A stretch of DNA of 64,000 bases from an uncultured Candidatus Micrarchaeota archaeon (GTDB taxonomy: Archaea; Micrarchaeota; Micrarchaeia; Burarchaeales; Fermentimicrarchaeaceae), in contig CAISET010000015.1 of NCBI GenBank assembly GCA_903884505.1, forward strand, positions 10,819 to 74,818, given 5' to 3'. Of the stretch, positions 1 to 64,000 are shown in pieces (position 1 is the stretch's first letter; each line of letters begins with the position of its first letter). Both the position numbers and the translations under genes were made by a program. Below the pieces are notes generated by a model. The model was not told where the DNA came from and did no database searches. It saw nothing but the letters and a program-made list of their open reading frames with translations.

Positions 1-1052
1 GCCTCCTTCCTATCATAGATGAACCTCTTCTCAACCCCGTGCTTCCTATAGAGCGCCTGCACGCAGCACGCTGCGAGCGGAATGCCCTTGTAGGCTGGGC
101 CGAAAACCACATCGAACGAATCCTGCAGGTTATTCGCAATTATGGCGTCAGCGTAAGCCGCGCCAATCCTTGTCATTGCCTTCCCGGAATCCAGGTTCCC
201 CGTATTGAAGAAGTAGGTAGATTTCCTCCCGCTCTTCAGCGTGAAGTCGCCGAACTTCAAAACGTCCTTCTCAATCAGGATGGAGAGGAGCTTGTCATCA
301 AACGGCTCGCCCTTCTCCTTCACGGGCTTCCTTATCTTCAAGGCTGCATTCACCTGCTCGCGAATCTTCCTCGCCTCATCTGCAGGCGTTTCCGAGTTCA
401 TTATGCTCCTTCCAACGATTGCGAAATCCGTCCCGGCTGCAACCGCCTTGTCCGCCTCCCCCCCTTGCGCACCTATTCCAGGCGAGAGGATGAGCGCGTC
501 CTTTGCCTTGAACCTGATGTGCGCGGTCAGCTCGTACTGGTTGCCCGGCGCAATGACCGCAGCGACCCCGACCTGCCGTGCCATCTCCACGAGCTGGTCC
601 ACCTCAGTCTCCCTGAAGAGGTGGCCCTCGCTGCTCATCGCAACGAGCATGAACACGCCCCGCTTCATCTCGTTAGCGACATCAACAATAGCCTTAACCG
701 CCGGCTTCCCCGGGAACCCGTGGCAGGTGATTGCGTCATACCCCTGCTCGAAGTAATATTTCGCCTTGAACCCATTCGTATTGTCGATATCCGCGAGCTT
801 CGCATCAAGAATCACAAATGCGTCACCCGAGAGCTTCTTCAGCCTCTCAATCGCCTCCTTGTGCGTCATTCCCCAGAGCGCCGGGTGCTCCACGTGCATC
901 TTTATCGCGACAATCTCCCTGCTCGCTTCCCGGACAACCCGCTCGACGTTCCTCCAGCCCACATCATCGGCCGCAAGGATTAGCCGCGAATCCCTCTTCT
1001 TCGCAATCTCCAGGAACTTCTTCTTGAACTCAAGCTGCATGTTCTCTTCCAT
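1..1052 (-). CDS. pyrFE: Bifunctional orotidine-5'-phosphate decarboxylase / orotate phosphoribosyltransferase (PyrF-PyrE fusion); C-terminal part lies outside the window
   Basis: Reverse-strand translation from ATG (rc of cat at 1050-1052) gives MEENMQLEFKKKFLEIAKKRDSRLILAADD...ILDAKLADIDNT (ODCase catalytic Lys motif)...DFAIVGRSIMNSETPADEARKIRE (ODCase phosphate loop), then ...DVLKFGDFTLKSGRKSTYFFNTG...AYKGIPLAA (OPRTase motifs). Frame continuity was checked by hand down to position 1. It is absent from the ORF track because it has no in-window stop. Confidence 0.8.
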   Translation of the reverse strand, partial: MEENMQLEFKKKFLEIAKKRDSRLILAADDVGWRNVERVVREASREIVAIKMHVEHPALWGMTHKEAIERLKKLSGDAFVILDAKLADIDNTNGFKAKYYFEQGYDAITCHGFPGKPAVKAIVDVANEMKRGVFMLVAMSSEGHLFRETEVDQLVEMARQVGVAAVIAPGNQYELTAHIRFKAKDALILSPGIGAQGGEADKAVAAGTDFAIVGRSIMNSETPADEARKIREQVNAALKIRKPVKEKGEPFDDKLLSILIEKDVLKFGDFTLKSGRKSTYFFNTGNLDSGKAMTRIGAAYADAIIANNLQDSFDVVFGPAYKGIPLAACCVQALYRKHGVEKRFIYDRKE

Positions 1053-1117
1053 TCTTTCACCTCGAAACCGCAGGGGGACTTCGTCCCCCTTCAGTTCCAC
1101 GCTCCTCCTGATTCCCC

Positions 1118-1921
1118 CTACGACCTCATTTCCTTTCCGCAGGCATCCCTTCTCAGGCTGCCAAACTCCTTCATTTTCGCAATCTTCTTCCCGTCGAAAA
1201 CAGGCCCGTCCCTGCAGACCAGCATGCCGTCAATCGCGCACTGCCCGCAGACGCCGAACCCGCATTTCATGAACCTTTCCAGCGAGGCCTGGCATTCCAC
1301 GCCTTTCTCCCCGCAAATCCCGACCACCTTCTTCATCATCATCTCAGGCCCGCAAGTATAAACGCAATCAAGCTTCTCTTTCCCGAGCAGTTCGGCGAGC
1401 GCATCCGTGGTGAAGCCTTTCCTCCCATCGCTCCCGTCATCCGTGCAGACAACCACTTCCGCACCCGCATTCCGCGCCCTCTCAACGAAGAACAGCTCGC
1501 CCTTCGTCTTCGCGCCAACCACGAAATCCACTTTCTTCCCAGCCTTCCTCAGCTCATCAACCAAGAATCCAAGCGGCGCGCTCCCGCACCCGCCCCCGAC
1601 AACTGCAACCTTCTCCCCCTTCATTTTGAACCCATTGCCAAAAGGCCCCCTGATTCCAACCTGCTCCCCAGCCTTCATCTGGTGCAGCCTCTCGGAGAAA
1701 GCCCCGACCTTCGCAACCGTAACCCAGGCCTTTCCCTCCACGCACCCGCTCAGCGAAAATGGCTTCTCATTCATCCCGGGAACCCACACCATCGCGAACT
1801 GCCCAGGAACAGCCTTCATCCCCAGCTCAAGAATTAGCGTCTTAATCCTCGGGTTCTCTTCCCTCACCTCAAGAATCTTTGCCATTCTCATTTCGCGCGG
1901 CTTACCTGTGGGCAATTCCAA
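1118..1921 (-). CDS. pyrK: Dihydroorotate dehydrogenase electron-transfer subunit (PyrK, FAD/2Fe-2S). The start may be the internal MRMAKILEV at ~1891.
   Basis: 267 aa. It has a ferredoxin-reductase-like fold signature and the C-terminal Cys cluster CGFGVCGQCAIDGMLVCRDGPVF typical of PyrK. It overlaps or abuts pyrD in the same orientation. Confidence 0.85.
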   Translation of the reverse strand: MELPTGKPREMRMAKILEVREENPRIKTLILELGMKAVPGQFAMVWVPGMNEKPFSLSGCVEGKAWVTVAKVGAFSERLHQMKAGEQVGIRGPFGNGFKMKGEKVAVVGGGCGSAPLGFLVDELRKAGKKVDFVVGAKTKGELFFVERARNAGAEVVVCTDDGSDGRKGFTTDALAELLGKEKLDCVYTCGPEMMMKKVVGICGEKGVECQASLERFMKCGFGVCGQCAIDGMLVCRDGPVFDGKKIAKMKEFGSLRRDACGKEMRS

Positions 1922-2822
1922 TCAGCTCCTTTGCGGACGAGAAGCCATTCTTCCCCATCCACTCCTCCATCTCCTTCGAAATCTTCCCGAAAACCTTGAA
2001 CCCGCCACCTGCAACAGCGCTCCCGATTCCAACTGCCGTTGCGCCGGCCATCATCATCTCGAGCGCGTCTCTCCCAGAGCATACCCCGCCAGTTCCTATG
2101 ACTGGAATTTTCACTGCTTCGTAAACATCCCACACGCATCTCACGGCAATCGGCCTTATCGCAGGCCCGCTCACTCCGCCTGCCTTGTTCGCGAGCACCG
2201 GCTTCCTCGCCTCCAGGTTGATTATCATCCCGGGCCCCAGCGTATTCCCCATGTTAATAACATCTGCGCCCGCTGCCTCAACCGCCTTCGCAACTTCTTT
2301 CAGCAGATGAGTATTCGGCGACAATTTCGCTATGAGCGGAATTCCGCTCACCCTCCCTTTCACCGCCTTCACAGCCTCGGCGGCATGCTCCGGCTCATAG
2401 GCAAACGGCACCCCGCTCTCCCTCATCGTGTTCGGGCAGGAAAGATTAGCTTCGAGCATCGCCGGTTTCGCCTCCGCGAGCTTCGCAGCAACATCCCCGA
2501 ACCCCGCCACATCCTTCGCAAAGAAGCTTCCAATTACCGGCGCCTTCACCATTTTCACAGCAGCAGCCAAATCCTTTGCCCCTTCCTCCATTCCGGGGTT
2601 CGAAAGCCCGACCGCATTCACAAGCCCGCACTCCCATTCCAGGACAGTGGGATTCGGGTGTCCACTCCTCGGCTCAGGGCCTATTGACTTCATGGTCACA
2701 GCGCCAGCCCCGCCTTTCGCCGCCCTCTTCAAAGTCGCAGCGCTGACCCCCACTATGCCTGAGGCCAGGATAAGCGGCTTCGACAGCCTCACCCCTGCCA
2801 GTTCCACACCAAGTTCCACCAT
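1902..2822 (-). CDS. pyrD: Dihydroorotate dehydrogenase catalytic subunit (class 1B PyrD)
   Basis: 306 aa, MVELGVELAGVRLSKPLILASGIVG...GLSNPGMEEG...NLSCPNT...IGTGGVCSGRDALEMMMAGATAVGIGSAV. This is the canonical DHOD TIM-barrel motif set (NxSCPN, IGxGG). Confidence 0.9.
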   Translation of the reverse strand: MVELGVELAGVRLSKPLILASGIVGVSAATLKRAAKGGAGAVTMKSIGPEPRSGHPNPTVLEWECGLVNAVGLSNPGMEEGAKDLAAAVKMVKAPVIGSFFAKDVAGFGDVAAKLAEAKPAMLEANLSCPNTMRESGVPFAYEPEHAAEAVKAVKGRVSGIPLIAKLSPNTHLLKEVAKAVEAAGADVINMGNTLGPGMIINLEARKPVLANKAGGVSGPAIRPIAVRCVWDVYEAVKIPVIGTGGVCSGRDALEMMMAGATAVGIGSAVAGGGFKVFGKISKEMEEWMGKNGFSSAKELIGIAHR

Positions 2823-2879
2823 TGGCTAACCTCGGGTAATAAGACGACCTAAACCCTTACGAGGGGCGGCTATAAAAAG
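2823..2879. promoter_or_regulatory. Intergenic region with an AT-rich palindromic box (gctataaaaagc): likely pyrD promoter / thiE terminator region
   Basis: This is the only AT-rich stretch between the thiE stop and the pyrD start. The TATA-like tttttata on the minus strand lies ~25-40 bp upstream of the pyrD ATG. Confidence 0.3.
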
Positions 2880-3527
2880 CTACCGCGAGGCCTTCGCCTC
2901 AGCAATCCTTCTCTTAAACTCCGCAACCCTTCCCGCAATGTCCTCGTTCCCAACCACATCGGAAATTGCAGCAACTCCGTCAGCGCCCGCCATAATTGCC
3001 TCGGTGCAGTTCTCAAGCGTTATCCCACCGATTGCAACAACAGGAATCTCCGCATTCCTTTTCTTCACTTCCGAAATGGCATTGGCGCCAACCGCCCATC
3101 CCGCGTCCCTCTTCGTTTCCGTTGGAAATATGGGCCCCAGGCCGACATAATCCGCCCCTATCTTCGCAGCCCGCAATGCCTCTCCGGGGTTTCTCGCCGA
3201 AACTCCGACAATCTTCCCCTCGCCCATCGCATCGCGCGCAATCGGGTAGGGCGTGTCCCCCTGTCCGACATGCAACCCATCCGCATCTACGGAAACCGCC
3301 ACATCAACATGGTCGTTCACTATGAACAGCACCCCTTCCTTCCTGCAAAGCTCTGCGATGGAGTGCGCCTGCTGTATTATCTCAGGGAGAGGCAAATCCT
3401 TCTCCCGGTACTGCACAATCTTCGCCCCGCCCTTAATGGCATCGATGACCGTCTCAATGACGGGCTTTTTCGAGAGCCTTCTGTTGGTTATGAAATAGAA
3501 ATCAAGCGTCCCTTCCGGAATCTTCAT
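2880..3527 (-). CDS. thiE: Thiamine-phosphate synthase
   Basis: 215 aa, ...GADYVGLGPIFPTETK...AIGGI..., matching ThiE signature motifs. Confidence 0.85.
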   Translation of the reverse strand: MKIPEGTLDFYFITNRRLSKKPVIETVIDAIKGGAKIVQYREKDLPLPEIIQQAHSIAELCRKEGVLFIVNDHVDVAVSVDADGLHVGQGDTPYPIARDAMGEGKIVGVSARNPGEALRAAKIGADYVGLGPIFPTETKRDAGWAVGANAISEVKKRNAEIPVVAIGGITLENCTEAIMAGADGVAAISDVVGNEDIAGRVAEFKRRIAEAKASR

Positions 3528-4324
3528 CCAATCACCTCAACGCGCGCCATCCGTTTCACATCGTCCTCGCCAAGCGAATAAACCTCATCAATCAGCGCAC
3601 TTTTGAACGCCATGGGCGCCTTCGCCCTCTTCGCAGCGAGCTCGCCCGCAATCCCGAAGCAGGCGAGGGCAGCAGCAGCCGCCTTCGCATAATCCTTCTC
3701 AACTGCGCAGAATGCGCCAATCATCGAGGCTGCCATGCACCCGGTCCCCACGACCCTCCCCATCATCTCATGCCCATTGTCTATATTATATACTTCTCCG
3801 GAAGGGCTCGCAACGACATCCCTCTTCCCGGTAATCACAACGGTCGCACCGCTCGCCTTCGCAAGCTTCTTCGCAATCGCATCCAAATCCCCTTCAACGC
3901 TGACCGCCTCAACGCCCTTCGTTTCAGCCTTCGCCCCCGCAAGCGTCCCAATCTCGCTCCTATTCCCCTTAATCACTGCCAGCTTCACCTTCCCCATTAT
4001 CTCCTTCGCCTTCTCCGTTCTCAGCTTCGTCGCCCCGACTCCGACACCGTCAAGAATTACGGGCACTCCCTTCGCATTCGCCATCCTTCCAGCGGAAACC
4101 ATCGAGGAGACAATCTGCGGGGTCAGCGTCCCAATATTGAGCACGAGCGCCCCGGAGATTCCTGCCATCTCGGCCGACTCCTCCTCCGCGTGCGCCATAA
4201 CCGGGAGGGCGCCCACCGCCCTCGTAATCGCCGCGCACTCGTAGATGGTCACCCAGTTGGTGATATGGTGCACTAGCGGCTTTCTCTCCCTCACCCTCGC
4301 AAGAATTCCGCTTATTTCGGCCAC
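3524..4324 (-). CDS. thiM: Hydroxyethylthiazole kinase
   Basis: 266 aa, KPLVHHITNWVT...LVLNIGTLT...VVGTGCMAASMIGAF, matching ThiM/THZ kinase family motifs. The 4-bp overlap with thiE indicates an operon. Confidence 0.85.
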   Translation of the reverse strand: MAEISGILARVRERKPLVHHITNWVTIYECAAITRAVGALPVMAHAEEESAEMAGISGALVLNIGTLTPQIVSSMVSAGRMANAKGVPVILDGVGVGATKLRTEKAKEIMGKVKLAVIKGNRSEIGTLAGAKAETKGVEAVSVEGDLDAIAKKLAKASGATVVITGKRDVVASPSGEVYNIDNGHEMMGRVVGTGCMAASMIGAFCAVEKDYAKAAAAALACFGIAGELAAKRAKAPMAFKSALIDEVYSLGEDDVKRMARVEVIG

Positions 4325-4423
4325 GGACCAATTTCACTCCAATCCCTTTTAATCCTTCTTTCCGCCGATTTACCCACTTCCGGGTAATTACCCTTTTATT
4401 AGTGCATCAGCCAAACCTTCCAC

Positions 4424-5269
4424 ATGAAAACCTACGACATCGTGATAGTCGCGCTGCTCGCGGCAGCCGCGGCCGTATTCCAGCTGGCGCACGGGATAAT
4501 CGGAATCCCGACCGGCTTCGGGATGACGGTCGACCTCGTGGCCGTCCCCGTTTTGCTCGCGTTCTTCATCTTCGGCCTCGAGCATTCCCTCTGGGTGCTG
4601 CTCATCGCCTCCATCGTAATCACGCTCGTCGCGCCCGACTCCTGGCTCGGTGCGAGCATGAAGTTCTCCGCAACCCTCCCCATGGTCCTCATCCCCGCGT
4701 TCTACCTCCTCTCGCGCGAGAAGAAGGCGAGCTTCCCGCTGCTCGCCGCGCTTGCGGTTTTCGCGGCATTCGCGGTTCTCGTGCTTCCCGGCTCCGCGAA
4801 CATTGCCGCGCAATCCACTGCCCTGCAGCTGAACCGGACCTCCGCCTATTCTGTTCCGGGCTTCTCGCTCCAAGGGACCGAGGTGATAAAGGGCACCACT
4901 GTGACCGCAGGCATGCTCCTCCTCGGGCTCCTGCCCATCGCCGTGCTAATACTCCTCTCCGCAGTCCTCCTCTACATCTGGAAGAAGTATGCGGGGGCGG
5001 TCGCGCTCAAGCCCCTCAGGAACGCGCACATAGCCATAGTTGTGCTTGTCGCGGCGCTTGCAGTGAGGGCCCTTGCAACCGTGGTCTCCAACTACTATTA
5101 CGCCGGGCCGCTCTTCTTCGGGATGAGCACGGAAACATTCATGTCTGCGGTTCCCTGGTATTTGATAGCGGGCTGGAACTGCTTCCAGGGAATCCTCGAG
5201 TTCGGAATCGCCTGGGTGCTCGCCTACGGCTTCGGCTTTGCGAAGAGCTATGGTGATTGGGCTGGCTGA
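4424..5269 (+). CDS. Polytopic membrane protein, putative ECF-transporter substrate-specific (S) component. It may carry a thiamine precursor, given its context.
   Basis: 281 aa with ~8 hydrophobic helices and no soluble domain. It sits immediately upstream of ecfA/ecfT, which it overlaps, and next to thiM/thiE. Confidence 0.5.
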   Translation: MKTYDIVIVALLAAAAAVFQLAHGIIGIPTGFGMTVDLVAVPVLLAFFIFGLEHSLWVLLIASIVITLVAPDSWLGASMKFSATLPMVLIPAFYLLSREKKASFPLLAALAVFAAFAVLVLPGSANIAAQSTALQLNRTSAYSVPGFSLQGTEVIKGTTVTAGMLLLGLLPIAVLILLSAVLLYIWKKYAGAVALKPLRNAHIAIVVLVAALAVRALATVVSNYYYAGPLFFGMSTETFMSAVPWYLIAGWNCFQGILEFGIAWVLAYGFGFAKSYGDWAG

Positions 5270-6086
5270 CGCAATCTCACTCGAAAATATTTCGTTCTCG
5301 TATTCCTCCAGCCCGAAGAAGATTCTCGATGGCATCACGCTGCGGATAGCCAAGGGGGGCTTTGTAGGCGTGGTGGGTGGCACGGGGGCGGGCAAGAGCA
5401 CGCTGCTCTACTGTATGAACGGCGTGATTCCGCATCTCGTGGGCGGGCGAATGGAGGGCTCCGTCTCCTTGCTCGGGAAGGATACGAGGAAGAACGGGCC
5501 CTCCTCGCTCGCCAAATCCGCAGGGATAGTCTTCCAGGACCCGGACTCCCAGATATTCGCGCTCAGCGTGAGGGAAGAAGTTGAATTTGGGCTCTCGAAC
5601 CTCGGGGTGAACGGGCAGGAGCGCACTTCCCGCGTGGAACAGGCGCTCGCAGAAACAGGGCTCTCGGGCCTTGAGGACGAGAACCCCCGCGAGCTCTCAG
5701 CAGGGCAGAGGCAGAAGGTGGCAATCGCCTCAGTGCTTGCCATGGACCCGGAAGTCCTTCTCCTTGATGAGCCGGTCTCGTCGCTTGACTGGCGGAGCGC
5801 CCGCGACATCTACGAGCTTTTGAAGGGGCTAAACCAGAAGGGGAAGACCATCGTAATAGTCGAGCACAATACTGAATGGCTTGCCGATTACGCCGACCGG
5901 ATAGTCGGAATAGCAAATGGCGGAATCACGCTTGATGGCAAGGCCGAAGAGATTCTTGCTGATGAGCGGCTCGAGAAGCTGGGGCTGAAGGTTCCCTGCG
6001 CAGTGCAGATCTCCTGCGAGCTCGGGCTTGGCGAATGCGCCCACACCCCGCGGCAGCTGGTCCGCATCCTGAGGGGAGTGAAATGA
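5238..6086 (+). CDS. ecfA: ECF transporter ATPase component (EcfA/CbiO family ABC ATPase)
   Basis: 282 aa. It has Walker A GGTGAGKST, the ABC signature LSAGQRQKVAIA and Walker B LLLDEPVSSLD. Confidence 0.85.
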   Translation: MRRAMVIGLADAISLENISFSYSSSPKKILDGITLRIAKGGFVGVVGGTGAGKSTLLYCMNGVIPHLVGGRMEGSVSLLGKDTRKNGPSSLAKSAGIVFQDPDSQIFALSVREEVEFGLSNLGVNGQERTSRVEQALAETGLSGLEDENPRELSAGQRQKVAIASVLAMDPEVLLLDEPVSSLDWRSARDIYELLKGLNQKGKTIVIVEHNTEWLADYADRIVGIANGGITLDGKAEEILADERLEKLGLKVPCAVQISCELGLGECAHTPRQLVRILRGVK

Positions 6087-6156
6087 TAGCTTACAGGAAA
6101 GGCGCACCAGTCCAATCCGCCCTGAGGGGAGCGAAATGATAGGCTACAGGAAGGGC
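6068..6156. repeat. 53-bp-period tandem duplication of the ecfA-stop/ecfT-start junction
   Basis: cctgaggggagTgaaatgatagCttacaggaaAggc (6068-6103) is repeated as cctgaggggagCgaaatgatagGctacaggaaGggc (6121-6156). Copy 1 holds the ecfA stop and copy 2 the ecfT ATG. Confidence 0.6.
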
Positions 6157-6819
6157 AGTTCGTTCCTCCATTCTCTGGACCCAAGGGTGAAGCTCTTCTG
6201 GCTCATCCTCCTCTCCCTCTTCCTAGTATTTCTCAGGGCTCCAGCAATTGCCATTTCCGCAACGCTTGCAAACCTCATCCTTCTCCAGCTCTCAGGCATA
6301 ACGCCTGCGGACTTTTGGAAGGACATGCGTGGAATCCTCATCTTCGCTTTGATTCCAATCCCCCTCCAATTATTGGCGGTCGGAAGCCTCCAGCTTGGCA
6401 TTCTCAACTCTCTCATCCTCATCAACCTGCTCTCCAGCGCCTTCCTATTCATCTCGACAACAAAAGCCGGCTCATTGATTGGCGCCCTTTCGTGGTTCCG
6501 CGTTCCCCCCTCCCTTTCCTTCGCAATCGCGCTCTCCCTCAGCTTCATCCCAATTCTCCAGGACGACCTGCACAAGGCAAGGGTTGCGCAGGCGGCAAGG
6601 GGAGGCAGGCTCACAAAGCCCTCGAGCGTAATCCCCACTATAATACCGCTCTTCCACGGAATCTTCTCCCGCGCAAGAACACTCTCGATTTCATTGGACG
6701 CAAGGGGTTTCGACCCGGAGAAGAAGATGGAGGTGAGGCTTGCAATGAATGCCAGGGACTATGCCTTCCTCTTCTTCGCCTTCGCCTTCCTTTCAGCGCT
6801 TGCGCTCACAGCCTTTTAA
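6136..6819 (+). CDS. ecfT: ECF transporter transmembrane (T) component (EcfT/CbiQ)
   Basis: 227 aa membrane protein carrying the CbiQ/EcfT signature ...ARVAQAARGG.... Confidence 0.8.
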   Translation: MIGYRKGSSFLHSLDPRVKLFWLILLSLFLVFLRAPAIAISATLANLILLQLSGITPADFWKDMRGILIFALIPIPLQLLAVGSLQLGILNSLILINLLSSAFLFISTTKAGSLIGALSWFRVPPSLSFAIALSLSFIPILQDDLHKARVAQAARGGRLTKPSSVIPTIIPLFHGIFSRARTLSISLDARGFDPEKKMEVRLAMNARDYAFLFFAFAFLSALALTAF

Positions 6820-6823
6820 ATTT
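6812..6823 (+). promoter_or_regulatory. TATA box (ccttttaaattt) of the acd gene; it contains the ecfT TAA stop codon
   Basis: Matches the window-wide consensus ccttttaa, placed 25 bp upstream of the ATG at 6844 (leaderless arrangement). Confidence 0.5.
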
Positions 6824-6843
6824 GAGTTGAGCGAAAATAGGGT

Positions 6844-9018
6844 ATGTATAAGCAGGCCGTTTCCGCTGCACAGGATGAAAAGGCAAAACCGAACGGCAGG
6901 CGCCTTCTTTCCTCTCTCGAAGCCGAACAGCTTCTCAATAAGTACGACATCACCCTGGCAAAGAGCATGATGCTCCCGCTCGGCGAGATAAACGAATTCA
7001 CGCTGAAGGCCGCTGCCAAGCTCGCAAGGGAGTTCGCAGACGAAACCAAGGGCACATTCGCAATCAAGCTCATTTCGCCCGACGCAGTCCACAAGTCCGA
7101 CGAGGGCTTCGTCCGGCTCGGCGTGCGCCCGAAAAAAATCGAGGACGCACTCTTCGAAATCTGCTCAAGCGCGAAAAGCAAGAACTACAAGATTGAAGGA
7201 ATCCTCGTGCAGGAGATGGCAAAGGAAGGTCTTGAGCTTTTCGTTGGCGGGAAGCAGGACCCGCAGTTCGGCCCCGTGGTCGTCTTCGGCGAGGGCGGCC
7301 TTCTCGTGGAATACCGCAAGGACCTGCATATGAGAATTTGCTCGGTGAACGGCAGCGACCCCGTGGGCATCAGGATGGACATAGACGAGGCGCGCCGGCT
7401 CATAAATGATGCTGCCATAGTCGAGGTGATGGGGGGCATCCGCGGCCTTCCGAAAAGGGATGCGGAGGCTGTCGCCGGGCTTCTCGTAAACGTTGCTACG
7501 CTTCTCTGCGAGCATCCCGAAGTGAAGGAGCTTGACCTCAACCCGGTAATCTCGCACAAGGAGGGCTATTCAATCGTTGATGCAAGGATAGCCGTAGGCG
7601 GTCCCGAGGGGCTCGAGCTCAGGCGCGAGACCGGGATGGATGCGGAGAAGAAGTTGGAAGGCCTGCGCCAAATCATGCACCCGAAAAGCATCGCGGTCAT
7701 CGGCGCCTCAGAGACCAATCCGACCTGCAAGGCAATCGTTGAGAGGATTAAGGGCTCGAAATTCGGGAAGAATGGCGGGCAGTTCTACCTCGTCAGCAAG
7801 AGGTCTCCGGAAAAGGAAACCATCTGTGGCATGGAATATTTCGGCAGCATCTCCGAAATTCCCGGCAGCGTGGACCTTGTGGTAATCGCGGTCCGTCCCG
7901 ACATAGTGCCGGAGATGCTCAGGGAATGCGGGCGCAATGGCGTGAAGGGCGCAATAATAATCACGGACAAGTTCAAGGAGGCTGGCTTCGCGGAACTGGA
8001 GGAGGAACTCGTGAAAGCCTCAAAGGAGAGCGGCGTCCCATACATCGGCCCCAACTGCGTGGGGGTCATCAACCAGCGTTCGGGCGTGGATACGATCTTC
8101 ATTCCCCACGAAAGCTTCCTCGTGCCCGAGAAGCCCGGTGGCATAACCGTGGTCGCGCAGAGCGGCGCGATGGGGGTTTCCACGCTGCGCATGCTGGTTG
8201 GCAGCGGCATATCCTTCGCAAAGTTCATCTCAGTCGGCAATGCCTCCTGCATCAACACCGTCGACCTGCTCCGTTACCTGAAAGACGACCCTGAAACGGC
8301 CGTGATAACTCTCTATGTGGAGGGACTCCCGAACGGCAAGGAGTTCATGCAGCTTGCGCGGGAGGCCAGCGAAACGAAACCGGTCGTCCTGCTCAAGGGT
8401 GGCAAGTCCGACGCAACCTCCAAGGCAGCCAGCTCGCACACCGGCTCCGCAATAGGTTCCTGGGCCATATGGGAGGCCGCGCTCAGGCAGGCCGGAGTGG
8501 CTAGCTGCGGAAGCCTCGCGGAGCTTGCCGCAGTCTCAACCGCATTTGCCACGCAGCCCGTTTCAAAGGGGAAGAGGGTCGGCGTTGTCACAAATGCCGG
8601 CGGATTCGGAGTGCGGATTGCGGACGAGCTGGATGCGAGCAGGCTCGAACTGCCCCAACCCGGCGATGAGTCGAAGGGCAACCCGCTCGACCTACTGGGG
8701 AATTCGGACACCGAAAGTTTCCTGAAGGCGGTGGAAGCTTTCCTCAAGGACCCGAACTTCGATTGCGTAGTGATAGCGCCGGTCTTCGGAACCGCGGGCA
8801 TCGACGTGCAGGGGCTGGCAGAAGGGATACTCAAACTTTCGAAGGACACCAGGAAGCCCATCATTGTGAGCACGCCCCTCCACGGGCCGGTTGAAGGCTT
8901 CGCGAGAATACTCGGGGAGAACGGCATACCAGTCTGCATCTCGGAAAAGGCCACTGCCAAGGTAGTGCGCTCCCTCTGGGCGCGGGGAAGGTTCCTCGAG
9001 CGCTGCAACGGGAACTGA
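6844..9018 (+). CDS. acd: Acetyl-CoA synthetase (ADP-forming), fused beta-alpha (NDP-forming acyl-CoA synthetase)
   Basis: 724 aa. The N-terminal half is an ATP-grasp domain (ACD beta-like). The C-terminal half has CoA-binding and ligase-CoA domains (SIAVIGASE..., GPNCVGVIN, VVTNAGGFGV). Confidence 0.85.
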   Translation: MYKQAVSAAQDEKAKPNGRRLLSSLEAEQLLNKYDITLAKSMMLPLGEINEFTLKAAAKLAREFADETKGTFAIKLISPDAVHKSDEGFVRLGVRPKKIEDALFEICSSAKSKNYKIEGILVQEMAKEGLELFVGGKQDPQFGPVVVFGEGGLLVEYRKDLHMRICSVNGSDPVGIRMDIDEARRLINDAAIVEVMGGIRGLPKRDAEAVAGLLVNVATLLCEHPEVKELDLNPVISHKEGYSIVDARIAVGGPEGLELRRETGMDAEKKLEGLRQIMHPKSIAVIGASETNPTCKAIVERIKGSKFGKNGGQFYLVSKRSPEKETICGMEYFGSISEIPGSVDLVVIAVRPDIVPEMLRECGRNGVKGAIIITDKFKEAGFAELEEELVKASKESGVPYIGPNCVGVINQRSGVDTIFIPHESFLVPEKPGGITVVAQSGAMGVSTLRMLVGSGISFAKFISVGNASCINTVDLLRYLKDDPETAVITLYVEGLPNGKEFMQLAREASETKPVVLLKGGKSDATSKAASSHTGSAIGSWAIWEAALRQAGVASCGSLAELAAVSTAFATQPVSKGKRVGVVTNAGGFGVRIADELDASRLELPQPGDESKGNPLDLLGNSDTESFLKAVEAFLKDPNFDCVVIAPVFGTAGIDVQGLAEGILKLSKDTRKPIIVSTPLHGPVEGFARILGENGIPVCISEKATAKVVRSLWARGRFLERCNGN

Positions 9019-9028
9019 CGTCTCCCAG

Positions 9029-9042
9029 CTTATTATTTAAGC
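9029..9042 (+). promoter_or_regulatory. TATA box cttattatttaagc, 25 bp upstream of the ATG at 9065
   Basis: AT-rich box in a GC-rich background, with spacing matching the other promoters in the window. Confidence 0.4.
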
Positions 9043-9064
9043 AACCGAAGCGAAAAAATTAGCG

Positions 9065-10228
9065 ATGCACGCTGGCAAGGCCGCACTCCTTTCGAAAATC
9101 ACTTCGCGCTATCCCACTCTCCGCTCAGCACCGCTCAAGGAGACGGTTTCGGGCTCCTCCCCGCCTTCTGTTTTCATCGGCACCTACGGCTACCCGAAGG
9201 TCTTCGTCGGCCCCCTCCTCCCCCCTTTCCTCGGCAACACGAAGCTCTACGACACGCCCGAAGAATGGATTCCGCGGGGAATGGAACAGGCGGACGTGAT
9301 GGCAAAGCGCCTGCAGCTCATCCGCGGGAAGGAGGCGGTCGATGTGCGCGACCAGGGGAAGATTTCCGAACTATCAAGGGAAATAGCGCTCGCAAAAAAC
9401 TCCACAGAGGTTGAGGCCACCTTCAAATCAATTCCAAGGGGCGGCTTCCTCAACGAGGAGGTGCAGCCTTTCGGCCCTTCCGCTGACCTGAAGGATTTGA
9501 GAATAAACGGAGGAAAATGGGACCACAAGCTCGAAAAGGCATACAACGACACCGACCTCCGCGCAAAAGACGCCGTCCTCGAGCTCTATGGGGATGGCGC
9601 GCAATTCTCCGACATCCAGCGCGCATTCAGCGTCGGCGCATTCGGCCTGAAGAAGAACAGGAAATTCGTCCCTACCAAATGGAGCATAACCGCAGTCGAC
9701 AGCACCCTCTCCAGCAACCTTCTCTCCGAAATCCAGGCATTCCCGCTCCTCGAAGCCCCGCAAATCTACGAGTTCGAGTCCTTCAGCAACAAATATGCCG
9801 CGCTCTTCTACCCATCCCTCTGGCAATTCGAGTGGATGGAGGCATTCTTCTCGCAATTCCCCGGCTCCCCCCACATCTCAATCTTTGCCGACCACGAATA
9901 TGCGGAGGGGAAGAAGGAATATTCGCAGGTGGGCGGCTGCTACTACTCGGCAAAGCTGGCAGTTTTGGAGAAGATGAAGGAGATGCAGAGGCAGGCAGGC
10001 GTTCTCATCCTCCGCGAGGCCTACTCCGACTACGTTCCGCTCGGCGTCTGGAATGTGAGGGAGAACCTGAGGCAGGCGGTGCAGCAAAAAGCAACGGAGT
10101 TCGACTCCTTCACCGAAGGCCTCAACTACGCCTTCTCCAGGCTCAAGGTTCCCGAGAAGGACTGGCGCCAGAACAGCGAGACGCTGAAGAATAAATTGCG
10201 GCAGTCTAGCCTTTCTTCTTTCCTCTAA
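9065..10228 (+). CDS. Conserved hypothetical protein (possibly Nre-family-like; weak recollection)
   Basis: 387 aa soluble protein with good coding statistics and its own promoter. No motif was recognised with confidence. Confidence 0.45.
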   Translation: MHAGKAALLSKITSRYPTLRSAPLKETVSGSSPPSVFIGTYGYPKVFVGPLLPPFLGNTKLYDTPEEWIPRGMEQADVMAKRLQLIRGKEAVDVRDQGKISELSREIALAKNSTEVEATFKSIPRGGFLNEEVQPFGPSADLKDLRINGGKWDHKLEKAYNDTDLRAKDAVLELYGDGAQFSDIQRAFSVGAFGLKKNRKFVPTKWSITAVDSTLSSNLLSEIQAFPLLEAPQIYEFESFSNKYAALFYPSLWQFEWMEAFFSQFPGSPHISIFADHEYAEGKKEYSQVGGCYYSAKLAVLEKMKEMQRQAGVLILREAYSDYVPLGVWNVRENLRQAVQQKATEFDSFTEGLNYAFSRLKVPEKDWRQNSETLKNKLRQSSLSSFL

Positions 10229-12750
10229 CGCCCCGCAATCCGCATGAGCGACTCCTTGTGGTCCGGAGTCAACAGGAACTCCGGATCGTAGGCGCGCGCA
10301 TCCTCCAGAAGGTAACGCAATCTTCCGATTGGCCTCGTTTCCTTGAACTTTTCGTAGCCGCAGCCGCCGTATTTCGCCGTCCATTCCACCATCGCGTCCA
10401 TCTCCTGCCGGGTTGGTGCAGAGAGCTGCGAGCGTTCGTCTTTCAAATTTCCGGCCAAGGTATTGCGGAGGATTTCGGGCCTCAGGTCGTCATTGAAAAA
10501 TACGTGCGCAACTTCCAACGCGCTCCGCAACTGCGAGACGGGCCCCTCGTATCTGACCAATGCAAGAGCCTCCCTATTCCATCCCTTTGCCCTCGCTTTC
10601 TCCAGCACTTTCCAGCGCGCCCTGACTTCGGGAGGCGCGAACTCCGCCAGGTCCCGCTGCGTAGAGCAGCGGCTTATCCTCCAGATCCGCTCCCCCAGCT
10701 TGCCGGGCAGCTCTTCGCGCAGTTGTGCGCGCCCCATTTTCCAGTATTCGCGCACGGCATGCACTGCGATGTTTCCTGCATCCGCGAACTCGGTTATGGA
10801 TACCTGGGCATGCATCTTCCGGTGCCATGCGCCCTCCAGGCGCTCCTCGGCCACCCCGGCCGCCACCTTCAGCCGCTGGACAAGCGCCTCCTCGCGCGCA
10901 ACGCGCAGCCGTTCCACCCGCGCTTTCAGTTTCGCCGGAAGGACGTTCTCGCGCCGCAGCGCGCCGCTGGGCACGAATAGATACACAAGCCTCGGCTCGG
11001 AGATGTTTGCGGCCTTCGCGGCGCCGGATATTGGCATCAGGAGCGTAGCGGCCCTCCTCCCCGCGCGCATCTCTTCCACGTCTTCCTCGAGGAACTCGAC
11101 CGCTTTTTCGGCGCACTTGAGGTACGTTCTCCTCCATTCGGCGGGGAGCCGCTCGACGCGCATCCTCAGCCCGTCCGGGAGATTCTTGCGCCAAGCGCCG
11201 GCGCTCGGCTTGAAGAAATCGTCAAACTTCCGCGCCTTCAAGTTCCCCTCCTTCGCGGCCTTCGAGATTGGCATCGTGAACTTCGCGCGCTTCCTCCCGG
11301 CCTTAATTTCCCTCAGGTCATTCTCAAGCCATCCTACAAATTTCCCGAGGCATTCGTTGAAGTGCCTCTCATGCGCACCCATGAGGCTCTCGATGCGGTT
11401 TCTGAGGGCTTTCGGGAGGTTCTCGCGCCTCTTGGCATTGCTTGGCCTGAAATAATTTTCTAAGGTGCCCCATTCGATGTTGCCCGCTATGGCAGCATCC
11501 GAGACAGGCATAACGGAAACCGCCTTCCGCTTGCCCGCCTTCATCCCGGCAAGATAATCTTCGTAGAACTTGACCGATTTCTCAAGGCATTCATGGAAGT
11601 GCTTCTCATACGCACCCATGAGCTTCTCAATCCGTTTTCTGAGGCCGTCCGGAAGGTTCTTGCGCTGCTCGGCTTTGCTTGGGACGAAATAATCGGTTAA
11701 GGTGCCCGATTCGATGTTGCCTGCCTCGGCGGCTTCCGAAGTCGGCATACGGGGATTCGCCTTCCGCTTGCCCGCCTTCATTTCCCCAAGATACTCTTCA
11801 TAGAATTTGACTGACTTCCCGAGGCATTCATCGAAGTGCCCCTCATACGCACCCATAAGGTCCCCAATCCGTTTTCTGAGGCCGTCCGGAAGGTTCTTGC
11901 GCAACCCGGCATTGCTTGGAGCGAAATAATTCTGCAAGGTGCCCAACTCAATATTGCCTGCACTTGCGGCATCCGAGACAGGCATATAGGAACTCGCCTT
12001 CTGCTTGCCCGCCTTCATCCCGGCAAGATAATCCTCGTAGAACTTGACCGATTTCTCAAGGCATTCGTTGAAATGCTTCTCATATGTTCCCATAAGGCTT
12101 TCGATGCGGTTTTTGAGGCCTTCCGGAAGATTCTTGCGCAGATCAGCACGGTCTTGTGCGAAATAAGCATTTAAGGTGCCCAATTCAATATTGCCCGCCT
12201 TGGCGGCATCTGAGACGGGCATACGGGAAACCGCCTTCCGCTCGCCCGCCTTCATCCCGGCAAGATAATCCTCATAGTATCTGGCTGATTTCTCAAGGCA
12301 TTCAACGAAGTACTTCCCATATTCATTTCTGAGCGATTTGACGCGTTTTCCGAGGCTATCCGGCAAACTCCGATGCCGTTTCAAGTTCCAGGGGGTGAGG
12401 AAACGGGTCAGCGCAGTCGTCTTCATCTTCGCCTCACGTGCAGCATCGGCCATGGGCATTTTCCTGCTCACGGTTTTCTCTCCGGCTTTCATCTCCCCAA
12501 GGCGGTTCTCAAGGAATCCCAGCGCCTTTTCAATTTTGGCGACTGTTTTCCCGACTCCCGGGCGCAGTCCCTCGCCATCGCCGAGCGCAAGCTTTCCAAT
12601 CAGGGCCCCGGGTTCCGGCATCGCCTGCCCGTTGCTAACAGCAAGAGCCTCCCGTTGAGCGACTTCTTTCCCCGCATGCAGCATACGCAAAATTCCGCTC
12701 TTCAGGTATAAATTGATGGCGCCGGGCCTTGCGCAATTGTTGCAGCCCAT
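10225..12750 (-). CDS. Alpha-helical tandem-repeat protein of unknown function (~8 x 78-aa repeats). The probable true start is the internal MLHAGKEV at ~12684.
   Basis: Up to 841 aa. The repeat unit is LPDGLRKRIExLMGAYEKHFxECLEKSVKFYEDYLAGMKAGKRKAxxxMPVSDAAxAGNIELGTLxNYFxPSNAxxRKN. A TATA-like aatttata box lies inside the first 20 codons, ~25 bp upstream of the internal ATG. Confidence 0.6.
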   Translation of the reverse strand: MGCNNCARPGAINLYLKSGILRMLHAGKEVAQREALAVSNGQAMPEPGALIGKLALGDGEGLRPGVGKTVAKIEKALGFLENRLGEMKAGEKTVSRKMPMADAAREAKMKTTALTRFLTPWNLKRHRSLPDSLGKRVKSLRNEYGKYFVECLEKSARYYEDYLAGMKAGERKAVSRMPVSDAAKAGNIELGTLNAYFAQDRADLRKNLPEGLKNRIESLMGTYEKHFNECLEKSVKFYEDYLAGMKAGKQKASSYMPVSDAASAGNIELGTLQNYFAPSNAGLRKNLPDGLRKRIGDLMGAYEGHFDECLGKSVKFYEEYLGEMKAGKRKANPRMPTSEAAEAGNIESGTLTDYFVPSKAEQRKNLPDGLRKRIEKLMGAYEKHFHECLEKSVKFYEDYLAGMKAGKRKAVSVMPVSDAAIAGNIEWGTLENYFRPSNAKRRENLPKALRNRIESLMGAHERHFNECLGKFVGWLENDLREIKAGRKRAKFTMPISKAAKEGNLKARKFDDFFKPSAGAWRKNLPDGLRMRVERLPAEWRRTYLKCAEKAVEFLEEDVEEMRAGRRAATLLMPISGAAKAANISEPRLVYLFVPSGALRRENVLPAKLKARVERLRVAREEALVQRLKVAAGVAEERLEGAWHRKMHAQVSITEFADAGNIAVHAVREYWKMGRAQLREELPGKLGERIWRISRCSTQRDLAEFAPPEVRARWKVLEKARAKGWNREALALVRYEGPVSQLRSALEVAHVFFNDDLRPEILRNTLAGNLKDERSQLSAPTRQEMDAMVEWTAKYGGCGYEKFKETRPIGRLRYLLEDARAYDPEFLLTPDHKESLMRIAGR
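10650..12570. repeat. Intragenic ~234-bp tandem DNA repeats encoding the 78-aa protein repeats (most similar copies ~11400-12330)
   Basis: Near-identical nucleotide blocks, e.g. ggcattc(g/a)ttgaagtgc..tcatacgcacccatgag, repeated with a 234-bp period. Confidence 0.7.
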
Positions 12751-12835
12751 GCCATTTGCCGCACGCTGCGGCAGCGCAGGCCGAGCCGCTGGCGAGGGGA
12801 TTCGGGAGCAAGTCTGCCGTCGAAAACTCTGGCAA

Positions 12836-12861
12836 CCCTTTTAAAGGCTTCCGTTTAAAGG
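12836..12861 (+). promoter_or_regulatory. Two tandem TATA-like boxes (cccttttaaagg / ccgtttaaagg) upstream of the giant surface-protein gene
   Basis: Same ccttttaa-type consensus as the other promoters, in the divergent intergenic region between the repeat-protein gene (-) and the giant gene (+). Confidence 0.4.
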
Positions 12862-12961
12862 TTTCCTTAGTGGTCGCAGGGCATCCGTCGCCAAAGAATC
12901 TTATCCTAAACGAAGGGTGCCCACTATACTTCCCGAATGCGGAGTCCTACGGGGTGGGTGC

Positions 12962-15900
12962 ATGAAAAATAAGAAAAACCGTGGAGGAGCAGGAGATACC
13001 GCCTCCCAAACTGCGGATTGCGTCTTTTCGTCTGCAGGGAAAGCCATGCTTCTTGTCCCGGTTTTGCTCATAATTTTCTCCCTTAGCGCAAGCGCTGCCG
13101 TTTCATTCAGAGGCGACTGGCCGAACGACGGCAACAGTTACCGCGTTGAGATATATGACCTAGGGCAGGCCAGCCCGTGCGACAATGAGTCGGACAATGG
13201 TACTCTGCTGGCTGGCTCAGGAAACATCCAGGGAAACGACCAATTTGATTCCAACGACGAGTATCTCCTTCCTCTATCCTTGACGTCAAGCGGCAACCTG
13301 TACATATATTTCTGCAACTCAGCAGACAACACGACCCTCGTTTCTTACGTGAGGAACACTACGGCTGGCTCCAATGTGGAGCTTGACTTTGGCAAAGTTG
13401 TGGGCACGGCTGCCACAAACAACGATTTGGGCAGCAAATACGTCCACGTATGCGACGCTTTGAACGGCGGCACCAACATAGCATCGAGCTCAGCACTCAC
13501 TGCTGCGGACGGCTCATATACGCAGTATTATTACCTTGACGAGCCTTCGGTTGCAACGGGAGGAACCAACATCCCTAACCTCTACATCTTCTTTGATAAT
13601 GACAACTCAAACAAATGCACCTTTGACGCGACGAAAATAGCGGGCCTTCACGTAATCCCAAGCACGCAACTGCCTTATAACTACGGCGTAAATATCAGCT
13701 ACTCTCCTGGCACGAAACTCAGCTCGAATGCGCACGCCGACATAATGGCGAGCGGCTACCTCAAGGTCCAGCGCGCTGCAGGGGACAATGAATTCGTCGG
13801 CATGACCGGCGAACTGACTGGCGGGGCAGGCGCATACAACCTCTACTACCAGAATCCGGCTACTGGCACGCTCACTGTTTACGTTTACACCGGCGCAGTC
13901 CCGGACACGACTCCCGAAGAGATTATTACGGGATTGGCGAATGGCGCAAGCGGCAATGCGCTTGACCTGTCGGTCAGGATAAGCGGCAGCGTCCCGAGCG
14001 ATGTCGCTACCGTCACAACGACCATCGGCGGACTGACATACAACGTGAGCACGATAGCAGGCACGCCAAAGACGTACAACCTTTACATACCTACGGGCCA
14101 GGCTCCGGCCATAGCGTTCAAGGACGCCGGCGGAGCCACGCTCTTCACCTATAACTACGGCGCTTCGGTTGGCAGCGACGACACGCTCAACGTCGGGAAG
14201 CTCTACGGAAATGTGCATGCGAACCTGGACGGCGCCGGGAACACTATACAGGTGTTTGAGGACAGTGCATGCACCGCGAACGGGAGCATCGAATCGCTTG
14301 CGGTAGTGCCACATACCGCAAACTCTCCGGACTACGTGGCGTATTTCGCTGACGGCAAGAACTCGACGGGCCCGGACTACTGGGTTGGGATAAATGACAG
14401 CGGCTACACCATTTGCGGCAACGGGTTCCAACTGTCAAGCGAAGAGAGGAACATGGACTTCACATCGCTTATAACCGGGACTGTCTCGGCAGGCATATAC
14501 ACTGCAGGTGCCATGGCACTGGACGCCGACGACGACGGCGTTTATTCCGCGGGAGACCCATTCACCACCCACTTCGACACGTCACACAATTACGAGCTTT
14601 ACGTCAACTCGAGCGGTTCGCACAATATACTGGCATTCTCCACGGTGGCAGGCGGCTACCCGGGCACGCTTGAGCTGAACATCTCAAAAACAATAGCGGT
14701 GGATACGACATTTAACGTCGGGCAGGTTGACTGGCAGGCCGCGAACGTCAGTGCGGACCTCACTGGCGCGAGCGCAGTGTGCGGCACAGGCGCGTGCTGG
14801 CTGAGCGTGTACAACGGCACATCGGATGTTTCGTCCAAAACAAAGACCTTCGCTGCCGATGGCAGCCAGTTCTACGCGGTCCCGGCAGGCACGGTCGACT
14901 TCCAGATATGGGGAGATGGTGGCCTCGTATCCTACGTTTCCGGCTACACTCCGGACGCGGATTACCGGGTCACATTCGAGCCAGGGTATAACGTAACGAT
15001 GACTGCGCCGGCGGGCATGATATGGGCCATAACGGGAGGCGGAACTTTCGCGAACTATTCTTCAAATGCAGCTGGAGAGCAGATATACGTGGACAAGTCC
15101 GAGGAGGAGCTTCCGACCACATACACCTACAGCGCGTATACCACTTCCCCGACCACGCTCAGGCTTAGCTGGGGCAGCAAGGACGCCAGTACCGACGCAA
15201 CGTGGGAGGTTGACAAGGTTTCCGGAGCCTCGCCTGCTATCCTAGACGTTTCAGGAAGCGACACGGGTGACATCCAGGTAGCCTCAAATCTTACGGCCTG
15301 CCGTGCAGGAACCTTCGTGAGCAGCGAATTAGTGCAGCCAGCCAGCGGCAACTATGCACAATATTATGAAGGCTCAGCAGCGACCTATTACGTCAGGGCC
15401 AGATATGCAAAAGCAGGCACGGGCAACTTTGATTCGTGCGTCAAATTCTCAGGTTCAGGTGGCGGTGCCTCGGATACGGCTGGTCTCGTCGAGGTGACGG
15501 GCACGGTCCCATCAACCAGCCTTGGAGTCAAGGACCTAACGGAAGTGGGTGCGGATAATGCCGAACTCAGCGGCTGGACTACTGCGAATGATAGCGGAGA
15601 TGATGCAACAACCCTAAGTTTCTACAGCAATGTCTACCACCTAGTCTCACTCAAAGATACTGCGGCAACCACCGCACACGTGAGGTTTTATATCTCCGGT
15701 CCAGGAGTTGCCTTGATAACACAAGAAGACTTGGCCCTTGCCGGAAGCTCAACAACCGTAAACGTTGATGACATAAGGGGCAATGTTCCGGCACTGCTTG
15801 ATACTGCCGTTTTAGAGGGCAGCACAGCGAGCGGTGAGATATGCGGCGGGACACCACCAATCCCCGGCAGCAAAGTTGCTGTTGCTACAGCAAGCGACCC

Positions 15901-18900
15901 GGGCTACAGGCTGTATGCCAAGGCGACTGGGGCATCCTTCTACGTGAACTTCTGTGATACGAATAATACAGAAGGCCTCGGAGCAAACACAAAGCTCCTT
16001 GAAGAGTCAGTCACAACGACCAGCAGCGGTGGGCACACTTTCTTGCTGAATGTTTCAAGGGTAGGTGGCGCGGCGCACGCCGACCTAACTGACGGCGACG
16101 ACCCATTCTCGGTCTATTCGGGCTCAGGCTGCACCACTCCGCTGAGCAGCGAAACCCTTTACGGCCTTAACCCCGGCACCTACGCAGGAAGCGAAAACTA
16201 CTCGCAATACTACCAAACTTCTGGCGCAGGAAACTATTACCTGGGTGTCGTGGAGGACGGAAACACTTCCTGCATGAGGTTCAGCGGAGGCGTAGCGGGC
16301 TCTAATGATGTAGTGGACATAACAACGAAACTGAGCGGCACCGTGCCAACAGCGATAACCAAGGTTGCAGCGGCGAACGCTAGCGGAGACGGCACAATAG
16401 ACGCATTCACAACGGACATAACGGCTGGCGCATACGCACTTTACATTCCATCAGGCTCAGCAACATCTAGCGCACTTGCGTACGAAGGCGCAACCCTCAG
16501 GCTGAACCGGACGAAGGACCTGAGCGTCAGCGACGCGAACTTCGACGTTAATGAGGTGCACGGTGACAAGTCCCTGCTCCACTCGGATATCAGGGGCGGC
16601 ACGTGGTACATCGAAGTCTGGAATACGGGTGGAGGCAAGGTTTCTTCCGAGACCGTGGACATGGGTGGAGGCTCCGGAACATACAAACAGTTCTACGAGG
16701 ACCACCTAGGCTACGATATCCGGATTTACAATGCGTCGCACGAGCTCGCATACTATGTATACGGTTATAACCCGGGAGTCAGTGGCGGAGACGACCTCAC
16801 TTTTGAGCCGGATACCAAACTCACAACGACCGCGCCTACCGGAATCGCGGCGGTGGAGGCTATAGACAAGACTCGCGATGACTTCACATACCGCGACAAC
16901 ACATCGGCACCCTCAAACCCATACTTCACGATGTACGTTGCGAACAGCACCAGCTATGATTTGAACGCCTACACCGACTCTTTCACCACGCTCGGGCTTG
17001 CGAGAACTGTCGCACTGGGAACGGACAAGGACCTTTCCGGCGGCGACTACGAGTGGATTATCGGCGAGATAACCGGCAACTGCGCGAACATCAATTCAGC
17101 CCTGAAACCTGCCGGAGGCCCTGGAGCGATGCACGTTAAAGTTGTCGACGATTACACCAACATCGGCGGCTGGGCAGAATACTCCTCCCAGACCGTTGAC
17201 CTTGTCACAACCTGTGGGACAAGCCCAAGCTATATGCAGTATTACGATGAGTCCGATGTCAAAAACGCGACAAATGCAGACATCGTTTTCACCATATCGG
17301 GCAGTGACTACTTTGTTATCAAAGATTACGCACCCGCGACCAACCCGGACGTCATGACCCTGGAGCCGCAGTATGAGCTTACAATCGTTGATCCTGGCCC
17401 AAGCGACATACAAAGTGCCAAGTTCAACCTTACGGCAGGCGCGCTTGGAACCGGAACTGCGGCCGTCGAGATTGTTGCGGACGGCTCGGCCAACCTAGTA
17501 CAGCTTTCCAGCATTTACCTGCCAGCCAAGAGCGGATATACCTTCCATGCATACACCGCAACTGACCTAAGCGGCGAAGTCCTGGAGAGGAACAGCAAGG
17601 CTATGGCCGCGGATGACGATTGGAATATCGCGGATGTCACTGGCGCGAATGCAAGCATACACGCAGACCTGGCGGATGGAACGCACAGGATATTTGTCTA
17701 CGCAAACGACGACTCCACAATCGTTTCCGGGATACAAAGCGGAACGCAGTACGCGACCGTAGGGGACTACACACTTTACTACGACGTGGATGATGCGGGC
17801 GCTTCAGCCTACATCCAAGTCACAACCAACACCTCAGCCCTCCTGACCAGGTACAAATACGCGCTCCCAGGTCTGGTCGGCGGCGACTCGCTCACATTCG
17901 AGCCGGACACGCTGCTGAACGTGACCTACCCCGCAAGCCTGAACGCGGGCAGCTTCAGCTACAATGACGGCACGTACAACTATTACATAACGGCAGGAGA
18001 GAATGGCGGGGACACCTACGTCCAGAGCGGCTCGGGCTACAACTTCAGCGCCTACACCGGCGCTGCATGGACGACCGAAGTCCTGCGCAGGGCAGGCAAG
18101 GCCGTCGCCCCGGCTACAACCAGCTGGGACATTGCCGAGGTCACGGGCAACAGCACTTACCTGCACCCATACCTCATAGGGCACCAGGTGAAGATATATA
18201 ACAATACGGATACGGGCATGGTTTCCGGGATAGAGGGCGGACAGCAATACGTTACAATCCCCGCGGCTGGCAACAACTACACGATTTACTACGACGTTGG
18301 CGACGCGGACGGTTCAATGTACATACACATAAACAGCCCTGCGCTGCTGTTAACCCGGTATCACTACAACGGCCCCCAGTTTGCAGGCGCAGGTTCGCTC
18401 ACCTTCCAGCCGGACACGCTGATAAACGTGACTTACCCCGCAAGCATGAACAACGGCAGCTTCAAGTACACCGATTCGGGCGGCTTCGATTATCTCATCA
18501 AAGCAACGGAGAACGGCACCTACGTCGAGGCCGATAAGAGCTTGTACAACTTCAGCGCGTACAGCGATGCCGCATGGTCGGCACTCGAGCTCAACCGGAC
18601 AGGCAAGACGGTCACCGCGCCGACGACCCCGTGGAACATCGCAGACGTTTACTGGAACACTACATACGTGAACGGCGATCTTAGCGGAGCCGCAGCGCAG
18701 CTCGAAGTTTATACGACTGCGGGCAGCCTGGTATCATCCGAAACAAGGACCTTCGACGCAGACGACTACCAGTATTACGAAGTGCCCGATTCCGGGAACG
18801 TGGACTTCAGGGTGTACGACAACCCGGGCGCAGCAGTGCTGTTCTACGCCTACAACTTCACGCCGAGCGCGGCCGGAAACACCATGTTCGAGCCATACTC

Positions 18901-21900
18901 CCCGGTAGTCGCCCATGCCCCGGGCACAATACACAGCTGGGCGATACGTGGCCACAATTTCACGTACCGCGACAACACGACTAGCTTGATAATCTACGTA
19001 GATTATCTCGAAGAGTACTATAACACAGACTACATATACAAGGCTTACACCGGCGACTTTGCTGGAGACGTGCTGTCAATGGGGCCCAAGGACGCGAGCC
19101 TGAATCCCCACTGGTATGTGAACACGGTTACGAACCCATACATACACAACGACCTGGTAGGCTCGGCAAACCTGACTGTCGTTTACCTCAATGCAGGCAC
19201 AGATACCGACTGCGATACCGCAACCGCGCTTTCCTCCCCAACGGACCAGATATGGGCAAACGGAATCAAGAAGTATTATGAGGGAGAAGGAGCGGGAGCC
19301 AAGTACGTCGAGATAAAGGTCACCAATGGTTCGTATGTAACGTGCATCAACACGCTCGGCCTGGAACCTGTAGGCGGAGACCAGAACACGGATTATGACC
19401 TTGACGTGAAGACGAACGGCACTGTGAACAGCGGAATCGTGACCGTCTACATAGACTCGAATCCGACTTCAAATGACGACATCTCGCAGGCAACAGTGGC
19501 GAGCGGTTCGGTGAAGCTCTACAATATCTACTGGGCTGGCGCCAGCCCTGCGGACATAAGCTACAACGATTCAACCACTAAGCAACTGGACCTCACAGGC
19601 AGGAATCTCACCACAAACCCAACAACGATAAACGTCGGTAAGGTTTCAGGACTTTCGCATCCGGACATGACCACCGCGCAGGTCTACTTCGATAGTGCAT
19701 GCAACACAACACAACTGAGCACGGAAACCACGGGCGAGCCGTTTAATGCCAGCGGAACACCCCCATATGCGTACCAGCGGTACTTCGAGGACAACGGGAC
19801 ACAGTACCTCGCCGTGAGCGACGGCGTCCACACAACCTGCGGAACCGGCGGCTTCACCCTTTCAAATGAGGACGCAACAATAAACATGGGGAGGATGGTA
19901 AGCGGGTCGACGCCATCATCAACCTATGATGTGGTTACATGGGGAGGACTCCCTGCCGATGCTGACATTGTTTCTATAGCGGCAAATATGAGCGGAGGCG
20001 CAACTAATGACTTCACAACTTCGCCAGTCTCCACAGGGCCAGCGGCTCCAGACGATTACGTGCTGTTCGTTGACTCGGATGCGCTGGGGCTCTCAACAAC
20101 AATGCTGGACTTCTATGCCAACATTACCCCAACTGGCTTGGTGTTTGACAAGGCAGTAGACCTCTCTGCTTTAGACAACGTGACGAACGTCGCAAAGGTG
20201 GCAGGGCTTGCCGATGCGGGGCTCTGGGGAGGACAGTTCAGAGTGTGCGATGCGATACCTTCCCTTGCAGATTGGGGGGGCTGCACGACATATCTTGATA
20301 GCGTGCCCGTTATGCCGGCGAATGGCAGTCTGGCTACGCTCGACTACGACCTGTTCTTTGAGCAGCCAGCGGTAACAGACTATTACGTCGAGCTCCACAG
20401 TACGGGAGCTTACGGGGGAGCGCCATCATACACATACCACTTAGTTTCCACAACCCAATCCGGAGACTACATATACCAGGACTTTGACGGCGTTGTGTTT
20501 GGAACTGTAAACGAGACCTACAATGCAACAGTGCCGATACCAAACGTTGAGGTGAACGTGTACACTGGCATCACAGATCTCGTAAAGGCTTACACCGATG
20601 CCGCCGGTTACTACGAGCTATACTCCGGGAGCTCCAGTGGCCCGATGTTCATTGGCGAGCCTGCCATGCCTTACGGAGTAGCCTACAACATGAGTTTCCA
20701 GAAGGCAGGTTACGTGACGAGGGACTGGAATACAGATCCTAATGACACAACCGATTATTCGACTCCGTTCGTGGACAGCTCAAGCCCATTGGGCGACTTT
20801 GGAATAAACGGCGCTGCCTATCCCCTCGCTGGTGCCATAGGCCCTGACCGATTATACCTCCAGCTTCTCAGCGGGATAATCGTCAATGTTACGGACCTTG
20901 GAGGAAACCCGATAAACGACGCGACCGTCAGCATATATGACTGCAGCTTCAGCAGCAATCCGGCCGACTGCACTACAATCGGAACGTGCACGAATCCGCC
21001 CGGAGGAGTATTGACTGGCAACTGCACATTGGCAGCAGCAAACAACCCAGATGCATATCCGGGGCAGTACTTCTTCGCCGGGACAACAACACCGGGCGAC
21101 TACGTCCAGATACGGGTTGCGAAGGCGCCATTTGACACGCAGTTTGACCCAGACCCAAATGCAAGCGTCAACAATAATATAGGAGGAGGAGGCGCACTCC
21201 AAGCGCTCGTAAAGACAATACGCATGATAAATCCGGCGCCCAAATGCAGCTTGGAAGTCACGGCACCGGGCGGCATGTCCTACCAAGACAGGCAGTATCT
21301 TGTGGTAGCGAACGACTCCGCAGTCAAATTCGTCGTGCAGTGCGGTGAAGCAGGCCTCGACGTCACCGGAGACATGTCTCCGCTTGGTGGAGACCCGCTC
21401 GTCAGCTTCTACCCCGACTACGCGCTCGGAACCGTTTACAACCACTGGCAAGGCATCAACGCGTCGGACGACACCTACAGGCTACCCATCAACGCCTCCG
21501 ACGGAGTCAACACCTGGCAGGGCCTGGGCTACGTTGAAGTTGACGGCACGCCCCCAGGCATCTACGACTACTATCCCCACGGAGGCACGTTCAACACTAA
21601 GAGCGTGACTTTCGGTGTCTGGACCGATGAGATTGCAGTCTGCCACTACGACACTAACCCCAACGACATCTTCTGGAACATGTCCTACACGATGGCAGGC
21701 GACGGATCGCAGCACACCGGAATGGTCTATGCCGACAATGGCGCAAACACGGTTTACGTAAGATGCGCAGACCGCTTAGGCAATGCAATGAACACAAGCC
21801 AGGAAATAAGCTTCAACGTCGACGCAGTGGCGCCAAGCGTAACCAACGTAAGCCCGGCATACCTCATCAAGCCGTACAATGCAACCAACCGGGGCAACGT

Positions 21901-23287
21901 CTCCATAATGACGGACATGGACGCGGATTGCAGGTGGGACGCGGCCGAGATGAACTATACCAACATGCCCCTTAACCACAGCTTCAACACTACGGGTGGC
22001 CACTGGGCCAACCTTGCGAACGCAACTCCGGGCCAGGGCCTCAACATGTTCTTCATCCGCTGCAGGAGCAAGGGAGGAAGCGCAATCGAGATGAGCTCGT
22101 CAGCGCTGTTGGCCTTCAACTATGACACGATTCAGCCCACGATATACGGGCTGGGCTGGTATCTGGACGATGGGGCGCAAAAAATGTACCTGGACTTTGC
22201 GTCCGATGAGCCGCTCGACCTGAGCTCGCTCGCCCTGACATTCAACAACACCCCGATGACCCATGACGGCGGCAACGGCATGAACTTCGTATACAGCTTC
22301 AACTACTCTGCACTCCCCGATGGGACCTACGAAGTCAACATGACGTCATGCAAGGACCTTGCGGGCAACATATGCGTGCAGAGCGGCGTGCTACTCGGCG
22401 AGTTCCCATTCGATGTGACAATCGACAGGGCGGCGCCCGCTATATCCGGTGTCGGCTACAACGCGAGCACGTGGAACCTTACTGCCACGACCAATGAGAG
22501 CGCGACCTGCAAGTGGTCATGGGCGAATGAGGACTACTGGGACATGCCGAATGCAATGACCGGGTCGGGCACGGGCCACTTCGCATTGGTGCCACTGCCT
22601 GAAGGGTCATACAACATCTACATCAAATGCGCGGACGGGTCATACAACGTCGGCAACTATACCTACAGCGTGAGCGTGGATACGATGCCGCCGGTGATAA
22701 CCGCCTCGAGCCCGACCGGCGTAATCGCAACGAGCTCGCCAACGCTCAACGTGACGACGAATGAGGCGTCAATCTGCAGGTATGCAACCAGCGCGTTCAA
22801 CTATGACGCGGGCGGCATTCTGATGGACAACACAACGAGCGGGCTTGTGCACACGAAGCCGCTGAGTGGGCTGAATGACAGCACCTATCTCTACTATGTG
22901 CTCTGCCGCGACGCTGCAGGGAACACGATGGCTTCGCCGCTGCCCATAACCTTTGTCATAGACACCCGCGGCAACTTCAACTACACCTATGACCTGAGCG
23001 TGGGCTGGAACAACTTCTTCCTGCCGAGGATAGTCCTCCAGAACTTCACCTCGCTTGGAGGAAACTACACGGTCAAGAACGTGCTCGAGACAAAGGGCGG
23101 ACTGACAAACACGAGCTACAACATGCTGTATTACAGGAACGCCACTTCGTGCCCGGCGCAGAACGGAAGCTGCTGGAGGTCGTATGTGCCCGGAGACACG
23201 GCGAACGACCTGACGGAGTTCAACGACTGGGACAACCTGCCTTACTGGATACACATGCTGCTGGCAGACAGGCTGGAGATACCGTAA
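12962..23287 (+). CDS. Giant secreted cell-surface protein (~3440 aa; adhesin/S-layer-associated type, heavily N-glycosylation-sequon rich). Alternative starts are GTG 12917 and ATG 13046.
   Basis: Single 10.3-kb ORF. The N-terminal signal peptide is MLLVPVLLIIFSLSASA. Composition is biased to N/T/S/G/Y/D with very frequent N-x-S/T sequons. There are at least 6 internal ~170-300-aa repeats (e.g. GGDSLTFEPDTLLNVTYPASLNAGSF / GAGSLTFQPDTLINVTYPASMNNGSF) and C-terminal ~95-aa Cys-bracketed domains (C(R/K)(W/Y)...Y(Y/L)YV(L/K)CxDxxGN). Confidence 0.8.
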   Translation: MKNKKNRGGAGDTASQTADCVFSSAGKAMLLVPVLLIIFSLSASAAVSFRGDWPNDGNSYRVEIYDLGQASPCDNESDNGTLLAGSGNIQGNDQFDSNDEYLLPLSLTSSGNLYIYFCNSADNTTLVSYVRNTTAGSNVELDFGKVVGTAATNNDLGSKYVHVCDALNGGTNIASSSALTAADGSYTQYYYLDEPSVATGGTNIPNLYIFFDNDNSNKCTFDATKIAGLHVIPSTQLPYNYGVNISYSPGTKLSSNAHADIMASGYLKVQRAAGDNEFVGMTGELTGGAGAYNLYYQNPATGTLTVYVYTGAVPDTTPEEIITGLANGASGNALDLSVRISGSVPSDVATVTTTIGGLTYNVSTIAGTPKTYNLYIPTGQAPAIAFKDAGGATLFTYNYGASVGSDDTLNVGKLYGNVHANLDGAGNTIQVFEDSACTANGSIESLAVVPHTANSPDYVAYFADGKNSTGPDYWVGINDSGYTICGNGFQLSSEERNMDFTSLITGTVSAGIYTAGAMALDADDDGVYSAGDPFTTHFDTSHNYELYVNSSGSHNILAFSTVAGGYPGTLELNISKTIAVDTTFNVGQVDWQAANVSADLTGASAVCGTGACWLSVYNGTSDVSSKTKTFAADGSQFYAVPAGTVDFQIWGDGGLVSYVSGYTPDADYRVTFEPGYNVTMTAPAGMIWAITGGGTFANYSSNAAGEQIYVDKSEEELPTTYTYSAYTTSPTTLRLSWGSKDASTDATWEVDKVSGASPAILDVSGSDTGDIQVASNLTACRAGTFVSSELVQPASGNYAQYYEGSAATYYVRARYAKAGTGNFDSCVKFSGSGGGASDTAGLVEVTGTVPSTSLGVKDLTEVGADNAELSGWTTANDSGDDATTLSFYSNVYHLVSLKDTAATTAHVRFYISGPGVALITQEDLALAGSSTTVNVDDIRGNVPALLDTAVLEGSTASGEICGGTPPIPGSKVAVATASDPGYRLYAKATGASFYVNFCDTNNTEGLGANTKLLEESVTTTSSGGHTFLLNVSRVGGAAHADLTDGDDPFSVYSGSGCTTPLSSETLYGLNPGTYAGSENYSQYYQTSGAGNYYLGVVEDGNTSCMRFSGGVAGSNDVVDITTKLSGTVPTAITKVAAANASGDGTIDAFTTDITAGAYALYIPSGSATSSALAYEGATLRLNRTKDLSVSDANFDVNEVHGDKSLLHSDIRGGTWYIEVWNTGGGKVSSETVDMGGGSGTYKQFYEDHLGYDIRIYNASHELAYYVYGYNPGVSGGDDLTFEPDTKLTTTAPTGIAAVEAIDKTRDDFTYRDNTSAPSNPYFTMYVANSTSYDLNAYTDSFTTLGLARTVALGTDKDLSGGDYEWIIGEITGNCANINSALKPAGGPGAMHVKVVDDYTNIGGWAEYSSQTVDLVTTCGTSPSYMQYYDESDVKNATNADIVFTISGSDYFVIKDYAPATNPDVMTLEPQYELTIVDPGPSDIQSAKFNLTAGALGTGTAAVEIVADGSANLVQLSSIYLPAKSGYTFHAYTATDLSGEVLERNSKAMAADDDWNIADVTGANASIHADLADGTHRIFVYANDDSTIVSGIQSGTQYATVGDYTLYYDVDDAGASAYIQVTTNTSALLTRYKYALPGLVGGDSLTFEPDTLLNVTYPASLNAGSFSYNDGTYNYYITAGENGGDTYVQSGSGYNFSAYTGAAWTTEVLRRAGKAVAPATTSWDIAEVTGNSTYLHPYLIGHQVKIYNNTDTGMVSGIEGGQQYVTIPAAGNNYTIYYDVGDADGSMYIHINSPALLLTRYHYNGPQFAGAGSLTFQPDTLINVTYPASMNNGSFKYTDSGGFDYLIKATENGTYVEADKSLYNFSAYSDAAWSALELNRTGKTVTAPTTPWNIADVYWNTTYVNGDLSGAAAQLEVYTTAGSLVSSETRTFDADDYQYYEVPDSGNVDFRVYDNPGAAVLFYAYNFTPSAAGNTMFEPYSPVVAHAPGTIHSWAIRGHNFTYRDNTTSLIIYVDYLEEYYNTDYIYKAYTGDFAGDVLSMGPKDASLNPHWYVNTVTNPYIHNDLVGSANLTVVYLNAGTDTDCDTATALSSPTDQIWANGIKKYYEGEGAGAKYVEIKVTNGSYVTCINTLGLEPVGGDQNTDYDLDVKTNGTVNSGIVTVYIDSNPTSNDDISQATVASGSVKLYNIYWAGASPADISYNDSTTKQLDLTGRNLTTNPTTINVGKVSGLSHPDMTTAQVYFDSACNTTQLSTETTGEPFNASGTPPYAYQRYFEDNGTQYLAVSDGVHTTCGTGGFTLSNEDATINMGRMVSGSTPSSTYDVVTWGGLPADADIVSIAANMSGGATNDFTTSPVSTGPAAPDDYVLFVDSDALGLSTTMLDFYANITPTGLVFDKAVDLSALDNVTNVAKVAGLADAGLWGGQFRVCDAIPSLADWGGCTTYLDSVPVMPANGSLATLDYDLFFEQPAVTDYYVELHSTGAYGGAPSYTYHLVSTTQSGDYIYQDFDGVVFGTVNETYNATVPIPNVEVNVYTGITDLVKAYTDAAGYYELYSGSSSGPMFIGEPAMPYGVAYNMSFQKAGYVTRDWNTDPNDTTDYSTPFVDSSSPLGDFGINGAAYPLAGAIGPDRLYLQLLSGIIVNVTDLGGNPINDATVSIYDCSFSSNPADCTTIGTCTNPPGGVLTGNCTLAAANNPDAYPGQYFFAGTTTPGDYVQIRVAKAPFDTQFDPDPNASVNNNIGGGGALQALVKTIRMINPAPKCSLEVTAPGGMSYQDRQYLVVANDSAVKFVVQCGEAGLDVTGDMSPLGGDPLVSFYPDYALGTVYNHWQGINASDDTYRLPINASDGVNTWQGLGYVEVDGTPPGIYDYYPHGGTFNTKSVTFGVWTDEIAVCHYDTNPNDIFWNMSYTMAGDGSQHTGMVYADNGANTVYVRCADRLGNAMNTSQEISFNVDAVAPSVTNVSPAYLIKPYNATNRGNVSIMTDMDADCRWDAAEMNYTNMPLNHSFNTTGGHWANLANATPGQGLNMFFIRCRSKGGSAIEMSSSALLAFNYDTIQPTIYGLGWYLDDGAQKMYLDFASDEPLDLSSLALTFNNTPMTHDGGNGMNFVYSFNYSALPDGTYEVNMTSCKDLAGNICVQSGVLLGEFPFDVTIDRAAPAISGVGYNASTWNLTATTNESATCKWSWANEDYWDMPNAMTGSGTGHFALVPLPEGSYNIYIKCADGSYNVGNYTYSVSVDTMPPVITASSPTGVIATSSPTLNVTTNEASICRYATSAFNYDAGGILMDNTTSGLVHTKPLSGLNDSTYLYYVLCRDAAGNTMASPLPITFVIDTRGNFNYTYDLSVGWNNFFLPRIVLQNFTSLGGNYTVKNVLETKGGLTNTSYNMLYYRNATSCPAQNGSCWRSYVPGDTANDLTEFNDWDNLPYWIHMLLADRLEIP

Positions 23288-23338
23288 GGTTCTCCTTCCC
23301 TTTCATTTTTATCATTCATTCTGGATTGGGGTGAGTAA

Positions 23339-24661
23339 ATGGTCAGAAACGGGATGTTGGTATTCGCCTTCCTGCTAGCAAGCGCGCTTCTTGTCTCTGC
23401 GGACGTCGGGGTGGGTGACTGGACGGGCAATCTGTTCATCAACGGAAACATTGCCCCTTCAAATGCCGACGGCATTCCGATATGCGCCTACGTTGGCAGC
23501 AGCTCCACGCCCAATGACGACACCACGGTGGGCGCCGAAGCGAGCGGCTATTACCTGCTGCATGTTTTTGCTTCTGCCGGCGAAAATGTCAATTTCAGGG
23601 TGTTCTGCGAATATCCCGTGAATGAGAACCCCCAGGCTTGGAGTGCAAGCCCGCCAAGGCATTACCTCAACCTCACAATAACCCACACGACTCCCCCAGT
23701 CATAACCGTGATAGCGCCCATCGGCAGCAGCGTGCCATCCGGCAGTGTTGCGATGATTGTTGCCACTGACGAGCATGCGACATGCAGGTATTCGACCACG
23801 CCGGGAGTGGCATACGGGAGCATGGCTTCGGCAACCACCTCAACGCTTGGTACCACGCATACATGGGCCATCTCCGCGCCTGCAGACGGCACGGTTTACA
23901 CCTACTATGTTAAGTGCAGGGACCAATTCGGCTTCATCAGCAGCGATGCAACGGTAAGCTTCACCACGGCGGGAGGCGGAGGAGGCGGCGGAGGCGGTGG
24001 CGGCGGAGGAGGCGGTGGAGGCGGCGGAGGCGAAGCCGGACCCACGCCAACGCCACGGCCAGGTGCGTCCCCGGGAGCAAGCCCTCTGCCTCCGGGATGC
24101 TCCCTACTCGGGGGCCAGTGTGCCGATGCAACCGACTGCTGTGATGCCGGCGCGACATGCGCGAACTACGTCTGCACCCAGCCGCAGATAACTCCCACGC
24201 CCAGCGGCAGGTTCGTGAACCTCACAGTCCCTGGAACAGTCACCGTAAATTCGACCGTGCGCCTGCACGTGACAGACGCGGTGACCGGGGCATCGATCGC
24301 GAACGCGACCGTGACAGTGACGACGCCGAGCGGTGAGCTGATAACCCTAGTCACGGATTCATACGGGGCTGCCAGCTTCTTTGCAGCCGAAATCGGCCTT
24401 TACAACTACGGCATCATCGGCTTCAGGTTCTCCATGCCCAAATCAACAAATTCGCTGGCGCCGTCCGGGCCTGGCGCAACGCCTACGGCCGTCCCGAGCA
24501 TCACCCCAAGCCCAAGCCCGACGCCTGGCGGAGGCGGATTGCCGCCCTGGGCAGGGCTGGCTGCGCTCGTTGTGGTAGTCTTAATGGTCGCAGTTGCGGC
24601 TGCGGGCGCGTTCATCCTCGCCCACAGGCACCACGGGCGCAAGCAGAAAAAGAAGAAGTAA
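23339..24661 (+). CDS. Membrane-anchored surface protein. Signal peptide, then the same Cys-bracketed domain as the giant protein, then Gly22 tract, P/T linker, Cys-rich knot, and a C-terminal TM helix with a basic tail.
   Basis: 440 aa: MLVFAFLLASALLVSA signal; TCRYSTTPGVAYGSM...YTYYVKCRDQFGF domain; GGGGGGGGGGGGGGGGGGGGGG; ...TPSPSPTPGGGGLPPWAGLAALVVVVLMVAVAAAGAFILAHRHHGRKQKKKK (PGF-CTERM-like sorting-signal architecture). An RBS-like ggggtgag lies before the ATG, suggesting an operon with the giant gene. Confidence 0.7.
   Translation: MVRNGMLVFAFLLASALLVSADVGVGDWTGNLFINGNIAPSNADGIPICAYVGSSSTPNDDTTVGAEASGYYLLHVFASAGENVNFRVFCEYPVNENPQAWSASPPRHYLNLTITHTTPPVITVIAPIGSSVPSGSVAMIVATDEHATCRYSTTPGVAYGSMASATTSTLGTTHTWAISAPADGTVYTYYVKCRDQFGFISSDATVSFTTAGGGGGGGGGGGGGGGGGGGGEAGPTPTPRPGASPGASPLPPGCSLLGGQCADATDCCDAGATCANYVCTQPQITPTPSGRFVNLTVPGTVTVNSTVRLHVTDAVTGASIANATVTVTTPSGELITLVTDSYGAASFFAAEIGLYNYGIIGFRFSMPKSTNSLAPSGPGATPTAVPSITPSPSPTPGGGGLPPWAGLAALVVVVLMVAVAAAGAFILAHRHHGRKQKKKK
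23972..24037 (+). repeat. (GGN)22 simple-sequence tract encoding a poly-Gly22 linker
   Basis: ggaggcggaggaggcggcggaggcggtggcggcggaggaggcggtggaggcggcggaggc, in frame within the 23339 gene. Confidence 0.8.
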
Positions 24662-24676
24662 GCAGAGGGGTTACAC

Positions 24677-26110
24677 ATGAGCAGGCTCATCCCTTTCCTC
24701 CTTATTTTCCTTGTCTGCAGCATAGCTCTCGCGGATAGCGCGGCGGATGTAAACCAGGCAGCGACTCCTTTTCTGCTGCAGGGTGAAACCTTCACAAAGG
24801 CGCTCCACGTGATAGGGGGGCGCGACTACTACTTCGTGTCCATCAACGGCACGGAATCCATCGTGTTTGCGACTTATGGGGGCGTGCGCCCGGTATCGAA
24901 TGAAAGCGAGCTGAGGGACCTTCTCGCGCAGGAGCTCTCCGAAACGAACGTTTCCGTGGAGGCGTTCCTCCCCAACAGCACCGAGAAGGACAGGATATGG
25001 GGGTATGTGCTCGCTTTCAACGAGAGCAGGAAGAGGGAGCGCGACTGCGCGGCTCTAATAGGCATGGACAGGTTCCCCTGCTATGATTTGGAAACGTGCT
25101 GGCGCGCCTGCTACACCCCCGCATGCCAGACCATGAAGCTGGGCTCCGGCGCCTTTTTCCTCACCCTCGAGCAGAAGATGTACCTCAACATAACGTTCAT
25201 AGGCGGCAACATGTCGGAATTCGGGGAAACGCTCTACGCGCTCTCGCCAAACAGCACCACCACACGGACCGAATTGGAAAGCCTCTTGGGCAACATCCGG
25301 GGCATACGGGAGGCCTGCGGGAATGTCGAGTCAAATTCCATCCAGCAGCGCAGCGGGGTAGGCTTCTGCTACGCGGTGGTATACGAATATGGGGGGCTGA
25401 TAAATGCGTCCGCGGATATAACGCGCAGGAGGGATGCGCTGATGCCCCTCTTCACAGCGGATGAGACCGCTTCGCTGCTCCACAACCGCACGCTCGAGCG
25501 GCTCGGGGTGAAGGAGGCCAACCTTGCCCGCCCGCTATGCCTCCAGGTGAAGGGCGATGCCGAGGTGGAGCTCGGGCGGGCCAAGGCGAGCGCAAACCGG
25601 GCCCTCTCGCTGGTCTCATCCGCGGAAATCTCTTCGGATAAGCAGGAGCTGGATGCGTCATATGCTGGCCTGGACTGCGCGAACTCGTCAAACCAGGGGA
25701 TACGGGCATTCAACTCATCATTCTACCGCATCTCCGCGGGCCTGAACGCTGCCGCGTCCAGTGCCATACGCGCGTATGAAAGCACCTCGCAGAAGCTGAA
25801 TGGCTCGAAATCCCAGCTTTCCGCGCTTCAGGCGCAGGCCCCGAACGATGAGGAGGTGCAGGCGGTTGCGGCAAGCATCGCGGCCCTGGACTCGCGGCTC
25901 AGGGCGATGCCCAATCCGGAAGAGCTGCCGCAAATCAGCGCGGAGATAGGCGGCAACACCTCGAGGATGGCGGAGCTGAAAGCGCAGTTTGAGCAGCGGC
26001 AAACCTTCAACTACTACGCGTTAGGCGCGGGCGCAGTTCTCATCGCCATGGCGATTTTTGTCGCCGCAAGGGCCATGAACTCCACCCCAAAGAAGAAGAG
26101 CAGGGGCTGA
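24677..26110 (+). CDS. Secreted, C-terminally membrane-anchored protein with a coiled-coil region (unknown function; third gene of the surface-protein operon)
   Basis: 477 aa: N-terminal signal MSRLIPFLLIFLVCSIALA, many N-x-S/T sequons, an Ala/Gln/Ser-rich helical segment, and a C-terminal TM helix plus KKKSRG tail. An RBS-like gaggggt lies 8 bp upstream. Confidence 0.6.
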   Translation: MSRLIPFLLIFLVCSIALADSAADVNQAATPFLLQGETFTKALHVIGGRDYYFVSINGTESIVFATYGGVRPVSNESELRDLLAQELSETNVSVEAFLPNSTEKDRIWGYVLAFNESRKRERDCAALIGMDRFPCYDLETCWRACYTPACQTMKLGSGAFFLTLEQKMYLNITFIGGNMSEFGETLYALSPNSTTTRTELESLLGNIRGIREACGNVESNSIQQRSGVGFCYAVVYEYGGLINASADITRRRDALMPLFTADETASLLHNRTLERLGVKEANLARPLCLQVKGDAEVELGRAKASANRALSLVSSAEISSDKQELDASYAGLDCANSSNQGIRAFNSSFYRISAGLNAAASSAIRAYESTSQKLNGSKSQLSALQAQAPNDEEVQAVAASIAALDSRLRAMPNPEELPQISAEIGGNTSRMAELKAQFEQRQTFNYYALGAGAVLIAMAIFVAARAMNSTPKKKSRG

Positions 26111-26150
26111 GCATCCGCCGCCCCTTTTCGCCTAAGCCGGGAGCATTGCG

Positions 26151-26165
26151 CAATTTATATAATCC
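26151..26165 (+). promoter_or_regulatory. TATA box caatttatataatcc, 25 bp upstream of the ATG at 26186
   Basis: AT-rich box with the conserved leaderless spacing. Confidence 0.4.
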
Positions 26166-26185
26166 TCTTCTGCGAAATATGCCTA

Positions 26186-27109
26186 ATGGATAAGCAGAAG
26201 AAGGTCCCTTCCACGATATTCTCCAAGCCCCTTGGCGGGCGTGTGGAGGCCGACATAAAAACAGTCCTGCCCCAGCTTCCGGGCGCACCTTCTGACATGA
26301 CGCTGCGCGAAAGGCTCGGCAGGCTTTCAGCGCGCCTTCGGCCTTCGCTCAGGCCTTTCGCGAAATCCACGATAATCGTCGATGAGCAGAAGGCTTTCGT
26401 CAAGGAGGTAGCCGGGCTGGTTTACGAAAAGAGGGAGAAGCTGAAGGGGAAGGCGAGGCCAGTCATAGTTGCAATCGGCGGAAGGCGCGGGGCGAGCAAG
26501 AGCGGCAGCAGCGACGAGCTTGTGGCCGAGCTGGGAAGGAGGGGCCTGAAGGCGAAGGTCGTGCACATGGACAGCTACTTCAGGCAGGATGTTGACCCGG
26601 GCTCGATGGACCGCTGGGACAATCCTTACAACAGCGATTTGAAGCTCGCAGCATCAGCCCTGAAAATCCTGAGGAAGGGCAAGCCCGCGAAGATTCTTGA
26701 AGGCGGAAACGGGAAGATAGCCGAGCACGATGTATCTCCAAAGGAATTCCAGGTCATAATCGTGGAGGGCGTGCATGCCCTCAACCTGAAAATCTCCAGG
26801 CACTGCGACATCCGCGCATTCATACACGTGGCAGAAGGCCTTCAGTCCGAGCGTGTCCTCACGAAAGATATGAACAAGCCGAGCACGTTCGAGGAAAGGG
26901 TCCCCTGGGACTACAGGATAGGGATGAGCGAGCGCTCGAACAGGTGGTTCTGGCGCTACAACTGGCCGCGCATAAAGAAGGGCGACGCCGACGTTCTCTA
27001 TGTGGTCCGGCCCTCGGAGCGCGACGTTGACCGCATCTTGGAGTGGGCGGGGCTTCAGCATAGGAAGGATGAGCTCATGAAGCGCTGGCAAGTGGAGCCG
27101 CAGCCTTAA
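26186..27109 (+). CDS. P-loop nucleoside kinase of the uridine kinase / phosphoribulokinase (PRK) family
   Basis: 307 aa. It has the P-loop VIVAIGGRRGASKSGSS, then HMDSYF...WDNP...LLxGKxxxxP (UK/PRK-family motif order). Confidence 0.6.
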   Translation: MDKQKKVPSTIFSKPLGGRVEADIKTVLPQLPGAPSDMTLRERLGRLSARLRPSLRPFAKSTIIVDEQKAFVKEVAGLVYEKREKLKGKARPVIVAIGGRRGASKSGSSDELVAELGRRGLKAKVVHMDSYFRQDVDPGSMDRWDNPYNSDLKLAASALKILRKGKPAKILEGGNGKIAEHDVSPKEFQVIIVEGVHALNLKISRHCDIRAFIHVAEGLQSERVLTKDMNKPSTFEERVPWDYRIGMSERSNRWFWRYNWPRIKKGDADVLYVVRPSERDVDRILEWAGLQHRKDELMKRWQVEPQP

Positions 27110-27141
27110 CCAATATATTCTTCTCCTGCGGAAAATCACCT

Positions 27142-28347
27142 GTGCATGAAAAGACGATTGTAAACCCCTGGCCGAGGGTACTTCCTCCCGAGCCGGCTAC
27201 GTCGCAAAAGCTGGCGCTCGGCCCGATAGTCCCGATGCTCAGGGCGGCCGAAGTCGCTTCCCTGGAGGGGCGGCACGCAGCCGTCGGCGCGTTCAACATA
27301 AACTTCTACAGCCAGGCAGAGGGAATCCTGGAAGGCCTGAGGCGCGCAGAGGCGCCGGGGATATTGCAGGCGAGCCGCGGGGCGAACAAGTTCCAGGGCG
27401 GGCCGGAGAAGATAGCGAAGATGGCGGCAGAGGCAATAAAGGACTCCAAGCATCCGCTCCCGGTCTGCCTTCATTTGGACCACGGGGACGACGCAACCGC
27501 AATCGAATGCCTGGGCGCAGGCTTCGGCTCGGTCATGATTGATGTTTCAAAGCTGGACTATGACGCGAATATTTCTGCGGTAAGGGAGATTGTAAATCTC
27601 GCGCACCCAAGGGGCATCTCGGTTGAGGCAGAGCTTGGCGAGCTCTCAGGGGTTGAGGAGGATATCAAGGCGGAGAAGAGCACCTACGCCGACCCCAGGA
27701 AAGTCGCGGGCTTTTTTGAGAAGAGCGGCGCGGACGCGCTCGCAATCGCATACGGGACCTCGCACGGCCCGAGCAAGGGGGCAGGGGTGGGGAAGCTGGC
27801 AATCAGGATAGTTGACGAGTCGTACAGGGAGATGGGCGCGAACGGCCTGAACTTCGAGCATTTCCTTGTGAGCCACGGCTCCTCAACCGTTCCGCAGAAG
27901 CTGGTGGATGAAATCAACTCCTTCGGCGGCCAGATCAAGAGCGCGCAGGGAATCCCGATGGAGAAGATAGAAGCGGCGATAAAGGCAGGGATAAGGAAGG
28001 TGAACATAGACACGGACCTGAGGCTCGCAATCACAGCGACTTTCAGGCGCTATTTCGCAGAGAACCCGGGAATAGAGAGGGGCTCGCCCAACCTCGCAGG
28101 AATAAAGAAAGTCCTTGATGAAAAGCCTGCGACCATAGACCCGAGGGACTGCCTCGGGCACATAGACAAGGAGCTCATGCGCAGCAGCCCAAGGGGAAGC
28201 GATATTGAGGAGATTATGGGCCTTGTTAAGGCGCGCGTCGCCTCGCACGTGGAATATCTCTGCAGGGCTTTCGGGTGCGCAGGGCTGGCTGAGAAGACCG
28301 AAGGCCACTCGCTCGAGGAGATGGCTGCGTCCTACTCCAGGCAATAG
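27142..28347 (+). CDS. fba: Class II fructose-1,6-bisphosphate aldolase (FbaA/tagatose-bisphosphate aldolase family). The start may be the internal MLRAAEV at ~27232.
   Basis: Motifs HAAVGAFNINF, PVCLHLDHG, SVMIDVS and AYGTSHG, typical of zinc-dependent class II aldolases. Confidence 0.8.
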   Translation: MHEKTIVNPWPRVLPPEPATSQKLALGPIVPMLRAAEVASLEGRHAAVGAFNINFYSQAEGILEGLRRAEAPGILQASRGANKFQGGPEKIAKMAAEAIKDSKHPLPVCLHLDHGDDATAIECLGAGFGSVMIDVSKLDYDANISAVREIVNLAHPRGISVEAELGELSGVEEDIKAEKSTYADPRKVAGFFEKSGADALAIAYGTSHGPSKGAGVGKLAIRIVDESYREMGANGLNFEHFLVSHGSSTVPQKLVDEINSFGGQIKSAQGIPMEKIEAAIKAGIRKVNIDTDLRLAITATFRRYFAENPGIERGSPNLAGIKKVLDEKPATIDPRDCLGHIDKELMRSSPRGSDIEEIMGLVKARVASHVEYLCRAFGCAGLAEKTEGHSLEEMAASYSRQ

Positions 28348-28370
28348 GCAGGCATTCGCAATCCGCCTAA

Positions 28371-28415
28371 TTAGTTAATATATTTAACTATTCATACCAT
28401 TAACTAGTGATGGTT
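28371..28415 (+). promoter_or_regulatory. AT-rich promoter/operator with two palindromes (TAGTTAA-tatat-TTAACTA and ACCATtaactagtgATGGT) just upstream of marR
   Basis: Inverted repeats flank or overlap a TATA-like core 6-50 bp upstream of the marR ATG at 28421, fitting MarR-type autoregulatory operators. Confidence 0.45.
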
Positions 28416-28420
28416 AGGCC

Positions 28421-28870
28421 ATGAACGAAGATTTGTCCGGGAGGATTGTGAACAACCTGGTGCAGCTGGTGCGCGTATCCCACTCCATAATAGTGCATGG
28501 CGACGCTTCCGGACCCAAAATATCTCCGCTCGACCCGCACTACGGGATCCTGTGGCTGCTGCAGAAGGAAGGCCTGCCGATGTCAGAGCTCGGAAAGCGG
28601 CTCCACCGCTCCAAGCCTAACATGACCGCAATAGTCAACAAGCTCATCGATGAAGGGAAGGTGAAAAGGCTGCCGGACAAGGATGACCGGCGCGTAGTGC
28701 GCATCATGATGACCGAGAAGGGGAGGGAGTTCCTCAAGGACGCCAAGCAGGCAGTCAGGGAGAATATGAGGAAGAGCCTTTCCGGCATAGACAAAGCTGA
28801 GCTTGAGGCGCTTGCCGAGGCATTGGAGCGCGCGAACAAGGTTGCAGCTAAGATGGGGCAGATGCGATGA
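28421..28870 (+). CDS. marR: MarR-family transcriptional regulator
   Basis: 149 aa winged-helix region: ...LPMSELGKRLHRSKPNMTAIVNKLIDEGKVKRLPDKDDRRVVRIMMTEKGRE.... First gene of an efflux operon, with a 4-bp overlap to the next gene. Confidence 0.85.
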   Translation: MNEDLSGRIVNNLVQLVRVSHSIIVHGDASGPKISPLDPHYGILWLLQKEGLPMSELGKRLHRSKPNMTAIVNKLIDEGKVKRLPDKDDRRVVRIMMTEKGREFLKDAKQAVRENMRKSLSGIDKAELEALAEALERANKVAAKMGQMR

Positions 28871-29631
28871 GCGAGCGCAAGGAATCAAAGGGAACCCGGG
28901 CGAAAGCGGCTGCAGTGCCCTACGCGGAGCCAACGGCGCAGGCTGTTGAGGCTCACGCGAAACTGGTTGTTCCGCAGCACGGCGGGCAAAAAGGGGACGA
29001 GAAGAAGAACATCATCTCCCAGATAACGGGCCACCCGCTTTTCGCAGAAATCGTGTTCGCCGTCCTCCTCGTAGCATTCGTCGGCGGGTTCCTCTACTGG
29101 CAGGACATGCAGGGCAAGATATACATAGAGAAGGCCGAGATAAGCGCGCCGCTAATCGCACTGGCACCGCAGGCGCCAGGGCCCATCGAGCAGGTCTACG
29201 TCCATGAGGGCGACAAGGTCTCAAGGGGACAGCGTCTCGCAAAAGTCGGGGACCAATACATCATAGCAAAGACCTCCGGAGTGATAGTTTGGATTAACGA
29301 TGCGCCCGGGCAGATGGCGACCGCACAAACCCCGGTCGTGGAGATGATAAACCCGTGGGACCTGCGCCTCATCGGCCGCATACCGGAGGACAAGGGGCTG
29401 AGCGACATAAGGTCGGGGCAAAGGGTCACGTTCACGGTTGACGCGTTCGGCTCCAAGGAATACGAGGGAGTGGTCGAATCCGTCGGTGAGTCCGCGCGCC
29501 AGTCTGACATAGTCTTCAGCATCTCGGACAAGCGCGAGGAGAGGGAGTTCGACGTGACCGCCTGGTTCGACACCTTCACCTACTCGGAACTCAAGAACGG
29601 GATGTCTGCGAAAATGACGATTCACAAATGA
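28867..29631 (+). CDS. HlyD/EmrA-family membrane-fusion (secretion) protein
   Basis: 254 aa with an N-terminal TM anchor and biotinyl-lipoyl-like/beta-barrel segments (IYIEKAEISAPLIALAPQAPGPIEQVYVHEGDKVSRGQRLAKV...). Translationally coupled to the MFS gene. Confidence 0.7.
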   Translation: MSERKESKGTRAKAAAVPYAEPTAQAVEAHAKLVVPQHGGQKGDEKKNIISQITGHPLFAEIVFAVLLVAFVGGFLYWQDMQGKIYIEKAEISAPLIALAPQAPGPIEQVYVHEGDKVSRGQRLAKVGDQYIIAKTSGVIVWINDAPGQMATAQTPVVEMINPWDLRLIGRIPEDKGLSDIRSGQRVTFTVDAFGSKEYEGVVESVGESARQSDIVFSISDKREEREFDVTAWFDTFTYSELKNGMSAKMTIHK

Positions 29632-31115
29632 TTCGCATGGCCGATTTGCGCGACAACACCCGCTGGCTGATACTCCTTACTGTGATAATCGGCACCTTCA
29701 TGGGTAGGCTGGACCAGACAATCGTTAACCTCGCGCTGCCCAAGATAATCAGCGAGTTCTCAATCAGCGTCCCGGATGCGGGCTGGATTGCAACCGCCTA
29801 CATACTCGCGAACGCAATTTTCGTGCCAGTGTGGGGAAAGCTCGGCGACACGCAGGGAAGGAAGAAAATCTACATTCTCGGATTCACAATTTTCATTTTC
29901 GGCTCGGTCCTCGCGGGACTTGCCTGGAATCTTAACTCGCTGATAGTGTTCCGCATCATCCAGGCAATCGCGGGCTCGGCGGACTATCCGACCGCAATGG
30001 CGATAATCGCGGTCACTTTCCGGCAGGGGAAGGAGCGCGCCGAGGCACTAGGCATCTGGTCCGCGTCCTTCGCAGCCGCGGCAGTGTTTGGCCCGCTCCT
30101 AGGCGGCCCGCTCATAGACACGTTCGGCTGGCGCTCGATTTTCCTCGTAAATTTGCCGGTCGGCATCATCGGCCTCATAATGGCGCTCATCTTCGTGCAG
30201 GAATCCAAGGGCAGGCCGACCGCCAAGTTCGACATCTGGGGCGCAATCACGCTCGGCATCTGCCTTTCTTCCTTCGTCCTTGTCCTGGACCAGGGGCTTG
30301 ACTGGGGCTGGATGTCGACGAACAGCCTGCTCTGCTACTTTGGGACGGTTGTTTTCGGCTGCATCTTCTACCTCATAGACTCGAGCCACCCGGAGCCGAT
30401 TGTCGATTTCAAGTTCTTCAAAATTAACGCGTTCGTGAATGCGCTCGTCAACAACGTAGTGGTCTTCATGGGCATGATGGGAGGCCTCTTCATCCTGCCC
30501 GTCTTCGTGCAGACATACCTCGGCTACAGCGCGACGGAGACGGGCTACCTTTTCATGCCCATGGCGTTCAGCATGCTCATCGCGGCGCCGATAGGCTCGA
30601 GCCTCATAGGCAGGGTCCAGCCGAAGTATGTCATTGCATTCAGCACGCTGCTCGCAGCAATCGGGCTTTTCCTGTTCACGGGCCTTGACCCGCGCTCAGG
30701 CGCCCTCGACCTAATTCTCCCGATAGTTATCATGGCTTTCGGGATGGGCATCGGCATGCCCCAGAGGACAAACATCATCGCCTCCGCAGTGCCCGAATCG
30801 GAAATAGGCATAGCGTCCTCGGTTCTCGCACTGGCAAGGAACATAGCTGGCGCATTCGGCATCGCGCTCTTCGCCACCATACTCAAGGAAAGCACGGGAA
30901 ACTACGCTCTCGCGCTCGCCCAGAACACTGTCATTAATACGCTGGACCCGATGGTAAAGGCGGAAGTGATAGCGCTGGTGGCGCTGAAGGCGCAGATGCT
31001 TGCATACCACGAGGTGTTCATCATCGCCTCTGCGATATTGCTCGCAGGCGCAGCCCTCGCCCTCACGATAAAGGTGAAGGAAACGAAGACAGGACGGGAA
31101 GTCTTCGCGGACTAG
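29628..31115 (+). CDS. emrB: MFS transporter, DHA2 (EmrB/QacA) drug:H+ antiporter family, 14 TM
   Basis: 495 aa with MFS motifs (GRLDQTIVNLALP, GKLGDTQGRKK) and a length/topology typical of DHA2. Confidence 0.85.
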   Translation: MIRMADLRDNTRWLILLTVIIGTFMGRLDQTIVNLALPKIISEFSISVPDAGWIATAYILANAIFVPVWGKLGDTQGRKKIYILGFTIFIFGSVLAGLAWNLNSLIVFRIIQAIAGSADYPTAMAIIAVTFRQGKERAEALGIWSASFAAAAVFGPLLGGPLIDTFGWRSIFLVNLPVGIIGLIMALIFVQESKGRPTAKFDIWGAITLGICLSSFVLVLDQGLDWGWMSTNSLLCYFGTVVFGCIFYLIDSSHPEPIVDFKFFKINAFVNALVNNVVVFMGMMGGLFILPVFVQTYLGYSATETGYLFMPMAFSMLIAAPIGSSLIGRVQPKYVIAFSTLLAAIGLFLFTGLDPRSGALDLILPIVIMAFGMGIGMPQRTNIIASAVPESEIGIASSVLALARNIAGAFGIALFATILKESTGNYALALAQNTVINTLDPMVKAEVIALVALKAQMLAYHEVFIIASAILLAGAALALTIKVKETKTGREVFAD

Positions 31116-31174
31116 CTGCTCTTCTTCCAGGCAACTGCCATCGCACGTTTCATTCCAGCAGGAAGTTCTCCTAC

Positions 31175-33628
31175 TCACCGCTTCCTCTTCCAGGCAACTG
31201 CCACTGCGATTCCCCCAAGCCCTGCCAGGATGAAGCCGAGCGGGCAGGTTGAAGGCTGCGGTGTGGGTGAAGGTGAGGCTGTCGGCATCGGAGTCGCGGT
31301 CGGGACCGGTGTCGGAGTCGCAGGCGATTGCAGCTGCGGTGCGAACGAATACACATAGGGGTTGCTCGCGTTGTACCTCTGCCAGTAGTCCTGGTTGTCA
31401 ATTGGTATCGGCGCAGAGATGGAAGTGCCGGTGCTGAGGGTTATGTTCGCTGTGGCGTTGCAGTTGTTCGTCGGCGGGTAGAAGTACGGCATCTCGCCCC
31501 TCCGCACGGTCACGGTGTAGTTGTAGCCGCCAGGCCCTTCGCCGCAGTCGAACAGCCAGGAGACGGTCATGTTGTATTCCTCTGCCGGAGAGCCGTCAGG
31601 GTTCGTGACGTTTAGCTGGATGAAGTTGCCGGGTATCTCGGGCGAGTCGTAGCGCTTCTCGTAGATTGGGTTCCCGTATGCATCATTGTGATATATTTTC
31701 GTGTACCCGATGGCTTCCCCGGACTCCCAGTAGTAGTGGTTCATGTAGTCATAGAAGAATCCGTGCGCCGCGAATATCTCGTCGAGGTTGTCCTGGCCAT
31801 TGTTGTCGCAATCGCCGTGTAGGCCCGGGAGACTCGAATCGTTGAACGCGCGGTAAAGGTCCCAGACGCTCGAGATGTAGCGCGTGCCTGAAAATGGCTC
31901 GCCGAACGTGTGCTGGGAGCCTATCACGCTCCATATCTGGTCACGGCTTAGGTGCACGCAATCCTTCCCGTTCACGGTGTTGTTGTACCCGAGGATGTTG
32001 ACTGCCTGGAACAGGGTGGACTGGTGGTTCAGCATCCTGTAAAGGGTTGAGGCGACCGCCATCTCCTCCGGGTTCCTGACATCGGTGTCCAGGTTTATCG
32101 CCGAGCCGGGCTGCCCGACCCAGTAGTCGTGCTGGTCCGTGTAGTTCCAGTACTGGAGGTTCATCACGCTGAAGAATTCAGCCCAGCCCTCTTCCCAGGA
32201 GTCCGTGGAATTGGGGTTGGACCAGCTTCCGTGGTTGTTGCCTGAGCGCACTGGCAGGCAGTTGAACCTGTCCAGCATCACATGGTGGCCGAACTCGTGC
32301 CACTCCATGTTCGTTGGCGAGGCGTCATAGAAGACGTTGTCATATGAGTTCTGGTTGTCACAGAAGTGTATCCAGTCATCGCTCGGAGGATTCCCGCACC
32401 AGGCTCCGAAGTGGCAGGCGTTGCAGCTCCCGCAGCCCGGCGACTTGTACCAGAACTCCTCCGGAGGCAAATAATCGATTGGAGTGCCGAGCGCCACTCT
32501 TGTGAAATATGATGCTTCCCAGGCGTGGTAGTATATCTTCGCCAGCACGCGCTCCTCGCCCTGATCGAAAGTGAGGTTCATGGCGTAAGTTTCCGGCCTG
32601 GAGAAATTCATAATCGCGGTCTTGCTAAGCACAGCCACCTTGTCGGGGTAGACGTGAATGGCGATGGAGTTGTTCACATCCTCGAGGAAAACAGTGACTG
32701 TCAGCGAACCTGCAGTGTGGTTTGTCAGGTTGACTCCGGGAACTACGACGTAGCCGTTCGAGTCCGTGTAGCCGTCGTAATCGAATGCCAACGAGGCGTG
32801 TTGTACGCAGTACTGCCCCGGCGGGCAGTACTGGCTGCCGCCAATCGGTTCGGTCACGTATCTGGCAGTTACCTTGGCATCCCTCAGTGGCTTCGTCACG
32901 TTATCCTTGTCCACGAACTGGGCCGAGCCGAGGCGGAAGTTGCATTTCGTGACATTGTTGCAGCCGGCGGCGCAGTGATAGCCGTTGGAAATCAGGCAGA
33001 GGCCGAGCTGCTGGCCGCAGGCCTTCTCCACGTATTCATCGCCGTAGCAGCCGGTTGTGCAGTTGGTGCAGTTCTGCGGCGGAGCGGTCTGTATTGGTAT
33101 GGGGGTGATGGAAGGTGACTGGATTGGCAACGGCGTCACCATGGGTGTTGCGGTTGGAGTCTGAGCCGGCGTTGGCGTCGGAGTTGGCGCGGGTGCGGCA
33201 GCGCATCCAGGCATTGCTGCGCTGCATCCATACGGGCAAGCGGTTGACTGGGCGTACTGGCAGGCACCGGTCGCACTCCTGTATCCTCCGGAATAGTAGA
33301 TTCTGTCCGAGCAGTAATCGTTGCACGGCGCTGGCGTCGCCGTTGGAGTCGGCGTGGGAGTGGGCGTCGGCCTCGGCGGCGAGTAGCATGCGGTGCCGTC
33401 CCGCGTGCATTGCCCGGATTCGCAGGCGGTGTCCGTGCGGCATGTGCAATTCCCATACACGACCGAGCAGCCGTAGTGGTAAGTGCCATCAGAGCAATAT
33501 TCGAACGGGCAGTAAGGCGTCGGAGTCGGGGTCGCAACCGTCCTTGCATTGGCAGCAAGCGCGAAAAGGGCCAAAACTGCAAATGCTAAAACCGCTCTGA
33601 CTTTCATATGACTCACCTCCGAACTCAC
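31175..33628 (-). CDS. Secreted zinc metallopeptidase (HEXXH). It has Cys-rich N-terminal modules, P/T linkers and a PGF-CTERM-like C-terminal anchor.
   Basis: 817 aa: signal MKVRAVLAFAVLALFALAANA; Cys-rich repeats (YCPFEYCSDGTYHYGCS.., CNDYCSDRIYYSGGY..); a CarbopepD-reg-like segment; the HEFGHH motif followed by EEGWAEFF (candidate third ligand); and the C-terminus ...TPVPTATPMPTASPSPTPQPSTCPLGFILAGLGGIAVAVAWKRKR. Confidence 0.65.
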   Translation of the reverse strand: MSSEVSHMKVRAVLAFAVLALFALAANARTVATPTPTPYCPFEYCSDGTYHYGCSVVYGNCTCRTDTACESGQCTRDGTACYSPPRPTPTPTPTPTATPAPCNDYCSDRIYYSGGYRSATGACQYAQSTACPYGCSAAMPGCAAAPAPTPTPTPAQTPTATPMVTPLPIQSPSITPIPIQTAPPQNCTNCTTGCYGDEYVEKACGQQLGLCLISNGYHCAAGCNNVTKCNFRLGSAQFVDKDNVTKPLRDAKVTARYVTEPIGGSQYCPPGQYCVQHASLAFDYDGYTDSNGYVVVPGVNLTNHTAGSLTVTVFLEDVNNSIAIHVYPDKVAVLSKTAIMNFSRPETYAMNLTFDQGEERVLAKIYYHAWEASYFTRVALGTPIDYLPPEEFWYKSPGCGSCNACHFGAWCGNPPSDDWIHFCDNQNSYDNVFYDASPTNMEWHEFGHHVMLDRFNCLPVRSGNNHGSWSNPNSTDSWEEGWAEFFSVMNLQYWNYTDQHDYWVGQPGSAINLDTDVRNPEEMAVASTLYRMLNHQSTLFQAVNILGYNNTVNGKDCVHLSRDQIWSVIGSQHTFGEPFSGTRYISSVWDLYRAFNDSSLPGLHGDCDNNGQDNLDEIFAAHGFFYDYMNHYYWESGEAIGYTKIYHNDAYGNPIYEKRYDSPEIPGNFIQLNVTNPDGSPAEEYNMTVSWLFDCGEGPGGYNYTVTVRRGEMPYFYPPTNNCNATANITLSTGTSISAPIPIDNQDYWQRYNASNPYVYSFAPQLQSPATPTPVPTATPMPTASPSPTPQPSTCPLGFILAGLGGIAVAVAWKRKR

Positions 33629-34227
33629 GCCTGCCTTATTTCAATCGTCTTCACCACGCTCTTGAGCGGGGCGCCGTTGTAGGAGACCGTGACCGTGAAA
33701 TTGTGCAGCCCGTAAGAGATGCCCGTGCACGTCGTGCATGAGGGCACGTTGAACCCGAAGTGCTGTTCGCTCTCCCCCTGCGGAAGGTCTAGCGTCATCT
33801 GCGTATCCATGATATTGCGGCCCCTCGAGTTGGTGATGCCGACAAGCGAGACGTTCACCCCCTGGAGCCTGCGCGCGGCGGTTATGTTCACGACTATCGC
33901 CATCTGGTCCAGCGCGTGATAGGAATCCCCGTCAGTATATACTTCGAGCGAAGTTATATCCTCGGGCAGGACAGCGCCGGAAGGCGTGGGGCTGGCAAGC
34001 GATTGCGTGGGCGCAGGCGTAGGGGTTGCGACGGGAGTTGCGAAGGGCGTTGGCGCTGGCGTCGGAGTCTGAACTGGAGTTGGCGTGCTCATCGGGGTAG
34101 CCACGGGGGTTGGCGTTGGCGCGGGAGGCACATTTCTGTCAATCCCACCGCTATATACTACTATTGCCGCTGCCGCCATCACGACTGCGAGCAGAACCAC
34201 AACAAGAATCCAGGTCTTCATACTCAT
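33625..34227 (-). CDS. N-terminally anchored extracellular protein with a P/T-rich linker (unknown function), co-transcribed with the metalloprotease
   Basis: 200 aa: MSMKTWILVVVLLAVVMAAAAIVVY signal-anchor, (PT/PA) linker, then a ~100-aa domain. 4-bp overlap with the downstream protease gene. Confidence 0.5.
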   Translation of the reverse strand: MSMKTWILVVVLLAVVMAAAAIVVYSGGIDRNVPPAPTPTPVATPMSTPTPVQTPTPAPTPFATPVATPTPAPTQSLASPTPSGAVLPEDITSLEVYTDGDSYHALDQMAIVVNITAARRLQGVNVSLVGITNSRGRNIMDTQMTLDLPQGESEQHFGFNVPSCTTCTGISYGLHNFTVTVSYNGAPLKSVVKTIEIRQA

Positions 34228-34241
34228 GCCCCCTTTGATTT

Positions 34242-34356
34242 CAGAACCCCCGATGCGCTGGCTTTAGTCGCCTTCGGCGACAACTGCGCAACTCACGTTG
34301 CGCATCGCCAACTTCGTTGGCGACTGCCTGTTGCGCGTTGCGCAACATCGTCGGTT
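34242..34356. repeat. Hairpin-mosaic repeat element, copy A (4 mini-hairpins; shared termini CAGAACCCCCGATGCGC...GCGCAACATCGTCGGTTCCTGAAC)
   Basis: GTCGCC-TTCG-GCGAC, GCGCAAC-TCACG-TTGCGC, GCCAAC-TTCG-TTGGC, GTTGCGC-GTT-GCGCAAC. Homologous to the elements at 34541, 43781 and 50827. Confidence 0.8.
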
Positions 34357-34469
34357 CCTGAACTTCTGTTTTCCGCTGGCGCTTTTTATTATGTTCTTAC
34401 AATTTCCGATTGAACGCTTTACCATACGCAACCCGATGGTAATCGGATATGCGTTGGGAAAGGGTTCAA

Positions 34470-34540
34470 AGCAGAGGATGGGAGTCGAACCCATCTGTTC
34501 CGGTCTGCAGCCGGACGCGTAGCCGCTCCGCCACCTCTGC
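34470..34540 (-). tRNA. tRNA-Cys (anticodon GCA)
   Basis: Minus-strand sequence GCAGAGG-TG-GCGGAGCGGCTACGCG-TCCGG-CTGCAGA-CCGGA-ACAG-ATGGG-TTCGACT-CCCAT-CCTCTGC-U. It forms a 7-bp acceptor stem, a 5-bp anticodon stem with loop CUGCAGA (anticodon GCA), a T-arm with a TTCGA(C)T loop, and a U discriminator. Confidence 0.9.
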
Positions 34541-34700
34541 AGAACCCCCGATGCGCAGGCTTGAGTCGCCTTCGGCGACAGCTGCGCAACTTCGTTGCGC
34601 ATCGCTCTTCGTTCCAAACGAGCTCGCTCACCGCGCATATCCAGTCGCCTTCGGCGACTGCCTGTTGCGCGTTGCGCAACATCGTCGGTTCCTGCACCTC
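34541..34700. repeat. Hairpin-mosaic repeat element, copy B, immediately 5' of tRNA-Cys (in its presumptive leader)
   Basis: Same termini as copy A: agaacccccgatgcgcaggcttga-GTCGCCTTCGGCGAC-...-GCGCAACTTCGTTGCGC-...ctcgctcaccgcgcatatcca-GTCGCCTTCGGCGAC-tgcct-GTTGCGCGTTGCGCAAC-atcgtcggttcctgcac. Confidence 0.8.
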
Positions 34701-34752
34701 CGCCGCTCTGGCGGAGGAGCTTTCTATATTGTGTTAGTCTGGTTTAAAAACG

Positions 34753-35742
34753 CTAGGAGAGGAAGGCGTCGTAGCTGTGGACATCGACAGGCTCATCATC
34801 CAGGAAGATGCGCTTATCCTTCACCGTTTCGCCGATAGCAACTAGTTTTCCGCCGGCTGCCTCAACCGCCTTCTTCGCCTTCCCGAAATCTTTCTTCCGC
34901 AGGGAAACGAGCAGTTCGTAGTCCTCACCCCATTCGAGGAGGCGCACCGGGGAGGCATGCTGCTGGAGGTGGGCGAATTTTTTCGCTTCGGCGGAGAAAG
35001 GCAGCTTCTTCGATTCGAATTTGAACCCGCAGCCGCTTGCATTCATCAGCTCAAGCGCGGAAGCGAACAGGCCGTCCGTGATATCCATCGCCGCAATTCC
35101 GCTGCGCAATTTCGCGAGTGCTCTCCCCTCCTTCAATCTTGCGCGGGGATTGGTGAATGCGCTGATAAGGCGCTCTTTCGCCTTGCCATCCATCTCCCCC
35201 TTCGCCTTCCCCAAAAGAATCTGGCAGCCGCAGTAGGCGTCCCCCAGGTTTCCGGTCACGCATAGGACATCGCCGGGCCTGGCATTCGAGCGCCTGAGCA
35301 TCTCCTTCTCTCCGCTGCAAACTCCGAGCGCGGAGCCGCAGAGCGTCAGGATGTCCGCCTTCTTCGTATCGCCGCCTGCGAACGAGCAGCCGTGCTCCCT
35401 GCAAGCGGAGTCTATTCCCGATGAGATGCGGCGGGCGAACTCGAACTCCATCGCGGGCGGCAGGCCGAAAGCGACAAGGAGCGCAAGTGGCTCTGCGCCC
35501 ATGGCAGCAAGGTCCGAGAGATTGGCAACCGCGACCTTTCTCCCGATTGCCTCGGGTGGCATCATCAGGGGGAAATGCGTTGGCGCGAACATTATATCCG
35601 AGGTGATCACAAGCTCCGAATCCTTGTGCCTTATCGCCGCCGCATCATCGAGGCCGGCGGGAATTGAAAGCGAGGAAGAGGCGTAAAGGCCGCGCGCAAG
35701 CGCCTCGACAATCCTCTTCTCCCCGAGCTGCGAAAGCTTCAT
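34753..35742 (-). CDS. thiL: Thiamine-monophosphate kinase
   Basis: 329 aa: MKLSQLGEKRIVEAL...AVANLSDLAAMGAEP (near-exact ThiL motif)...GGDT...EDYELL. AIR-synthase-related fold family. Confidence 0.8.
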   Translation of the reverse strand: MKLSQLGEKRIVEALARGLYASSSLSIPAGLDDAAAIRHKDSELVITSDIMFAPTHFPLMMPPEAIGRKVAVANLSDLAAMGAEPLALLVAFGLPPAMEFEFARRISSGIDSACREHGCSFAGGDTKKADILTLCGSALGVCSGEKEMLRRSNARPGDVLCVTGNLGDAYCGCQILLGKAKGEMDGKAKERLISAFTNPRARLKEGRALAKLRSGIAAMDITDGLFASALELMNASGCGFKFESKKLPFSAEAKKFAHLQQHASPVRLLEWGEDYELLVSLRKKDFGKAKKAVEAAGGKLVAIGETVKDKRIFLDDEPVDVHSYDAFLS

Positions 35743-35824
35743 GGAACAGAGCTGCGCAGCGAGCTTTTATAACCCATGCTGCAATTATTAAGCGGTAATG
35801 AAGTCGAGTTTCTAAGGTGATAAT

Positions 35825-36913
35825 ATGAACCCGTTCGAGAAGATGCTGCCGCCCGTAATAATGAGCGCGGACGAGCAGCTTTCAAAGGGAATAAGCGAGC
35901 TGGAGAAGTCGAAGACCTGCGTGGTCGTCGTCAGGGGAAGCGATTACTACGGAATCCTGGACGACAGGAGCATCGAGAAGATGCGCTCGGACCCAATGAC
36001 CACAAAAATAAGCGCGGTAGCCGAGACAGCGCCCCTTATCCCGAACGGCGCATCGCTGCTGGACATCTGCAAGCTCTTTTTCGCAGGCCCGTACAAGTCG
36101 CTGCCGGTTCAGGACGGCGGGAAGGTAATCGGAGTCATTACCAGGACGCAGGTGATTGAGTCGCTGCTGAGCATGGGCTTGCTCGACGGGAAGGTCAGCG
36201 AATTCATGAACGCTCCCGCAGTCACGATAGTCGAGACCGCGACGCTCGCGCAGGCGAGAGCGAAGATGAGGGAGATGAACGTGAGGCGCCTCATAGTCTG
36301 CAACGAGAAGGGCGGAATCTCCGGGCTCGTGAGCACCTATGACATGAAGAAGGCGGTCCCGAAGCAGAAGGCGCCCTTCGTGCATGACAAGTATTCTACG
36401 GATAACCCGCCGGTCGCCTCGGCGATGAGCGAGGAGGTACTGATTATAAAGCCTGAATCGTCGCTTTCGGAGGCCGCGAAGAAGATGGTCGAGGGCGGCG
36501 TCGCCTCCCTCGTGGTGATGGATGGCCAGAAGCCCGTCGGGCTGCTGAGCGCAAGGGACCTTTTCGAGTCCATAATGTTCAAGGAAAAGGCGCCGGTCTA
36601 CATCTCAGGCCTTGACAACGAGGGAAGGCAGTTCGCAGAGGAAATAACCTCGGAGTGCGAGAAAGAGGTGGAGCGGCTCGGGAAGAGCTTCGACCTGGAA
36701 TACCTTGCGCTCCATTTCAAGCGCTACGGGAGGAAGCACTCCATCCACGCGAGGCTCAAGACCAACCAGTTCGGGATAATCTCCGCGAGCAACCACGGGT
36801 TCGACATGCAGGGCGCGCTGCACGGCGTTCTCGCAGAGCTCAGGACGATACTGATGGACCAGAAAATAGACCCGATGCATGAGAAAAGAAGGAAGCCCTT
36901 CAGGGGCCTCTAG
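35825..36913 (+). CDS. CBS-domain protein (two CBS pairs)
   Basis: 362 aa with four CBS-like segments (e.g. VVVRGSDYYGILDDRSI, PVQDGGKVIGVITRTQV, LIVCNEKGGISGLVSTYDM, LVVMDGQKPVGLLSARDL). Confidence 0.75.
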   Translation: MNPFEKMLPPVIMSADEQLSKGISELEKSKTCVVVVRGSDYYGILDDRSIEKMRSDPMTTKISAVAETAPLIPNGASLLDICKLFFAGPYKSLPVQDGGKVIGVITRTQVIESLLSMGLLDGKVSEFMNAPAVTIVETATLAQARAKMREMNVRRLIVCNEKGGISGLVSTYDMKKAVPKQKAPFVHDKYSTDNPPVASAMSEEVLIIKPESSLSEAAKKMVEGGVASLVVMDGQKPVGLLSARDLFESIMFKEKAPVYISGLDNEGRQFAEEITSECEKEVERLGKSFDLEYLALHFKRYGRKHSIHARLKTNQFGIISASNHGFDMQGALHGVLAELRTILMDQKIDPMHEKRRKPFRGL

Positions 36914-36926
36914 CTGGTGTGGCCGG

Positions 36927-37325
36927 ATGAGTAAAACGCAGAGGGGCATAGTCACCGCGCTCGTGATGGGCGCAGTCCCGCTCCTCCACGTTTTCCTATT
37001 CTGGAAGTTGTGCAACGAGGCGAAGGTCCGCTGGAAGCTGGCGGGGTTGAACTCGACCCTCTATGCGGCGGCGCTCCTCATCCCTGTACTGAACATCTAT
37101 CCGCTGTACCAATTCCTTGTGCTCGTTAGCTCGAACCTGGAAAAGGATGGGAAAAAGGGCTACGGGCTTCCGCCCCTGGCGCTTTCCATCGCGGCCTCAG
37201 TCTGGCCGCTCGCCCTGATGCCCCTCGTCTGCCCCATCGTGCTGCTGCTGGCCTGGCTCGCATGGCTCTATATAATCTACAGGACGCAGTCGCTATTCAA
37301 CGAGAACGGCGTGGAAACGCTCTGA
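36927..37325 (+). CDS. Small integral membrane protein (unknown)
   Basis: ~132 aa from MSKTQRGIVTALVMGAVPLL with 3-4 hydrophobic helices, ending exactly where thiD begins. The ORF track extends it to 36879, inside the CBS gene. Confidence 0.4.
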   Translation: MSKTQRGIVTALVMGAVPLLHVFLFWKLCNEAKVRWKLAGLNSTLYAAALLIPVLNIYPLYQFLVLVSSNLEKDGKKGYGLPPLALSIAASVWPLALMPLVCPIVLLLAWLAWLYIIYRTQSLFNENGVETL

Positions 37326-37334
37326 GTGGCCTTT

Positions 37335-38108
37335 ATGCGCAAGCCCTCCCTCCTGATAATATCCGCGTCTTCCTCAGATGGCTGCGCAGGCATGCAGATG
37401 GACATCCAGGCCGCGGCAAAGCTCGGAGCCATTCCCGCGTGCGCAATAACCGCAGTCACCGCGCAGAATTCGGTTGGCGTGCAGGGCATCTGGCCCGTTC
37501 CGGTGAAAGCCATCCGCCAGCAGATAGATTCCGCATTCTCAGACCTCGACATCTGCGCCGTGAAAGTCGGGATGCTCTGGGGAAAGCAGGCGGCAATCGA
37601 AGTGGCGCATTCGCTGGGAAAATGGGGCGCACTAAATGTTGTCTTCGACCCGGTTATGGGTGCGCAGAGCGACAGGAAGGGAATGGCTGAGAAAGGCGCA
37701 GAGAACGCCTTCCGCGCAGTTTGCGCAGTCAGCGACCTGGTGACTCCAAACCTTGAAGAGGCAAAAGCGCTCACAGGAATAACTGTTCGCGACCAGGAAT
37801 CTGCGTCCAAAGCCGCATGGAAGATTATGGAGACCGGCGCGCAGGCAGTCCTGCTGAAATCTTACCCTTGGGACAAAGGCGTTCTCGCGGACCTCCTATT
37901 CAATGATGATGGCCTCGGAATCTTCAAGAAAAAGAAGCTTGCAACTTCAACGCACGGCGGCGGCTGCCTCCTCTCCTCAGCGATTGCGGCAAGGATGGCG
38001 CTAGGCGACAATCTCATTGACGCGGTCTCGGCCGCGGAGACTTGCATCGAGCAGGCGATTGCAGGAAGCGTGCAGGCAGGCTGCGGAATCCGGTGCGTGA
38101 AACTTTAG
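37335..38108 (+). CDS. thiD: Hydroxymethylpyrimidine / phosphomethylpyrimidine kinase
   Basis: LLIISASSSDGCAGMQMDIQAA..., ...TPNLEEAKAL..., ...THGGGCLLSSAIAARMALG... are ThiD/PdxK ribokinase-family motifs. The ORF track gives an alternative GTG at 37326. Confidence 0.85.
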   Translation: MRKPSLLIISASSSDGCAGMQMDIQAAAKLGAIPACAITAVTAQNSVGVQGIWPVPVKAIRQQIDSAFSDLDICAVKVGMLWGKQAAIEVAHSLGKWGALNVVFDPVMGAQSDRKGMAEKGAENAFRAVCAVSDLVTPNLEEAKALTGITVRDQESASKAAWKIMETGAQAVLLKSYPWDKGVLADLLFNDDGLGIFKKKKLATSTHGGGCLLSSAIAARMALGDNLIDAVSAAETCIEQAIAGSVQAGCGIRCVKL

Positions 38109-39463
38109 TCAGCACCGAAAAGAGACTGGGCGACTTCTGCGAAACGCTCCATGCGCAATTTTGCGATCGGTGAGTCGTAATGCGCGTGGCTGAAGTTGTA
38201 TTCCACGCGCCCAGAATCCGCATTATAAGCATGATAAATGGCCGCGAACCTTTTCGAAAGCTCCTCAACCTCGAGCAGCCTGAATGCCTCATCCAGGTAA
38301 AACGCGAACTCTGCGACCTGCTGGCCGCTAACGAGCAGTGAATCAGCGTAAATCCCGAGTTCCTTGTCTTCGGAAGGCCTTTTGCCGATTGCCTCATTTA
38401 TCTTCTGCGGAAGCTTCTGGGAATTGAGGTGGATTACGCCGAGTTCCATGAAGAATCCCTTCAGCTGCCTTACCAGCTCCTCCTCGAACTTCCTCTGCAC
38501 TTCCGCCTCAATGTCGTTCGAATGCCTTGCGAGCTCCACTTCCACCTTCTCATCCACCTTTGCGCGCATCCTCTCCTCGCGCGCCGCCTGTGCGCTGAGA
38601 TAACCCTCCATTATACTCAGCATCCTCTTCCTCTGCTCGGCCTCCTCCTGGTCATCTGCAAATTTGTTATCGGGTTTTGAAAGCAGGGCGGTGACTCTGG
38701 AGCGGACGTCTCCCACACCCCTTGCCTCTGCCAGTTTCGGGGCATCCCTCTGCTCTTCGAGCTGCCCCTTTATTTTCACTCTCCACTCCTCCGCAACCTG
38801 CTTCTTCAGCTTCTCCCGCAGCCCCATTTGCGAAGGGGTCGCAGGCCCTGTAAAAAGTTTGTCTTGTTCCTCAAAATCGGCATTCAGCAGCCTGGAGCCG
38901 AGCTTCGCGAAGCGCTTTGAATGCGCAAGCTCGCGCAGCACGTCCTTGGCAGCGCCGCCGTTCTCCCCGACGAGCGTTTTTGAAATGCCCCGTACACATC
39001 CGAGGTACTTCTCCTCCGCAGCAGCGTCCATCACGTCCCAATGCTCCTTCGCCATTCCCTTCTCCTGTGCCGCGTAAGCGCTGATTGTTGCGCGCGCATA
39101 CTCGAGCCAGCCATCCGTATCCCTGAGGAACCCTTCGGCAACCTCCAGGCGCCGTGCGCGCTCCTGCGCTTCAAGCGTCTTCTTGTCCGGGGCAAGAGGC
39201 AAGTAAGAGGGGAGATGCATCTCGCTTTCCTTAATCCCATCCTCCCCCGTAAAGAAGCCAGGCGCGACATCCTCGCCATACCGCGCAAATAAGAAGCACA
39301 TGGGAAGGTTTACGTCCTCGTCCTTCGCATGCTCCGCCATCTTCAGCCTCGTCCCCGGAAGAAGCTTCTCTAGGATTTCGGGGAGCGTCTTCGGCCTTTC
39401 CTTCGGCTCGGCATCCTTTACCAGCATATTATTCCCGGCCACCCGCATATTTATGGCGTTCAA
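38105..39463 (-). CDS. Hypothetical soluble protein, largely alpha-helical/coiled-coil, divergent from the pilin operon
   Basis: 452 aa with good coding statistics, a charged helical middle region and no recognised motif. Confidence 0.45.
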   Translation of the reverse strand: MNAINMRVAGNNMLVKDAEPKERPKTLPEILEKLLPGTRLKMAEHAKDEDVNLPMCFLFARYGEDVAPGFFTGEDGIKESEMHLPSYLPLAPDKKTLEAQERARRLEVAEGFLRDTDGWLEYARATISAYAAQEKGMAKEHWDVMDAAAEEKYLGCVRGISKTLVGENGGAAKDVLRELAHSKRFAKLGSRLLNADFEEQDKLFTGPATPSQMGLREKLKKQVAEEWRVKIKGQLEEQRDAPKLAEARGVGDVRSRVTALLSKPDNKFADDQEEAEQRKRMLSIMEGYLSAQAAREERMRAKVDEKVEVELARHSNDIEAEVQRKFEEELVRQLKGFFMELGVIHLNSQKLPQKINEAIGKRPSEDKELGIYADSLLVSGQQVAEFAFYLDEAFRLLEVEELSKRFAAIYHAYNADSGRVEYNFSHAHYDSPIAKLRMERFAEVAQSLFGAD

Positions 39464-39494
39464 GTTAAAATAAATGCCCTCCGCCGAGGGCGCG

Positions 39495-39512
39495 GTAAAA
39501 ACCTTTTTAACC
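39495..39512 (+). promoter_or_regulatory. Promoter of the pilin operon: BRE/TATA ggtaaaaacctttttaac, 24 bp upstream of the ATG at 39534
   Basis: The ccttttaa-type box is shared with the three giant pilin-like gene promoters. Confidence 0.5.
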
Positions 39513-39533
39513 CCCTCTCCAAATTATAGGCTC

Positions 39534-40064
39534 ATGCGACGGAACAAGGGACAGGCATCCATTGATTCGCCTTCGGCGAAAGCTCGCCGCCTGCTGGGGC
39601 AGGCGTCGATGGAACTTCTAATCACCCTAGCCTTCGCCCTCGTGATGCTCATACCAATCACCATCCTGGTCTACCTGCAGACGTCCTCCGGCTCGGAGCA
39701 GCTGGCGATAGACCAGGCGCAGCAGAGCGCGGCAAGGCTTAAGAACATCGCGGACACCGTGGCGGCCCAGGGCCCGCCGGCGAAGGCGACTATAAGCATA
39801 GTGATTCCACAGAGGCTGAACAGCATAACGATAGGCAGCGCCTCCGCGCCAGGAATAGGCAGGGAGATAATCTTCCACGTAGCGACTTCGGCTGGAGACA
39901 CCGAGATAGTCGCGACAACGCTTTACAATGTTACCGGCGACCTGAGCAACTACACGAAGGCAGGCACGTACCCCATCTATGCTGAAGCTGTGGACGACTG
40001 CCGCACATGTGATGGGAACATCATCGGGCCTGGCCTTCCATGCGTGGTCATCTGTCCGGCGTAG
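39534..40064 (+). CDS. Type IV pilin-like protein (class III signal peptide, Gln+1) P1. The leader holds an internal duplication and a hairpin module.
   Basis: MRRNKGQASIDSPSAKARRLLG|QASMELLITLAFALVMLIPITILVYL. The KG/LG-Q cleavage motif is followed by a ~20-aa hydrophobic helix. The ORF track starts at 39474, upstream of the promoter. Confidence 0.65.
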   Translation: MRRNKGQASIDSPSAKARRLLGQASMELLITLAFALVMLIPITILVYLQTSSGSEQLAIDQAQQSAARLKNIADTVAAQGPPAKATISIVIPQRLNSITIGSASAPGIGREIIFHVATSAGDTEIVATTLYNVTGDLSNYTKAGTYPIYAEAVDDCRTCDGNIIGPGLPCVVICPA

Positions 40065-40074
40065 GGGTGGAAAA

Positions 40075-40539
40075 ATGCGCCGCGCACAGCAGAGCGTTGA
40101 ACTTATGGTCGTGTTCGCGACAGCGCTTGCCACGTTCATAATCTTCTACGCGCTCTTCGCCCAGCAGTATGGCGAGGGCGCGCGCAGGCAGGCGGAAACG
40201 GACGGGACGACACTCACGCAGCAGCTTGCGGAGGAGATAAACATCGCGGCGCGCGCAGGCGACGGCTATTCGAGAAAAATCAGCTACCCGGCGAGAATTC
40301 CCGGGGCCATCAACTACTCGCTGGAGATAAACAACCGCTCCGGCTCGGTGGACCTCGCGATGGAGATGGGCTCGGGCTCGTTCTTCCTTTACTCCGCGCC
40401 TACGCTCACGCGCAACATAACGGGCGAGCCGGCGTATGCGTCCGCATACGGCTACTCCCTTATAATAGCCAGGGGGGCGGCGTATGTCGAGAACAGGGGC
40501 GGGATGATAATCATAAACCAGACAAAGGCGGTCAGATGA
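40075..40539 (+). CDS. Type IV pilin-like protein P2
   Basis: MRRA|QQSVELMVVFATALATFIIFYALF, then a ~130-aa globular part. Starts 10 bp after the P1 stop. Confidence 0.65.
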   Translation: MRRAQQSVELMVVFATALATFIIFYALFAQQYGEGARRQAETDGTTLTQQLAEEINIAARAGDGYSRKISYPARIPGAINYSLEINNRSGSVDLAMEMGSGSFFLYSAPTLTRNITGEPAYASAYGYSLIIARGAAYVENRGGMIIINQTKAVR

Positions 40540-41177
40540 GCTCCCTGAAAGGCCAGACGTGGTCCTACGACCTCGTGATAGCGGTAGTGGTGTTCATGCT
40601 CACCCTCGCATTCCTCATCTTCTTCTGGTGGAGCGTCTCCACGACCATCGGGATGCCGCGGGGGGAGAAGCTGTCGGAGGATGCGAGTGCGATGGCGGAC
40701 GTCCTGCTCTCGCCCGGGAACCCCGCCGACTGGAACGGCACGGTGGACACATCGAACTCGACCTTCTGGGCCAATATAAGCCTGCTCGGAATCGGCGAGG
40801 GGTTCGGCTCCCCGAAAATTTCACAGGACAAGGCCGAGAAGATTCTTGCGATGAACGGAACGAACTACACCGAGCTGAAAGGGAGGTTCATCTCCCCCTA
40901 TAACTTCTACGTGGAGATGAAGGAGTTCTACAACTGCTCGGATCCGGGGGTGGAGTCCTCGCCAATCAACTGCACAGGACGGGGAATTGCGCCCGGCTCG
41001 CCCGAATACTCGGAGCTGGAGCATTATGTCCAGGTCAGCGGGCAGAACTTCACGCTCGGCATCCCGCCATCGGCAGGCGGAGCCCGCTCAGCCGCGGTGG
41101 TGAACAGGTTCGCGATATACAACAATTCATTGGTGAAGCTGAAGGTAGTGCTATGGACAAACCAGACCTGGCAATGA
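40536..41177 (+). CDS. Type IV pilin-like protein P3
   Basis: MSSLKG|QTWSYDLVIAVVVFMLTLAFLIFFWW. ATGA start/stop overlap with P2. N-x-S/T rich. Confidence 0.65.
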   Translation: MSSLKGQTWSYDLVIAVVVFMLTLAFLIFFWWSVSTTIGMPRGEKLSEDASAMADVLLSPGNPADWNGTVDTSNSTFWANISLLGIGEGFGSPKISQDKAEKILAMNGTNYTELKGRFISPYNFYVEMKEFYNCSDPGVESSPINCTGRGIAPGSPEYSELEHYVQVSGQNFTLGIPPSAGGARSAAVVNRFAIYNNSLVKLKVVLWTNQTWQ

Positions 41178-41671
41178 ATAGGAAAGGCGTGGTCCTTACC
41201 ATGGACGCGCTCTTCGCCCTAGCCCTGCTGCTCATCTCCGCGGTACTGATAATAATGATGCTCGCAAGGCCGAGCGCACAGCAGCCCCCGGGCTCCCAGG
41301 CAGCGGGCGACATGATGGACTCGCTCAAGTCCATGAAGCTCGCGGAGCTCGACGGCAACCCCCGCTACCCATACGCCAATTACGTGCTCCACAACAACCT
41401 CACGAGCGCGTTCAACCGGACCGTAATCGAGGCGATTGCGGACCTCTACATGTCCAACAAGACGGGCGAGGCGCAGAACCTTTCGAGCGAGATGCTCGAG
41501 CCCGCCATCCCCGGCGACTACGGGGTGGACCTGATGATTGAGAATTCATCCACCTTCAACAGCATGTTCAGCTCTTCGCGGGGTGCGCAACGGAATTACG
41601 TCAGCGTCGCAAGGCACTTCATATACTACAATAACGTGACGCGCGAGATAAGGCTGGTGCTTTACAAATAG
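41174..41671 (+). CDS. Type IV pilin-like protein P4
   Basis: MNRKG|VVLTMDALFALALLLISAVLIIMML. The ATG overlaps the P3 stop (caATGAat). The ORF track's upstream start at 41153 is less likely. Confidence 0.6.
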   Translation: MNRKGVVLTMDALFALALLLISAVLIIMMLARPSAQQPPGSQAAGDMMDSLKSMKLAELDGNPRYPYANYVLHNNLTSAFNRTVIEAIADLYMSNKTGEAQNLSSEMLEPAIPGDYGVDLMIENSSTFNSMFSSSRGAQRNYVSVARHFIYYNNVTREIRLVLYK

Positions 41672-41679
41672 GTGAAAAC

Positions 41680-43752
41680 TTGGAAAAACGCAGAAATGTG
41701 CTCAAAGGATTCTTCTTCACGCTACTGATAGTCGTGCTGTTCTCGCTCATCCTCCTCTCGCTGCGCGCCTGGATGAAGGGGCAGCAGGGTCCCGAGGAGC
41801 TGAATGCGGTAAGGGAACGGGCGGATGCAATGACCAGCATGATGGGCTCATGCGCCGCTGACGCGGACAGGATGACCTACCTCGCAGGCAACCGCTCGCT
41901 CTATTATGCGGCGTTCTATTCCGCCTACAACCTGACCGCGCACAGCAGCTCCAACCGCAGCGCCTACGAGATAATGTGGAACGCATCGCTCAACGGCTCC
42001 CCGAACTACGGTGTTCCGCCGGACACGTGCACTGCAGGCTCAAGCTTCTGCTATTTCGCAAACCAGACCGAGAACGCGACAATGGGCCTCTGGTGGCAGG
42101 GATTTGCGGCTGCCGCAGAAAAATACGGCTTCGACGCAAGCTGGCGACTCCACAGCTTCAACGCTTCCCAGTCCTCCCTCTCCGGAGTCTCGATTGCGCA
42201 CACCGCCAGCTTCGGGCTCAATGATTCGGCCGGCGTCGCATCGTTCAACAGGACGGTCTCGTTCAACAGGACCGTGAACATAACCGGCTTCGAGGACCCC
42301 ACGCACGCCATCTTCACCGACGGCGCAACACACCGCAACATCACCTGGTGGCCATACGACGCAAGCTATAATCTCACCTCAACAATCGCCACCGCAAGCA
42401 ACGGAAGCGGCTGGGTTTATGGCAATGCCACAACAATCCCCGGATGCTGCGTGGTCGACAACTGCACGGACGGCACGTTCGATGCCGTGGACTGGAACAC
42501 GACGCTCGTGGTAAACGATTCCAGCGCGCTCGCAGCGAACTGCCCTGATGCCGTGGCCAACAACTTCCGCGGAATCCTCTCCAACTACGGGAACGATTCC
42601 ATGTCAAGCATCACGGTCCCGAATGCATTCAACTTCGTCGGCGACATAACCTCCCTGGTGCCGAACGGGACCGCCGTGCTCATAAACAACGAAGGCGACA
42701 CGCACGAGGCCCTGGACGTGGAGGGGCTGCGCAACCTCACCGAATACGGCGCGTACTACAGGGAGAACCAGAACGCCCCGGACTTCATGATGCGGCTCGA
42801 GATGAATTTCAGCAACTCTCCATACGGGATTGAGTCGCTGATGAACTACTCGGAGGTCACGGACGCCGGCTTAAACCGCTCCTGGGCGGACTATTATTTC
42901 ATCAACGGGACCAGCTGCTCGGACTTGGCATCGGGATGCTTCAAAATCAAGGGGACCCTGAACTGCGAGAACTCCACGAACTGCAGCGACGACTCGGCAA
43001 TCCATTTCAGGCTGGACAACGAGACCGTGGTGGCGCAGCTTCCGGGATGCGTGCAGCCCCCTTCCGGGATGGTCGGGTGGTGGCATTTCGACGAGGGGAC
43101 CGGAACGAACGCCGCAGACAGCTCGGGAAACGGCAATAACGGGACGGTAAACGGCGCAACCTGGAACTCCAGCGGGATGTTCGGGGATGCGCTGACGTTT
43201 GACGGGAGTAATGATTATGTGAATACGACTTCGTCCGCCGGGTTATCCGGAGATTTTACGCTAGAAGCGTGGTTCATCGCAAATACCGTCCCAAACAGCA
43301 AAGGAATCGTAAGTGCCGGCTGCCAAACACCGTCGCAAAATTGTACAGATATAATGGGGTATGACGATAATATAACCGCGTTCATTGGGAGCGGTGGGGC
43401 ATACCTCTACTTGGTGGGGAACACGCCAATTGCTACAGATACCTGGTATTTTGCAACGGTAACCTATAACAGCACAACCCAGAATGTTTCTTTGTATGTT
43501 AATGGCGCGTATGACGCGAGCGCAATCCAGGCTACAACCGTTTCATTAACGCCTGTCTTCGGCAGGTTCTATTCCAATTACAACGATTATTATTTCAACG
43601 GCACCATCGACGAGGTCGCAATCTACAACCGCGCCCTCACGCAGGATGAGATTCAGGCAATCTACAATGCGGGCCCCGCAGGAATGTGCTACGGCATGAG
43701 CATGCCGCACCTCAACTACTACGGGATGGAGAACCTGACCCTGCCGAACTAG
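41680..43752 (+). CDS. Large pilin-like protein P5 with a C-terminal concanavalin-A-like lectin (LamG_3) domain; putative pilus adhesin
   Basis: TTG start. MEKRRNVLKG|FFFTLLIVVLFSLILLSL. ~450 aa are N-glycosylation-sequon rich. The C-terminal GMVGWWHFDEGTGTNAADSSGNGNNGTVNGATWNSSGMFGDALTFDGSNDYV...TWYFATVTYN...GTIDEVAIYNRALTQDEIQAIY is a classic LamG/Laminin_G_3 signature. Confidence 0.7.
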   Translation: MEKRRNVLKGFFFTLLIVVLFSLILLSLRAWMKGQQGPEELNAVRERADAMTSMMGSCAADADRMTYLAGNRSLYYAAFYSAYNLTAHSSSNRSAYEIMWNASLNGSPNYGVPPDTCTAGSSFCYFANQTENATMGLWWQGFAAAAEKYGFDASWRLHSFNASQSSLSGVSIAHTASFGLNDSAGVASFNRTVSFNRTVNITGFEDPTHAIFTDGATHRNITWWPYDASYNLTSTIATASNGSGWVYGNATTIPGCCVVDNCTDGTFDAVDWNTTLVVNDSSALAANCPDAVANNFRGILSNYGNDSMSSITVPNAFNFVGDITSLVPNGTAVLINNEGDTHEALDVEGLRNLTEYGAYYRENQNAPDFMMRLEMNFSNSPYGIESLMNYSEVTDAGLNRSWADYYFINGTSCSDLASGCFKIKGTLNCENSTNCSDDSAIHFRLDNETVVAQLPGCVQPPSGMVGWWHFDEGTGTNAADSSGNGNNGTVNGATWNSSGMFGDALTFDGSNDYVNTTSSAGLSGDFTLEAWFIANTVPNSKGIVSAGCQTPSQNCTDIMGYDDNITAFIGSGGAYLYLVGNTPIATDTWYFATVTYNSTTQNVSLYVNGAYDASAIQATTVSLTPVFGRFYSNYNDYYFNGTIDEVAIYNRALTQDEIQAIYNAGPAGMCYGMSMPHLNYYGMENLTLPN

Positions 43753-43780
43753 TTAGCCCTTTTGGATGGCAACAAATTCA

Positions 43781-44105
43781 TGCCGCCTTGCGGCAACAGC
43801 TTGCCCGCCACCAAGCGGGCAATCGCCTGCTGGCGAAATGTTGGCAACTGCGGCCGCCAACGCTCGCTGCCATATCCAGCCGCCTTCGGCGATTGATTTC
43901 GCCTTGCGGCGAAAGCTTTCGCATCCCGGATGCGAAATTTTAGCGGCAAAGCCGCTAAAGCTGTCGCTTTGCCGCGGGCAAAGCGCCATTGAGTCGCCTT
44001 TCGGCGACAGCTCAAATCGCCTGCGGCGATAACTGCGCAACTCACGTTGCGCATCGCCAACTTCGTTGGCGACTGTCTGTTGTTTCGCCCCGCTCAACAA
44101 CATCC
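43781..44105. repeat. Hairpin-mosaic repeat element, copy C (longest, ~13 mini-hairpins) in the convergent intergenic region
   Basis: TGCCGC-CTTG-CGGCA, GCCCGC-CACCAA-GCGGGC, GTTGGC-..-GCCAAC, CCGCC-TTCG-GCG, TTCGCC-TTGCG-GCGAA, TTCGCATCC-CG-GATGCGAA, AGCGGC-AAA-GCCGCT, CGCTTTGCC-GCG-GGCAAAGCG, GTCGCC-TTTCG-GCGAC, ATCGCC-TGCG-GCGAT, GCGCAAC-TCACG-TTGCGC, GCCAAC-TTCG-TTGGC. The 3' end is a degenerate copy of the shared terminus. Confidence 0.75.
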
Positions 44106-44135
44106 TAAAAGCGCTAGCGGAAAATGCCAAACTCT

Positions 44136-45128
44136 TTACGTAAGTATCCCGGCGAAGACGGTGCTGAATATCCAGTTCGTCATGAAGAAGATCGACAGCC
44201 CGGCAGCCATGATGAAGGGCATTATCCTTAGGCCGTTGGCGGAATTGCCGGTCTGTATGACCGCTATTATAAGAGACGCGATTGCCGTGGTGATGATGGT
44301 CGAGAGAAGGGAGAATGCGAAGAAGTCCGAGGACGTGATTCCGGGTGGCTGGGGCGAGAGGAACATCATCCCGCCGGTCGGCAGGCCCTCGGGGTTCTGC
44401 TCCAGCACCCTGTCCCATATGACGTTCGTGATGTTTATGAGCTGGTTGGACAGCGCATAGAGCAGGGGCGCGCCGACCACGCTCGCGAATATTATGAATA
44501 TGACATACATCAGCATCATTCCGGAAATCTCCTTGTGGAGCAGCTGCAGGTTCCTTATGTCCTGCCCCGTCTTCTCGAGCAGCGCCGCGACCTCGCCACC
44601 TGCCGACATCCCCTCAACGAGGAGGTTTATCGTCCTCTCGAGCGTCTTCGACTGGAACCGCGTCCCGAGCCTCTTTATCGCATCCATGAAAGGCTCGCCG
44701 CTGAACGTCCTCTTCGTGACCATCTCCACCTCCTGCGAGAGCAGGCCGAACTCGGGCCTGGCGGCGAACCACAGCGCCCGGTCTATGGGCATGCCGGCGC
44801 GCACATTGGCGCTCGCGAGCTGGAGGAACTCCGGGAGGATGTTCTCCACCTTGTTCCGCCTGTCGTCTATCCTGAGGAGCAGCCACGCATAAATTATCCC
44901 AAGCGCCACGAATATGAGGCACAGGGAAACTATCAGCGCATATTTCGGAAGGAACGGGTTGATGAGGAAGAACGAGACCAGCGGGACGATCGCGCAGAGC
45001 ACCATAACCGTGCCCACGAACGCCTCGGGCCTCATGTTCACTCCTGCCATCGAGAGCGTGCTCGCAATTCCCATCACGAAGTTCCTCGGAAACATCCTTC
45101 CCAGTGCGTTAAGCTCAACCATATTCAA
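44136..45128 (-). CDS. Type II secretion system F-domain membrane protein (FlaJ/TadC/EpdK-like pilus platform protein), C-terminal-half paralog
   Basis: 330 aa with ~8 TM segments and the T2SSF-like cytoplasmic segment (...LLQLASANVRAGMPIDRALWFAA...). 4-bp overlap with the upstream platform gene. Confidence 0.75.
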   Translation of the reverse strand: MNMVELNALGRMFPRNFVMGIASTLSMAGVNMRPEAFVGTVMVLCAIVPLVSFFLINPFLPKYALIVSLCLIFVALGIIYAWLLLRIDDRRNKVENILPEFLQLASANVRAGMPIDRALWFAARPEFGLLSQEVEMVTKRTFSGEPFMDAIKRLGTRFQSKTLERTINLLVEGMSAGGEVAALLEKTGQDIRNLQLLHKEISGMMLMYVIFIIFASVVGAPLLYALSNQLINITNVIWDRVLEQNPEGLPTGGMMFLSPQPPGITSSDFFAFSLLSTIITTAIASLIIAVIQTGNSANGLRIMPFIMAAGLSIFFMTNWIFSTVFAGILT

Positions 45129-46111
45129 ACCTCGAAGTTCGGCCTTGAAGAACTCATCATCGCAAGGAAGATGTACTGCAGCACCCCGAGCAGGAACAGC
45201 ACGATGAGCAGCATATTGAAGTCAATCTTTATGTTGATGAATGAGGTCAGGATAATGCCTATCGCGATGCCCAGCGAGGGCAGTATGATCCCGAAAAGCA
45301 TGTAGAACATCGTGATCGGGTTCAGCGTCTGCCCGTACCTCTTGAGCGCGATAACCTGCTCCTGCGAAATCTGGCTCAGCACTATCTCGAGCGCCAGCGC
45401 CATGTCGGCGCCGGACCTCATCGATGTGACCATCTGCAGGAGTATCTGCCTGAACGGCTTGGAGGTGTTCATGTCGCTGGACTCCTGCATGGCGATCTCC
45501 GCGGGCACGCCGCTCTGTATCCTCTCCACAATCTTCCCGAATTCCTCGCTCGCCACCCCGTAGTTCCTGCTGACGTTCGCCATCGCGTTGAAGAGCGGGA
45601 CGCCGGACTTTATGGCAATAAGCATGTCCCTCCCGGCGAAAAGCACGTCCCTGTCGAGGTCCTTCTCCCTCGCCTTTATCTTGACTTTCGGATACTGTAT
45701 AACCCACAGGAAGACGGCCGCGAAAACCAGCGGTATCACGAGCAGCGTTAGGAGCAGCGGCAAACTCAGGGTGGTCGCCAGCACTGCGAACAGTACTCCG
45801 CCCCCAAGCGCGAATATGGTTGCGACAATGAGGGTTTGTGCGATGAATTTTGGCGCGTCCATCGGCATGTTCGCCCTCTTCAGGTTCTTCTGGAGCTCCG
45901 GGAACCGCTTCTCTAGGAGCCTGAGGCCTATCTTGATATAGTCGGTCCGCTGCTTCGCCTCCACCCGCGGGAACTTCTTCGGAGGCGCCTTCTCAGCTTC
46001 CGTCCTCTCCACCAGGGCCGCCGTCTCCTTCTTCTGCTTGGCGCTGAGCTTCTTCTTCGCCTCCTCTATTGCAGCCGCAACCTCTGCAGCGCTTTTCTCA
46101 GCCATAAGCAT
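45125..46111 (-). CDS. Type II secretion system F-domain membrane protein (FlaJ/TadB/EpdJ-like pilus platform protein)
   Basis: 328 aa: cytoplasmic N-terminus, then TM helices and a T2SSF segment (...FAGRDMLIAIKSGVPLFNAMANVSRNYG...EIAMQESSDMNTSKPFRQILLQMVTSMRSGADMALALE...). Confidence 0.75.
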   Translation of the reverse strand: MLMAEKSAAEVAAAIEEAKKKLSAKQKKETAALVERTEAEKAPPKKFPRVEAKQRTDYIKIGLRLLEKRFPELQKNLKRANMPMDAPKFIAQTLIVATIFALGGGVLFAVLATTLSLPLLLTLLVIPLVFAAVFLWVIQYPKVKIKAREKDLDRDVLFAGRDMLIAIKSGVPLFNAMANVSRNYGVASEEFGKIVERIQSGVPAEIAMQESSDMNTSKPFRQILLQMVTSMRSGADMALALEIVLSQISQEQVIALKRYGQTLNPITMFYMLFGIILPSLGIAIGIILTSFINIKIDFNMLLIVLFLLGVLQYIFLAMMSSSRPNFEV

Positions 46112-46115
46112 CCAC

Positions 46116-46922
46116 TTACTCTTCCTTCATCTCTTTTTCTATCTCCTCTTTTAAGCGTTCCTCTCTTCTCTTCTTTTCCTCAGAGGACATCCTCTCCGAT
46201 ACCTTCCTGGCGATCTCCTCCTTGAGCACCTTCGCGCGCTCCATCCGCTTTGCCTCATCATCGGTCGGCTTCGCCTCGGGCTGCGGTTTTCCCCCCGCTT
46301 CCGGCGCCTGGGACAACTGCTGTGCGGCGGCCGGCTTCCTCTCCTCCATCTTCTCAAACAGCGTCTTCCTCGGGGCCTTCCCCATGAGCTTGGCAAGCCG
46401 CTCCCCCATCAGGCGCCTCTGTTCCTCCTCGCTGACAGCCGCAGTTGGCGCCTTTACCTCGGGCCTGGTTGGCGGTGCGGCAGGCAGTATCTTCCGCTGC
46501 CCAGCAGGCTCGACTGGCCGCGGCGAAGGGGCCTCGGCGGCGGGCTTCTCCGCCTTTGCTGCGGGCTTCGCTTTGACCTCTTCCTCCGCGAACCTCCTCT
46601 TCATCTTCTCCAGCTCTTCCTGCCCACGCTTCTCCCCTTCCTCCGGCGAGACCCTCGCCGCGCGCGGCGCAGCAGCGGCAGCAGGCACCCGTCCCTGCAC
46701 CACCCCCAGCTTGGCCTCGATGCGCAGCGCATCCTCAAGCGCCTTGTCGAAGCTCATCACGGAGATTTCGGTCGGGTCCTTCTCCTCGAAAAGCGCGGCG
46801 CCGGCGAGCTTCTCCTTCGGGATCTCCGGCATCAGGACAAGCAGCCCCTCAAGCCTCTTCACCTCGGCAATCGCCTCGCTGAAAAGAGCCTGGTCCACGT
46901 TTGGCAGCCTTTCTTCCGGCAT
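46116..46922 (-). CDS. Highly charged K/E/A/P-rich low-complexity protein (pilus-operon accessory; unknown)
   Basis: 268 aa with EEEVKAKPAAKAEKPAAEA-type tracts. Lies between the ATPase and platform genes on the same strand. Confidence 0.4.
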   Translation of the reverse strand: MPEERLPNVDQALFSEAIAEVKRLEGLLVLMPEIPKEKLAGAALFEEKDPTEISVMSFDKALEDALRIEAKLGVVQGRVPAAAAAPRAARVSPEEGEKRGQEELEKMKRRFAEEEVKAKPAAKAEKPAAEAPSPRPVEPAGQRKILPAAPPTRPEVKAPTAAVSEEEQRRLMGERLAKLMGKAPRKTLFEKMEERKPAAAQQLSQAPEAGGKPQPEAKPTDDEAKRMERAKVLKEEIARKVSERMSSEEKKRREERLKEEIEKEMKEE

Positions 46923-46931
46923 TGCACCACG

Positions 46932-48443
46932 CTACCAAAACTGCTCGGGGTTGAACTGCGCATCGGACTGGACCATGTTAAGGACATCCTCGGGGCTCCT
47001 GTAATACCTCGCGATGACAAGCCCCACGTCATCCACTGACATGACCTTGTTCTTGAACATCCACCTGAGCACCTTGGACTTCTCGGCTATGCTCTCGCCT
47101 ATCTCCTGGTGCGTCATGCCAGCATAGAGCGCGAGCGTGTCAGCAAGCACGCTCATCTCGTTCAGCTCCTTGATAGCATCAGTCTTCAAGTCCCATCTGT
47201 AGAGCACGTTCACGTCCCCGCCCTTCGTCACTTCCGCGAACTCCAGCACGCGGCGGATTCCGAGCCTCCTGTGCCTGAACTGGACCACTATCGCGCTGAT
47301 GGCATCCAGCATGGTCTTCGGGATGTTGACGGGCGGGTTTATCAGCCTTGTAATCGTGTCGCCGGCATTGTCCGCGTGCAGTGTCGCGTAAACCGAGTGC
47401 CCCGTGTGCATTGCCTCGAACAGCACCTCTGCCTCGCGCTGCCTTCGAATCTCTCCCACCAGCATCCTGTCGGGCCTCTGCCTCAGGGAATTGACTAGCA
47501 GGTCCAGCATCGTGACCTCTCCCTTCCCCTCGACATTCGCCTCCCTTGTAATCATGGGCACCCACTGGAAGAACTTGGGCAGCGTCAGCTCCCTCGTGTC
47601 CTCAATCGAGACTATGCGCTGGTTCGGCGGGATGAACGCGGAGATGGCGTTGAGGAAGGAGGTCTTCCCGCTCGCGGTCCCTCCGCTCACAATCACCGAG
47701 AGCTCGTTCTGGAAGCAGAGCCAGATGAGCGCAGCCACTTCCGGAGAAATGGTGTTCTTCTCCATCAGGCGCGTTATTGTCCAGGGGTTCCTTGCGAACT
47801 TGCGGATTGTAATCGTGTTGCCGTGCATGGAGACCGGGAACAGCGTGGCATTCACACGCTCCCCGCTCGGCAGGTGTGCGTCCATCAGCGGGTTCAAAAT
47901 GGTTATCTGCTTCCCAATCCTCCTGCCTATGGAAGCGGCATGCTCGTAGATAGCCTCCTCGCTCTTGAGCCTTATGTTCGTCTTGCACCATCCATACGTC
48001 TTGTGGTATATCCAGACGGGCTCATCCGCGCTGTTGACGACTATCTCCTCGAGCTGGTCGTCATGCAGGGGCGGCTCCAATTCGCCCATCCCAAGCATCT
48101 GCTGTATCAAATATGATGCCAAAATCTTCTTCGTGTCTTCGCTGAGCGTCATGAAGTGCTTCTCGAGCAGCCTCGTGGCCTTCTCCTCGAACTTCCTCTT
48201 CACCTGCTCGGCCATCCTCGGATTGATAAGCTCGCTGACATCGAGCTTCACCTCGGTTATGAGCTCTCCCTTCAGCGTGTTCAGGACTATCTTCGTCCCT
48301 TCCCCCAGCCCCGGTATGGCTATTTCATAAAGGGGCACGAAGTCCCTAGTCTGCAAAATCCTGACATTGACCGGTATCCCGTCTGCGTCTATGCTGTACT
48401 GGTCAAGCAGCTTCTCCTCGCCTTTTCCCGCAACATCAGCCAC
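46932..48443 (-). CDS. Type IV pilus / archaellum-family secretion ATPase (FlaI/TadA/PilB-like, VirB11 superfamily)
   Basis: 503 aa with Walker A GGTASGKTSFLNA, Asp box IVSIEDTRE, Walker B/His box ...RPDRMLVGEIR...TGHSVYATLHA. Confidence 0.9.
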   Translation of the reverse strand: MADVAGKGEEKLLDQYSIDADGIPVNVRILQTRDFVPLYEIAIPGLGEGTKIVLNTLKGELITEVKLDVSELINPRMAEQVKRKFEEKATRLLEKHFMTLSEDTKKILASYLIQQMLGMGELEPPLHDDQLEEIVVNSADEPVWIYHKTYGWCKTNIRLKSEEAIYEHAASIGRRIGKQITILNPLMDAHLPSGERVNATLFPVSMHGNTITIRKFARNPWTITRLMEKNTISPEVAALIWLCFQNELSVIVSGGTASGKTSFLNAISAFIPPNQRIVSIEDTRELTLPKFFQWVPMITREANVEGKGEVTMLDLLVNSLRQRPDRMLVGEIRRQREAEVLFEAMHTGHSVYATLHADNAGDTITRLINPPVNIPKTMLDAISAIVVQFRHRRLGIRRVLEFAEVTKGGDVNVLYRWDLKTDAIKELNEMSVLADTLALYAGMTHQEIGESIAEKSKVLRWMFKNKVMSVDDVGLVIARYYRSPEDVLNMVQSDAQFNPEQFW

Positions 48444-48456
48444 TCAACACCACCCG

Positions 48457-49632
48457 CTAGCCCTTCTTCTCCCCCTCAACCTTCCAGATGTTCTTCATCG
48501 AGCCCTTCATCTCCTTCTGCTTGTGCTCGTATTTCTCCTTCTTCTTGTCCGTCTCGGCGAGCCTGCTCTTCGCATCTTCTATGCGCTTCAGGATCTCGTC
48601 CATCGTCATCTTCCCCTTTGAGAAGTCGAGCAGCCCCAGCCCCGAAATAATCTTCTCTAGCTGCTCGCTGATCTCCTTCTTCTCCTCCCGCATCCTCTTC
48701 AGCTCGGCATCGGTCCTGCGCAGCTTCTCAAGCCTGGCATCGAAATCCTTCACGACTGCCTCTGCGTCCGCAATCCTCTTGTCGAGCTCGGCTGACGCGC
48801 CCTTGACATCGGAGTCGGACTTCTTCCCGGCCCCCACGAACCCGCCAATCTTCTTCTCGAACTCGGCCCTGACCTTCTTCACGTCCGTTTCGGAATCCTT
48901 CAGCCTCTTCTCCAGGCCGGTTGCCCTCGCCTTCAGCTCCTCGTGCTCCTTCTCGCGCGCATCCAGCCTCTGCTCGATATCCTTGGACTTCTTCCCCACT
49001 TCCGCAACATAAGCGTCAAGCTCCTTCCTGAGCACCCTGAGCTGCTCCAGCTCGGGCCCCATGGCCGTCAGCGCAGCCTCGAGACCCTTGTCCTCCGCCT
49101 CAGAGCCTTCCGCAATCTTCGCCTCATCGTCAATCTGCGCCCTGAGCGCGACAATCCTCGACTCGAAGCCCTTAGAAAGTTCCGAAATCCTGAAGTTGAC
49201 CTCCTCCTTCTCCCTCTTCAGCTCGTGCATCTTCTCCAGCTGGTTCTTCACGCCGCCCATCTTGACCTCGAAGGCCTCGCTTATCTTCGAGAACTCGTCC
49301 TGCAGCGAATCCAGCTGCTTGCTCAGCTCCATAATCTCCTCGAGCTGCGATTCGCCCACCCTCACCGCTGCCGCGCGCCTGTCCGAAATCTCGGAGGCCT
49401 TCACCTCCATCTCCTCCTTCGTGCGCGCGACCCAGACAAGATAGACTTTCGTAAGCTGGTACTCGATTTTGATAAGCCCCTGCTCCTCGAGGACGGTCGC
49501 CCATTCCTCGAGCACCTGCCTCGACAGCCCCATCCTCAGGGCCGCCTCGTTTATGTCAATCCTCTGTTCTTCCCTGACAAGCTTTATGAACGCATCCACG
49601 CCGGTGCTTATCATTCCCAAATCGAGCGCCAT
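48457..49632 (-). CDS. Winged-HTH plus long coiled-coil protein, first gene of the pilus-assembly operon. The ORF track's alternative start is 49677.
   Basis: N-terminal ...GVDAFIKLVREEQRIDINEAALRMGLSRQVLEEWATVLEEQGLIKIEY (wHTH-like), then ~300 aa of heptad-rich E/K/L sequence. The internal ATG at 49632 lies ~22 bp downstream of the palindromic TATA region. Confidence 0.5.
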   Translation of the reverse strand: MALDLGMISTGVDAFIKLVREEQRIDINEAALRMGLSRQVLEEWATVLEEQGLIKIEYQLTKVYLVWVARTKEEMEVKASEISDRRAAAVRVGESQLEEIMELSKQLDSLQDEFSKISEAFEVKMGGVKNQLEKMHELKREKEEVNFRISELSKGFESRIVALRAQIDDEAKIAEGSEAEDKGLEAALTAMGPELEQLRVLRKELDAYVAEVGKKSKDIEQRLDAREKEHEELKARATGLEKRLKDSETDVKKVRAEFEKKIGGFVGAGKKSDSDVKGASAELDKRIADAEAVVKDFDARLEKLRRTDAELKRMREEKKEISEQLEKIISGLGLLDFSKGKMTMDEILKRIEDAKSRLAETDKKKEKYEHKQKEMKGSMKNIWKVEGEKKG

Positions 49633-49640
49633 GCCCAGAA

Positions 49641-49670
49641 CTTTTATTAATAGCATTAATAAGCTTTTAG
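49641..49670. promoter_or_regulatory. Bidirectional promoter with perfect palindrome TTATTAAT-AGC-ATTAATAA flanked by cttt/aagctttta
   Basis: The only AT-rich island between the divergent pilus-assembly operon (-) and the gene at 49696 (+). TATA-like halves sit ~25 bp from the starts on each strand. Confidence 0.5.
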
Positions 49671-49695
49671 GTGTCATTATAAACGTCGTGATGCC

Positions 49696-50802
49696 GTGGC
49701 ACTGAAAGAGCAGCTCCTTTCGACCGTTTTGAAGAAAGAGGAGCTGAGCCCCATCGAGCGGTTCAAGTTCGAAAGCCTGCTTTCTGACAAGTTCGGGAGG
49801 GATGGCCTGCGCGTCTATTTTCTCATAAACGGGATCAACACCGTGCAGCAGATGCTCTCGCAGACCGGAGTCAGCGAGAAGAGGCTCCTCGAAATCCTTA
49901 ATTTCGCGTCCGACAGCGGGGTCATCCGAATCGCGCCCACGCTTCTCGAGGACGTCCCTTCCGGGCCGGCCCCTGGCGTGGCGCCAGACATGGCGAGGGC
50001 GAAGGCAGGCGTCATGCCCACTCTCCGCTCATCCGCTGAGAAGAAGCTCTATGACCAGTTCGGCCAGCAGGGCGTTGATGTCTACCGGCTCATGGACAAG
50101 GTCAGCCTCCCTTCCGAAATCCTCTCCCGCATCCCAATCCAGGAGGCAAAGCTGCTCGAGATACTCAAATACATGCAGAAGGAGGGCCTCATCGGGCTGC
50201 AGGCCCCCGAGGAGGCGCCCGCCGAGATTGAAGAGGAGGAGATTCCCGCGCCAAGGGAGGAAGCCCCAAGGCCCGTTAAGGCGCAGATGCCCCCGAAGCT
50301 TCCAACCCAGGAGCTCGCGCTTCCCCCGCGGCCAGTCTACCTCCCAATAAAGAGGCAGCTCGGCCTTTTCGGAAAGCTGAAGATAGAGGCGGAGCTCATC
50401 AAAAGGTTCGGCCAGCACGGCATGCACCTCTACTCGCTCATAGACGGCGAGAGGACCACCATCAAGCTTTCCAAAATCTCCAGGTACCCGATGTCGCTCA
50501 TCGACAGCATGCTCGACATCCTTTCCGCGCACGGCGCAATCGAGCTGCGCGAGCTCACCGGGGACGAGATAAGGGAGCGCTACGGGGAGGAGGGGCTCGC
50601 AATCTACGACGTCTACGGCCGCGACGGCGTGCTCATCTACGAGATGATAGACAAGCGCGCCACAATCAAGGAGATAATAATGGCAAGCGGCCTCCCGCCC
50701 AAGCGCGGGGTTGAGATTTTCGCCTTCATCCACAAGATCCTCGGGCTCGAAATCCCGCTGGACACCAACATCCTCTACAGGCAGCTCGGGATAGAGGAAT
50801 AG
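49696..50802 (+). CDS. Protein of four ~50-85-aa internal repeats (unknown function; upstream partner of the giant pilin-like genes)
   Basis: GTG start, 368 aa. The repeats are LLSDKFGRDGLRVYFLINGINTVQQMLSQTGVSEKRLLEILNF.., KKLYDQFGQQGVDVYRLMDKVSLPSEILSRIPIQEAKLLEILKY.., ELIKRFGQHGMHLYSLIDGERTTIKLSKIS..SMLDILSAHG.., DEIRERYGEEGLAIYDVYGRDGVLIYEMIDKRATIKEIIMASG.. Confidence 0.5.
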   Translation: MALKEQLLSTVLKKEELSPIERFKFESLLSDKFGRDGLRVYFLINGINTVQQMLSQTGVSEKRLLEILNFASDSGVIRIAPTLLEDVPSGPAPGVAPDMARAKAGVMPTLRSSAEKKLYDQFGQQGVDVYRLMDKVSLPSEILSRIPIQEAKLLEILKYMQKEGLIGLQAPEEAPAEIEEEEIPAPREEAPRPVKAQMPPKLPTQELALPPRPVYLPIKRQLGLFGKLKIEAELIKRFGQHGMHLYSLIDGERTTIKLSKISRYPMSLIDSMLDILSAHGAIELRELTGDEIRERYGEEGLAIYDVYGRDGVLIYEMIDKRATIKEIIMASGLPPKRGVEIFAFIHKILGLEIPLDTNILYRQLGIEE

Positions 50803-50804
50803 CC

Positions 50805-53800
50805 ATGTCCCGAAACCGTGCCCAATCAGAACCCCCGATGCGCAGGCTTGAGTCGCCTTCGGCGATTGTGTCGCCTTCCGGCGACAGCTCGCCAACTTCG
50901 TTGGCGACTGCTGCGCAACTTCCGTTGCGCATCGCTCTTCGTTCCAACGCGATTTGCGCTTCGGCGCAAATGCGTCGCAGTTCGCCACCGAGGCGAACTT
51001 GCGAACGAACTCGCTCGCCGCGCATATCCAGTCGCCTTCGGCGACTGCCTGTTGCGCGTTGCGCAACATCGTCGGTTCCTGAACCTCCGCACATCAAAGG
51101 TCAGGCAGCCATAGAGTTTCTTATTACAAACGGCTGGGCCATCCTCGTCGTAGTCATCCTTCTCGCCGTCCTCTTCTACATAGGAGTTTTGAGCCCCCAG
51201 AACACCACGCCTAACACCTGTCTTTTCCAACCCGGCTTCTCCTGCTACACATTCAAAGTGGGAAATGTAACCGGTTCCCTGGAACTGGATTTTGGCCAGG
51301 CGACAGGCAAATCAATTCTAGTCACAGGAATCTCCTGCTCCCAGAACGCAACTGCCGCACTCCATACATCTCCCCTTGCGGAGGACATCACCGTCCCATC
51401 AGGCGAGCATCGCTGGATTGCCGGGGGAACTTCCAACAACAGCGGCATCATCTGCGAAGGCGCGACAGGCGTGGCAGGTAGCAGGTACAAGGGCACAGTC
51501 TGCGTAAATTACATCGAATCCGACGCCAACGCCCAAAGATTAATCTGCGGAGACATAAACGCGAGGCTTGAGCCGGCATCCATACCCCGCGGGAGCCCGA
51601 CAACTACGCCATACCCGACTCCGCCGCTAGGAGCGACTCCCATCACCGACTGCTCCTCCAGCCCCATCATAATCAGCTCTCCGGGCTATTACTACCTGAA
51701 CAGCAGCCTTACCTCAAGCGGCAACAACTGCATAGAAATAACCGCGGACGCCAGCAACTCCATCCTGGACTGCTATGGCCACAGCATAACCGGCACACCC
51801 TACAGTGGCGCGGGCATCTATCTGCAGGCCACCACTGGAGTAACTCTGAGGCATTGTGTCGTTAGCACATTCTATCAGGGCATTCTCCTGGGCCCTTCCT
51901 CCACTGGCAACATCATCACGGACAACACCGCCAGCTCGAACCAACATGGCATCTTCCTTCAGTCGGCCAACGGCAACACCATAACCGGCAACATTGCCAA
52001 TTCGAACGGCGACACGGGCATCTACTTCTTCTCCTCGAGCGACAACAACCTTACCGGCAATAACGCCCTTGCAAACAACGGCTACGGCATCTATACGGAC
52101 GGCAACTCGGCCAACAACCTGTTCACGGGAAATGCCGCCTGCTGGAACCGGAACCAGGACGTCCACTGCGACGTGTCCCAGAGCGAGGGCAATGATAACA
52201 TCTGCATGCCCTACGAGGAAACCGTCTGCTCGGGCAGCATCACCTGCAACCCCGTCTGTCCGGCTCCCCCGGCTCCCGCATGCGCGCCAGGCTTTGTGGT
52301 GAGTTCCTGCGACTGCGTGCTGAACGTTCCCGGCAATTACACGCTTGAAAGCGACCTGAATGAGACGCAGGGCGGCGACTGCATAGATATCATAGCAAAT
52401 GATTCGAACCTCGACTGCCAGCACCACAGCATCACGAGCCAAAGCGGCGGCACCGGCATAATGATAGTCAACTGGAATACCTATAGCATAAGCGGAGTGA
52501 GCGTTGAAAACTGCAACGCCAGCAACCTCTCATATGGAATTTACGCATACGGCGTGTACAACAGCACAATAACGGACAACATTGCCAGCGCGAACCAATA
52601 TGGCATCTTCATCCAGTCGTCCAGCGGCAACATCATCTCGGGCAACACCGCCAACTCGAACCCCAATACCAACATCTACCTCTCTTCCGCAACAGACAAC
52701 AACCTCACGGGCAACACTGCCCTCGCAAGCATCAACGGCTACGGCGTCTATGCGGACGGCAGTTCGAGCAACAACCTGCTCACGGAAAACTCCGCCTGCT
52801 GGAACCAATACGGGGACGTATACTGCGACGCGCCCCAAACTGAGGGCAACGGCAACATCTGCATGCCATACGAGGGAACCGCGTGCCTGGACAGCATCAC
52901 CTGCAACCCCACATGCCCATCGCCTTCCCCACCGGATTGCGCACCGGGCTGGGTGGTAAGCTCCTGCGGCTGCACGCTGAACATGCCTGGCAACTACACA
53001 CTGGAAAGCGACCTGAATTCCACGGGCGGCGACTGCATAGACATCACGGCAAATGGTGCGAACCTCGACTGCCAGCACCACAGCATCACAACCCAAGGCG
53101 GAGGCAACGGCATAATGATAGCCAACTGGAATACCGGCAGCATAAGCGAAGTGAGCGTTGAAAACTGCAACCCGAGCAACTTCAGCGTTGGCATCTACGC
53201 GTATGGCTTGAGCGGCGGCAACATGAGCGGCAACACCGCCAGCGCCAATTCCGAGGGCATGATGCTGCAGAACTCCAACGGCATTGAAATCACGGGCAAT
53301 ACCGCCAGCTCGAACTCCGATGTCGGCATCCTCCTATCGTCATCAAGCGACAACAACCTCACGGGCAATCACGCCACTGGGAACAACGGAATCGGCGGCA
53401 TCTATGCGGACTCCGGTTCCAGCAACAACCTACTCACGGACAACACCGCCTGCTGGAACACATATTATGGCATCTACTGTGATGCGCCCCAAACTGAGGG
53501 CAACGGCAACATCTGCATGCCATACGGGGAAACCGCGTGCTTGGGCAGCATCACCTGCAATTCCGAATGCCCGCCGCCTGAGCCGCCCGCCTGCGCCCCA
53601 GATTGGGTGGTGAATAGCTGCTCATGCATCCTCGGAGTGCCGGGAGATTATACGCTTGATTCCGACCTGCATTATTCGGACTACAGCGATTGCATAGACC
53701 TCTATTCCGGCGCAAGCGGCTCAACCCTCGACTGCCAGGGGCACAGCATAACCGGAGTTCCGGGCATGGGGCAGGGCATCGCACTCTGGTCCAATAACAT

Positions 53801-55514
53801 CACAGTCAGGAACTGCAACCTGGCCAATTTCAGCAACGGCATCGTTGCCTTCACCACCCACGGCAGCAGCATCATCGGCAACAACGTCAGTTCAACCGAC
53901 TATGGCATCTCCCTATGGTCTTCTTCAACCAACGATACTATTGCGGGCAACAACGCCAGCTTTAACATTTTTGGCATCACGCTGAGTTCGTCCAGTGGCA
54001 ACAACTTCACGGACAACATAGCCATGAACAACACTGCCACCGGAAATTCATTTGCCGACTTCTATTGCATATCGTCGGATTCAAACGGTGATTATGGCAA
54101 CGTCTGTGAAACGCAGGCTGGCTGCGAGTCGTGGCTCGGCTGCGGCCTTATGCCCGCCTGCAGTTCCAGCATCACAGAATGCTGCGTAATCAACTCCACT
54201 GGCTCATACTCGCTCGCGGACGATATCTCTGCCGCCGGCGACTGCATAAGCATCCTGCCCGGTGCTAACGGAGCGACGCTTGACTGCGGCGGCAAGACTA
54301 TTACGGGGCCGGGAAACAGCGGCAACGGAATCCAGTTGTTCGGCACAAGCGGAGTGACTGTGGAGAACTGCGGAGTCAGCGGCTTTATGTACGGCATAAG
54401 CTTGTCATCAGCAAACGGCAATGCAATAACAGGCAACAACGCCAGCTCAAACGGCCAGATCGGCATTTTAATGAGTGCATCAAACGGCAATGATATCACG
54501 GGCAACACAGCTAATTCAGACTATAGCGGCATCAGCATGTCGTATTCCGATGGCAACACGATAACCGGCAATACGGTCTCGAACGGCAACTCGAACGGCC
54601 AAGGTATCATTATGTCCCAATGCGATGGCAATGCCATAACCGGAAACACTGTCACCCTGAACTACTACGGTATTTACCTCTCGTATTCAACCGACAACAC
54701 AATCTCCGGCAATATCGCAAACTCGAACCACTTCGGCATCGAAATAGAGTACTCGAGCTACAACAACACCGTGACTGGCAACACTGCCTGCTGGAGCGGT
54801 GAACTGAATAAGAATATCTACTGCGATGTTGCCCAAAACGACGGCGGCGGCAACATCTGCGCACCTGAGGGCCCGAACACGGTCTGCTCGCACAACGTCT
54901 CCTGCGGTTCCGGATGCCCGCCGCCCCTTCCGCCCTCCTGCGCCCCCGGCTGGGTGATAAGTACCTGCCCATGCACCATCGGAGTGCCGGAGAGCTACAC
55001 GCTTGATTCGGACATTAATTACACGAACCCGTCTGGTGGAACCTGCATAACAGTGTCGGCAGGGGCCAGCGGCGCGACCATAAACTGCCAAGACCACAAC
55101 ATCACAGGCTCAGGAAGCGGCTTCGGCATCTCCCTTTACAGCGTCAACGGCATTAGTGTCGAGAACTGCAAAGTGAGCAACTTCAGCAAGGGCATCTACC
55201 TCAGTTACGCCAATGGCAACACCCTAACTAACAACATCGCCAGCTCGAACCACGATACCGGCATCATGATCGAAGGCTCCAACAACAACACCTTTACGGG
55301 CAACACCGCAAACCAGAACACCTACGAAGGCATGTACCTGCAGTACGGAAGCACAAACAACAACTTCACGGGCAATACGGCAATTGGCAACTCGGACTAC
55401 GACTTCATATGCAACAGCTTGAACTCCAACAATGACCTCGGCGGAAATGTATGCAGCAACCGAGATTCCTGCGGCCCGAACCCGCCCTATTGGCTCAACT
55501 GCACCGCACCGTAG
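50805..55514 (+). CDS. Giant pilin-like beta-helix protein B1. The class III signal ...HIKG|QAAIEFLITNGWAILVVV puts mature Gln at 51102. Five ~215-aa Cys-rich-linker + parallel beta-helix modules follow. The start codon is uncertain.
   Basis: 1569-aa ORF. The first 99 codons are read through hairpin element D, with no ATG/GTG/TTG just upstream of KG|Q. The module is ...ACWNxYGDVYCDAPQTEGNGNICMPYEGTAC..SITCNPxCPxPxPPxCAPGWVVSSCxCxLNxPGNYTLESDLN...DCQHHSIT...NNLTGNTA... (PbH1/NosD-like repeats). Confidence 0.65.
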   Translation: MSRNRAQSEPPMRRLESPSAIVSPSGDSSPTSLATAAQLPLRIALRSNAICASAQMRRSSPPRRTCERTRSPRISSRLRRLPVARCATSSVPEPPHIKGQAAIEFLITNGWAILVVVILLAVLFYIGVLSPQNTTPNTCLFQPGFSCYTFKVGNVTGSLELDFGQATGKSILVTGISCSQNATAALHTSPLAEDITVPSGEHRWIAGGTSNNSGIICEGATGVAGSRYKGTVCVNYIESDANAQRLICGDINARLEPASIPRGSPTTTPYPTPPLGATPITDCSSSPIIISSPGYYYLNSSLTSSGNNCIEITADASNSILDCYGHSITGTPYSGAGIYLQATTGVTLRHCVVSTFYQGILLGPSSTGNIITDNTASSNQHGIFLQSANGNTITGNIANSNGDTGIYFFSSSDNNLTGNNALANNGYGIYTDGNSANNLFTGNAACWNRNQDVHCDVSQSEGNDNICMPYEETVCSGSITCNPVCPAPPAPACAPGFVVSSCDCVLNVPGNYTLESDLNETQGGDCIDIIANDSNLDCQHHSITSQSGGTGIMIVNWNTYSISGVSVENCNASNLSYGIYAYGVYNSTITDNIASANQYGIFIQSSSGNIISGNTANSNPNTNIYLSSATDNNLTGNTALASINGYGVYADGSSSNNLLTENSACWNQYGDVYCDAPQTEGNGNICMPYEGTACLDSITCNPTCPSPSPPDCAPGWVVSSCGCTLNMPGNYTLESDLNSTGGDCIDITANGANLDCQHHSITTQGGGNGIMIANWNTGSISEVSVENCNPSNFSVGIYAYGLSGGNMSGNTASANSEGMMLQNSNGIEITGNTASSNSDVGILLSSSSDNNLTGNHATGNNGIGGIYADSGSSNNLLTDNTACWNTYYGIYCDAPQTEGNGNICMPYGETACLGSITCNSECPPPEPPACAPDWVVNSCSCILGVPGDYTLDSDLHYSDYSDCIDLYSGASGSTLDCQGHSITGVPGMGQGIALWSNNITVRNCNLANFSNGIVAFTTHGSSIIGNNVSSTDYGISLWSSSTNDTIAGNNASFNIFGITLSSSSGNNFTDNIAMNNTATGNSFADFYCISSDSNGDYGNVCETQAGCESWLGCGLMPACSSSITECCVINSTGSYSLADDISAAGDCISILPGANGATLDCGGKTITGPGNSGNGIQLFGTSGVTVENCGVSGFMYGISLSSANGNAITGNNASSNGQIGILMSASNGNDITGNTANSDYSGISMSYSDGNTITGNTVSNGNSNGQGIIMSQCDGNAITGNTVTLNYYGIYLSYSTDNTISGNIANSNHFGIEIEYSSYNNTVTGNTACWSGELNKNIYCDVAQNDGGGNICAPEGPNTVCSHNVSCGSGCPPPLPPSCAPGWVISTCPCTIGVPESYTLDSDINYTNPSGGTCITVSAGASGATINCQDHNITGSGSGFGISLYSVNGISVENCKVSNFSKGIYLSYANGNTLTNNIASSNHDTGIMIEGSNNNTFTGNTANQNTYEGMYLQYGSTNNNFTGNTAIGNSDYDFICNSLNSNNDLGGNVCSNRDSCGPNPPYWLNCTAP
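50827..51090. repeat. Hairpin-mosaic repeat element, copy D (8 mini-hairpins), inside the 5' end of the first giant pilin-like gene
   Basis: Starts cagaacccccgatgcgcaggcttga-GTCGCCTTCGGCGA... and ends ...GTCGCCTTCGGCGAC-tgcct-GTTGCGCGTTGCGCAAC-atcgtcggttcctgaac, as in copies A and B. Confidence 0.8.
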
Positions 55515-55586
55515 CCCATCCCTTCTCCTGCCCCACTCCGCCGCCATAGCCTGCATCCTCTCCGGCGCCTCAACTCCCAAATGCCC

Positions 55587-55602
55587 GAAAAGCCTTTTAA
55601 GC
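55587..55602 (+). promoter_or_regulatory. Promoter of B2 (gaaaagccttttaagc); TATA ends 24 bp before the GTG at 55624
   Basis: Shared motif aaa(a/g)cc(c)ttttaa(a/g), also found upstream of P1, B3 and B4. Confidence 0.5.
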
Positions 55603-55623
55603 ACTCTTCCGCCAACCTTAGCG

Positions 55624-57075
55624 GTGGTTCCCTTGGGAGAGAAGCGCGCTCAATCGGCTCTTGAATTTCTCATGACCTACGGCTGGGCCATAGTACTCAT
55701 ACTCGCCGCCATCGCAGCCCTCTACTACTTCGGATTCTTCGAATCCACCCGCTACGTCCCGAGGAGCTGCACGCTGCAGCCCGCGCTTCCGTGCGACACC
55801 TACGTGATGGGCTACAACGCGAGCGCCACCGAGCCGCTCTCCTTCAAGATGCTGAGCCACAACGGCCTCGGTTCCGACATAAACCTCACCGGCTTCTCCA
55901 TAAGCGTTGAAAACATCGGAGGGGTGGGGACGAACACCTACCAGGGCGCATGCTCCAGCTATGACAACACCACCCAAACAATCTCCTCGCTCACGCATCC
56001 GGGCAATCTCATCATCTGCGATGCAGACATACCGGACACGGACCGCATCCCGCGCATCGGCGATCCGGTCCGCTTCACGATAACAATGTATTACGTCAAC
56101 TGCGAAACCGACCCGAACTACCACACGACGGGCTCCTGCTTGGGAGGCACCGCGCACACCGTGCAGGGCTCGGTGAACACGCAGCTCGAGTACGAGCACG
56201 AAATGCCCTACCCCACCCCATGCTGCCCGCTCCCAACCCCGTCCCCAACTGCCAGCCCATCCCCGTCACCTTCGCCAACTGCAAGCCCGTCCCCAAGCCC
56301 CTCACCTTCGCCAAGCCCATCGCCTTCGCCCAGCCCTTCCGTGACCCCATCCTCTTGCCCGACTGGAGGCGGAACCATATTGGCCTGCCCATGCACCATA
56401 CACGGGGCGGGCACGTATACTTTGGGCGATGATCTGAACCCGAATCCAGACGGCTTCACCTGCCTGGTAGTGCAAAGCGATTCCGACAATGCAGTAATCA
56501 ACTGCGATGGCCATAACATCACGGGCCCAGGCGATTTCGGCGTTGTCGTATATGCCAACGGCGTCACCCTTGAGGGCTGCAACATACATCAGTACGGGAA
56601 GGGCATCGTGACTTACGGCAACAACACCATCATAACGAATAATAGGATGACCGAGGGCGACATAGGGATAGACCTTGAAAGCAACGGAAACCGCGTAACC
56701 GGCAACAACGCATCACACAATGGCTATCCCTTAGTTGCCGGCACTGGACTCATAGTAGGCGGCTCCAACAATGTGATTGAGAACAACTATTTCGATTCGA
56801 ACTGGGGCGGCACCGGTTCCTACGAAGGGGGCATTGGCATCGACATAGAAGGGTCGTCGGCAAGCGGCAACAATTTCACAAACAACGAGGCCATCGGGAA
56901 CAACTACTGGGGCGTTTACCTCGGCTATCTCACCCACACCGATAACAGGTTCACGGGCAACACGGCGACCGGCAACCCGCACGGAGACTTCAAATGCAAT
57001 TCGGCAAGCGCCATAGACGGTGACAACATCTGCTCGGACGATCAAGGCTGCAGCAGCTGGCTCCACTCCTGTTGA
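55624..57075 (+). CDS. Pilin-like beta-helix protein B2 (GTG start; alternative TTG at 55633). Class III signal ..EKRA|QSALEFLMTYGWAIVLILAAI.
   Basis: ~480 aa: a conserved ~170-aa post-pilin domain shared with B3/B4 (DTSRY(I/V)PRxC.LQP.L.C..., NCE(A/T)DP(D/N)YHTTG.C), an (SP)n linker, a Cys knot, then parallel beta-helix repeats (..VTGNNASHNGY.., ..FTNNEAIGNNYWG.., ..FTGNTATGNPHGDFKCNS..). Confidence 0.7.
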   Translation: MVPLGEKRAQSALEFLMTYGWAIVLILAAIAALYYFGFFESTRYVPRSCTLQPALPCDTYVMGYNASATEPLSFKMLSHNGLGSDINLTGFSISVENIGGVGTNTYQGACSSYDNTTQTISSLTHPGNLIICDADIPDTDRIPRIGDPVRFTITMYYVNCETDPNYHTTGSCLGGTAHTVQGSVNTQLEYEHEMPYPTPCCPLPTPSPTASPSPSPSPTASPSPSPSPSPSPSPSPSPSVTPSSCPTGGGTILACPCTIHGAGTYTLGDDLNPNPDGFTCLVVQSDSDNAVINCDGHNITGPGDFGVVVYANGVTLEGCNIHQYGKGIVTYGNNTIITNNRMTEGDIGIDLESNGNRVTGNNASHNGYPLVAGTGLIVGGSNNVIENNYFDSNWGGTGSYEGGIGIDIEGSSASGNNFTNNEAIGNNYWGVYLGYLTHTDNRFTGNTATGNPHGDFKCNSASAIDGDNICSDDQGCSSWLHSC

Positions 57076-57150
57076 CCCCAAAAGCCAGCCTGAACAGCCT
57101 TCCGCCATTTCCCCGCAGTGGCGTCCTTGCGCAGAACCGGCAAAAGCGCC

Positions 57151-57166
57151 AAAAACCCTTTTAAAT
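57151..57166 (+). promoter_or_regulatory. Promoter of B3 (aaaaacccttttaaat); TATA ends 26 bp before the GTG at 57190
   Basis: Lies inside the ORF-track ORF (57118 start), which argues for the downstream GTG/TTG start. Confidence 0.5.
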
Positions 57167-57189
57167 CACCTTCTGCCCAGTCTTCCCGG

Positions 57190-60100
57190 GTGGTCCCTTT
57201 GAAGAACAGCGGGCAGTCGGCACTTGAGTTCCTCATGACCTACGGTTGGGCCCTACTCGTGGTATTGGTCTTCATCTCCGCCCTCTACCTATTCGGCGTA
57301 TTCGACACGAGCCGCTACATCCCGAGGCAGTGCTACCTGCAGCCCGGGCTCGAATGCACCTCCTTCAAGATGATGAAAAACGAGAGCAACATGACGGTCG
57401 AATTTTCGGGCCGCAACGACTTCGGCTATGACATCGGGTTCGCAAACAACACGGCGACGCTGTTGGCCGAGAACATAGGGGGGATAGGCAAGAACAATTA
57501 CACCGGCACCTGCTCACCCTCCATAGTAAGGGCGGGCACCACCTACACCTGCATCATCAACATCACGGACAATGCGCGCGTCCCCGCGCTCGGCGAAATG
57601 CGCAGGATGTCGCTTTCATTGGGTTTCAAGAACTGCGAGGCCGATCCGGACTACCACACGACCGGCGACTGCTTCACGGTTCTTGCGCAAGACCACACGC
57701 TCACGGGTGAAATCGCCACGCAGATGGAAAACTACCAGAGCCTCAGCCTCTGCGGCAACGGCATATGCGATGACAACCTCGGAGAGACCAATGACACCTG
57801 CTCCCAGGACTGCAACGTCACCGCCGTGGGCCTGCAGATAGCCGCAGACCCGCAAGCCATACCGGCCGACGGCACCTCCTCCTTGCTGGTAACGGTAACA
57901 GTCCTGGACATATTCAGCCACCCCATCGAGGGCGCCTTGGTCCATTTCGAGAAGAACACCAGCGTGGGCTCTTTCAACGTTGACAGCAACACCACCGATG
58001 CGAACGGCCAGGCGACCGTCACCCTGACTTCCGGCAACAGCGAGGCGCAGGTGCAGATAAACGCAACATCCGACACCGCGACGGGCAGCACGGTCGTCGC
58101 CTTCACCTTCGGCTGCGGCGTGATTATCTCGGAGGACACAAACCTCACGGACGACCTTTCCTCCACCAGCCCCGGCTGCTGCATCATCATCGCGGCGGAC
58201 GGCGTAACGCTTGACGGCATGGGCCACACCATTTCCGGCGGCGGCGTCGGGAACGGCGTTTGCGCAATCAACCGCACCGGCGTGACCGCCAAGAACCTCA
58301 GGCTTGCAAGCACCAACTACGGGATATACTTTGAGAACACGAACGACAGCTTCATCACGGGCAACAACGCAACCCCGGACAACGAATACGGCATCATCCT
58401 TAACCTCTCCAACGGCAACAGCCTCTCCGGCAACACCGCCAGCAGCAACGGCGCATACGGCATCTTCCTCACCGCCAGCGCATTCAACATCTTCACGGGC
58501 AACAACATCACCAACAATTCCGGCGACGGCATCTCCCTCGCGAGCAACAGCAATTCCAACAACTTCACCGGCAACAACGTAACCTACAACACGGGGAACG
58601 GCATACGCCTGGACTCCATCAGCAATAGCAACCTCACGGGCAACCGCGTCTGCAGCAACACCGTCTCGGACTTCAGCTGCTCCGGCTCGGCCAACAACCC
58701 GGATGGCAACGTTTACGACACCAACTCCGGCTGCACGGAGATTACGCAGACCGTGGACTGCGCAGGCGAGCACACCATCAATGACTGCACCACGGTTTCC
58801 TCCTCCGGCACATGGCACGTGGGACGGGACATAGGGTTCACGGGCGGCACCTGCTGCATCAACATCACCGCAGACAACGTCGTGATTAACGGCTCCAGCT
58901 ACTCCATCACCGGCGACAACGCCACAGGAAGCATGGGCGTGTGCACGTACGACAAGCAGGGCATCACGGTCGCGGACCTGACCACTGCTTCGGTGCAATA
59001 CGGAATCTATTTCTCCAACACGCAAAGCAGCATTATAACGCGCTGCAATGCCAGGAATACGCTCAGCGGGAGCGGCATCCGCCTTGATTACTCCAATTCA
59101 AACAACATCACGGGCACCAACGTGACCTCGAACGATGCAGCCGGCGTCCCGCGCAATGGTGCCATCTACCTGAACAACTCGGACAGCAACAGGATTACCG
59201 GGAGCAATGCAAGTTCGAACAGCGCGGGAGGCATCCTGCTGCATTATTCCGACAGCAACACCATCTCAGGCAACACTGTCACTTCGAATTCGGGGCCTAG
59301 CGTAGGAGGCATTTACCTAGATGGCAGCAACAGCAACAGCATAACGGGCAATACTGTCAGCGGGAATAGCGACGGCATAGGATTGTTAGGTAATGTGGAG
59401 CCCCCCTACGCCTACTGCTGCAACTCCAACACCGTCTCGGGCAACAGCGTTACAAACAACGGCGTAGGCATCGGCCTAGACTGCAGCGGCGGGACAGGCG
59501 ACGGCCGCAACAACGTCATCTCAGACAACAACATCTGGTCAAACAGCGACAACGGCATTGGCATAACTTCTTCCATACTCGATACCACAATACTGAGGAA
59601 TAACATCACCTACAATACCCATGGCATCGAAGCAATTTTCGGCATGGGCGGCTCTTACATGACAATCGCAGGGAATAACATAAGTTCGAATTCGTTAAGC
59701 GGCATCGTCATAGAAGATGGCGATGTGAACACCATAGCAAACAACACCGTCAATTCGAATAGCCTCGGCGGCATCCGGCTTCACTACTCGACGGGCAATA
59801 CCCTAACGAACAACACATTTAATTCAAATACGGAGACCGGCATATGGCTGCAAAATTCCAACAACACCCAACTCAGCAACAACACGGCCTGTTTCAACTC
59901 CGTAATAGACTTCAATTGCAGCGAAGGCGCGACCAACGACTGGGGCAACAACTTCTACGATTACAACTCAGGGTGCGGCATATTCCAAATCGCCAACTGC
60001 TCATTCTCGCCAATCAGCGACTGCGGCATAATCTCCTCCAGGGGAAACTATTACCTGACGGATGATATCACATTCACGGGCTCCGGCTGCTGCATCAACA

Positions 60101-60465
60101 TAACGTCAGACAACGTCCTCCTCGATGGGAAGTACAAGTCCATAGGGGGCAATGGCAACGGGTACGGGGTCTGCGCCACCGGGAGGCTGAACGTGACGGT
60201 CCAGAATGCCACCGTGTGGGGCACTGAATACGGCATCTACTTCGACGGGACGAACAGCAGCTACATCCTAACCGACATCATGAGCGGGAACACCTATGAC
60301 ATATACGCGCTCTCATCCATCAGCAACACGATTGCAAACAACCTTGCCTGCTCAAGCGATCCCAGTTGGGGCCTCTATTGCTCCGGCTCGAGCGGCACCT
60401 TCACCGATAATAGCTGCAATAACCAGAGCGGATGCGGCGCCACCTGCTCACCCTGCGTGGACTAG
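57190..60465 (+). CDS. Giant pilin-like beta-helix protein B3 (GTG 57190 or TTG 57199: MKNSG|QSALEFLMTYGWALLVVLVFI)
   Basis: ~1090 aa: pilin N-domain, Big_1-like Ig domain (LQIAADPQAIPADGTSSLLVTVTVLD...ANGQATVTLTSG), then three long parallel beta-helix repeat arrays (..GNNxT.N.GxGI.L..S.SN..TGN..), each preceded by a Cys-rich segment. Confidence 0.7.
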   Translation: MVPLKNSGQSALEFLMTYGWALLVVLVFISALYLFGVFDTSRYIPRQCYLQPGLECTSFKMMKNESNMTVEFSGRNDFGYDIGFANNTATLLAENIGGIGKNNYTGTCSPSIVRAGTTYTCIINITDNARVPALGEMRRMSLSLGFKNCEADPDYHTTGDCFTVLAQDHTLTGEIATQMENYQSLSLCGNGICDDNLGETNDTCSQDCNVTAVGLQIAADPQAIPADGTSSLLVTVTVLDIFSHPIEGALVHFEKNTSVGSFNVDSNTTDANGQATVTLTSGNSEAQVQINATSDTATGSTVVAFTFGCGVIISEDTNLTDDLSSTSPGCCIIIAADGVTLDGMGHTISGGGVGNGVCAINRTGVTAKNLRLASTNYGIYFENTNDSFITGNNATPDNEYGIILNLSNGNSLSGNTASSNGAYGIFLTASAFNIFTGNNITNNSGDGISLASNSNSNNFTGNNVTYNTGNGIRLDSISNSNLTGNRVCSNTVSDFSCSGSANNPDGNVYDTNSGCTEITQTVDCAGEHTINDCTTVSSSGTWHVGRDIGFTGGTCCINITADNVVINGSSYSITGDNATGSMGVCTYDKQGITVADLTTASVQYGIYFSNTQSSIITRCNARNTLSGSGIRLDYSNSNNITGTNVTSNDAAGVPRNGAIYLNNSDSNRITGSNASSNSAGGILLHYSDSNTISGNTVTSNSGPSVGGIYLDGSNSNSITGNTVSGNSDGIGLLGNVEPPYAYCCNSNTVSGNSVTNNGVGIGLDCSGGTGDGRNNVISDNNIWSNSDNGIGITSSILDTTILRNNITYNTHGIEAIFGMGGSYMTIAGNNISSNSLSGIVIEDGDVNTIANNTVNSNSLGGIRLHYSTGNTLTNNTFNSNTETGIWLQNSNNTQLSNNTACFNSVIDFNCSEGATNDWGNNFYDYNSGCGIFQIANCSFSPISDCGIISSRGNYYLTDDITFTGSGCCINITSDNVLLDGKYKSIGGNGNGYGVCATGRLNVTVQNATVWGTEYGIYFDGTNSSYILTDIMSGNTYDIYALSSISNTIANNLACSSDPSWGLYCSGSSGTFTDNSCNNQSGCGATCSPCVD

Positions 60466-60473
60466 CCTTTCAT

Positions 60474-60487
60474 AAGCTTTTTTAAAC
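60474..60487 (+). promoter_or_regulatory. Promoter of B4 (agcttttttaaaca); TATA ends ~26 bp before the GTG at 60511
   Basis: Same box and spacing as for B2/B3. Confidence 0.5.
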
Positions 60488-60510
60488 ACCCTGCTGCCAA
60501 TTTCCGTACT

Positions 60511-62142
60511 GTGATAGCTCCGGGAAAAAGGCACGGGCAATCCGCGATTGAATTGCCTTCGGCAATAGCTCGCAGATCGCACGGGCAATCTGCGATTGAA
60601 TTCCTCGCCACGTACGGCTGGGCCCTCCTCATCATCCTCGTATTCATCGCCGCCCTATACCTATTCGGCGTATTCGACACGAGCCGCTACATCCCGAGGC
60701 ACTGCTCACTGGAGCCCGGGCTCGAGTGCTCCTCCTTCAAGATGATGAAGAACGACACGTACATCACCGTGGTCTTCTCGGGCTACAACGGCCTCGGCTA
60801 CGACATAGGGTTCGATGCCGGCACCGCAACCCTGATGGCCGAGAACATAGGGGGCATAGGCAAGAACAACTACGTGGGCACGTGCTCTCCATCCCTGGTC
60901 AGGAAAGGGACGCCCTATACCTGCGTAATCATCACCAAGGACATGAACCGAACCCCTGCGCTCGGAGAGGCACGAAGGATGGGCATCTCACTCACATACA
61001 AGAACTGCGAGACAAATCCCGCCTACCTCGCAAACCGCACGGCAGCCAACTGCGCCGCCCCGCTCGCCCAGAGCCGCACGGTCACGGGCGAAATGGCCAC
61101 CCAGATGGAAAGCTATTCCGACACCCTATGCGGGAACGGAATCTGCGACGACAACCTGGGGGAAACCGCTTCAAACTGCCCGGCCGACTGCCTGCCCCGG
61201 CCATTCAGCATGCACCTCGCCTCCAACCAGTCCGCCATAACGGCAAACGGCTCCTCCTCGCTTCTGACAGCGACCCTCTTCGACCAGTTCGGCAGCCCGC
61301 TCCCCGACTTCGAGGTTGATTTCAGCCAGAACTCCACCGATGGGTCGCTCGATTCCAGCTCGGGCACCACGAACGACACCGGGCAGGCCAGCGTCACCCT
61401 CACCTCGGGAACAACCCCGCAGTGGGTGCTCGTGAACGCGACGGCGGGCTCGGCATCCGGGATTACGGTCGTGGTCTTCACAGGGGCCGCCCCGACTCCA
61501 ACTCCTACCCCAACCCCCACACCAACTGCAACTCCGACGCCAACGCCCACACCTACTCCAACCCCCACGCCGACCCCAACTCCGGCACCGACCTGTCCCG
61601 ATTCCGGGCAAACGGAGTTAACGACTTGCACCGGAACGCCGATTTCGAGTGCCGGCACATACGTCATGTGCCACAATCTCACATCTTGCACGGGCTTTAC
61701 GATAGGCGCAGACAACGTTTTGCTGGACTGCCAGGGTTACTCGTTGATCGGCTCCGGGAGCGGAACAGGCATGTACATGCTCGACCGCACCGGAGTGAAC
61801 GTGACTAACTGCAACATTCAGAGCTTCAGCTTAGGCATGTATCTCAACGGCGGCAGCGGCAGCCATGGCTGCAGGGTTACAAACAACAACTTCACAAGTG
61901 ACACCACTGCAATGCAGGTATGGCATTCATCATACAGCAACCTAATCCAGAACAACAGGATTACGGGCGCCACGAATGGGTTTTATGTCGCCTTGAGTGC
62001 CTCTAGCAACACATTCACAAACAACATCGGAACGAGCAACACTTACGACTTTATCTGCGCTAGCGAAGGATCTGGCAACACCGCCACCGGGAACACCTGT
62101 ACCTACCGCGATTCCTGCACCTGGGTCGATTGCGGATCGTGA
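60511..62142 (+). CDS. Pilin-like beta-helix protein B4 (GTG 60511 or TTG 60553). The leader carries a 24-bp duplication around a TTCG hairpin.
   Basis: MIAPGKRHGQSAIELPSAIARRSHG|QSAIEFLATYGWALLIILVFI. Same N-domain and Big_1-like domain as B3 (78% identical stretches), a (TP)n linker, a Cys knot and a short beta-helix array. Confidence 0.7.
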   Translation: MIAPGKRHGQSAIELPSAIARRSHGQSAIEFLATYGWALLIILVFIAALYLFGVFDTSRYIPRHCSLEPGLECSSFKMMKNDTYITVVFSGYNGLGYDIGFDAGTATLMAENIGGIGKNNYVGTCSPSLVRKGTPYTCVIITKDMNRTPALGEARRMGISLTYKNCETNPAYLANRTAANCAAPLAQSRTVTGEMATQMESYSDTLCGNGICDDNLGETASNCPADCLPRPFSMHLASNQSAITANGSSSLLTATLFDQFGSPLPDFEVDFSQNSTDGSLDSSSGTTNDTGQASVTLTSGTTPQWVLVNATAGSASGITVVVFTGAAPTPTPTPTPTPTATPTPTPTPTPTPTPTPTPAPTCPDSGQTELTTCTGTPISSAGTYVMCHNLTSCTGFTIGADNVLLDCQGYSLIGSGSGTGMYMLDRTGVNVTNCNIQSFSLGMYLNGGSGSHGCRVTNNNFTSDTTAMQVWHSSYSNLIQNNRITGATNGFYVALSASSNTFTNNIGTSNTYDFICASEGSGNTATGNTCTYRDSCTWVDCGS

Positions 62143-62263
62143 TGCTCGGTAGGTTCGCAGACCACCAAGGGGGCAACTCCGTATAACAAAGACCGGCTGC
62201 TGCTCGTGGCTCACCTGCCACTAACGCGAAGATAACTCCGCGGCATTTCCCCCGCTTCTCACC

Positions 62264-62280
62264 AAATTCTTTTATATATC
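62264..62280 (+). promoter_or_regulatory. smc promoter (TATA attcttttatatatc) with an SD-like gagga before the ATG
   Basis: AT-rich box 40 bp upstream of the ATG at 62321; gagga at 62309-62313. Confidence 0.4.
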
Positions 62281-62320
62281 TTCCCGCCAATCCACCCTCT
62301 TGCGGCCAGAGGACTAGAAT

Positions 62321-64000
62321 ATGCTATTCGTCAGCAGGGTGAAGCTGAGGAACTTCAAGAGCTTCCGCTTCGCGGACATACCGCTGGCAAGGGGGTTCAC
62401 GTGCCTAGCTGGTCCCAATGGATCGGGGAAGTCGAATGTCGTCGACAGCCTTAGGTTCGCGTTCGGCGAGCTGAGCCTGAAGGGGCTCCGGGCGAAGAGG
62501 ATTCCGGACCTGATTACAACCGGCGCCGAGAAGGCGGAGATAACCGTCTTCCTTGACGGGGAGAAGAAGTACGAGATTAAGCGCGCAATCAGAGGGGACG
62601 GCAAGACGCTCTACAAGCTCAACGGGAAGAGGACGACGCGCACGGCCGTGCTTGACGTCCTGCGGCCGCACGGCCTGGAGGAGAGCGGCCACAACGTAAT
62701 CGCCCAGGGCGAGGTGCAGCGCTTCATAGACCTTAATGCGAAGGAAAGGCGCGAGATAATCGACCGCGTGGCAGGCATCTCGGAGTTCGAGGACAAGAAG
62801 AAGGAGTCCCTGAGCGAATTGGGGAAGGTCGAGCAGAAAATCAACGACGCAACAATCGTGATGAAGGAGAGGGAAGGCTTCCTCACCGAATTGGAGAAGG
62901 AGAAGGACGACGCGCTGAAATACAAGGAGGCCGCGGACTCCCTCCGCCTCTCGAAGGCATCGCTCCTACATTCGGAATTGAACAAAACCGATTCAGAGCA
63001 CACGAAAGTCTCGGAGAAATACCTCGAGCTGAAGGGGAAGGAAGACGAGATAAAGAACGCGACCGAGGCGCTTGACGGGCAGATTACTGAGCTTGAGACG
63101 AAGAAATCCGCAATAGTCAAGGAGATAAACGAGAAGGGGGAGCGCGAGAAGAGCGGCCTCGTGAGCCAGGTGCAGGAGCTGCAGACGCAGATAAGCGTCG
63201 CAACCGCAAACCGCTCAGAGAAGGAGAAGGAGGCCGCAAGAATAAAGGAGAAGCAGAAGGCCCTTTCGGAAGAACGGAAGGAGCTTGAGGGGAAAGTCTC
63301 GAAGTTCGATTCCGATTCCACCGACCTGAAGGGGCAAGCCGCCTCATTCCTGGATTCCATCACCGCCTTCCTGAAAGAAAAAAACATCGTGCTCAAGGAC
63401 GCGGAAGAGATGGGAAGGCATTTCGGCGATTTGAAGAAGAAGGCCTCGGACCTCTCGAAGAAGATTGAGGAGAAGCGCTCGGCCCGCTCCGCCGCTGAAG
63501 TCGAGGCGGAGAAGCTGATGGCGAAGAAAGGCTTGCTGGAGGCCGAGCTCTCCAGGCTCGCTTCCTCCGCCTCCTCCCCGAACGAGGCGAGGCGCAAGGA
63601 GCTCAATTCCCAGCTGAAGGCGATTGGCGAGGAGCTTTCCTCCCTTGACCAGCAGCTCGAGAAGCTCTTCTCCCAGGAGAAGGAGTTCAACAGGAAGGTC
63701 CCGGAGCTCGAGAAGAAATTCCTCGAGGCCCGCGACAAATACACGACGGCCGCAACGAAGCTCTCGGCCCACAAGGAGTCGCCCGAGCAGCAGGCGGTCA
63801 CGGCCGTCCTGGAGCTCAAGGAGCGCGGCATGCTTCCCGGAGTCCACGGCACCGTCGGCGACCTGTGCAAGTTCAAGGACGACGTCGCAGTCGCAATCGA
63901 GGCTTCCGCAGGCCCGCGCCTGAATTATATTATTGTCGATTCCGCAGACGTCGCCTCCAAGGCGATAGAATATTTGAAGCAGAGGAGAATGGGCCGCTGC
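62321..64000 (+). CDS. smc: Chromosome segregation protein SMC (N-terminal 560 aa; continues beyond the window)
   Basis: MLFVSRVKLRNFKSFRFADIPLARGFTCLAGPNGSGKSNVVDSLRFAFGE (SMC N-terminal Walker A head), then a long coiled coil. No stop within the window, so it is absent from the ORF track. Confidence 0.9.
   Translation, partial: MLFVSRVKLRNFKSFRFADIPLARGFTCLAGPNGSGKSNVVDSLRFAFGELSLKGLRAKRIPDLITTGAEKAEITVFLDGEKKYEIKRAIRGDGKTLYKLNGKRTTRTAVLDVLRPHGLEESGHNVIAQGEVQRFIDLNAKERREIIDRVAGISEFEDKKKESLSELGKVEQKINDATIVMKEREGFLTELEKEKDDALKYKEAADSLRLSKASLLHSELNKTDSEHTKVSEKYLELKGKEDEIKNATEALDGQITELETKKSAIVKEINEKGEREKSGLVSQVQELQTQISVATANRSEKEKEAARIKEKQKALSEERKELEGKVSKFDSDSTDLKGQAASFLDSITAFLKEKNIVLKDAEEMGRHFGDLKKKASDLSKKIEEKRSARSAAEVEAEKLMAKKGLLEAELSRLASSASSPNEARRKELNSQLKAIGEELSSLDQQLEKLFSQEKEFNRKVPELEKKFLEARDKYTTAATKLSAHKESPEQQAVTAVLELKERGMLPGVHGTVGDLCKFKDDVAVAIEASAGPRLNYIIVDSADVASKAIEYLKQRRMGRC

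Follow-up and report, generated by a model that had tools for sequence, protein, structure and literature searches.

An orphan archaeal protein with eight tandem 79-residue helical units and a helix-turn-helix-like motif: a possible multivalent nucleic-acid binder

The window analysed here is a 64,000-nucleotide stretch of DNA from an uncultured Candidatus Micrarchaeota archaeon, and the repeat gene under study occupies positions 10225-12750 of its minus strand. As originally predicted, it is an open reading frame of 841 amino acids running from ATG to stop (stop codon at 10225-10227 included). This is the longest version of the gene; its start codon is ambiguous, as M1 (841 aa), M23 (12684) and M44 (798 aa; 12621) were each chosen by gene callers across assemblies. 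A non-repeat leader (aa 1-49; 12604-12750), of low pLDDT in the full-length model, precedes the repeats, and a helical, non-repeat C-terminal region without relatives (aa 681-841; 10225-10710) follows them, starting with a vestigial LPGKLGERI. The stop codon overlaps by 4 nt that of a convergent gene, Nre. The GC content at the three codon positions (0.59/0.43/0.70) is similar to that of the adjacent genes and, together with the dN/dS between repeat units, shows that this frame is coding. The encoded protein is strongly basic (pI 9.66, net charge +41), and its sequence contains neither a signal peptide nor a membrane segment.

The repeat gene sits at one edge of an island of 23 kb that varies between strains and, as had been noted, is divergent with respect to a giant surface-protein gene, which encodes 3456 aa and is separated from it by a spacer of 166 bp (12751-12916). 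This spacer harbors two tandem 14-bp quasi-palindromic elements, CCTTTTAAAGGCTT and CCGTTTAAAGGTTT (12837-12864), each of which includes TTTAAA. The sequence CCNTTTAAAGG is absent from the rest of the window, and its two occurrences compare with 0.04 expected. The tandem elements are candidate twin TATA boxes or a candidate operator. TATA-like TTTAAA elements are present in the spacer; that the repeat gene may have a promoter of its own, as the original prediction held, is plausible for an archaeon. Within the long ORF, a TTTATA hexamer read from the sequence 23 nt upstream of the M23 ATG (12712-12707, minus strand) is possibly the archaeal TATA box of a leaderless transcript. A sigma-70 promoter scan was set aside as irrelevant for an archaeon. 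The divergence from the giant gene and the tandem palindromic element unique to the spacer were counted in favour of a nucleic-acid-binding protein. The giant surface proteins themselves are presumably host-contact machinery.

The array comprises eight units, the first of them (R0) partial, and is followed by the vestigial LPGKLGERI that starts at aa 681. The count of about eight tandem repeats given in the original prediction stands and its consensus was correct, whereas the units recur every 79 aa (237 bp) instead of every 78 aa (234 bp). All units lie on the minus strand: R0 (aa 50-128; 12367-12603), degenerate and with a partial long helix; R1 (aa 129-207; 12130-12366); R2 (aa 208-286; 11893-12129); R3 (aa 287-365; 11656-11892); R4 (aa 366-444; 11419-11655); R5 (aa 445-523; 11182-11418), the most basic of the units (net +10); R6 (aa 524-603; 10942-11181), of 80 aa; and R7 (aa 604-680; 10711-10941), of 77 aa and degenerate beyond all others. 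The motif MP[VIT]S.AA starts at aa 98, 177, 256, 335, 414, 493 and 572, and LP..L at aa 129, 208, 287, 366, 445, 524, 604 and 681. At the DNA level, TRF reported a 237-bp array of 4.1 copies with 79% matches. An HMM built from R1-R4 alone detected the remaining four units independently, R0 with 27.8, R5 with 78, R6 with 61 and R7 with 22 bits (i-E of 1e-10 to 8e-9 or better). No further copy of the repeat was found elsewhere in the window or in related loci.

The proposal that the DNA repeats are nearly identical, as a result of recent expansion or concerted evolution, is contradicted by these units. R1-R4 share 71-83% identity in DNA and 57-80% in protein, and the longest exact repeat inside the array is 38 bp. 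Between units, dS is 0.35-0.8 and dN/dS 0.25-0.56. Taken together, the DNA identity, the short exact runs and the substitution rates point to an array that is old, under purifying selection and not recently expanded. Whatever its function, the gene represents an orphan that became longer as a 79-residue unit duplicated internally and that is kept under purifying selection.

The absence of a recognisable family was confirmed by our searches. Pfam, NCBIfam, PHROGs and PADLOC yielded no credible family for the protein; ATG1 MIT, GCK and similar Pfam rows were rejected, as they had zero significant stretches and summed weak repeat matches. When 5.8 billion proteins were searched by word index, the full-length query returned a self-match only, and its C-terminal 161 aa matched nothing, a weak null because the parent protein was also missed. 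An exhaustive HMM profile search of 1.84 billion representatives revealed no family, only the protein itself and marginal matches, four of the non-self ones below E 1e-3. In the PDB, a sequence search with the repeat profile gave E > 0.1 throughout, the best match being the NUDEL coiled coil (E 0.11). A scan of JGI metagenomes with repeat patterns and tblastn against phages and plasmids found no match, and no homologue with another repeat number or combination of residues was found. Remote homology to a known solenoid family was not detected either. The adjacent Nre gene has its closest named homologues in Candidatus Micrarchaeota (DPANN) genomes, and a GTDB scan with it retrieved only a Heimdallarchaeota locus, 35% identical; the genes that face Nre convergently in relatives were rejected as homologues of the repeat gene. 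The repeat gene is genuine, selectively maintained and lineage-restricted, being found in one uncultivated archaeal population only. This restriction to a single population, with no homologues for comparative support, was counted against a nucleic-acid-binding function.

The original description of an all-helical repeat protein is supported by a confident AlphaFold model of two repeats, R3 and R4 (pLDDT 91.5, pTM 0.81); the full-length single-sequence model (pLDDT 50) was too poor for use. In the two-repeat model each unit is predicted to contain four helices (H3-39, H51-58, H62-68 and H71-77). The first, of 37 residues, is joined through a basic loop (KAGKRKA) to a helix of 8 residues; a turn of 3 residues with Asn at its centre then leads into a helix of 7 residues, and a short basic helix (..RKN) follows. 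The 37-residue helix is amphipathic, with a 3-4 hydrophobic stripe; a purely structural rod would fit such a helix in each unit equally well, and this was counted against a nucleic-acid binder. The arrangement of one repeat relative to the next was confidently predicted to be rigid. Foldseek searches yielded no significant match, with a best E of 1.5 against the PDB and of 0.8 against BFVD and TM-scores normalised by query length of at most 0.27 and 0.41, respectively.

The helix-turn-helix (HTH)-like segment that had been proposed, SDAAxAGNIExGTLxxYF, falls exactly on the predicted 8-residue helix, 3-residue turn (59-61) and 7-residue helix, and these elements coincide with the residue pattern of an HTH. 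In the classical 20-residue pattern, position 5 is Ala in all eight units and position 9 is Asn in seven of them, while positions 4, 10, 15 and 18 are hydrophobic or aromatic throughout, in register with the predicted helices; position 8 is Gly or Ala and not a large hydrophobic residue. The most variable motif columns among R1-R4 (62, 66, 67 and 70) correspond to HTH positions 12, 16, 17 and 20, on the side of the second HTH helix that is exposed. Two of the four non-self profile matches, P0006 (HTH_17, 1.8e-27) and P0007 (TetR_N, 4.5e-7), are Pfam-verified tandem-HTH proteins and align to profile positions 44-75 and 38-72, that is, to the motif-bearing half of the unit; an obviously spurious coiled-coil protein, P0005, had a similar E-value in the same search. 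When the repeat alignment was compared by hhalign with the repeats of P0006, itself selected by the same profile, the two aligned in register over 30 columns (probability 51%, P 1.5e-4). The score of 24.7 exceeded the maximum of 14.6 obtained in 200 column shuffles, a test that is biased because the query profile itself had picked P0006.

Other results do not extend this likeness. With the entire protein as query, no Pfam HTH family was listed at E<=1, nor was any at E<=10 with one or three units, and the gathering threshold of HTH_17 (PF12728) was not reached. A PDB sequence search with an HTH-only profile found no match, and with the repeat profile the Pitx2 homeodomain appeared at E 0.7. 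Against six homeodomains, hhalign gave a probability of 2%, and no sequence or profile similarity to homeodomain-like domains was found. Neither is the unit a compact three-helix domain of ~50-60 aa superposable on 2LVS, 1H88 or 6PAX. At 7 residues, the putative recognition helix is short; it has no net positive charge and, in R1-R4, no basic residue, the HTH segment of these four units being net acidic (-1 to -4). The positive charge is concentrated on either side of the HTH: in R1-R6 the preceding loop (40-49) is net +2 to +4 and the helix that follows (71-79) net +1 to +2, and in these units a basic linker lies between successive HTH modules. Together, the residue pattern, the predicted helix boundaries and the two tandem-HTH matches aligned in register lend moderate support to the HTH reading of the motif.

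Since each repeat combines a long helix with an HTH-shaped motif, we tentatively favour, at somewhat short of an even chance, the reading of this protein as a multivalent nucleic-acid binder with a helical spine and HTH modules, acting as an architectural or regulatory protein. In this model, the strongly basic, all-alpha protein would reside in the cytoplasm, and the long helices of its eight 79-residue tandem units would stack into a rigid spine displaying up to eight HTH modules at regular intervals. Each module, with its flanking basic loops, would contact its own separate stretch of nucleic acid, so that binding would be multivalent and most probably directed to double-stranded DNA. Its role might be exerted on the strain-variable island, including the divergent giant surface-protein gene. 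A bolder form of this proposal, which we consider improbable, is that the protein represents a previously unseen class of DNA-binding array, in which a rigid spine of 37-residue helices holds the eight HTH modules at fixed spacing. The residues exposed at motif positions 12, 16, 17 and 20 would be particular to each module, and the array would recognise a long DNA site, composite or periodic, or else coat DNA in a defined register. If true, it would add a new modular scaffold apart from the TALE, zinc-finger, Myb and Pax designs.

A rather unlikely, though serious, alternative is that the protein has no nucleic-acid function and is a structural or protein-binding scaffold, a spectrin- or solenoid-like rod of amphipathic helices whose short helices are packing elements or protein-docking sites; such a rod might take part in the biogenesis or anchoring of the adjacent giant surface protein. 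The heptad-like 37-residue helix does dominate each unit, the NUDEL coiled coil is the best, although non-significant, PDB sequence match, the HTH-like helices are net acidic in R1-R4, no HTH family threshold is reached, and the surface-protein genes adjoin the repeat gene within the same variable island. Against a plain rod stand a net charge of +41 with conserved basic clusters on either side of the motif, and the stereochemical HTH pattern kept in all eight units. Moreover, the sole informative remote matches are HTH arrays, neither Pfam nor Foldseek matched TPR, Sel1, HEAT, ARM or spectrin, and no signal peptide or membrane segment ties the protein to the envelope.

An RNA-binding helical-repeat protein with a function like that of PUF, PPR or HEAT proteins, with basic loops and short helices exposed on a superhelical surface and an incidental HTH likeness, appears improbable. 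It would agree with the basic all-alpha tandem-repeat architecture and with the location of the basic residues outside the HTH-like helices, but the protein is similar to no RNA-binding repeat family, its unit has 79 aa as against 33-36 aa in PUF/PPR-type families, and the repeat alignment shows no evident conserved aromatic/polar stacking triad. We consider it highly improbable that the array is programmable in the manner of TALE or PUF proteins, each repeat reading one base or a short fixed word via a few hypervariable residues. Even though the variable columns 62, 66, 67 and 70 share one face of the second HTH helix, the units differ at ~20-40% of all positions and not at a di-residue, a unit as long as 79 aa, containing a 37-residue helix, cannot track DNA base by base, and homologues differing in repeat number or in residue combination, which would allow a code to be deduced, were not found. 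The TALE/PUF analogy of the original prediction fails on unit length, on the scattered differences between units and on the lack of any sequence or fold match.

Least credible of all is that the gene arose by mis-assembly, as a collapsed or expanded repeat, or is a spurious or non-coding ORF in GC-rich DNA. In favour of this, the sequence comes from a short-read metagenome, an assembly of a different sample ends at 12454, directly before the array, with an unmatched 33-nt tail, and the opposite strand also has long ORFs, but an independent assembly is identical across 8496 bp of DNA, at least five assemblies encode the identical protein, reads and k-mers resolve the copies because the longest exact repeat is so short, dN/dS is below 1 in the repeat frame, GC3 follows the pattern of the adjacent genes and the structure is confidently predicted. 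There is no sign of an assembly artefact, and a collapse of repeats is unlikely.

If the protein were a structural rod only, it would be one more lineage-specific orphan. If the HTH modules bind DNA, it would represent the longest natural array of HTH modules on a rigid helical spine in this analysis, a new architecture for multivalent DNA recognition and a possible design scaffold, and would bear on how DPANN-type archaea control strain-variable islands with giant surface proteins.

Among known systems, TPR/Sel1, HEAT/ARM and spectrin proteins share with the repeat protein an all-alpha tandem-repeat architecture with long amphipathic helices. They differ from it in the length and number of helices, which here are one long plus three short in a strongly basic protein, and for TPR, Sel1, HEAT and ARM no Pfam family at E<=1 and no significant Foldseek match was obtained. 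TALE, PUF and PPR solenoids likewise have tandem all-helical repeats in a basic protein, and share the idea of one module per sub-site. Their repeats of 33-36 aa, however, consist of two or three short helices and are nearly identical except for a few specificity residues, whereas the four-helix units described here differ in many columns even among R1-R4, have no hypervariable specificity di-residue or triad, and match no family HMM or fold of this group.

The HTH_17 or MerR-excisionase-type HTH (PF12728) occurs in tandem in the metagenomic protein P0006, with eight modules in its chain, and shares with the repeat protein, in register, the pattern M-x-x-S/x-D/E-A-A-x-x-x-x-I/V-x-x-x-T-L/V-x-x-Y/W-F/W. 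P0006 has units of 48-52 aa and scores 95.8 bits on HTH_17, whereas the repeat protein scores on no Pfam HTH model, has Asn instead of Gly as the turn residue and carries the additional 37-residue helix in each unit.

Finally, the archaeal CRISPR-repeat-binding proteins Cbp1/Cbp2 (PDB 2LVS), the Pax paired domain and Myb R1R2R3 are built of tandem imperfect repeats, each an HTH module, and in these proteins basic linkers connect the HTH repeats and take part in DNA binding (PMC3597662). The repeat protein resembles them in that its units carry an HTH-shaped motif after a basic loop, and differs in the lack of basic residues in its recognition helix and of any sequence, profile or Foldseek similarity to them. 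While Cbp1/Cbp2, Pax and Myb have two or three repeats of ~45-55 aa, folded as compact three-helix domains and joined by flexible linkers, the repeat protein has eight 79-aa repeats, which include a 37-residue helix each and whose arrangement is confidently predicted to be rigid.

An open reading frame running from ATG to stop on the minus strand (10225-12750) encodes a protein of 841 aa that comprises eight tandem units (R0 to R7), the first of which lacks part of the long helix. The MP[VIT]S.AA motif recurs at residues 98, 177, 256, 335, 414, 493 and 572, and the LP..L motif at residues 129, 208, 287, 366, 445, 524, 604 and 681; this spacing sets the period at exactly 79 aa (237 bp), correcting the 78 aa (234 bp) of the original prediction, whose consensus for the repeat was otherwise accurate. 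Tandem Repeats Finder reported, for the same gene, a 237-bp array of 4.1 copies with 79% matches. Independently, an HMM restricted to the four best units (R1-R4) picked up R0 (27.8 bits), R5 (78.4), R6 (61.2) and R7 (22.0); their conditional E-values were 1e-10 to 8e-9 or better. The ORF and its expected number of about eight units were borne out. A vestigial start of a ninth unit (LPGKLGERI) precedes a non-repeat C-terminal region of ~160 aa.

The DNA repeats had been described as nearly identical, and a recent expansion or concerted evolution had been proposed on their account. The units R1-R4, however, share only 71-83% of their DNA sequence and 57-80% of their protein sequence, no exact internal repeat exceeds 38 bp, and dS between units amounts to 0.35-0.8. 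These values indicate that the array is an old internal amplification, and neither of the two proposed processes fits them.

The protein belongs to no recognisable family, as had been anticipated. In a word-indexed search of 5.8 billion clusters it matched itself alone, and an HMM of all eight units, run against 1.84 billion cluster representatives, retrieved the protein, a contig-end fragment of it and four marginal matches (E 3.5e-5 to 3.3e-4). No credible family was found in Pfam, NCBIfam, PHROGs or PADLOC, PDB sequence searches gave only E > 0.1, and neither a scan of JGI metagenomes for the repeat pattern nor tblastn against phages and plasmids returned a match. The family is new at the level of sequence and fold search, and is known from a single population.

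The single-sequence model of the full-length protein was poor (pLDDT 50). A two-unit fragment (R3-R4), for which the remaining units served as the alignment, was predicted with confidence (pLDDT 91.5, pTM 0.81; four of five models at 87.8 or higher). In this model each unit consists of a 37-residue helix with a 3-4 hydrophobic stripe (unit residues 3-39), a loop containing KAGKRKA (40-50), a helix (51-58), a turn (59-61) and two further helices (62-68 and 71-77). When the classical 20-residue helix-turn-helix (HTH) frame was placed with its position 1 at unit residue 51, the 8-residue helix, 3-residue turn and second helix of the model fell into line with it. All eight units have Ala at position 5, seven of them have Asn at position 9, and hydrophobic or aromatic residues occupy positions 4, 10, 15 and 18 throughout, the register of R7 having been corrected by hand. 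The most variable motif columns among R1-R4 are positions 12, 16, 17 and 20, on what would be the exposed side of the second helix.

Two of the four marginal matches of the eight-unit HMM are tandem-HTH proteins verified by Pfam: P0006, with eight units of 48-52 aa (HTH_17, E 1.8e-27), and P0007 (TetR_N, 4.5e-7), matched at profile positions 44-75 and 38-72, respectively. An hhalign comparison of the repeat alignment with the P0006 units, a protein picked by the same profile, was in register with a probability of 51% (P 1.5e-4). Its score of 24.7 exceeded the maximum of 200 column shuffles (14.6) and that of the reversed alignment (10.0), a test that is biased because P0006 had been selected by that profile. 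P0005, a plainly spurious coiled-coil protein, scored equally well in the HMM search. P0006 is itself a metagenomic protein of 391 aa made almost wholly of eight tandem HTH_17-type modules (consensus LTEEQLEKITEAHSLxMxxxxAAxYAGVSxxTVxKYWKKQGLKPHNK); it seems to represent a poly-HTH architecture, and is placed here in no dedicated family.

Several results speak against an HTH: no Pfam HTH model matched the protein, homeodomains reached a probability of 2% against the repeat profile, and the second helix is short and has no basic residue in R1-R4. On the model and the conserved positions, the likeness to an HTH that had been noticed in the motif held for shape and pattern; any kinship with a known HTH family would be putative.

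The net charge of the HTH segment in R1-R4, -1 to -4, also counts against an HTH. The whole protein is strongly basic (pI 9.66, net +41), its positive charge residing in the loop that precedes the motif and in the short helix that follows it. Our tentative reading is that of a multivalent nucleic-acid binder, probably for DNA, whose long helices would build a spine displaying eight HTH modules flanked by basic loops. That the protein is instead a protein-binding or structural rod, as the long striped helix and the acidic HTH segment might also allow, is possible though rather unlikely; the basic loops would also accommodate an RNA binder, which we regard as improbable. A code in the manner of the TALE or PUF proteins, to which the original analogy pointed, is quite improbable, as both the unit length and the spread of substitutions count against it.

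It is hardly credible that the gene is an artefact. The dN/dS between units is 0.25-0.56, and the codon-position GC (0.59/0.43/0.70) matches that of neighbouring genes, a pattern lost in shifted frames. Over 8496 bp, a stretch that contains the entire array, the window shows 100% identity to an assembly made independently (ENA ERZ18627939, scaffold_1049), and at least four further assemblies (ERZ1426812, -813, -835 and -843) encode the identical protein in the same gene neighbourhood. Repeat collapse is unlikely since exact identity between copies extends over only 38 bp. Together, these results speak for a real gene. One scaffold from a sister sample is 99.98% identical to the window up to 12454, just upstream of the array or at its start, and then continues with 33 nt (5635-5667 of that scaffold) unmatched in the window; we read this break as a contig-end effect, the alternative being a variant junction or structural variant at the array start. 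Gene callers chose M1, M23 or M44 as the start across assemblies. A TTTATA hexamer (12712-12707) lies inside the annotated ORF, 23 nt upstream of the in-frame ATG of M23 (12684), a placement that would fit a leaderless transcript in an archaeon, and the true product may be an 819-aa protein made from such an mRNA.

Convergent to the repeat gene lies an archaeal Nre gene (Nre_N and Nre_C, E 8e-77), with a gene of the ADP-forming acyl-CoA synthetase type ahead of it. The closest named Nre homologues (51-56% identity) belong to Candidatus Micrarchaeia / Micrarchaeota genomes, which makes a DPANN-type archaeon the probable source; identities of 74-96% are reached by unnamed relatives from metagenomes. 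The two convergent genes share 4 nt at their stop codons (10225-10228), leaving no space for a terminator, and antisense overlap of the transcripts is therefore expected.

A strain-variable island is bounded on one side by the conserved Nre gene and on the other by a small ORF, also conserved, with tRNA-Cys. One relative (L003), with an 81%-identical Nre, keeps both flanks: ThiM, ECF transporter genes and Nre on one side, and tRNA-Cys, an AIR-synthase-like gene and a CBS gene on the other. The island measures 23.4 kb in the window (10229-33628) versus ~1.9 kb with two unrelated genes in L003 (7514-9411). The repeat gene comes first; after it come the 3456-aa surface protein and two more proteins, then genes for a kinase and an aldolase, a pair of membrane-fusion and MFS genes, and an orphan of 817 aa. 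Unrelated genes are convergent to Nre in three other relatives, and in a second strain from the same sample (ENA ERZ1426835, a 2053-bp contig) a 96%-identical Nre is followed by a gene on its own strand and not by the convergent repeat gene, which suggests that presence of the repeat gene varies within the community. GC content does not shift between island and flanks, and no integrase was seen.

The giant ORF (12917-23287, plus strand) has an N-terminal hydrophobic segment and, as its sole Pfam match, a weak Big_13 (Ig-like) near the C-terminus, and is essentially unannotated; other assemblies call it at 3413-3441 aa. Elsewhere, the window encodes very large proteins of the NosD / right-handed beta-helix type, clustered on the plus strand (50805-55514, 57118-60465 and 60511-62142); two of these proteins carry Big_1/invasin Ig domains. 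Upstream of the cluster lies a type IV-pilus-type ATPase (T2SSE; 46932-48443, minus). ORFs of 817 aa (31175-33628, minus), 452 aa (38105-39463, minus), 406 aa (48457-49677, minus) and 477 aa (24677-26110, plus) matched nothing in Pfam at the thresholds applied.

As originally described, the repeat gene is divergent to the giant gene, across a spacer of 166 bp. This spacer contains two tandem 14-bp quasi-palindromes, CCTTTTAAAGGCTT and CCGTTTAAAGGTTT (12837-12864), whose core CCNTTTAAAGG is found nowhere else in the 64 kb (0.04 expected); the pair may act as an operator, or as twin TATA boxes serving both promoters. The target of a multivalent binder may be the variable island itself, the divergent promoter of the giant gene included.

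The closest general class for the protein is that of tandem HTH-type or helical repeat arrays. In the archaeal Cbp1/Cbp2 proteins, and in Pax and Myb, HTH repeats are tethered by basic linkers (PMC3597662). The likeness is one of principle, HTH repeats combined with basic linkers or loops, whereas the protein described here differs from them in the size, number and rigidity of its units.

Follow-up and report, generated by a model that had tools for sequence, protein, structure and literature searches.

Genes and spacers of the cluster

Three open reading frames, referred to here as g1, g2 and g3, follow one another on the forward strand of a 64-kb window (the whole stretch of DNA that was analysed). 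Their products are 3441, 440 and 477 residues long, respectively (Table 1). Three starts can be proposed for g1: the ATG at 12962 gives the 3441-residue protein, the GTG at 12917 gives 3456 residues and Met29, selected by another gene call, gives 3413 residues. The giant reading frame announced in the original prediction is thus present, but its length of 3456 residues holds only with the GTG start. The gaps, 51 nt between g1 and g2 and 15 nt between g2 and g3, are as short as had been claimed, and ribosome-binding sequences of the Shine-Dalgarno type (GGGGTGA or GAGGGG) are found at each.

Two TTTAAA boxes located 103-122 nt 5' of the g1 ATG are candidates for the promoter of the cluster, and the TTTATATAA box found downstream of g3 may mark the end of the g1-g2-g3 unit. 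The T5 tract of the g1-g2 spacer could act as a partial terminator. Such a tract could uncouple the expression of the two genes. Elsewhere in the window, type IV pilus genes and giant proteins of the Laminin_G_3 and beta-helix types provide a surface-rich context.

Table 1. Features of the three-gene cluster, with positions counted in the window
Feature	Positions	Strand	Remarks
Two TTTAAA boxes	12840-12845, 12854-12859	+	Candidate archaeal TATA/promoter region, read from sequence
g1	12962-23287	+	Giant secreted glycoprotein without membrane anchor; 3441 aa, 365 kDa, pI 4.2
g1 extended signal peptide, aa 1-47	12962-13102	+	Long n-region containing C-x-F-S-S-x-x-K; h-region; SLSASA↓AVS
g1 N-terminal region, aa 48-384	13103-14113	+	phmmer 6e-91 to L007 giant
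g1 repeat array, aa 385-2490	14114-20431	+	~12-14 all-beta units of ~165 aa
g1 weakly CarboxypepD_reg-like/Ig-like beta-sandwich region, aa 2490-2859	20429-21538	+	Pfam CarboxypepD_reg E 0.0096
g1 Ig-like array, aa 2860-3335	21539-22966	+	4 canonical Cys-bracketed copies and 1 without the first Cys
g1 C-terminal domain, aa 3336-3441 and stop	22967-23287	+	Candidate docking domain
g1-g2 spacer	23288-23338	+	T5 tract 23306-23310; Shine-Dalgarno GGGGTGA 23328-23334
g2	23339-24661	+	Type-I membrane protein, putative detached anchor module of the giant; homology to L009/L014 giant C-termini
g2 N-terminal domain, aa 22-115	23402-23683	+	Candidate partner of g1 C-terminal domain
g2 Cys-bracketed Ig-like domain, aa 116-209	23684-23965	+	BLAST E 9e-9 to g1 3241-3320; HMM 2.7e-32
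g2 Gly20 linker, aa 212-231	23972-24031	+	Mixed GGN codons
g2 knottin-like 6-Cys motif, aa 254-279	24098-24175	+	C-x6-C-x6-CC-x6-C-x4-C
g2 CarboxypepD_reg-like beta-sandwich, aa 306-355	24254-24403	+	Pfam PF13620 23-25 bits
g2 C-terminal TM helix and basic tail	24527-24661	+	LPPWAGLAAL...HRHHGRKQKKKK; preceded by P/T linker ending GGGG
g3	24677-26110	+	Type-I membrane glycoprotein, uncurated family; 477 aa
g3 conserved head, aa 21-290	24737-25546	+	Small beta domain and Cys-rich core; columns invariant in alignments A1/A3/A4
g3 long-helix stalk, aa 239-443	25391-26005	+	AF2 pLDDT 85-96 at residues 260-440
g3 TM helix and KKKSRG tail	26006-26110	+	TM helix residues 444-462
TTTATATAA box	26154-26162	+	24-32 nt 5' of next gene (26186, kinase-like)

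Architecture of the three proteins

The g1 signal peptide shares a motif with its counterparts in Micrarchaeota giants (MKTKxCSxENxxCxFSSK...LSVSA) and ends in a cleavage site of the A-x-A type, SASA↓A. This N-terminal signal is the sole hydrophobic segment of the protein, so g1 has no anchor, in agreement with the earlier description of a Sec-exported giant that does not anchor itself. The protein contains 91 N-x-S/T sequons where 44 are expected, and its orthologue in the related lineage L007 is 34-45% identical across nearly the whole length. Residues 48-384 gave no Pfam match at E <= 10, and the iterated repeat profile also recognizes positions 117-194 and 254-310 inside this region. The repeat array that follows was defined by fragment BLAST (E down to 1.6e-59), an iterated HMM and alignment A5. 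Over residues 117-2484 the HMM finds a ~110-aa module recurring every ~165 aa, in as many as 16 copies; the internal repeats originally described (at least six, of 170-300 aa) do exist and are more numerous than had been stated, g1 having ~14-16 all-beta units in total. The AF2 model of one repeat unit is all-beta (pLDDT 70, pTM 0.69) and had no PDB neighbour at E < 0.07. The CarboxypepD_reg match of residues 2490-2859 falls below the gathering score, and most of g1 (aa 48-2860) matched no family.

The Ig-like array contains four copies with both conserved cysteines (residues 2860-2955, 2953-3056, 3155-3241 and 3239-3335). Because the fifth (3057-3154) is devoid of the first one, the count does not reach the six or more Cys-bracketed copies that had been claimed. 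A dedicated HMM recognizes the array at 1e-26 to 1e-34 (alignment A2), the last copy scores 35.7 bits against Pfam Big_13 (cut-off 27) and a profile search of the PDB returned SiiE 2YN3 and the FnIII domain 1K85 as weak matches. The sharing of this ~95-aa domain between g1 and g2 was confirmed, g1 residues 3241-3320 and g2 residues 117-198 being 42% identical (E 9e-9), and the last g1 copy is the nearest relative of the g2 domain. Contrary to the original prediction, the domain does not open g2, where it stands second behind a distinct ~95-aa domain, and it is absent from g3. The g1 protein ends in a domain of ~105 aa that is kept in the L007 giant (1.7e-19), has no Pfam match and was not found in the fused giants described below or in the rest of the window.

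The g2 protein is 60% identical to its L007 homologue and 50% identical to the homologue P0001. Its N-terminal domain is weakly similar to the Ig profile, has no Pfam match and occurs only in operons of the split type. The poly-Gly stretch, the P/T linker, the Cys knot, the TM helix and the basic tail HRHHGRKQKKKK were all found as described. The knottin-like motif is kept in P0001, in the L007 homologue and in the L009 giant; the PF13620 match is below the gathering score of 32.3.

For g3, the signal peptide, long helices, C-terminal TM helix and KKKSRG tail were likewise recovered. Sequons are again in excess (15 against 4 expected) and, together with invariant cysteines, constitute extracellular signatures. 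The Cys-rich core comprises C124, C135, C141, C145, C150, C231 and C288 and was modelled by AF2 with low confidence (pLDDT 32-55). Long helices are predicted across residues 239-468, and PDB sequence matches of the stalk are to coiled coils alone. The head is the sole part conserved out to Micrarchaeota while the stalk varies, and the tails of the homologues have no common motif. The family is uncurated, comprises ~237 clusters at 50% identity and has no relative in Pfam, NCBIfam or the PDB. A Roadblock/LC7 domain is present in 3 of 52 family members. The g3 core is fused inside an 1815-aa surface protein in L021, and in L020 it adjoins a protein of 822+ aa.

Conservation of the cluster and the probable origin of its anchor

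The three-gene cluster is kept in ~6 related lineages at 40-60% identity, and the order giant, g2, g3 is seen in L007, L004, L022, L024 and L025, which bears out the proposal of an operon acting as a functional unit. In two Micrarchaeota lineages the giants (L009, 2851 aa; L014, 2927 aa) carry at their end a homologue of g2 residues 211-419 (phmmer 8.7e-25, 1e-23 and 2e-19). From the poly-G/S stretch, this fused module continues through the knot, CarboxypepD_reg-like domain and linker to the TM helix and a KKKK tail. As the anchor module is part of the giant's own C-terminus there, g2 is argued to be the detached anchor of g1. The C-terminal domain of g1 and the N-terminal domain of g2 co-occur, and only where the genes are split.

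A g3 homologue lies directly next to a giant, or one or two small genes away, in all nine Micrarchaeota-type loci having downstream sequence, although these are related genomes that represent few independent observations, since they have flanking purF/purD-like genes in common. The adjacency occurs in two different gene orders, and the giants concerned cannot be aligned with g1. The earlier idea that the anchored proteins tether the giant is backed by fusion/fission evidence for g2; what speaks for g3 as a partner is only its conserved adjacency to giants.

A putative surface fibre and its alternatives

The cluster is proposed, with a probability of roughly 0.55, to encode a three-subunit cell-surface fibre, most likely for attachment. 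The organism is probably a small symbiotic archaeon of the DPANN type, judging from the labels given to the MAGs of its relatives. Protein g1 would be exported by the Sec pathway, cleaved from its signal peptide and heavily N-glycosylated, its more than 20 beta-sandwich modules lining up into a long, acidic string that lacks an anchor. Its hold on the cell would come from g2, which by descent is the C-terminal anchor module of the giant itself, encoded here by a gene of its own. The proposed docking is non-covalent, between the private C-terminal domain of g1 and, on g2, the private N-terminal domain and the Ig domain. With its Cys-rich head, long helical stalk and C-terminal TM helix, g3 would be the third obligatory partner, acting as co-anchor, as stalk or as assembly factor. 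Such a fibre of three partners is plausible. The sequences establish which genes are present, how their domains are arranged, that the cluster is conserved, that g2 and giant C-termini are related by fusion or fission, and that g3 adjoins giants; physical association, the docking surfaces and adhesion are inferred.

The three genes could alternatively encode independent surface proteins that are mere neighbours, g1 being released or held by an uncleaved signal peptide. The complex is indeed deduced from sequence comparison, the T5 tract separates g1 from g2 and DPANN-type genomes are rich in surface proteins, as is the case elsewhere in the window. This is nonetheless unlikely, considering that gene order is preserved at 40-60% identity in several lineages, that g2 is related to giant C-termini by fusion/fission, that the g1 C-terminal and g2 N-terminal domains co-occur and that g3 adjoins giants in two gene orders; the A-x-A type site also argues against an uncleaved signal peptide. 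Giants anchored by their own TM helix do not need g3 as an anchor, so that g3 may do something else beside them. It is possible, although not the favored view, that only g2 anchors g1 and that g3 is a receptor-like partner with its own function or a factor devoted to maturing or assembling giant surface proteins, through folding, export or the handling of disulfides or glycans. Its homologues accompany the self-anchored L009 and L014 giants, its Cys-rich head is the only portion conserved across lineages above a variable stalk, giants with unrelated mature parts all have the unusual extended signal peptide, which could be a recognition element, and the Roadblock/LC7 domain of a few members points the same way. 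However, g3 shows neither a catalytic motif nor any resemblance to a known chaperone, oxidoreductase or secretion component, the model of the core is of low confidence, and the long helical stalk and heavy glycosylation suit a structural ectodomain.

The g2 TM helix would either be kept or be swapped for a lipid anchor by an archaeosortase. In the latter case g2, and possibly g3, would be the substrate of a dedicated unclassified enzyme that adds a lipid after cutting away the TM helix and basic tail at the C-terminus, like ArtA on PGF-CTERM proteins, and the giant would hang from a lipid-anchored subunit. An unclassified exosortase/archaeosortase-family gene is found directly or <1 kb 3' of g3 in three of six related lineages. 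In L007 it follows after 33 nt on the same strand and matches Pfam PF09721 as well as, with 38.6 bits, NCBIfam TIGR04178 (cut-off 23), in L023 a 4-nt gap leads to an uncalled ORF (1518-2513) matching the L007 enzyme at 3.9e-95 with phmmer, and in L004 the gene lies ~0.8 kb downstream (1.3e-8). Judging from their sequences, these enzymes are likely active, as they retain a Cys (PQC/LQC) and an Arg (NFAR/NLGR), presumably the catalytic residues as in ArtA. The g2 tail is moreover of the generic tripartite kind in 6/6 orthologues, i.e. a P/T-rich linker ending G-G, a TM helix of ~25 aa and a cluster of R/K, which is also the design of ArtA substrates such as the S-layer glycoprotein of Haloferax volcanii, with their Thr/Pro-rich linker and extreme C-terminal basic cluster. 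In that system the TM helix is removed and a lipid attached (PMC6098224). Archaeosortases have been described in a subset of Euryarchaeota (PMC6098224), not in DPANN. Contrary to ArtA substrates, neither the g2 nor the g3 tail matched the curated sorting-signal models (PGF/PEF/VPXXXP and others) even at E <= 10, and the orthologues have no invariant PGF/PEP-like triplet (LPPWAGL, GPNYLGG, GGWMQPL, GGDVFLV, GGFNWLA, GGISGIL). The relatives' enzyme matches no ArtA-E model (best ArtC, 17.7 bits, cut-off 100), the window, L024 and L025 have an unrelated gene 3' of g3, and a TM helix with a basic tail equally resembles an ordinary type-I anchor. The artA-like gene sought after the original prediction is absent from the 64-kb window (tblastn E < 1, phmmer, Pfam scans of all large ORFs). 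Lipid anchoring is possible but less likely: the PGF-CTERM-like proposal gained an enzyme gene beside the relatives' clusters, but its LPPWAGL signal is not conserved, and a PGF-type claim for this cluster is unproven.

The S-layer part of the original prediction fared less well. An S-layer that, like SlaA/SlaB, consists of two or three components, with g1 as outer lattice and g3 (with g2) as membrane-bound stalks, is very unlikely. As in Sulfolobales, a large glycosylated outer protein devoid of an anchor would be held by a smaller partner of ~475 aa; g1 is acidic and highly glycosylated, and g3 (477 aa) reproduces the order of SlaB elements, an N-terminal beta domain, a helical stalk and a C-terminal TM helix; SlaB itself has 475 aa, beta-sandwich domains, a 132-aa helix in a trimeric coiled coil and a TM helix (PMC10903991). 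The broad g3 profile A3 matches SlaB chain 8QOX_B (E 1.6e-6), yet through the coiled coil alone, among other coiled-coil proteins, and the match is lost with the tighter profile A4. There is no credible homology of sequence or fold to SlaA/SlaB, nor any sign of a lattice; two anchored partners are present here, one being a detached piece of the giant. The 365-kDa g1 exceeds SlaA in size by a factor of 2.4 and consists of a linear string of ~20-25 small tandem beta-sandwich modules. Such strings are typical of fibrillar adhesins, not of lattice formers, and g1 has the layout of a fibrillar multi-Ig adhesin. The giants furthermore diverge past recognition between lineages, which would be unusual for a structural wall protein. 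The one S-layer protein characterized in Micrarchaeota, identified experimentally in a cultivated micrarchaeon, has a mass of ~101 kDa (10.1101/2021.04.28.441871). An S-layer claim for this cluster is likewise unproven.

Attachment to a host cell or surface is the likely role of the proposed fibre, judged only by its resemblance to fibrillar adhesins of the multi-Ig type and to other giant proteins of DPANN archaea. Like bacterial BIg/Big_13 adhesins such as Salmonella SiiE, g1 is very long, acidic, secreted and built of tens of beta-sandwich repeats, and it has both the Big_13 match and the weak profile match to SiiE 2YN3. It differs from them in being archaeal, in its predicted Sec export and N-glycosylation, in being putatively held by separate type-I membrane subunits instead of a T1SS retention module or sortase, and in a residue 48-2860 portion without family match whose repeat-unit model has no PDB neighbour. 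SPEARE and other DPANN giant surface proteins (Nanohaloarchaeota) are multi-thousand-residue, mostly extracellular proteins of small-genome symbiotic archaea, thought to mediate host contact and as a rule held by a TM-helix anchor close to the C-terminus (PMC6642349). The fused Micrarchaeota giants have the same C-terminal TM anchor. In contrast to these giants, g1 is devoid of serine-protease, laminin-G, toxin and restriction-endonuclease domains and of a cytoplasmic part, its putative anchor is a separate gene and it is accompanied by the conserved partner g3.

Gene layout and protein architecture of the cluster

The three genes of the cluster encode a giant secreted protein (g1), a membrane protein with an anchor module (g2) and a second membrane-anchored partner (g3). 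They are separated by 51 nt (g1-g2) and 15 nt (g2-g3), and a Shine-Dalgarno-like GGGGTG(A) or GAGGGG precedes every start codon. Alternative starts exist for g1, either an upstream GTG yielding 3456 aa or Met29, used in another gene call. The gene following g3 is uridine-kinase-like and has its own TATA box, TTTATATAA, suggesting that the unit ends with g3. The T5 tract of the g1-g2 spacer could attenuate transcription. All these putative promoter and terminator assignments were read from the sequence. A scan for sigma-70 promoters and intrinsic terminators returned counts equal to the shuffle expectation; such a scan targets bacterial signals and has no bearing on an archaeon. The archaeal nature of the window is indicated by the Nre gene adjoining the cluster. 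The sequence originates from metagenome assemblies.

In the window, g1 and g2 lie in one reading frame with two in-frame stop codons between them (23285-23341). Read-through joining both products was considered and rejected. The shared frame is taken as a coincidence because the frames differ in the related locus L007 and both proteins carry their own private terminal domains. Population variation is little among the sequences compared, since the g1 of another sample is identical except for start codon choice and the g3 variant P0002 differs only by T346N and F350Y, at neighbouring positions.

Features of the g1-g3 cluster and of other genes in the window (nucleotide positions in the window unless stated otherwise)
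Feature	Position	Strand	Description
841-aa ORF	10225-12750	-	Divergent from g1
Two TTTAAA boxes	103-122 nt upstream of g1		Putative promoter elements read from sequence
g1	12962-23287	+	ATG start, 3441 aa (ORF listing, translation)
g1 Ig-like copies with conserved Cys pair (n=4)	Residues 2860-2955, 2953-3056, 3155-3241, 3239-3335		
g2	23339-24661	+	440 aa (ORF listing, translation)
g2 order, first half			Signal peptide, ~95-aa N-terminal domain, Cys-bracketed Ig domain (116-209), Gly20, P/T stretch
g2 order, second half			6-Cys motif, CarboxypepD_reg-like domain, P/T linker ending GGGG, TM helix, tail HRHHGRKQKKKK
g3	24677-26110	+	477 aa (ORF listing, translation)
g3 order			Signal peptide, small beta domain, Cys-rich region, long helices (239-468), TM helix + KKKSRG
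TTTATATAA box	24-32 nt ahead of the gene starting at 26186		Putative promoter element read from sequence
817-aa ORF	31175-33628	-	651-655 aa in the calls of other assemblies
690-aa Laminin_G_3 protein	41680-43752		Upstream of the second surface-protein cluster
Archaeal type IV pilus/archaellum-like assembly set	44136-48443	-	A T2SSE ATPase with two membrane proteins of the T2SSF family
Second surface-protein cluster	50805-62142	+	Four consecutive proteins of 1569, 547, 1115 and 543 aa

The original prediction of a giant secreted protein followed by two anchored partners holds overall, with three corrections concerning the repeats of g1, its Cys-bracketed copies and the place of the same domain in g2. 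The g1 protein (365 kDa, pI 4.2) has its N-terminal signal as sole hydrophobic segment and contains 91 N-x-S/T sequons versus 44 expected. At least six internal repeats had been announced. They are real, with E-values down to 1.6e-59 in fragment-against-fragment BLAST, and far more numerous: an HMM iterated on this one protein recovered up to 16 copies, the weakest of them tentative, of a ~110-aa module with a period of ~165 aa over residues 117-2484. One repeat unit, modelled by AF2 from an alignment of the remaining g1 units, was all-beta (pLDDT 70, pTM 0.69), and the model had no significant PDB neighbour. Pfam recognises no family in the first 2800 residues. The C-terminal part contains weak CarboxypepD_reg-like segments followed by an Ig-like array, in which the Cys-bracketed domain, thought to occur at least six times, has four canonical copies; another copy amid these lacks the first Cys. 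The last copy passes the Pfam gathering threshold for Big_13 (PF19077, 35.7 bits versus 27, matched at 3254-3335) and the remaining ones are tied to it by an in-house HMM (E 1e-26 to 1e-34). The alignment of the copies shows a conserved Cys pair as characteristic of this Big_13 subgroup. Against the PDB, the profile of the Ig copies gave weak matches to the FnIII domain 1K85 and to the SiiE adhesin 2YN3. The last 105 residues of g1 constitute a separate domain of no known Pfam family.

The Cys-bracketed domain does not open g2, as had been proposed, and is instead its second domain, with 42% identity to the final copy in g1 (E 9e-9). The N-terminal domain ahead of it has no family match in Pfam. 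The 6-Cys motif is knottin-like (C-x6-C-x6-CC-x6-C-x4-C). The following segment matches CarboxypepD_reg (PF13620) at 23.3-25.5 bits, under the cut-off of 32.3 and covering only half of the model; the same match, weak to clear, is found in the homologue P0001 and in that of locus L022. A homologue search with full-length g2 was swamped by poly-Gly and gave one match, and a search with its C-terminal module found nothing.

The g3 protein has 15 sequons versus 4 expected. AF2 modelled its beta domain and helices with confidence, whereas confidence was low in the Cys-rich core. Foldseek found no similar fold in the PDB or BFVD, its matches being coiled-coil or tape-measure noise. Profile searches of the PDB gave coiled-coil matches only, and NCBIfam none. 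A viral class-I fusion-like or fusexin-like identity was discarded, the best Foldseek match in PDB/BFVD being no better than E 0.05. Homology to SlaB was likewise rejected, as matches remained at the coiled-coil level: Foldseek against the PDB gave none with E < 0.38, the broader g3 profile A3 matched 8QOX_B in the coiled coil only and the tighter profile A4 did not match it.

Conservation of the cluster and the splitting or fusion of the anchor module

In L007, a giant is followed by homologues of g2 (60% identity) and g3 (40%). This giant is 34-45% identical to g1, C-terminal domain included. The g2-g3 order recurs in L003-L006, L022, L024 and L025, with giant fragments upstream where sequence allows, and the g3 proteins of the g2-g3 loci are 35-56% identical among themselves, indicating that several lineages were sampled.

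In the Micrarchaeota-type loci (L009-L012, L014, L015, L017-L019) the order is reversed and the g3 homologue comes first. A giant of 2500-3100+ aa lies 3' of it, either immediately or with one or two small genes intervening, in 9/9 of these loci with downstream sequence. These loci represent related genomes rather than nine independent events because purF/purD-like neighbours are common to all. In L011 (11384-13029) and L017 (11455-13088), two small genes (296-297 aa; 175 or 247 aa) separate the giant from the g3 homologue.

The C-terminus is available for two Micrarchaeota giants, those of L009 (2851 aa) and L014 (2927 aa). Both end with poly-G/S, the 6-Cys motif of g2, a CarboxypepD_reg-like domain, a linker, a TM helix and a KKKK tail, a module homologous to g2 residues 211-419 (phmmer 8.7e-25, 1e-23, 2e-19). 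Split-type clusters, i.e. those with a g1-like giant and a separate g2 gene, are the only ones to contain the C-terminal domain of g1 and the N-terminal domain of g2. In the simplest reading, g2 would be the giant's own anchor module turned into a separate gene, and the two private domains would now hold both polypeptides together. This reading is the main support, of an indirect kind, for the original idea that the anchored proteins tether the giant.

Homology of g1 to the Micrarchaeota giants was considered and rejected, as only the signal peptide and the g2-like module align. All giants have in common an extended signal peptide, MKTK[TS]CSxENxxCxFSSK followed by an h-region and LSVSA (L009-L012, L014, L017-L019); its g1 counterpart (window 12962-13102) reads ADCVFSSAGK...SLSASA. 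The mature parts of these proteins are not alignable. The extended signal peptide may have a specialised function in export or recognition.

Close g3 homologues number six (41-52% identity). In an exhaustive profile search, 237 representatives of clusters at 50% identity were recovered at E <= 1e-3, of which 102 reached E <= 1e-10. None of the 52 members tested matched a Pfam family over the shared region. The invariant core comprises G129, C135, C141, C145 and C231; C124 and C150 are conserved almost throughout. In genome and metagenome scans, the MAGs carrying relatives bear the labels of two DPANN lineages, Micrarchaeota and 'Candidatus (I)ainarchaeum', so that the window too probably comes from a DPANN archaeon. 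The Cys-rich core is also found inside far longer proteins of 813-1720 aa (P0023, P0070, P0095 and others), within a 1815-aa fusion in L021, and in L020 in a 553-aa protein overlapping the stop codon of a surface protein of 822+ aa. Several members of ~600 aa have a weak C-terminal Big_1/Invasin_D3 domain, and 3 of the 52 scanned carry a Roadblock/LC7 domain.

Membrane anchoring and the archaeosortase-family neighbours

According to a 2018 review, archaeosortases occur in a subset of Euryarchaeota and comprise the subfamilies ArtA-E (PMC6098224). The g2 protein has a substrate-like layout, with a Ser/Thr/Pro-rich linker, a TM helix and a C-terminal basic cluster, and g3 has a TM helix and a basic tail without the S/T/P linker. 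This layout is generic, ordinary type-I anchors showing the same. The sequences at the start of the TM helices are LPPWAGL (g2) and NYYALGAG (g3), and NCBIfam models returned no PGF, PEF, VPXXXP or other archaeosortase/exosortase signal in either tail (E <= 10). The LPPWAGL of g2, which had been proposed in place of PGF, is not conserved among orthologues. All six g2 tails are built alike: the P/T linker closes with G-G, the helix of ~25 aa has A-[YF]-L-x-Y at its end, and an R/K tail follows. No triplet is invariant among them.

A point in favour of g2 processing by an archaeosortase is the neighbourhood of related clusters. In L007, a gene of the exosortase/archaeosortase family (10491-11522) begins 33 nt after the g3 homologue. 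Its product scores above threshold with TIGR04178 (38.6 bits, cut-off 23), also matches PF09721 and fits no named subfamily (ArtA-ArtE, XrtA etc.; ArtC 17.7 versus 100, XrtA 31.8 versus 208). A 332-aa ORF of the same family in L023 (1518-2513, +), uncalled in the source record and reaching the contig end, starts 4 nt after g3 and is a clear orthologue of the L007 enzyme (3.9e-95). L004 carries the N-terminus of an L007-type enzyme 0.8 kb downstream. Both full sequences retain the Cys and Arg of the conserved motifs. The gene is thus adjacent in three of the six split-type lineages with downstream sequence, but not in the window, L024 or L025. The 64-kb window contains no archaeosortase homologue (tblastn and phmmer with the L007 enzyme; Pfam on about 35 ORFs), and g3 is followed there by the uridine-kinase-like gene. 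Archaeosortase processing of g2 is not established and appears rather unlikely.

Proposed function and other genes of the window

In the proposed mechanism, Sec would export g1, which after signal peptide cleavage at SASA|A and N-glycosylation would extend into a fibre with over 20 beta-sandwich modules. The docking site for the C-terminal domain of g1 would lie in the g2 N-terminal and Ig domains, with the Gly20, knot, beta-sandwich and P/T segments of g2 acting as spacers towards the membrane. The g3 protein, with a disulfide-rich head atop a helical stalk, would either serve in assembly or provide a second attachment point or stalk, with a design analogous to that of SlaB (PMC10903991). Giant surface proteins are known in other DPANN archaea (PMC6642349). 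Among these, the SPEARE proteins are defined by serine-protease, laminin-G and cytoplasmic restriction-endonuclease domains (PMC6642349), whereas a Pfam scan found none of the three in g1. A probable role of the cluster in attachment to a host or a surface is suggested by its multi-Ig architecture, by the extreme degree to which giants of different lineages diverge and by the DPANN giant-protein precedent. This architecture, together with the S-layer protein of ~101 kDa from a cultivated micrarchaeon (10.1101/2021.04.28.441871), makes a function as S-layer unlikely.

Surface giants with Ig repeats are a known kind of system, as are membrane stalks encoded by separate genes. The new elements are an anchor module either split or fused, an uncurated g3 family tracking giant genes across two DPANN groups, the extended signal peptide common to the giants and a recurrent, unclassified archaeosortase-family neighbour. 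The cluster could represent an undescribed DPANN-specific surface machine, a reading to which we give a probability of about 0.2. It would combine a rapidly diverging giant adhesin, a g2 module that can be fused or split, g3 as obligatory stalk or receptor of a new Cys-rich/coiled-coil family and, in some lineages, a dedicated archaeosortase of a new subfamily outside ArtA-E recognising a non-PGF signal on g2. If so, archaeosortase-type lipid anchoring would reach beyond Euryarchaeota and be tied to host attachment. How DPANN archaea recognise and hold their hosts is largely obscure, and most of the largest proteins on their surface lack annotation. The cluster is a concrete conserved candidate, with a giant fibre and two membrane subunits, in which fusion or fission offers a natural experiment pointing to the anchoring subunit. 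The sizeable g3 family could mark such fibres in genomes, and an archaeosortase-family neighbour outside Euryarchaeota, of no named subfamily, makes archaeosortase-type anchoring in DPANN directly testable.

Other genes of the window were also inspected. The 817-aa ORF has no Pfam or NCBIfam match. The 841-aa protein, apparently cytoplasmic, matches no credible Pfam or NCBIfam family and consists of about 8 tandem ~85-aa repeats, MKAGKxKAxSxMPVSDAAxAGNIExGTLxxYFxPSxAxLRKNLPDGLRKRIExLMGAYEKHFxECLEKSVKFYEDYL, each with a helix-turn-helix-like stretch. Unannotated ORFs surround the T2SSF/T2SSE set. In the second surface-protein cluster, the 547-aa protein has no Pfam match; the three other proteins contain NosD/right-handed beta-helix repeats, two of them together with Big_1/Invasin_D3.

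Follow-up and report, generated by a model that had tools for sequence, protein, structure and literature searches.

Arrays of perfect mini-hairpins occupy several sites in the window, the 64-kb stretch of this genome that we read together with about 100 kb from relatives. We consider it probable that these arrays are lineage-restricted palindromic DNA repeat modules whose origin and spread lie at the DNA level, in an uncultured archaeon probably related to Micrarchaeota (DPANN), and that effects on RNA are a by-product. In behaviour they resemble selfish or mutational repeat DNA of an unusual type more than a dedicated RNA gene. The arrays are found between convergent genes, in the leader and trailer of a tRNA gene, in 5' untranslated regions and, in frame, in the leader region of putative class III signal-peptide genes. 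These sites are niches where extra sequence does little harm, and the modules are tolerated there. The original prediction of a real, non-random family of interchangeable mini-hairpins holds, as the ends shared by three copies exceed what shuffled sequences give and the folding z scores lie between -5 and -9.

Table 1. Positions of the hairpin arrays, single units and neighbouring features in the window
Feature	Position	Strand	Evidence or context
Second REP-like stem-loop family, GGGGGAC-TTC-GTCCCCC ... CTCCTCCTGATTCCCCC	1055..1120	+	
Copy A	34242..34360	+	exact-end matches, perfect-hairpin scan, folding
tRNA-Cys(GCA)	34470..34540	-	ARAGORN; Rfam RF00005, 56.4 bits
Copy B	34540..34703	+	ends common to A and C
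Extra hairpin CCTCCGCC-GCTCT-GGCGGAGG	34697..34717	+	between B and TATA-like box
TATA-like box GTTTTTAAACC	34741..34751	-	2 nt past ThiL stop codon
Single unit, 48 nt	39561..39608	+	inside pilin-like gene 39534-40064
Array D	43781..44105	+	about 12 hairpins; folding z -8.9; without the shared ends of A, B and C
C host gene	50805..55514	+	NosD/beta-helix surface protein with class III-like signal
Copy C	50827..51090	+	8 hairpins within closing stem, inside ORF 50805-55514
Single unit, 48 nt	60532..60602 (including repeats)	+	inside gene 60511-62142

Mini-hairpin units and mosaics

The basic unit is a perfect palindrome of 15-20 nt, with a stem of 6-9 bp and a loop of TTC type. Perfect hairpins with a stem of at least 6 bp cluster at 34267-34347, 34565-34717, 43781-44072 and 50869-51068. 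The palindromes are odd-centred, and the plus-strand loops read TTC in 12 cases and GAA in one. The loops first described as UUCG or TTCG tetraloops are mostly TTC triloops, the sole true C(UUCG)G being ATTTGCGC-TTCG-GCGCAAAT at 50952. The same stems recur at different sites: GTCGCC, TGCGCAAC, TCGCCAAC, (T/A)TTTGCGC, TTCGCC and ATCGCC are each present in three to eight loci and in two or more species. When folded and compared with shuffles, copy A gives a z score of -5.4 on either strand; C gives -7.4, D is lower still (Table 1), and the minus-strand leader with the tRNA gives -4.4.

Units sit side by side or within the loops of older hairpins, producing mosaics with an outer closing stem. Four independent cases of a hairpin nested in a loop were found: L007 compared with L002 and the window element at 1055; a GTCGCC[..]GGCGAC hairpin at the D site of L015; the B-site framework, with its inner hairpins present or absent; and TCGTT-CCA-AACGA in B, a stem that in C carries a 59-nt insert. 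The 43-nt GTCGCCTTCGGCGACAACTGCGCAACTCACGTTGCGCATCGCC is identical in copy A and the L003 leader and differs in D by one compensated pair, and the genomes that share it have only 72-89% identity in coding DNA.

A subset of hairpins, the X units, are tagged by TTGA on the 5' side and AGCT on the 3' side, with five to six in the window compared with none or one in shuffles. Across lineages the flanks (TTGA...AGCT/TGCT) and the hairpin shape are kept while the stem sequence varies (GTCGCC, GTCGCT, ATCGGC, GTGCCC or ATTGCC). Retention of flanks and shape despite changing stems could mean that mutation is not the sole agent and that a protein recognises the unit, or that it has a function.

Shared ends of copies A, B and C

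Judged by sequence, a single composite has recently been copied to give A, B and C. The 17-nt 5' end CAGAACCCCCGATGCGC is exact at 34242, 34540 and 50827; in shuffled controls allowing up to three mismatches the mean was 0.32 matches, and three matches were reached in 2 of 100 shuffles. The 21-nt 3' end GCGCAACATCGTCGGTTCCTG is exact at 34340, 34674 and 51061, a count of three that none of 100 shuffles reached. The two ends pair with each other, CAGAACCCCCGATG with CATCGTCGGTTCCTG, forming about 12 bp interrupted by a bulge and an internal loop. In copy A the closing stem, CAGAACC..GGTTCCTG, encloses four mini-hairpins (1, GTCGCC-TTC; 2, TGCGCAAC-TCAC; 3, TCGCCAAC-TTC; 4, TGTTGCGC-GTT). By the same numbering the order in B is 1, 2, the small TCGTT-CCA-AACGA, 1 and 4, and B and C are 95% identical over 92 nt.

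The proposal of conserved ends is thus correct for these copies, where the ends are exact and mutually pairing, and fails as a signature of the family. A search with the terminal sequences had been suggested as a way to count copies; the exact 21-nt ends have no match in 596 Gb of reference genomes and the JGI metagenome collection, so the ends mark three recent local copies and not the whole family. Both additional copies proposed earlier are real arrays: C has the shared ends, and D lacks them and is a relative only.

The tRNA-Cys locus

Copies A and B bracket tRNA-Cys as predicted, lying as direct repeats on either side of it. The location given for B was right; its first base is 34540 rather than 34541 and coincides with base 1 of the tRNA, so that B adjoins the tRNA, and its closing stem finishes exactly at tRNA position -1. 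Copy A precedes the minus-strand gene 33625-34227, with 14 nt between it and the start codon at 34227. A related species, whose tRNA-Cys is 92% identical, has CAGAACC-52 nt-GGTTCCTGCACCTCC at the B site without mini-hairpins; because the stem is there without the inner hairpins, the outer stem at this site is ancestral. The comparison of orthologous sites suggested at the outset shows copy A to be missing from L018, L015 and L027, where 1 nt separates the tRNA 3' end from the start codon ATG of the orthologue. The T - T' - X - T signature described below for pilin-like genes also occurs outside them, in L018, where 13 nt of the tRNA 5' end are duplicated.

The TATA-like box GTTTTTAAACC is presumed to be the promoter of the tRNA-Cys transcript; a similar box, CTTTAAAACC, lies 5 nt from the ThiL stop in L018, and a second AT-rich box is present at 34723-34729. 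The original prediction put B in the tRNA-Cys leader with the box at about 34705-34735. The box, the only TATA-like one, is further out (Table 1), and B does lie between it and the tRNA, from which we infer its transcription; a long structured pre-tRNA-Cys leader carrying B is therefore plausible. Two other readings of this locus were rejected: an integrative element at tRNA-Cys, as the scanned proteins include no integrase and the stem-loop at the B site is ancestral, and a small ORF starting from a GGAGGTG motif on the minus strand of B, which crosses the tRNA gene.

Such a leader raises the question whether the arrays are functional cis-acting RNA structures in 5' leaders or untranslated regions. 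The tRNA-Cys precursor, the mRNA downstream and the mRNAs of pilins and adhesins would then be stabilised, processed or tuned in translation by them, with hairpin number acting as an expression rheostat or phase switch. We consider this unlikely. The folds are very stable, the ends pair, and the closing stem of B stops at the very edge of the tRNA; A, B and the 1055 element lie in predicted 5' leaders of minus-strand transcripts, and a species with just 72-89% coding identity has kept the outer stem-loop at tRNA-Cys. Conservation falls on the stems, with variable loops and linkers, and the X hairpin keeps its shape with different stems across lineages. However, the arrays, which within the window all have one common orientation, are sense to transcription in C and the pilin units, antisense in A and B, and between convergent genes in D. 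Some orthologues and strains have them and others do not, with the gene retained either way, and their perfect stems lack G.U pairs and decay without compensation. Of the 14 stem pairs in the composite of the first two hairpins, 13 do not change and the remaining one is compensatory, a covariation that is not significant (73 of 500 shuffles reach the observed value). Only the tRNA matched Rfam 15 at gathering and permissive thresholds, the next best hit being the SAM riboswitch at 15 bits against a gathering threshold of 44. With invariant pairs, uncompensated decay and both orientations, selection on RNA structure is not indicated by the sequences.

Array D and the stem-loop at 1055

Array D lies between the convergent genes 41680-43752 (plus strand) and 44136-45128 (minus strand). 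About 60 nt of its 3' part are almost identical to A, and from 43976 it contains a GQSAIE-coding unit despite the non-coding context. At the orthologous site in L015 (7832-8047) the flanks are conserved and the hairpins differ, and this version is identical in three assemblies. The second stem-loop family at 1055 has homologues in a relative that are either empty (L002) or hold two mini-hairpins within the loop (L007).

In-frame arrays in putative class III signal-peptide leaders

The original prediction missed the most informative context, namely that C lies inside ORF 50805-55514 and that modules occur in frame in leaders. By motif and context the host genes appear to be class III (type IV pilin-like) signal-peptide genes, for which we looked for a basic leader, G or A at -1, Q at +1, E at +5, a hydrophobic helix of about 20 aa and adjacent T2SSE/T2SSF. 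The motif is present in five window genes, and T2SSE and T2SSF are located at 44136-48443. The profiles PF04021 and TIGR04205 gave only sub-threshold matches, to the empty-site protein P0014 (E 0.1 and 0.09), and none to the insert-carrying versions.

The signal of the C host gene reads HIKG/QAAIEFLITNGWAILVV, with the GQ codons at 51099-51104, and follows a leader of 98 aa that is mostly encoded by C. Position 50970 marks the last in-frame ATG, GTG or TTG before GQ, which means that translation must include no less than about 130 nt of C; the leader is expected to be translated and then removed by prepilin peptidase. The positional orthologue L020 has MKKERAQTVLEF and no hairpins. In the positional orthologues L022, L023 and L024 the leader is 33 aa long and contains four hairpins in frame, whose order and frame match the first three of C. 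The site thus exists with no hairpins (L020), with four (L023) and with at least eight (copy C), all in frame.

Two single units show the layout in its simplest form. The one at 39561-39608 consists of ATTGA, an X hairpin (TTCGCC-TTC-GGCGAA), AGCT, a second hairpin Y (CGCCTGC-TGGG-GCAGGCG) and a second GQAS; the close relative L019 (P0014), orthologous to gene 39534, has the empty site MRRNKGQAS/MELL. In gene 60511, a 23-nt direct repeat, CACGGGCAATCYGCGATTGAATT, is found at 60532-60554 and 60580-60602, and between the repeats are an X hairpin (ATTGCC-TTC-GGCAAT), AGCT and an inverted copy of the target (CGCAGAT). The general layout in leaders is T1 - X hairpin (TTGA-stem-loop-stem-(A/T)GCT) - inverted T - T2. 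T is the sequence coding for the GQ(S/A)A(I/M)E cleavage site, and a cleavage site is therefore always left beside the hydrophobic helix. Target duplications at single units are 13, about 17 and 23 nt long, accompanied by the inverted copy. At 9 of about 14 downstream sites the local GQ codons reappear, perfectly inverted, as the 5' arm of Y; Y arms have at least seven different sequences, and empty sites have no hairpin. Where Y copies have decayed, the mRNA sense carries A.C or C.A mismatches instead of G.U pairs.

We examined two other origins of the units. A unit that brings its own cleavage motif was rejected, as each downstream copy is closer to its own upstream copy than to the downstream copies of other genes. 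A derivation of the whole hairpin vocabulary from GQSAIE codons is not supported for A-C: coverage of A-C by 7-mers from these codons is 0.22-0.26 against a background of 0.19 +/- 0.08, and only D is enriched, at 0.45.

Selection of the encoded peptides, as Arg/Ser/Pro-rich leader extensions or duplicated cleavage sites for pilin targeting, is very improbable. Frame is kept and stop codons are absent in all intragenic arrays (C, the two 48-nt units and at least ten metagenome leaders), and the peptide ESPSA(I/T/K)A recurs. But most of the six frames in A-C are open as well, so stop-free reading is expected from composition alone; one nucleotide module is read in different frames, and identical modules stand in non-coding A, B and D. 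The same hairpin encodes SPSA in one gene and VAFGD in another, which places conservation at the DNA rather than the peptide level, and close relatives function with canonical leaders of 6-9 aa.

The duplications also bear on whether the arrays are non-autonomous transposons moved in trans by an enzyme with its gene elsewhere in the genome, either DDE-type MITEs or elements of the REP-/PATE-like kind mobilised by an IS200/IS605- or RAYT-type tyrosine (HUH) transposase, which would recognise a tag together with a hairpin on single-stranded DNA. DDE transposition leaves a short duplication of fixed length, and IS200/IS605 transposition leaves none; the variable 13-23 nt duplications with an inverted target fit neither. 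The flanks of A, B and C contain no target-site duplication, and a scan of about 35 window proteins and of the precomputed domains of relatives revealed no transposase, integrase, reverse transcriptase or HUH enzyme. A, B and C do resemble transposon copies in being near-identical, at unrelated sites and with imperfect terminal inverted repeats, although at the B site the outer stem is an ancestral stem-loop, and all window copies share one orientation; loop insertion would suit an enzyme acting on single-stranded DNA, and the constant TTGA/AGCT tags of X units recall tagged REPs (PMC3733652). However, GTAG/CGTC tags are absent, and the exact ends are absent from all collections searched. We therefore find transposition in trans rather improbable. 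The resemblance to REP/BIME mosaics suggested at the outset stands, and a MITE is not established.

Relatives and assemblies

Nucleotide identity to the comparison genome is 72.5% for ThiL, 79% for T2SSF and 89% for CBS, which identifies it as a different species. An early view that the arrays are hypervariable between strains was toned down on this account, and the arrays of that genome are identical in three assemblies. Strain-level presence/absence is shown only for L003 versus L004 and the window versus L019; presence/absence among homologous sites is also seen in L004, L002 and L003. Between species, stems are about 87% identical over 62 nt (by eye), compared with 59% protein identity of the upstream gene. 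This conservation of stems above neighbouring genes hints at constraint or homogenisation.

The unit grammar extends to other lineages (L008, L011, L013, L014, L025 and L026; P0043, P0045, P0046, P0049 and P0052). A search with the unit pattern found eight stretches in metagenome contigs, and none in reference genome contigs or viral contigs. A word-index protein search with a long leader peptide returned no match; an exhaustive phmmer search returned 11, about six of which are true pilin leaders, and P0042, P0044, P0048, P0050 and P0051 were dropped as unrelated repeat ORFs. CRISPR was ruled out by the lack of a regular repeat-spacer period. In the window, the lineage-specific gene 38105-39463 has no recognisable domain.

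One rival reading is that GC-rich palindromes cluster here by chance or that the assembly produced them; the source is metagenome-assembled, and palindromes are able to confuse assemblers. The exact repeats are far above shuffled expectation, the same contig is present in several samples, related arrays are identical across independent ENA, JGI and Logan assemblies, and long ORFs are preserved through the intragenic arrays. This reading, including the collapse artefact named at the outset as a refutation, is effectively refuted.

Possible mechanism

From these observations we infer an origin and spread of the modules at the level of DNA. On single-stranded DNA, extruded hairpins may stall replication or expose loops, and short-range template switching or a putative hairpin-specific enzyme would then add inverted and direct copies of local sequence; the same step may also insert copies of existing modules. 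Recombination between copies could relocate whole composites, and RNA effects, such as the structured pre-tRNA leader and pilin mRNA 5' ends, would be a by-product. Template switching can generate short inverted repeats and make them perfect, as is known from earlier work (PMC7954356, PMC5941160).

More tentatively, an undescribed process of DNA insertion in DPANN-type archaea may have left the arrays behind as its footprints, with single-stranded hairpin loops and the conserved codons of the class III cleavage site as its targets. Such a process would leave a T - X - T' - T scar, a target of 13-23 nt duplicated direct and inverted around a tagged mini-hairpin, and its own products would become targets, giving nested arrays. 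The agent could be a new hairpin-specific enzyme or unusually active replicative template switching. If so, changes in leader length and 5' mRNA structure might vary the expression of adhesin and pilin surface structures across a population.

Relation to known systems

Small palindromic repeats are, to our knowledge, well studied in bacteria and hardly in archaea. Limited literature searches found no study of palindromic repeats in DPANN-like lineages and no earlier archaeal description of this family; together with the lack of an Rfam match, this agrees with the original statement that no such family is known in archaea.

Like REP/BIME elements, the modules are short, GC-rich, structured palindromes, mostly extragenic and often downstream of genes, which form mosaics, bear a constant tag beside the hairpin and are occasionally intragenic (PMC3733652). 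REPs are palindromes of 20-40 nt, and the GTAG or CGTC tags that define them (PMC3733652) are absent here; the palindromes are flanked by TTGA and AGCT/TGCT instead. The present stems are perfect, shorter and nested in loops, the host is archaeal, copies have one orientation rather than head-to-head pairing, and no RAYT is found in the window or in relatives' loci. Rickettsia palindromic elements are likewise in-frame palindromic repeats in coding genes that remain intact (PMC10969869, PMC3733652). Those are single units of about 100-150 nt that encode a conserved peptide and are scattered over many metabolic genes, whereas ours are 15-48 nt units in varied frames, in class III leaders with a duplicated cleavage motif; no sequence relationship is evident.

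Archaeal MITEs and IS200/IS605-derived elements of Sulfolobus and Haloquadratum are also small, non-coding and multi-copy, with inverted ends or subterminal hairpins (PMC10969869, PMC3119063). In contrast, our arrays have no fixed target duplication, no matching transposase among the scanned proteins, a variable number of modules and ends conserved only among three local copies. PATEs insert 3' of a fixed tetra- or pentanucleotide without duplication; the TTGA tag is comparable, but here the target is duplicated, direct and inverted.

Cyanobacterial SDRs are hairpin repeats of very small size, inserted within each other, and pneumococcal BOX elements have conserved end modules with a variable count of internal modules. 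Our arrays resemble these in nesting and mosaic architecture, but sequences and hosts are unrelated. We know of neither targeting a signal-peptide leader or leaving a direct and inverted target duplication. SDRs are mentioned in PMC3116915, and BOX in PMC10969869.

Short-range template switching and quasipalindrome correction produce perfect inverted repeats and direct and inverted local copies (PMC7954356, PMC5941160). Both the layout T-T'-T and the perfection of the Y stems are in keeping with such events. Known template-switch events are isolated and small, and we know of no description of an iterative process that builds arrays of 8-13 hairpins with modules shared between loci. Homologous sites with no unit, one, four and at least eight units form a natural series from which insertion rules can be read, namely loop targeting and direct and inverted target duplication.

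The class III leader is a niche not previously noted for selfish DNA. As the leader is expected to be cleaved off, extra codons should cost little if the cleavage motif is regenerated. Gene callers and signal-peptide predictors will mis-annotate the host genes, for which the HMM match vanishes with the insert. A predicted, extremely structured leader of about 180 nt makes the tRNA-Cys precursor a test case for RNase P in archaea.

The hairpin elements of the window

Copies A, B and C of the hairpin-mosaic element have exact copies of a 17-mer, CAGAACCCCCGATGCGC, at 34242, 34540 and 50827, and of a 21-mer, GCGCAACATCGTCGGTTCCTG, at 34340, 34674 and 51061. With up to three mismatches permitted, three matches to the 21-mer appeared in 0 of 100 shuffles, and to the 17-mer in 2 of 100. 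The copies are 95% identical over 92 nt and flanking duplication is absent; judged from sequence, they appear to have arisen by recent copying or recombination inside this genome. The original prediction described them correctly, with the repeats and tRNA-Cys in place and B adjoining the tRNA, except that B starts at 34540, also base 1 of the tRNA, and not at 34541. The related array D lacks the shared ends, yet ~60 nt of it are almost identical to A.

Hairpin elements, associated genes and in-frame units in the window
Feature	Position	Strand	Remarks
Copy A	34242-34360		common ends
tRNA-Cys(GCA)	34470-34540	minus	ARAGORN and Rfam
Copy B	34540-34703		common ends
Single 48-nt unit	39561-39608		gene with class III-type N-terminus
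Array D	43781-44105		related array
Copy C	50827-51090		common ends
Host gene of C	ORF 50805-55514	+	NosD/beta-helix surface protein; C inside
Single 48-nt unit	60555-60602		gene 60511, class III-type N-terminus

Scanning the window for perfect hairpins whose stems have 6 bp or more yielded clusters only at 34267-34347, 34565-34717, 39566-39605, 43781-44072 and 50869-51068. The palindromes are odd-centred, with a 6-9 bp stem and a 3-nt loop, on the plus strand by far most commonly TTC (12 TTC vs 1 GAA). UUCG loops are not supported as a general feature; the single genuine C(UUCG)G hairpin is at 50952. Each element adopts a multibranch fold closed by its own ends and far more stable than that of shuffles. 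Folding in both orientations, as had been proposed, gives a z-score against dinucleotide shuffles of -5.4 for A on either strand; the values are -7.4 for C, -8.9 for D and -4.4 for the minus-strand leader with the tRNA. In Rfam, tRNA is the sole family matching the window elements. The hairpins form a real repeat family, which is best placed among the small palindromic repeat DNAs.

The family works like the REP/BIME mosaics (PMC3733652, PMC10969869), but the GTAG or CGTC tag is missing. With the RPEs it has in-frame insertion in common, but it has no conserved peptide. Unlike transposon-type systems, it shows neither a fixed target duplication nor, as far as seen, a partner transposase, and the MITE label is therefore not supported. 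Cyanobacterial SDRs are nested, and pneumococcal BOX elements have a modular middle; the hairpin family works like both in these respects. Judged by defining tests, the family falls short of all these comparators. A search of a limited library for archaeal or pilin-leader palindromic insertions gave no equivalent.

Orthologous sites in related species

The window contig belongs to a metagenome-assembled genome and recurs in several ENA samples. Its archaeal traits include Nre, T2SSE and T2SSF genes and class III-type signals (type IV pilin-like signal peptides); its leaderless start codons have TATA-like boxes ~25 nt upstream, and distant homologues of one protein carry Micrarchaeota/Micrarchaeia names, which makes a DPANN affiliation likely. 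Syntenic contigs, found via 90% protein clusters and homologue look-ups, represent a second species (L015, L018, L022-L024, L027), a closer relative (L019) and a third species (L020). Nucleotide identity between the second species and the window is 72.5% for ThiL, 79% for T2SSF, 89% for CBS and 92% for tRNA-Cys. Contigs L001-L006, ascribed to a relative by shared samples and GC content, encode RNase P p30, L15e and diphthamide synthase, which also speaks for an archaeal origin.

The comparison with related genomes, also proposed originally, revealed empty and filled orthologous sites. At the B site of the second species, the stretch from the ThiL stop/TATA-like box to tRNA-Cys contains CAGAACC-52 nt-GGTTCCTGCACCTCC. 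This element, identical in three assemblies, is a plain imperfect stem-loop with the outer stem of B and none of its mini-hairpins, indicating that the outer stem is ancestral there and the inner hairpins were added later. Conserved termini are not supported as a general feature. Between tRNA-Cys and the stem-loop, the second species has a 51-nt insertion (L018 8768-8831; the same in L015 and L027), made up of 13 nt of the tRNA 5' end in direct duplicate (CCGCCACCCCTGC), its first bases in inverted copy and a TTCGCC-GCCA-GGCGAA hairpin. The pilin leaders described below carry the same scar; here it occurs at a non-pilin site. CACCTCC(G/A)C is a conserved 3' extension of the B element (34695-34703, read on the minus strand; L018 ~8890-8900); on the minus strand it is GGAGGTG, perfectly Shine-Dalgarno-like, and on the plus strand it resembles the 16S rRNA 3' end.

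At the A site, the second species has 1 nt between the tRNA 3' end and the annotated ATG of the orthologous downstream gene, which encodes a surface protein (L018 8708/8709); A and the adjoining 109 nt occur only in the window lineage in this comparison. The L018 layout suggests a tRNA-mRNA co-transcript, from which tRNA 3' processing would yield a leaderless mRNA. A conserved motif, TTTTCCGCTRGCGCTTTT / AAAAGCGYTARCGGAAAA, adjoins hairpin arrays and also follows the T2SSF stop (window 34368-34386 (+) and 44103-44122 (reverse complement); L015 8022-8040; twice in L007); it may be a T-rich terminator or promoter element.

At the D site, the second species keeps the flanks with different hairpins, among them a GTCGCC...GGCGAC hairpin with two more in its loop. 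At 1055-1120 there is a second family of REP-like type, in which CTCCTCCTGATTCCCCC comes after GGGGGAC-TTC-GTCCCCC; an RBS and an ATG (~1052) lie just downstream of it on the minus strand. Its homologues are at L002 121-185 (empty) and on the L007 minus strand at ~4690-4790 (two mini-hairpins in the loop).

In-frame units in class III signal-peptide leaders

The original prediction missed the key context: the leaders of class III signal peptides have been colonised in frame, and both empty and filled orthologues exist. Directly after C, HIKG-QAAIEFLITNGWAILVV is a class III signal. Because the last in-frame start codon ahead of it (50970) is within C, part of C must be translated. In other species the gene in the same position has a leader of different length: L020 has no hairpins (MKKERAQTVLEF), L022, L023 and L024 have four (MGKGQSALESPAAIKSPSGDSSPTPLAITRRQHGQSALEFL), and the window has eight in 98 aa. 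The first three hairpins of L022-L024 match the order and frame of C's first three (54/62 nt identical, counted by eye). The 3' part of C is homologous to the B-site framework (..CATATCC..GGTTCCTGNACCTCC), so that C combines an ancestral leader array with a copy of this framework. Four surface-protein genes stand in a row at 50805-62142 (+). All four have a class III-type N-terminus, three have a recognised NosD/beta-helix or Big_1 domain, and many 66-69-nt repeats coding for beta-helix occur in these genes. At 44136-48443, two T2SSF genes and one T2SSE gene make up a type IV pilus-like operon.

Two further class III-type window genes carry single 48-nt units (Table), and two others are canonical (cleavage sites near 55648 and 57211). 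The closer relative has an empty version of the first unit's site, MRRNKGQAS|MELL. Between ThiD and the pilin-like operon, an ORF of ~440-452 aa at 38105-39463 (-) has no Pfam/NCBIfam match; in L015 and L019 the pilin-like gene directly follows ThiD, and the ORF may be a lineage-specific insertion. One second-species pilin gene has 0, 2 or 4 hairpins depending on the sample; L003 and L004 have both flanks in common, and the upstream context of L002 is different.

The unit layout is constant: a direct copy of the cleavage-site codons (T1), a mini-hairpin (X), (A/T)GCT, an inverted copy (T'), a second direct copy (T2) and the hydrophobic helix. T1 comprises G/A-Q-(S/A)-A-(I/M)-E codons and ends in ATTGA. 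T' is the perfect reverse complement of the GQ codons after it, with which it pairs as hairpin Y. Perfect Y stems of 6-11 bp occur in 9 of ~14 downstream sites, in at least seven different sequences, each fitting its own codons, and are absent from empty sites. Where copies have decayed, the mismatches are of A.C type when read as mRNA, and G.U pairs are not seen. The target duplication in gene 60511 spans 23 nt and has one mismatch. A derivation of every stem from cleavage-site codons failed to hold for A-C.

Other metagenome organisms (L008, L011, L013, L014, L025, L026, P0043, P0045, P0046, P0049, P0052) share this grammar with different stem sequences and have up to five GQ motifs per leader. 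Two lower-GC contigs (~51%) from a groundwater metagenome share the TTGA-ATCGCC-TTC-GGCGAT-AGCT unit and have long arrays between genes that consist of unrelated perfect hairpins (L009 278-364, 7094-7321; L012 337-420, 813-924). In L012, a membrane protein that is not a pilin has two units at its N-terminus. The phenomenon therefore extends beyond pilins and beyond a single lineage.

Maintenance and proposed origin of the hairpins

Is the family maintained as DNA, RNA or peptide? The GTCGCC hairpin is read as VAFGD in L003 and as SPSA elsewhere. Non-coding A and the L003 leader have a 43-nt composite, GTCGCCTTCGGCGACAACTGCGCAACTCACGTTGCGCATCGCC, in common without any difference, despite an 11-27% coding-DNA difference between the genomes, and in D a single compensated pair differs (ATCGCC/GGCGAT). 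Across five copies 13 of 14 pairs are invariant, and apart from one compensatory pair the changes lie in loops or linkers; covariation in these five copies is not significant. Five stem types recur, each in at least three loci, and one (ATTTGCGC/GCGCAAAT) has the loop TTCG in the window and CGAA in the relative, representing both orientations. A and B are antisense to transcription, C and the pilin units are sense, and D lies between convergent genes. Frame-independent reading, shared modules, invariant stems and mixed orientation to transcription argue that the repeat family is maintained as DNA and against an RNA or a peptide as the selected product, with RNA side-effects possible.

In four independent cases a hairpin sits within the loop of an older one, which points to single-stranded loops as the places where new hairpins would enter. 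The T-X-T'-T scar is a direct and inverted duplication of 13-23 nt. It misfits both DDE transposition, with its short fixed duplication, and IS200/IS605 transposition, in which duplication is absent. It does resemble what short-range template switching leaves behind: this process gives rise to perfect inverted repeats and to direct copies mixed with inverted ones (PMC7954356), and it can also keep palindromes perfect (PMC5941160). The TTGA and AGCT/TGCT flanks of the X unit, constant across lineages, count against a purely mutational origin and make a hairpin-specific enzyme possible, but none was found among the ~35 window proteins scanned. If the scar does mark a new insertion mechanism, the family would be of greater interest.

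Elsewhere in the window, an ORF at 10225-12750 (-) with no confident domain contains 237-nt repeats in four to five tandem copies with 63-81% identity (11146-12350), and a 3456-aa ORF spans 12917-23287 (+).
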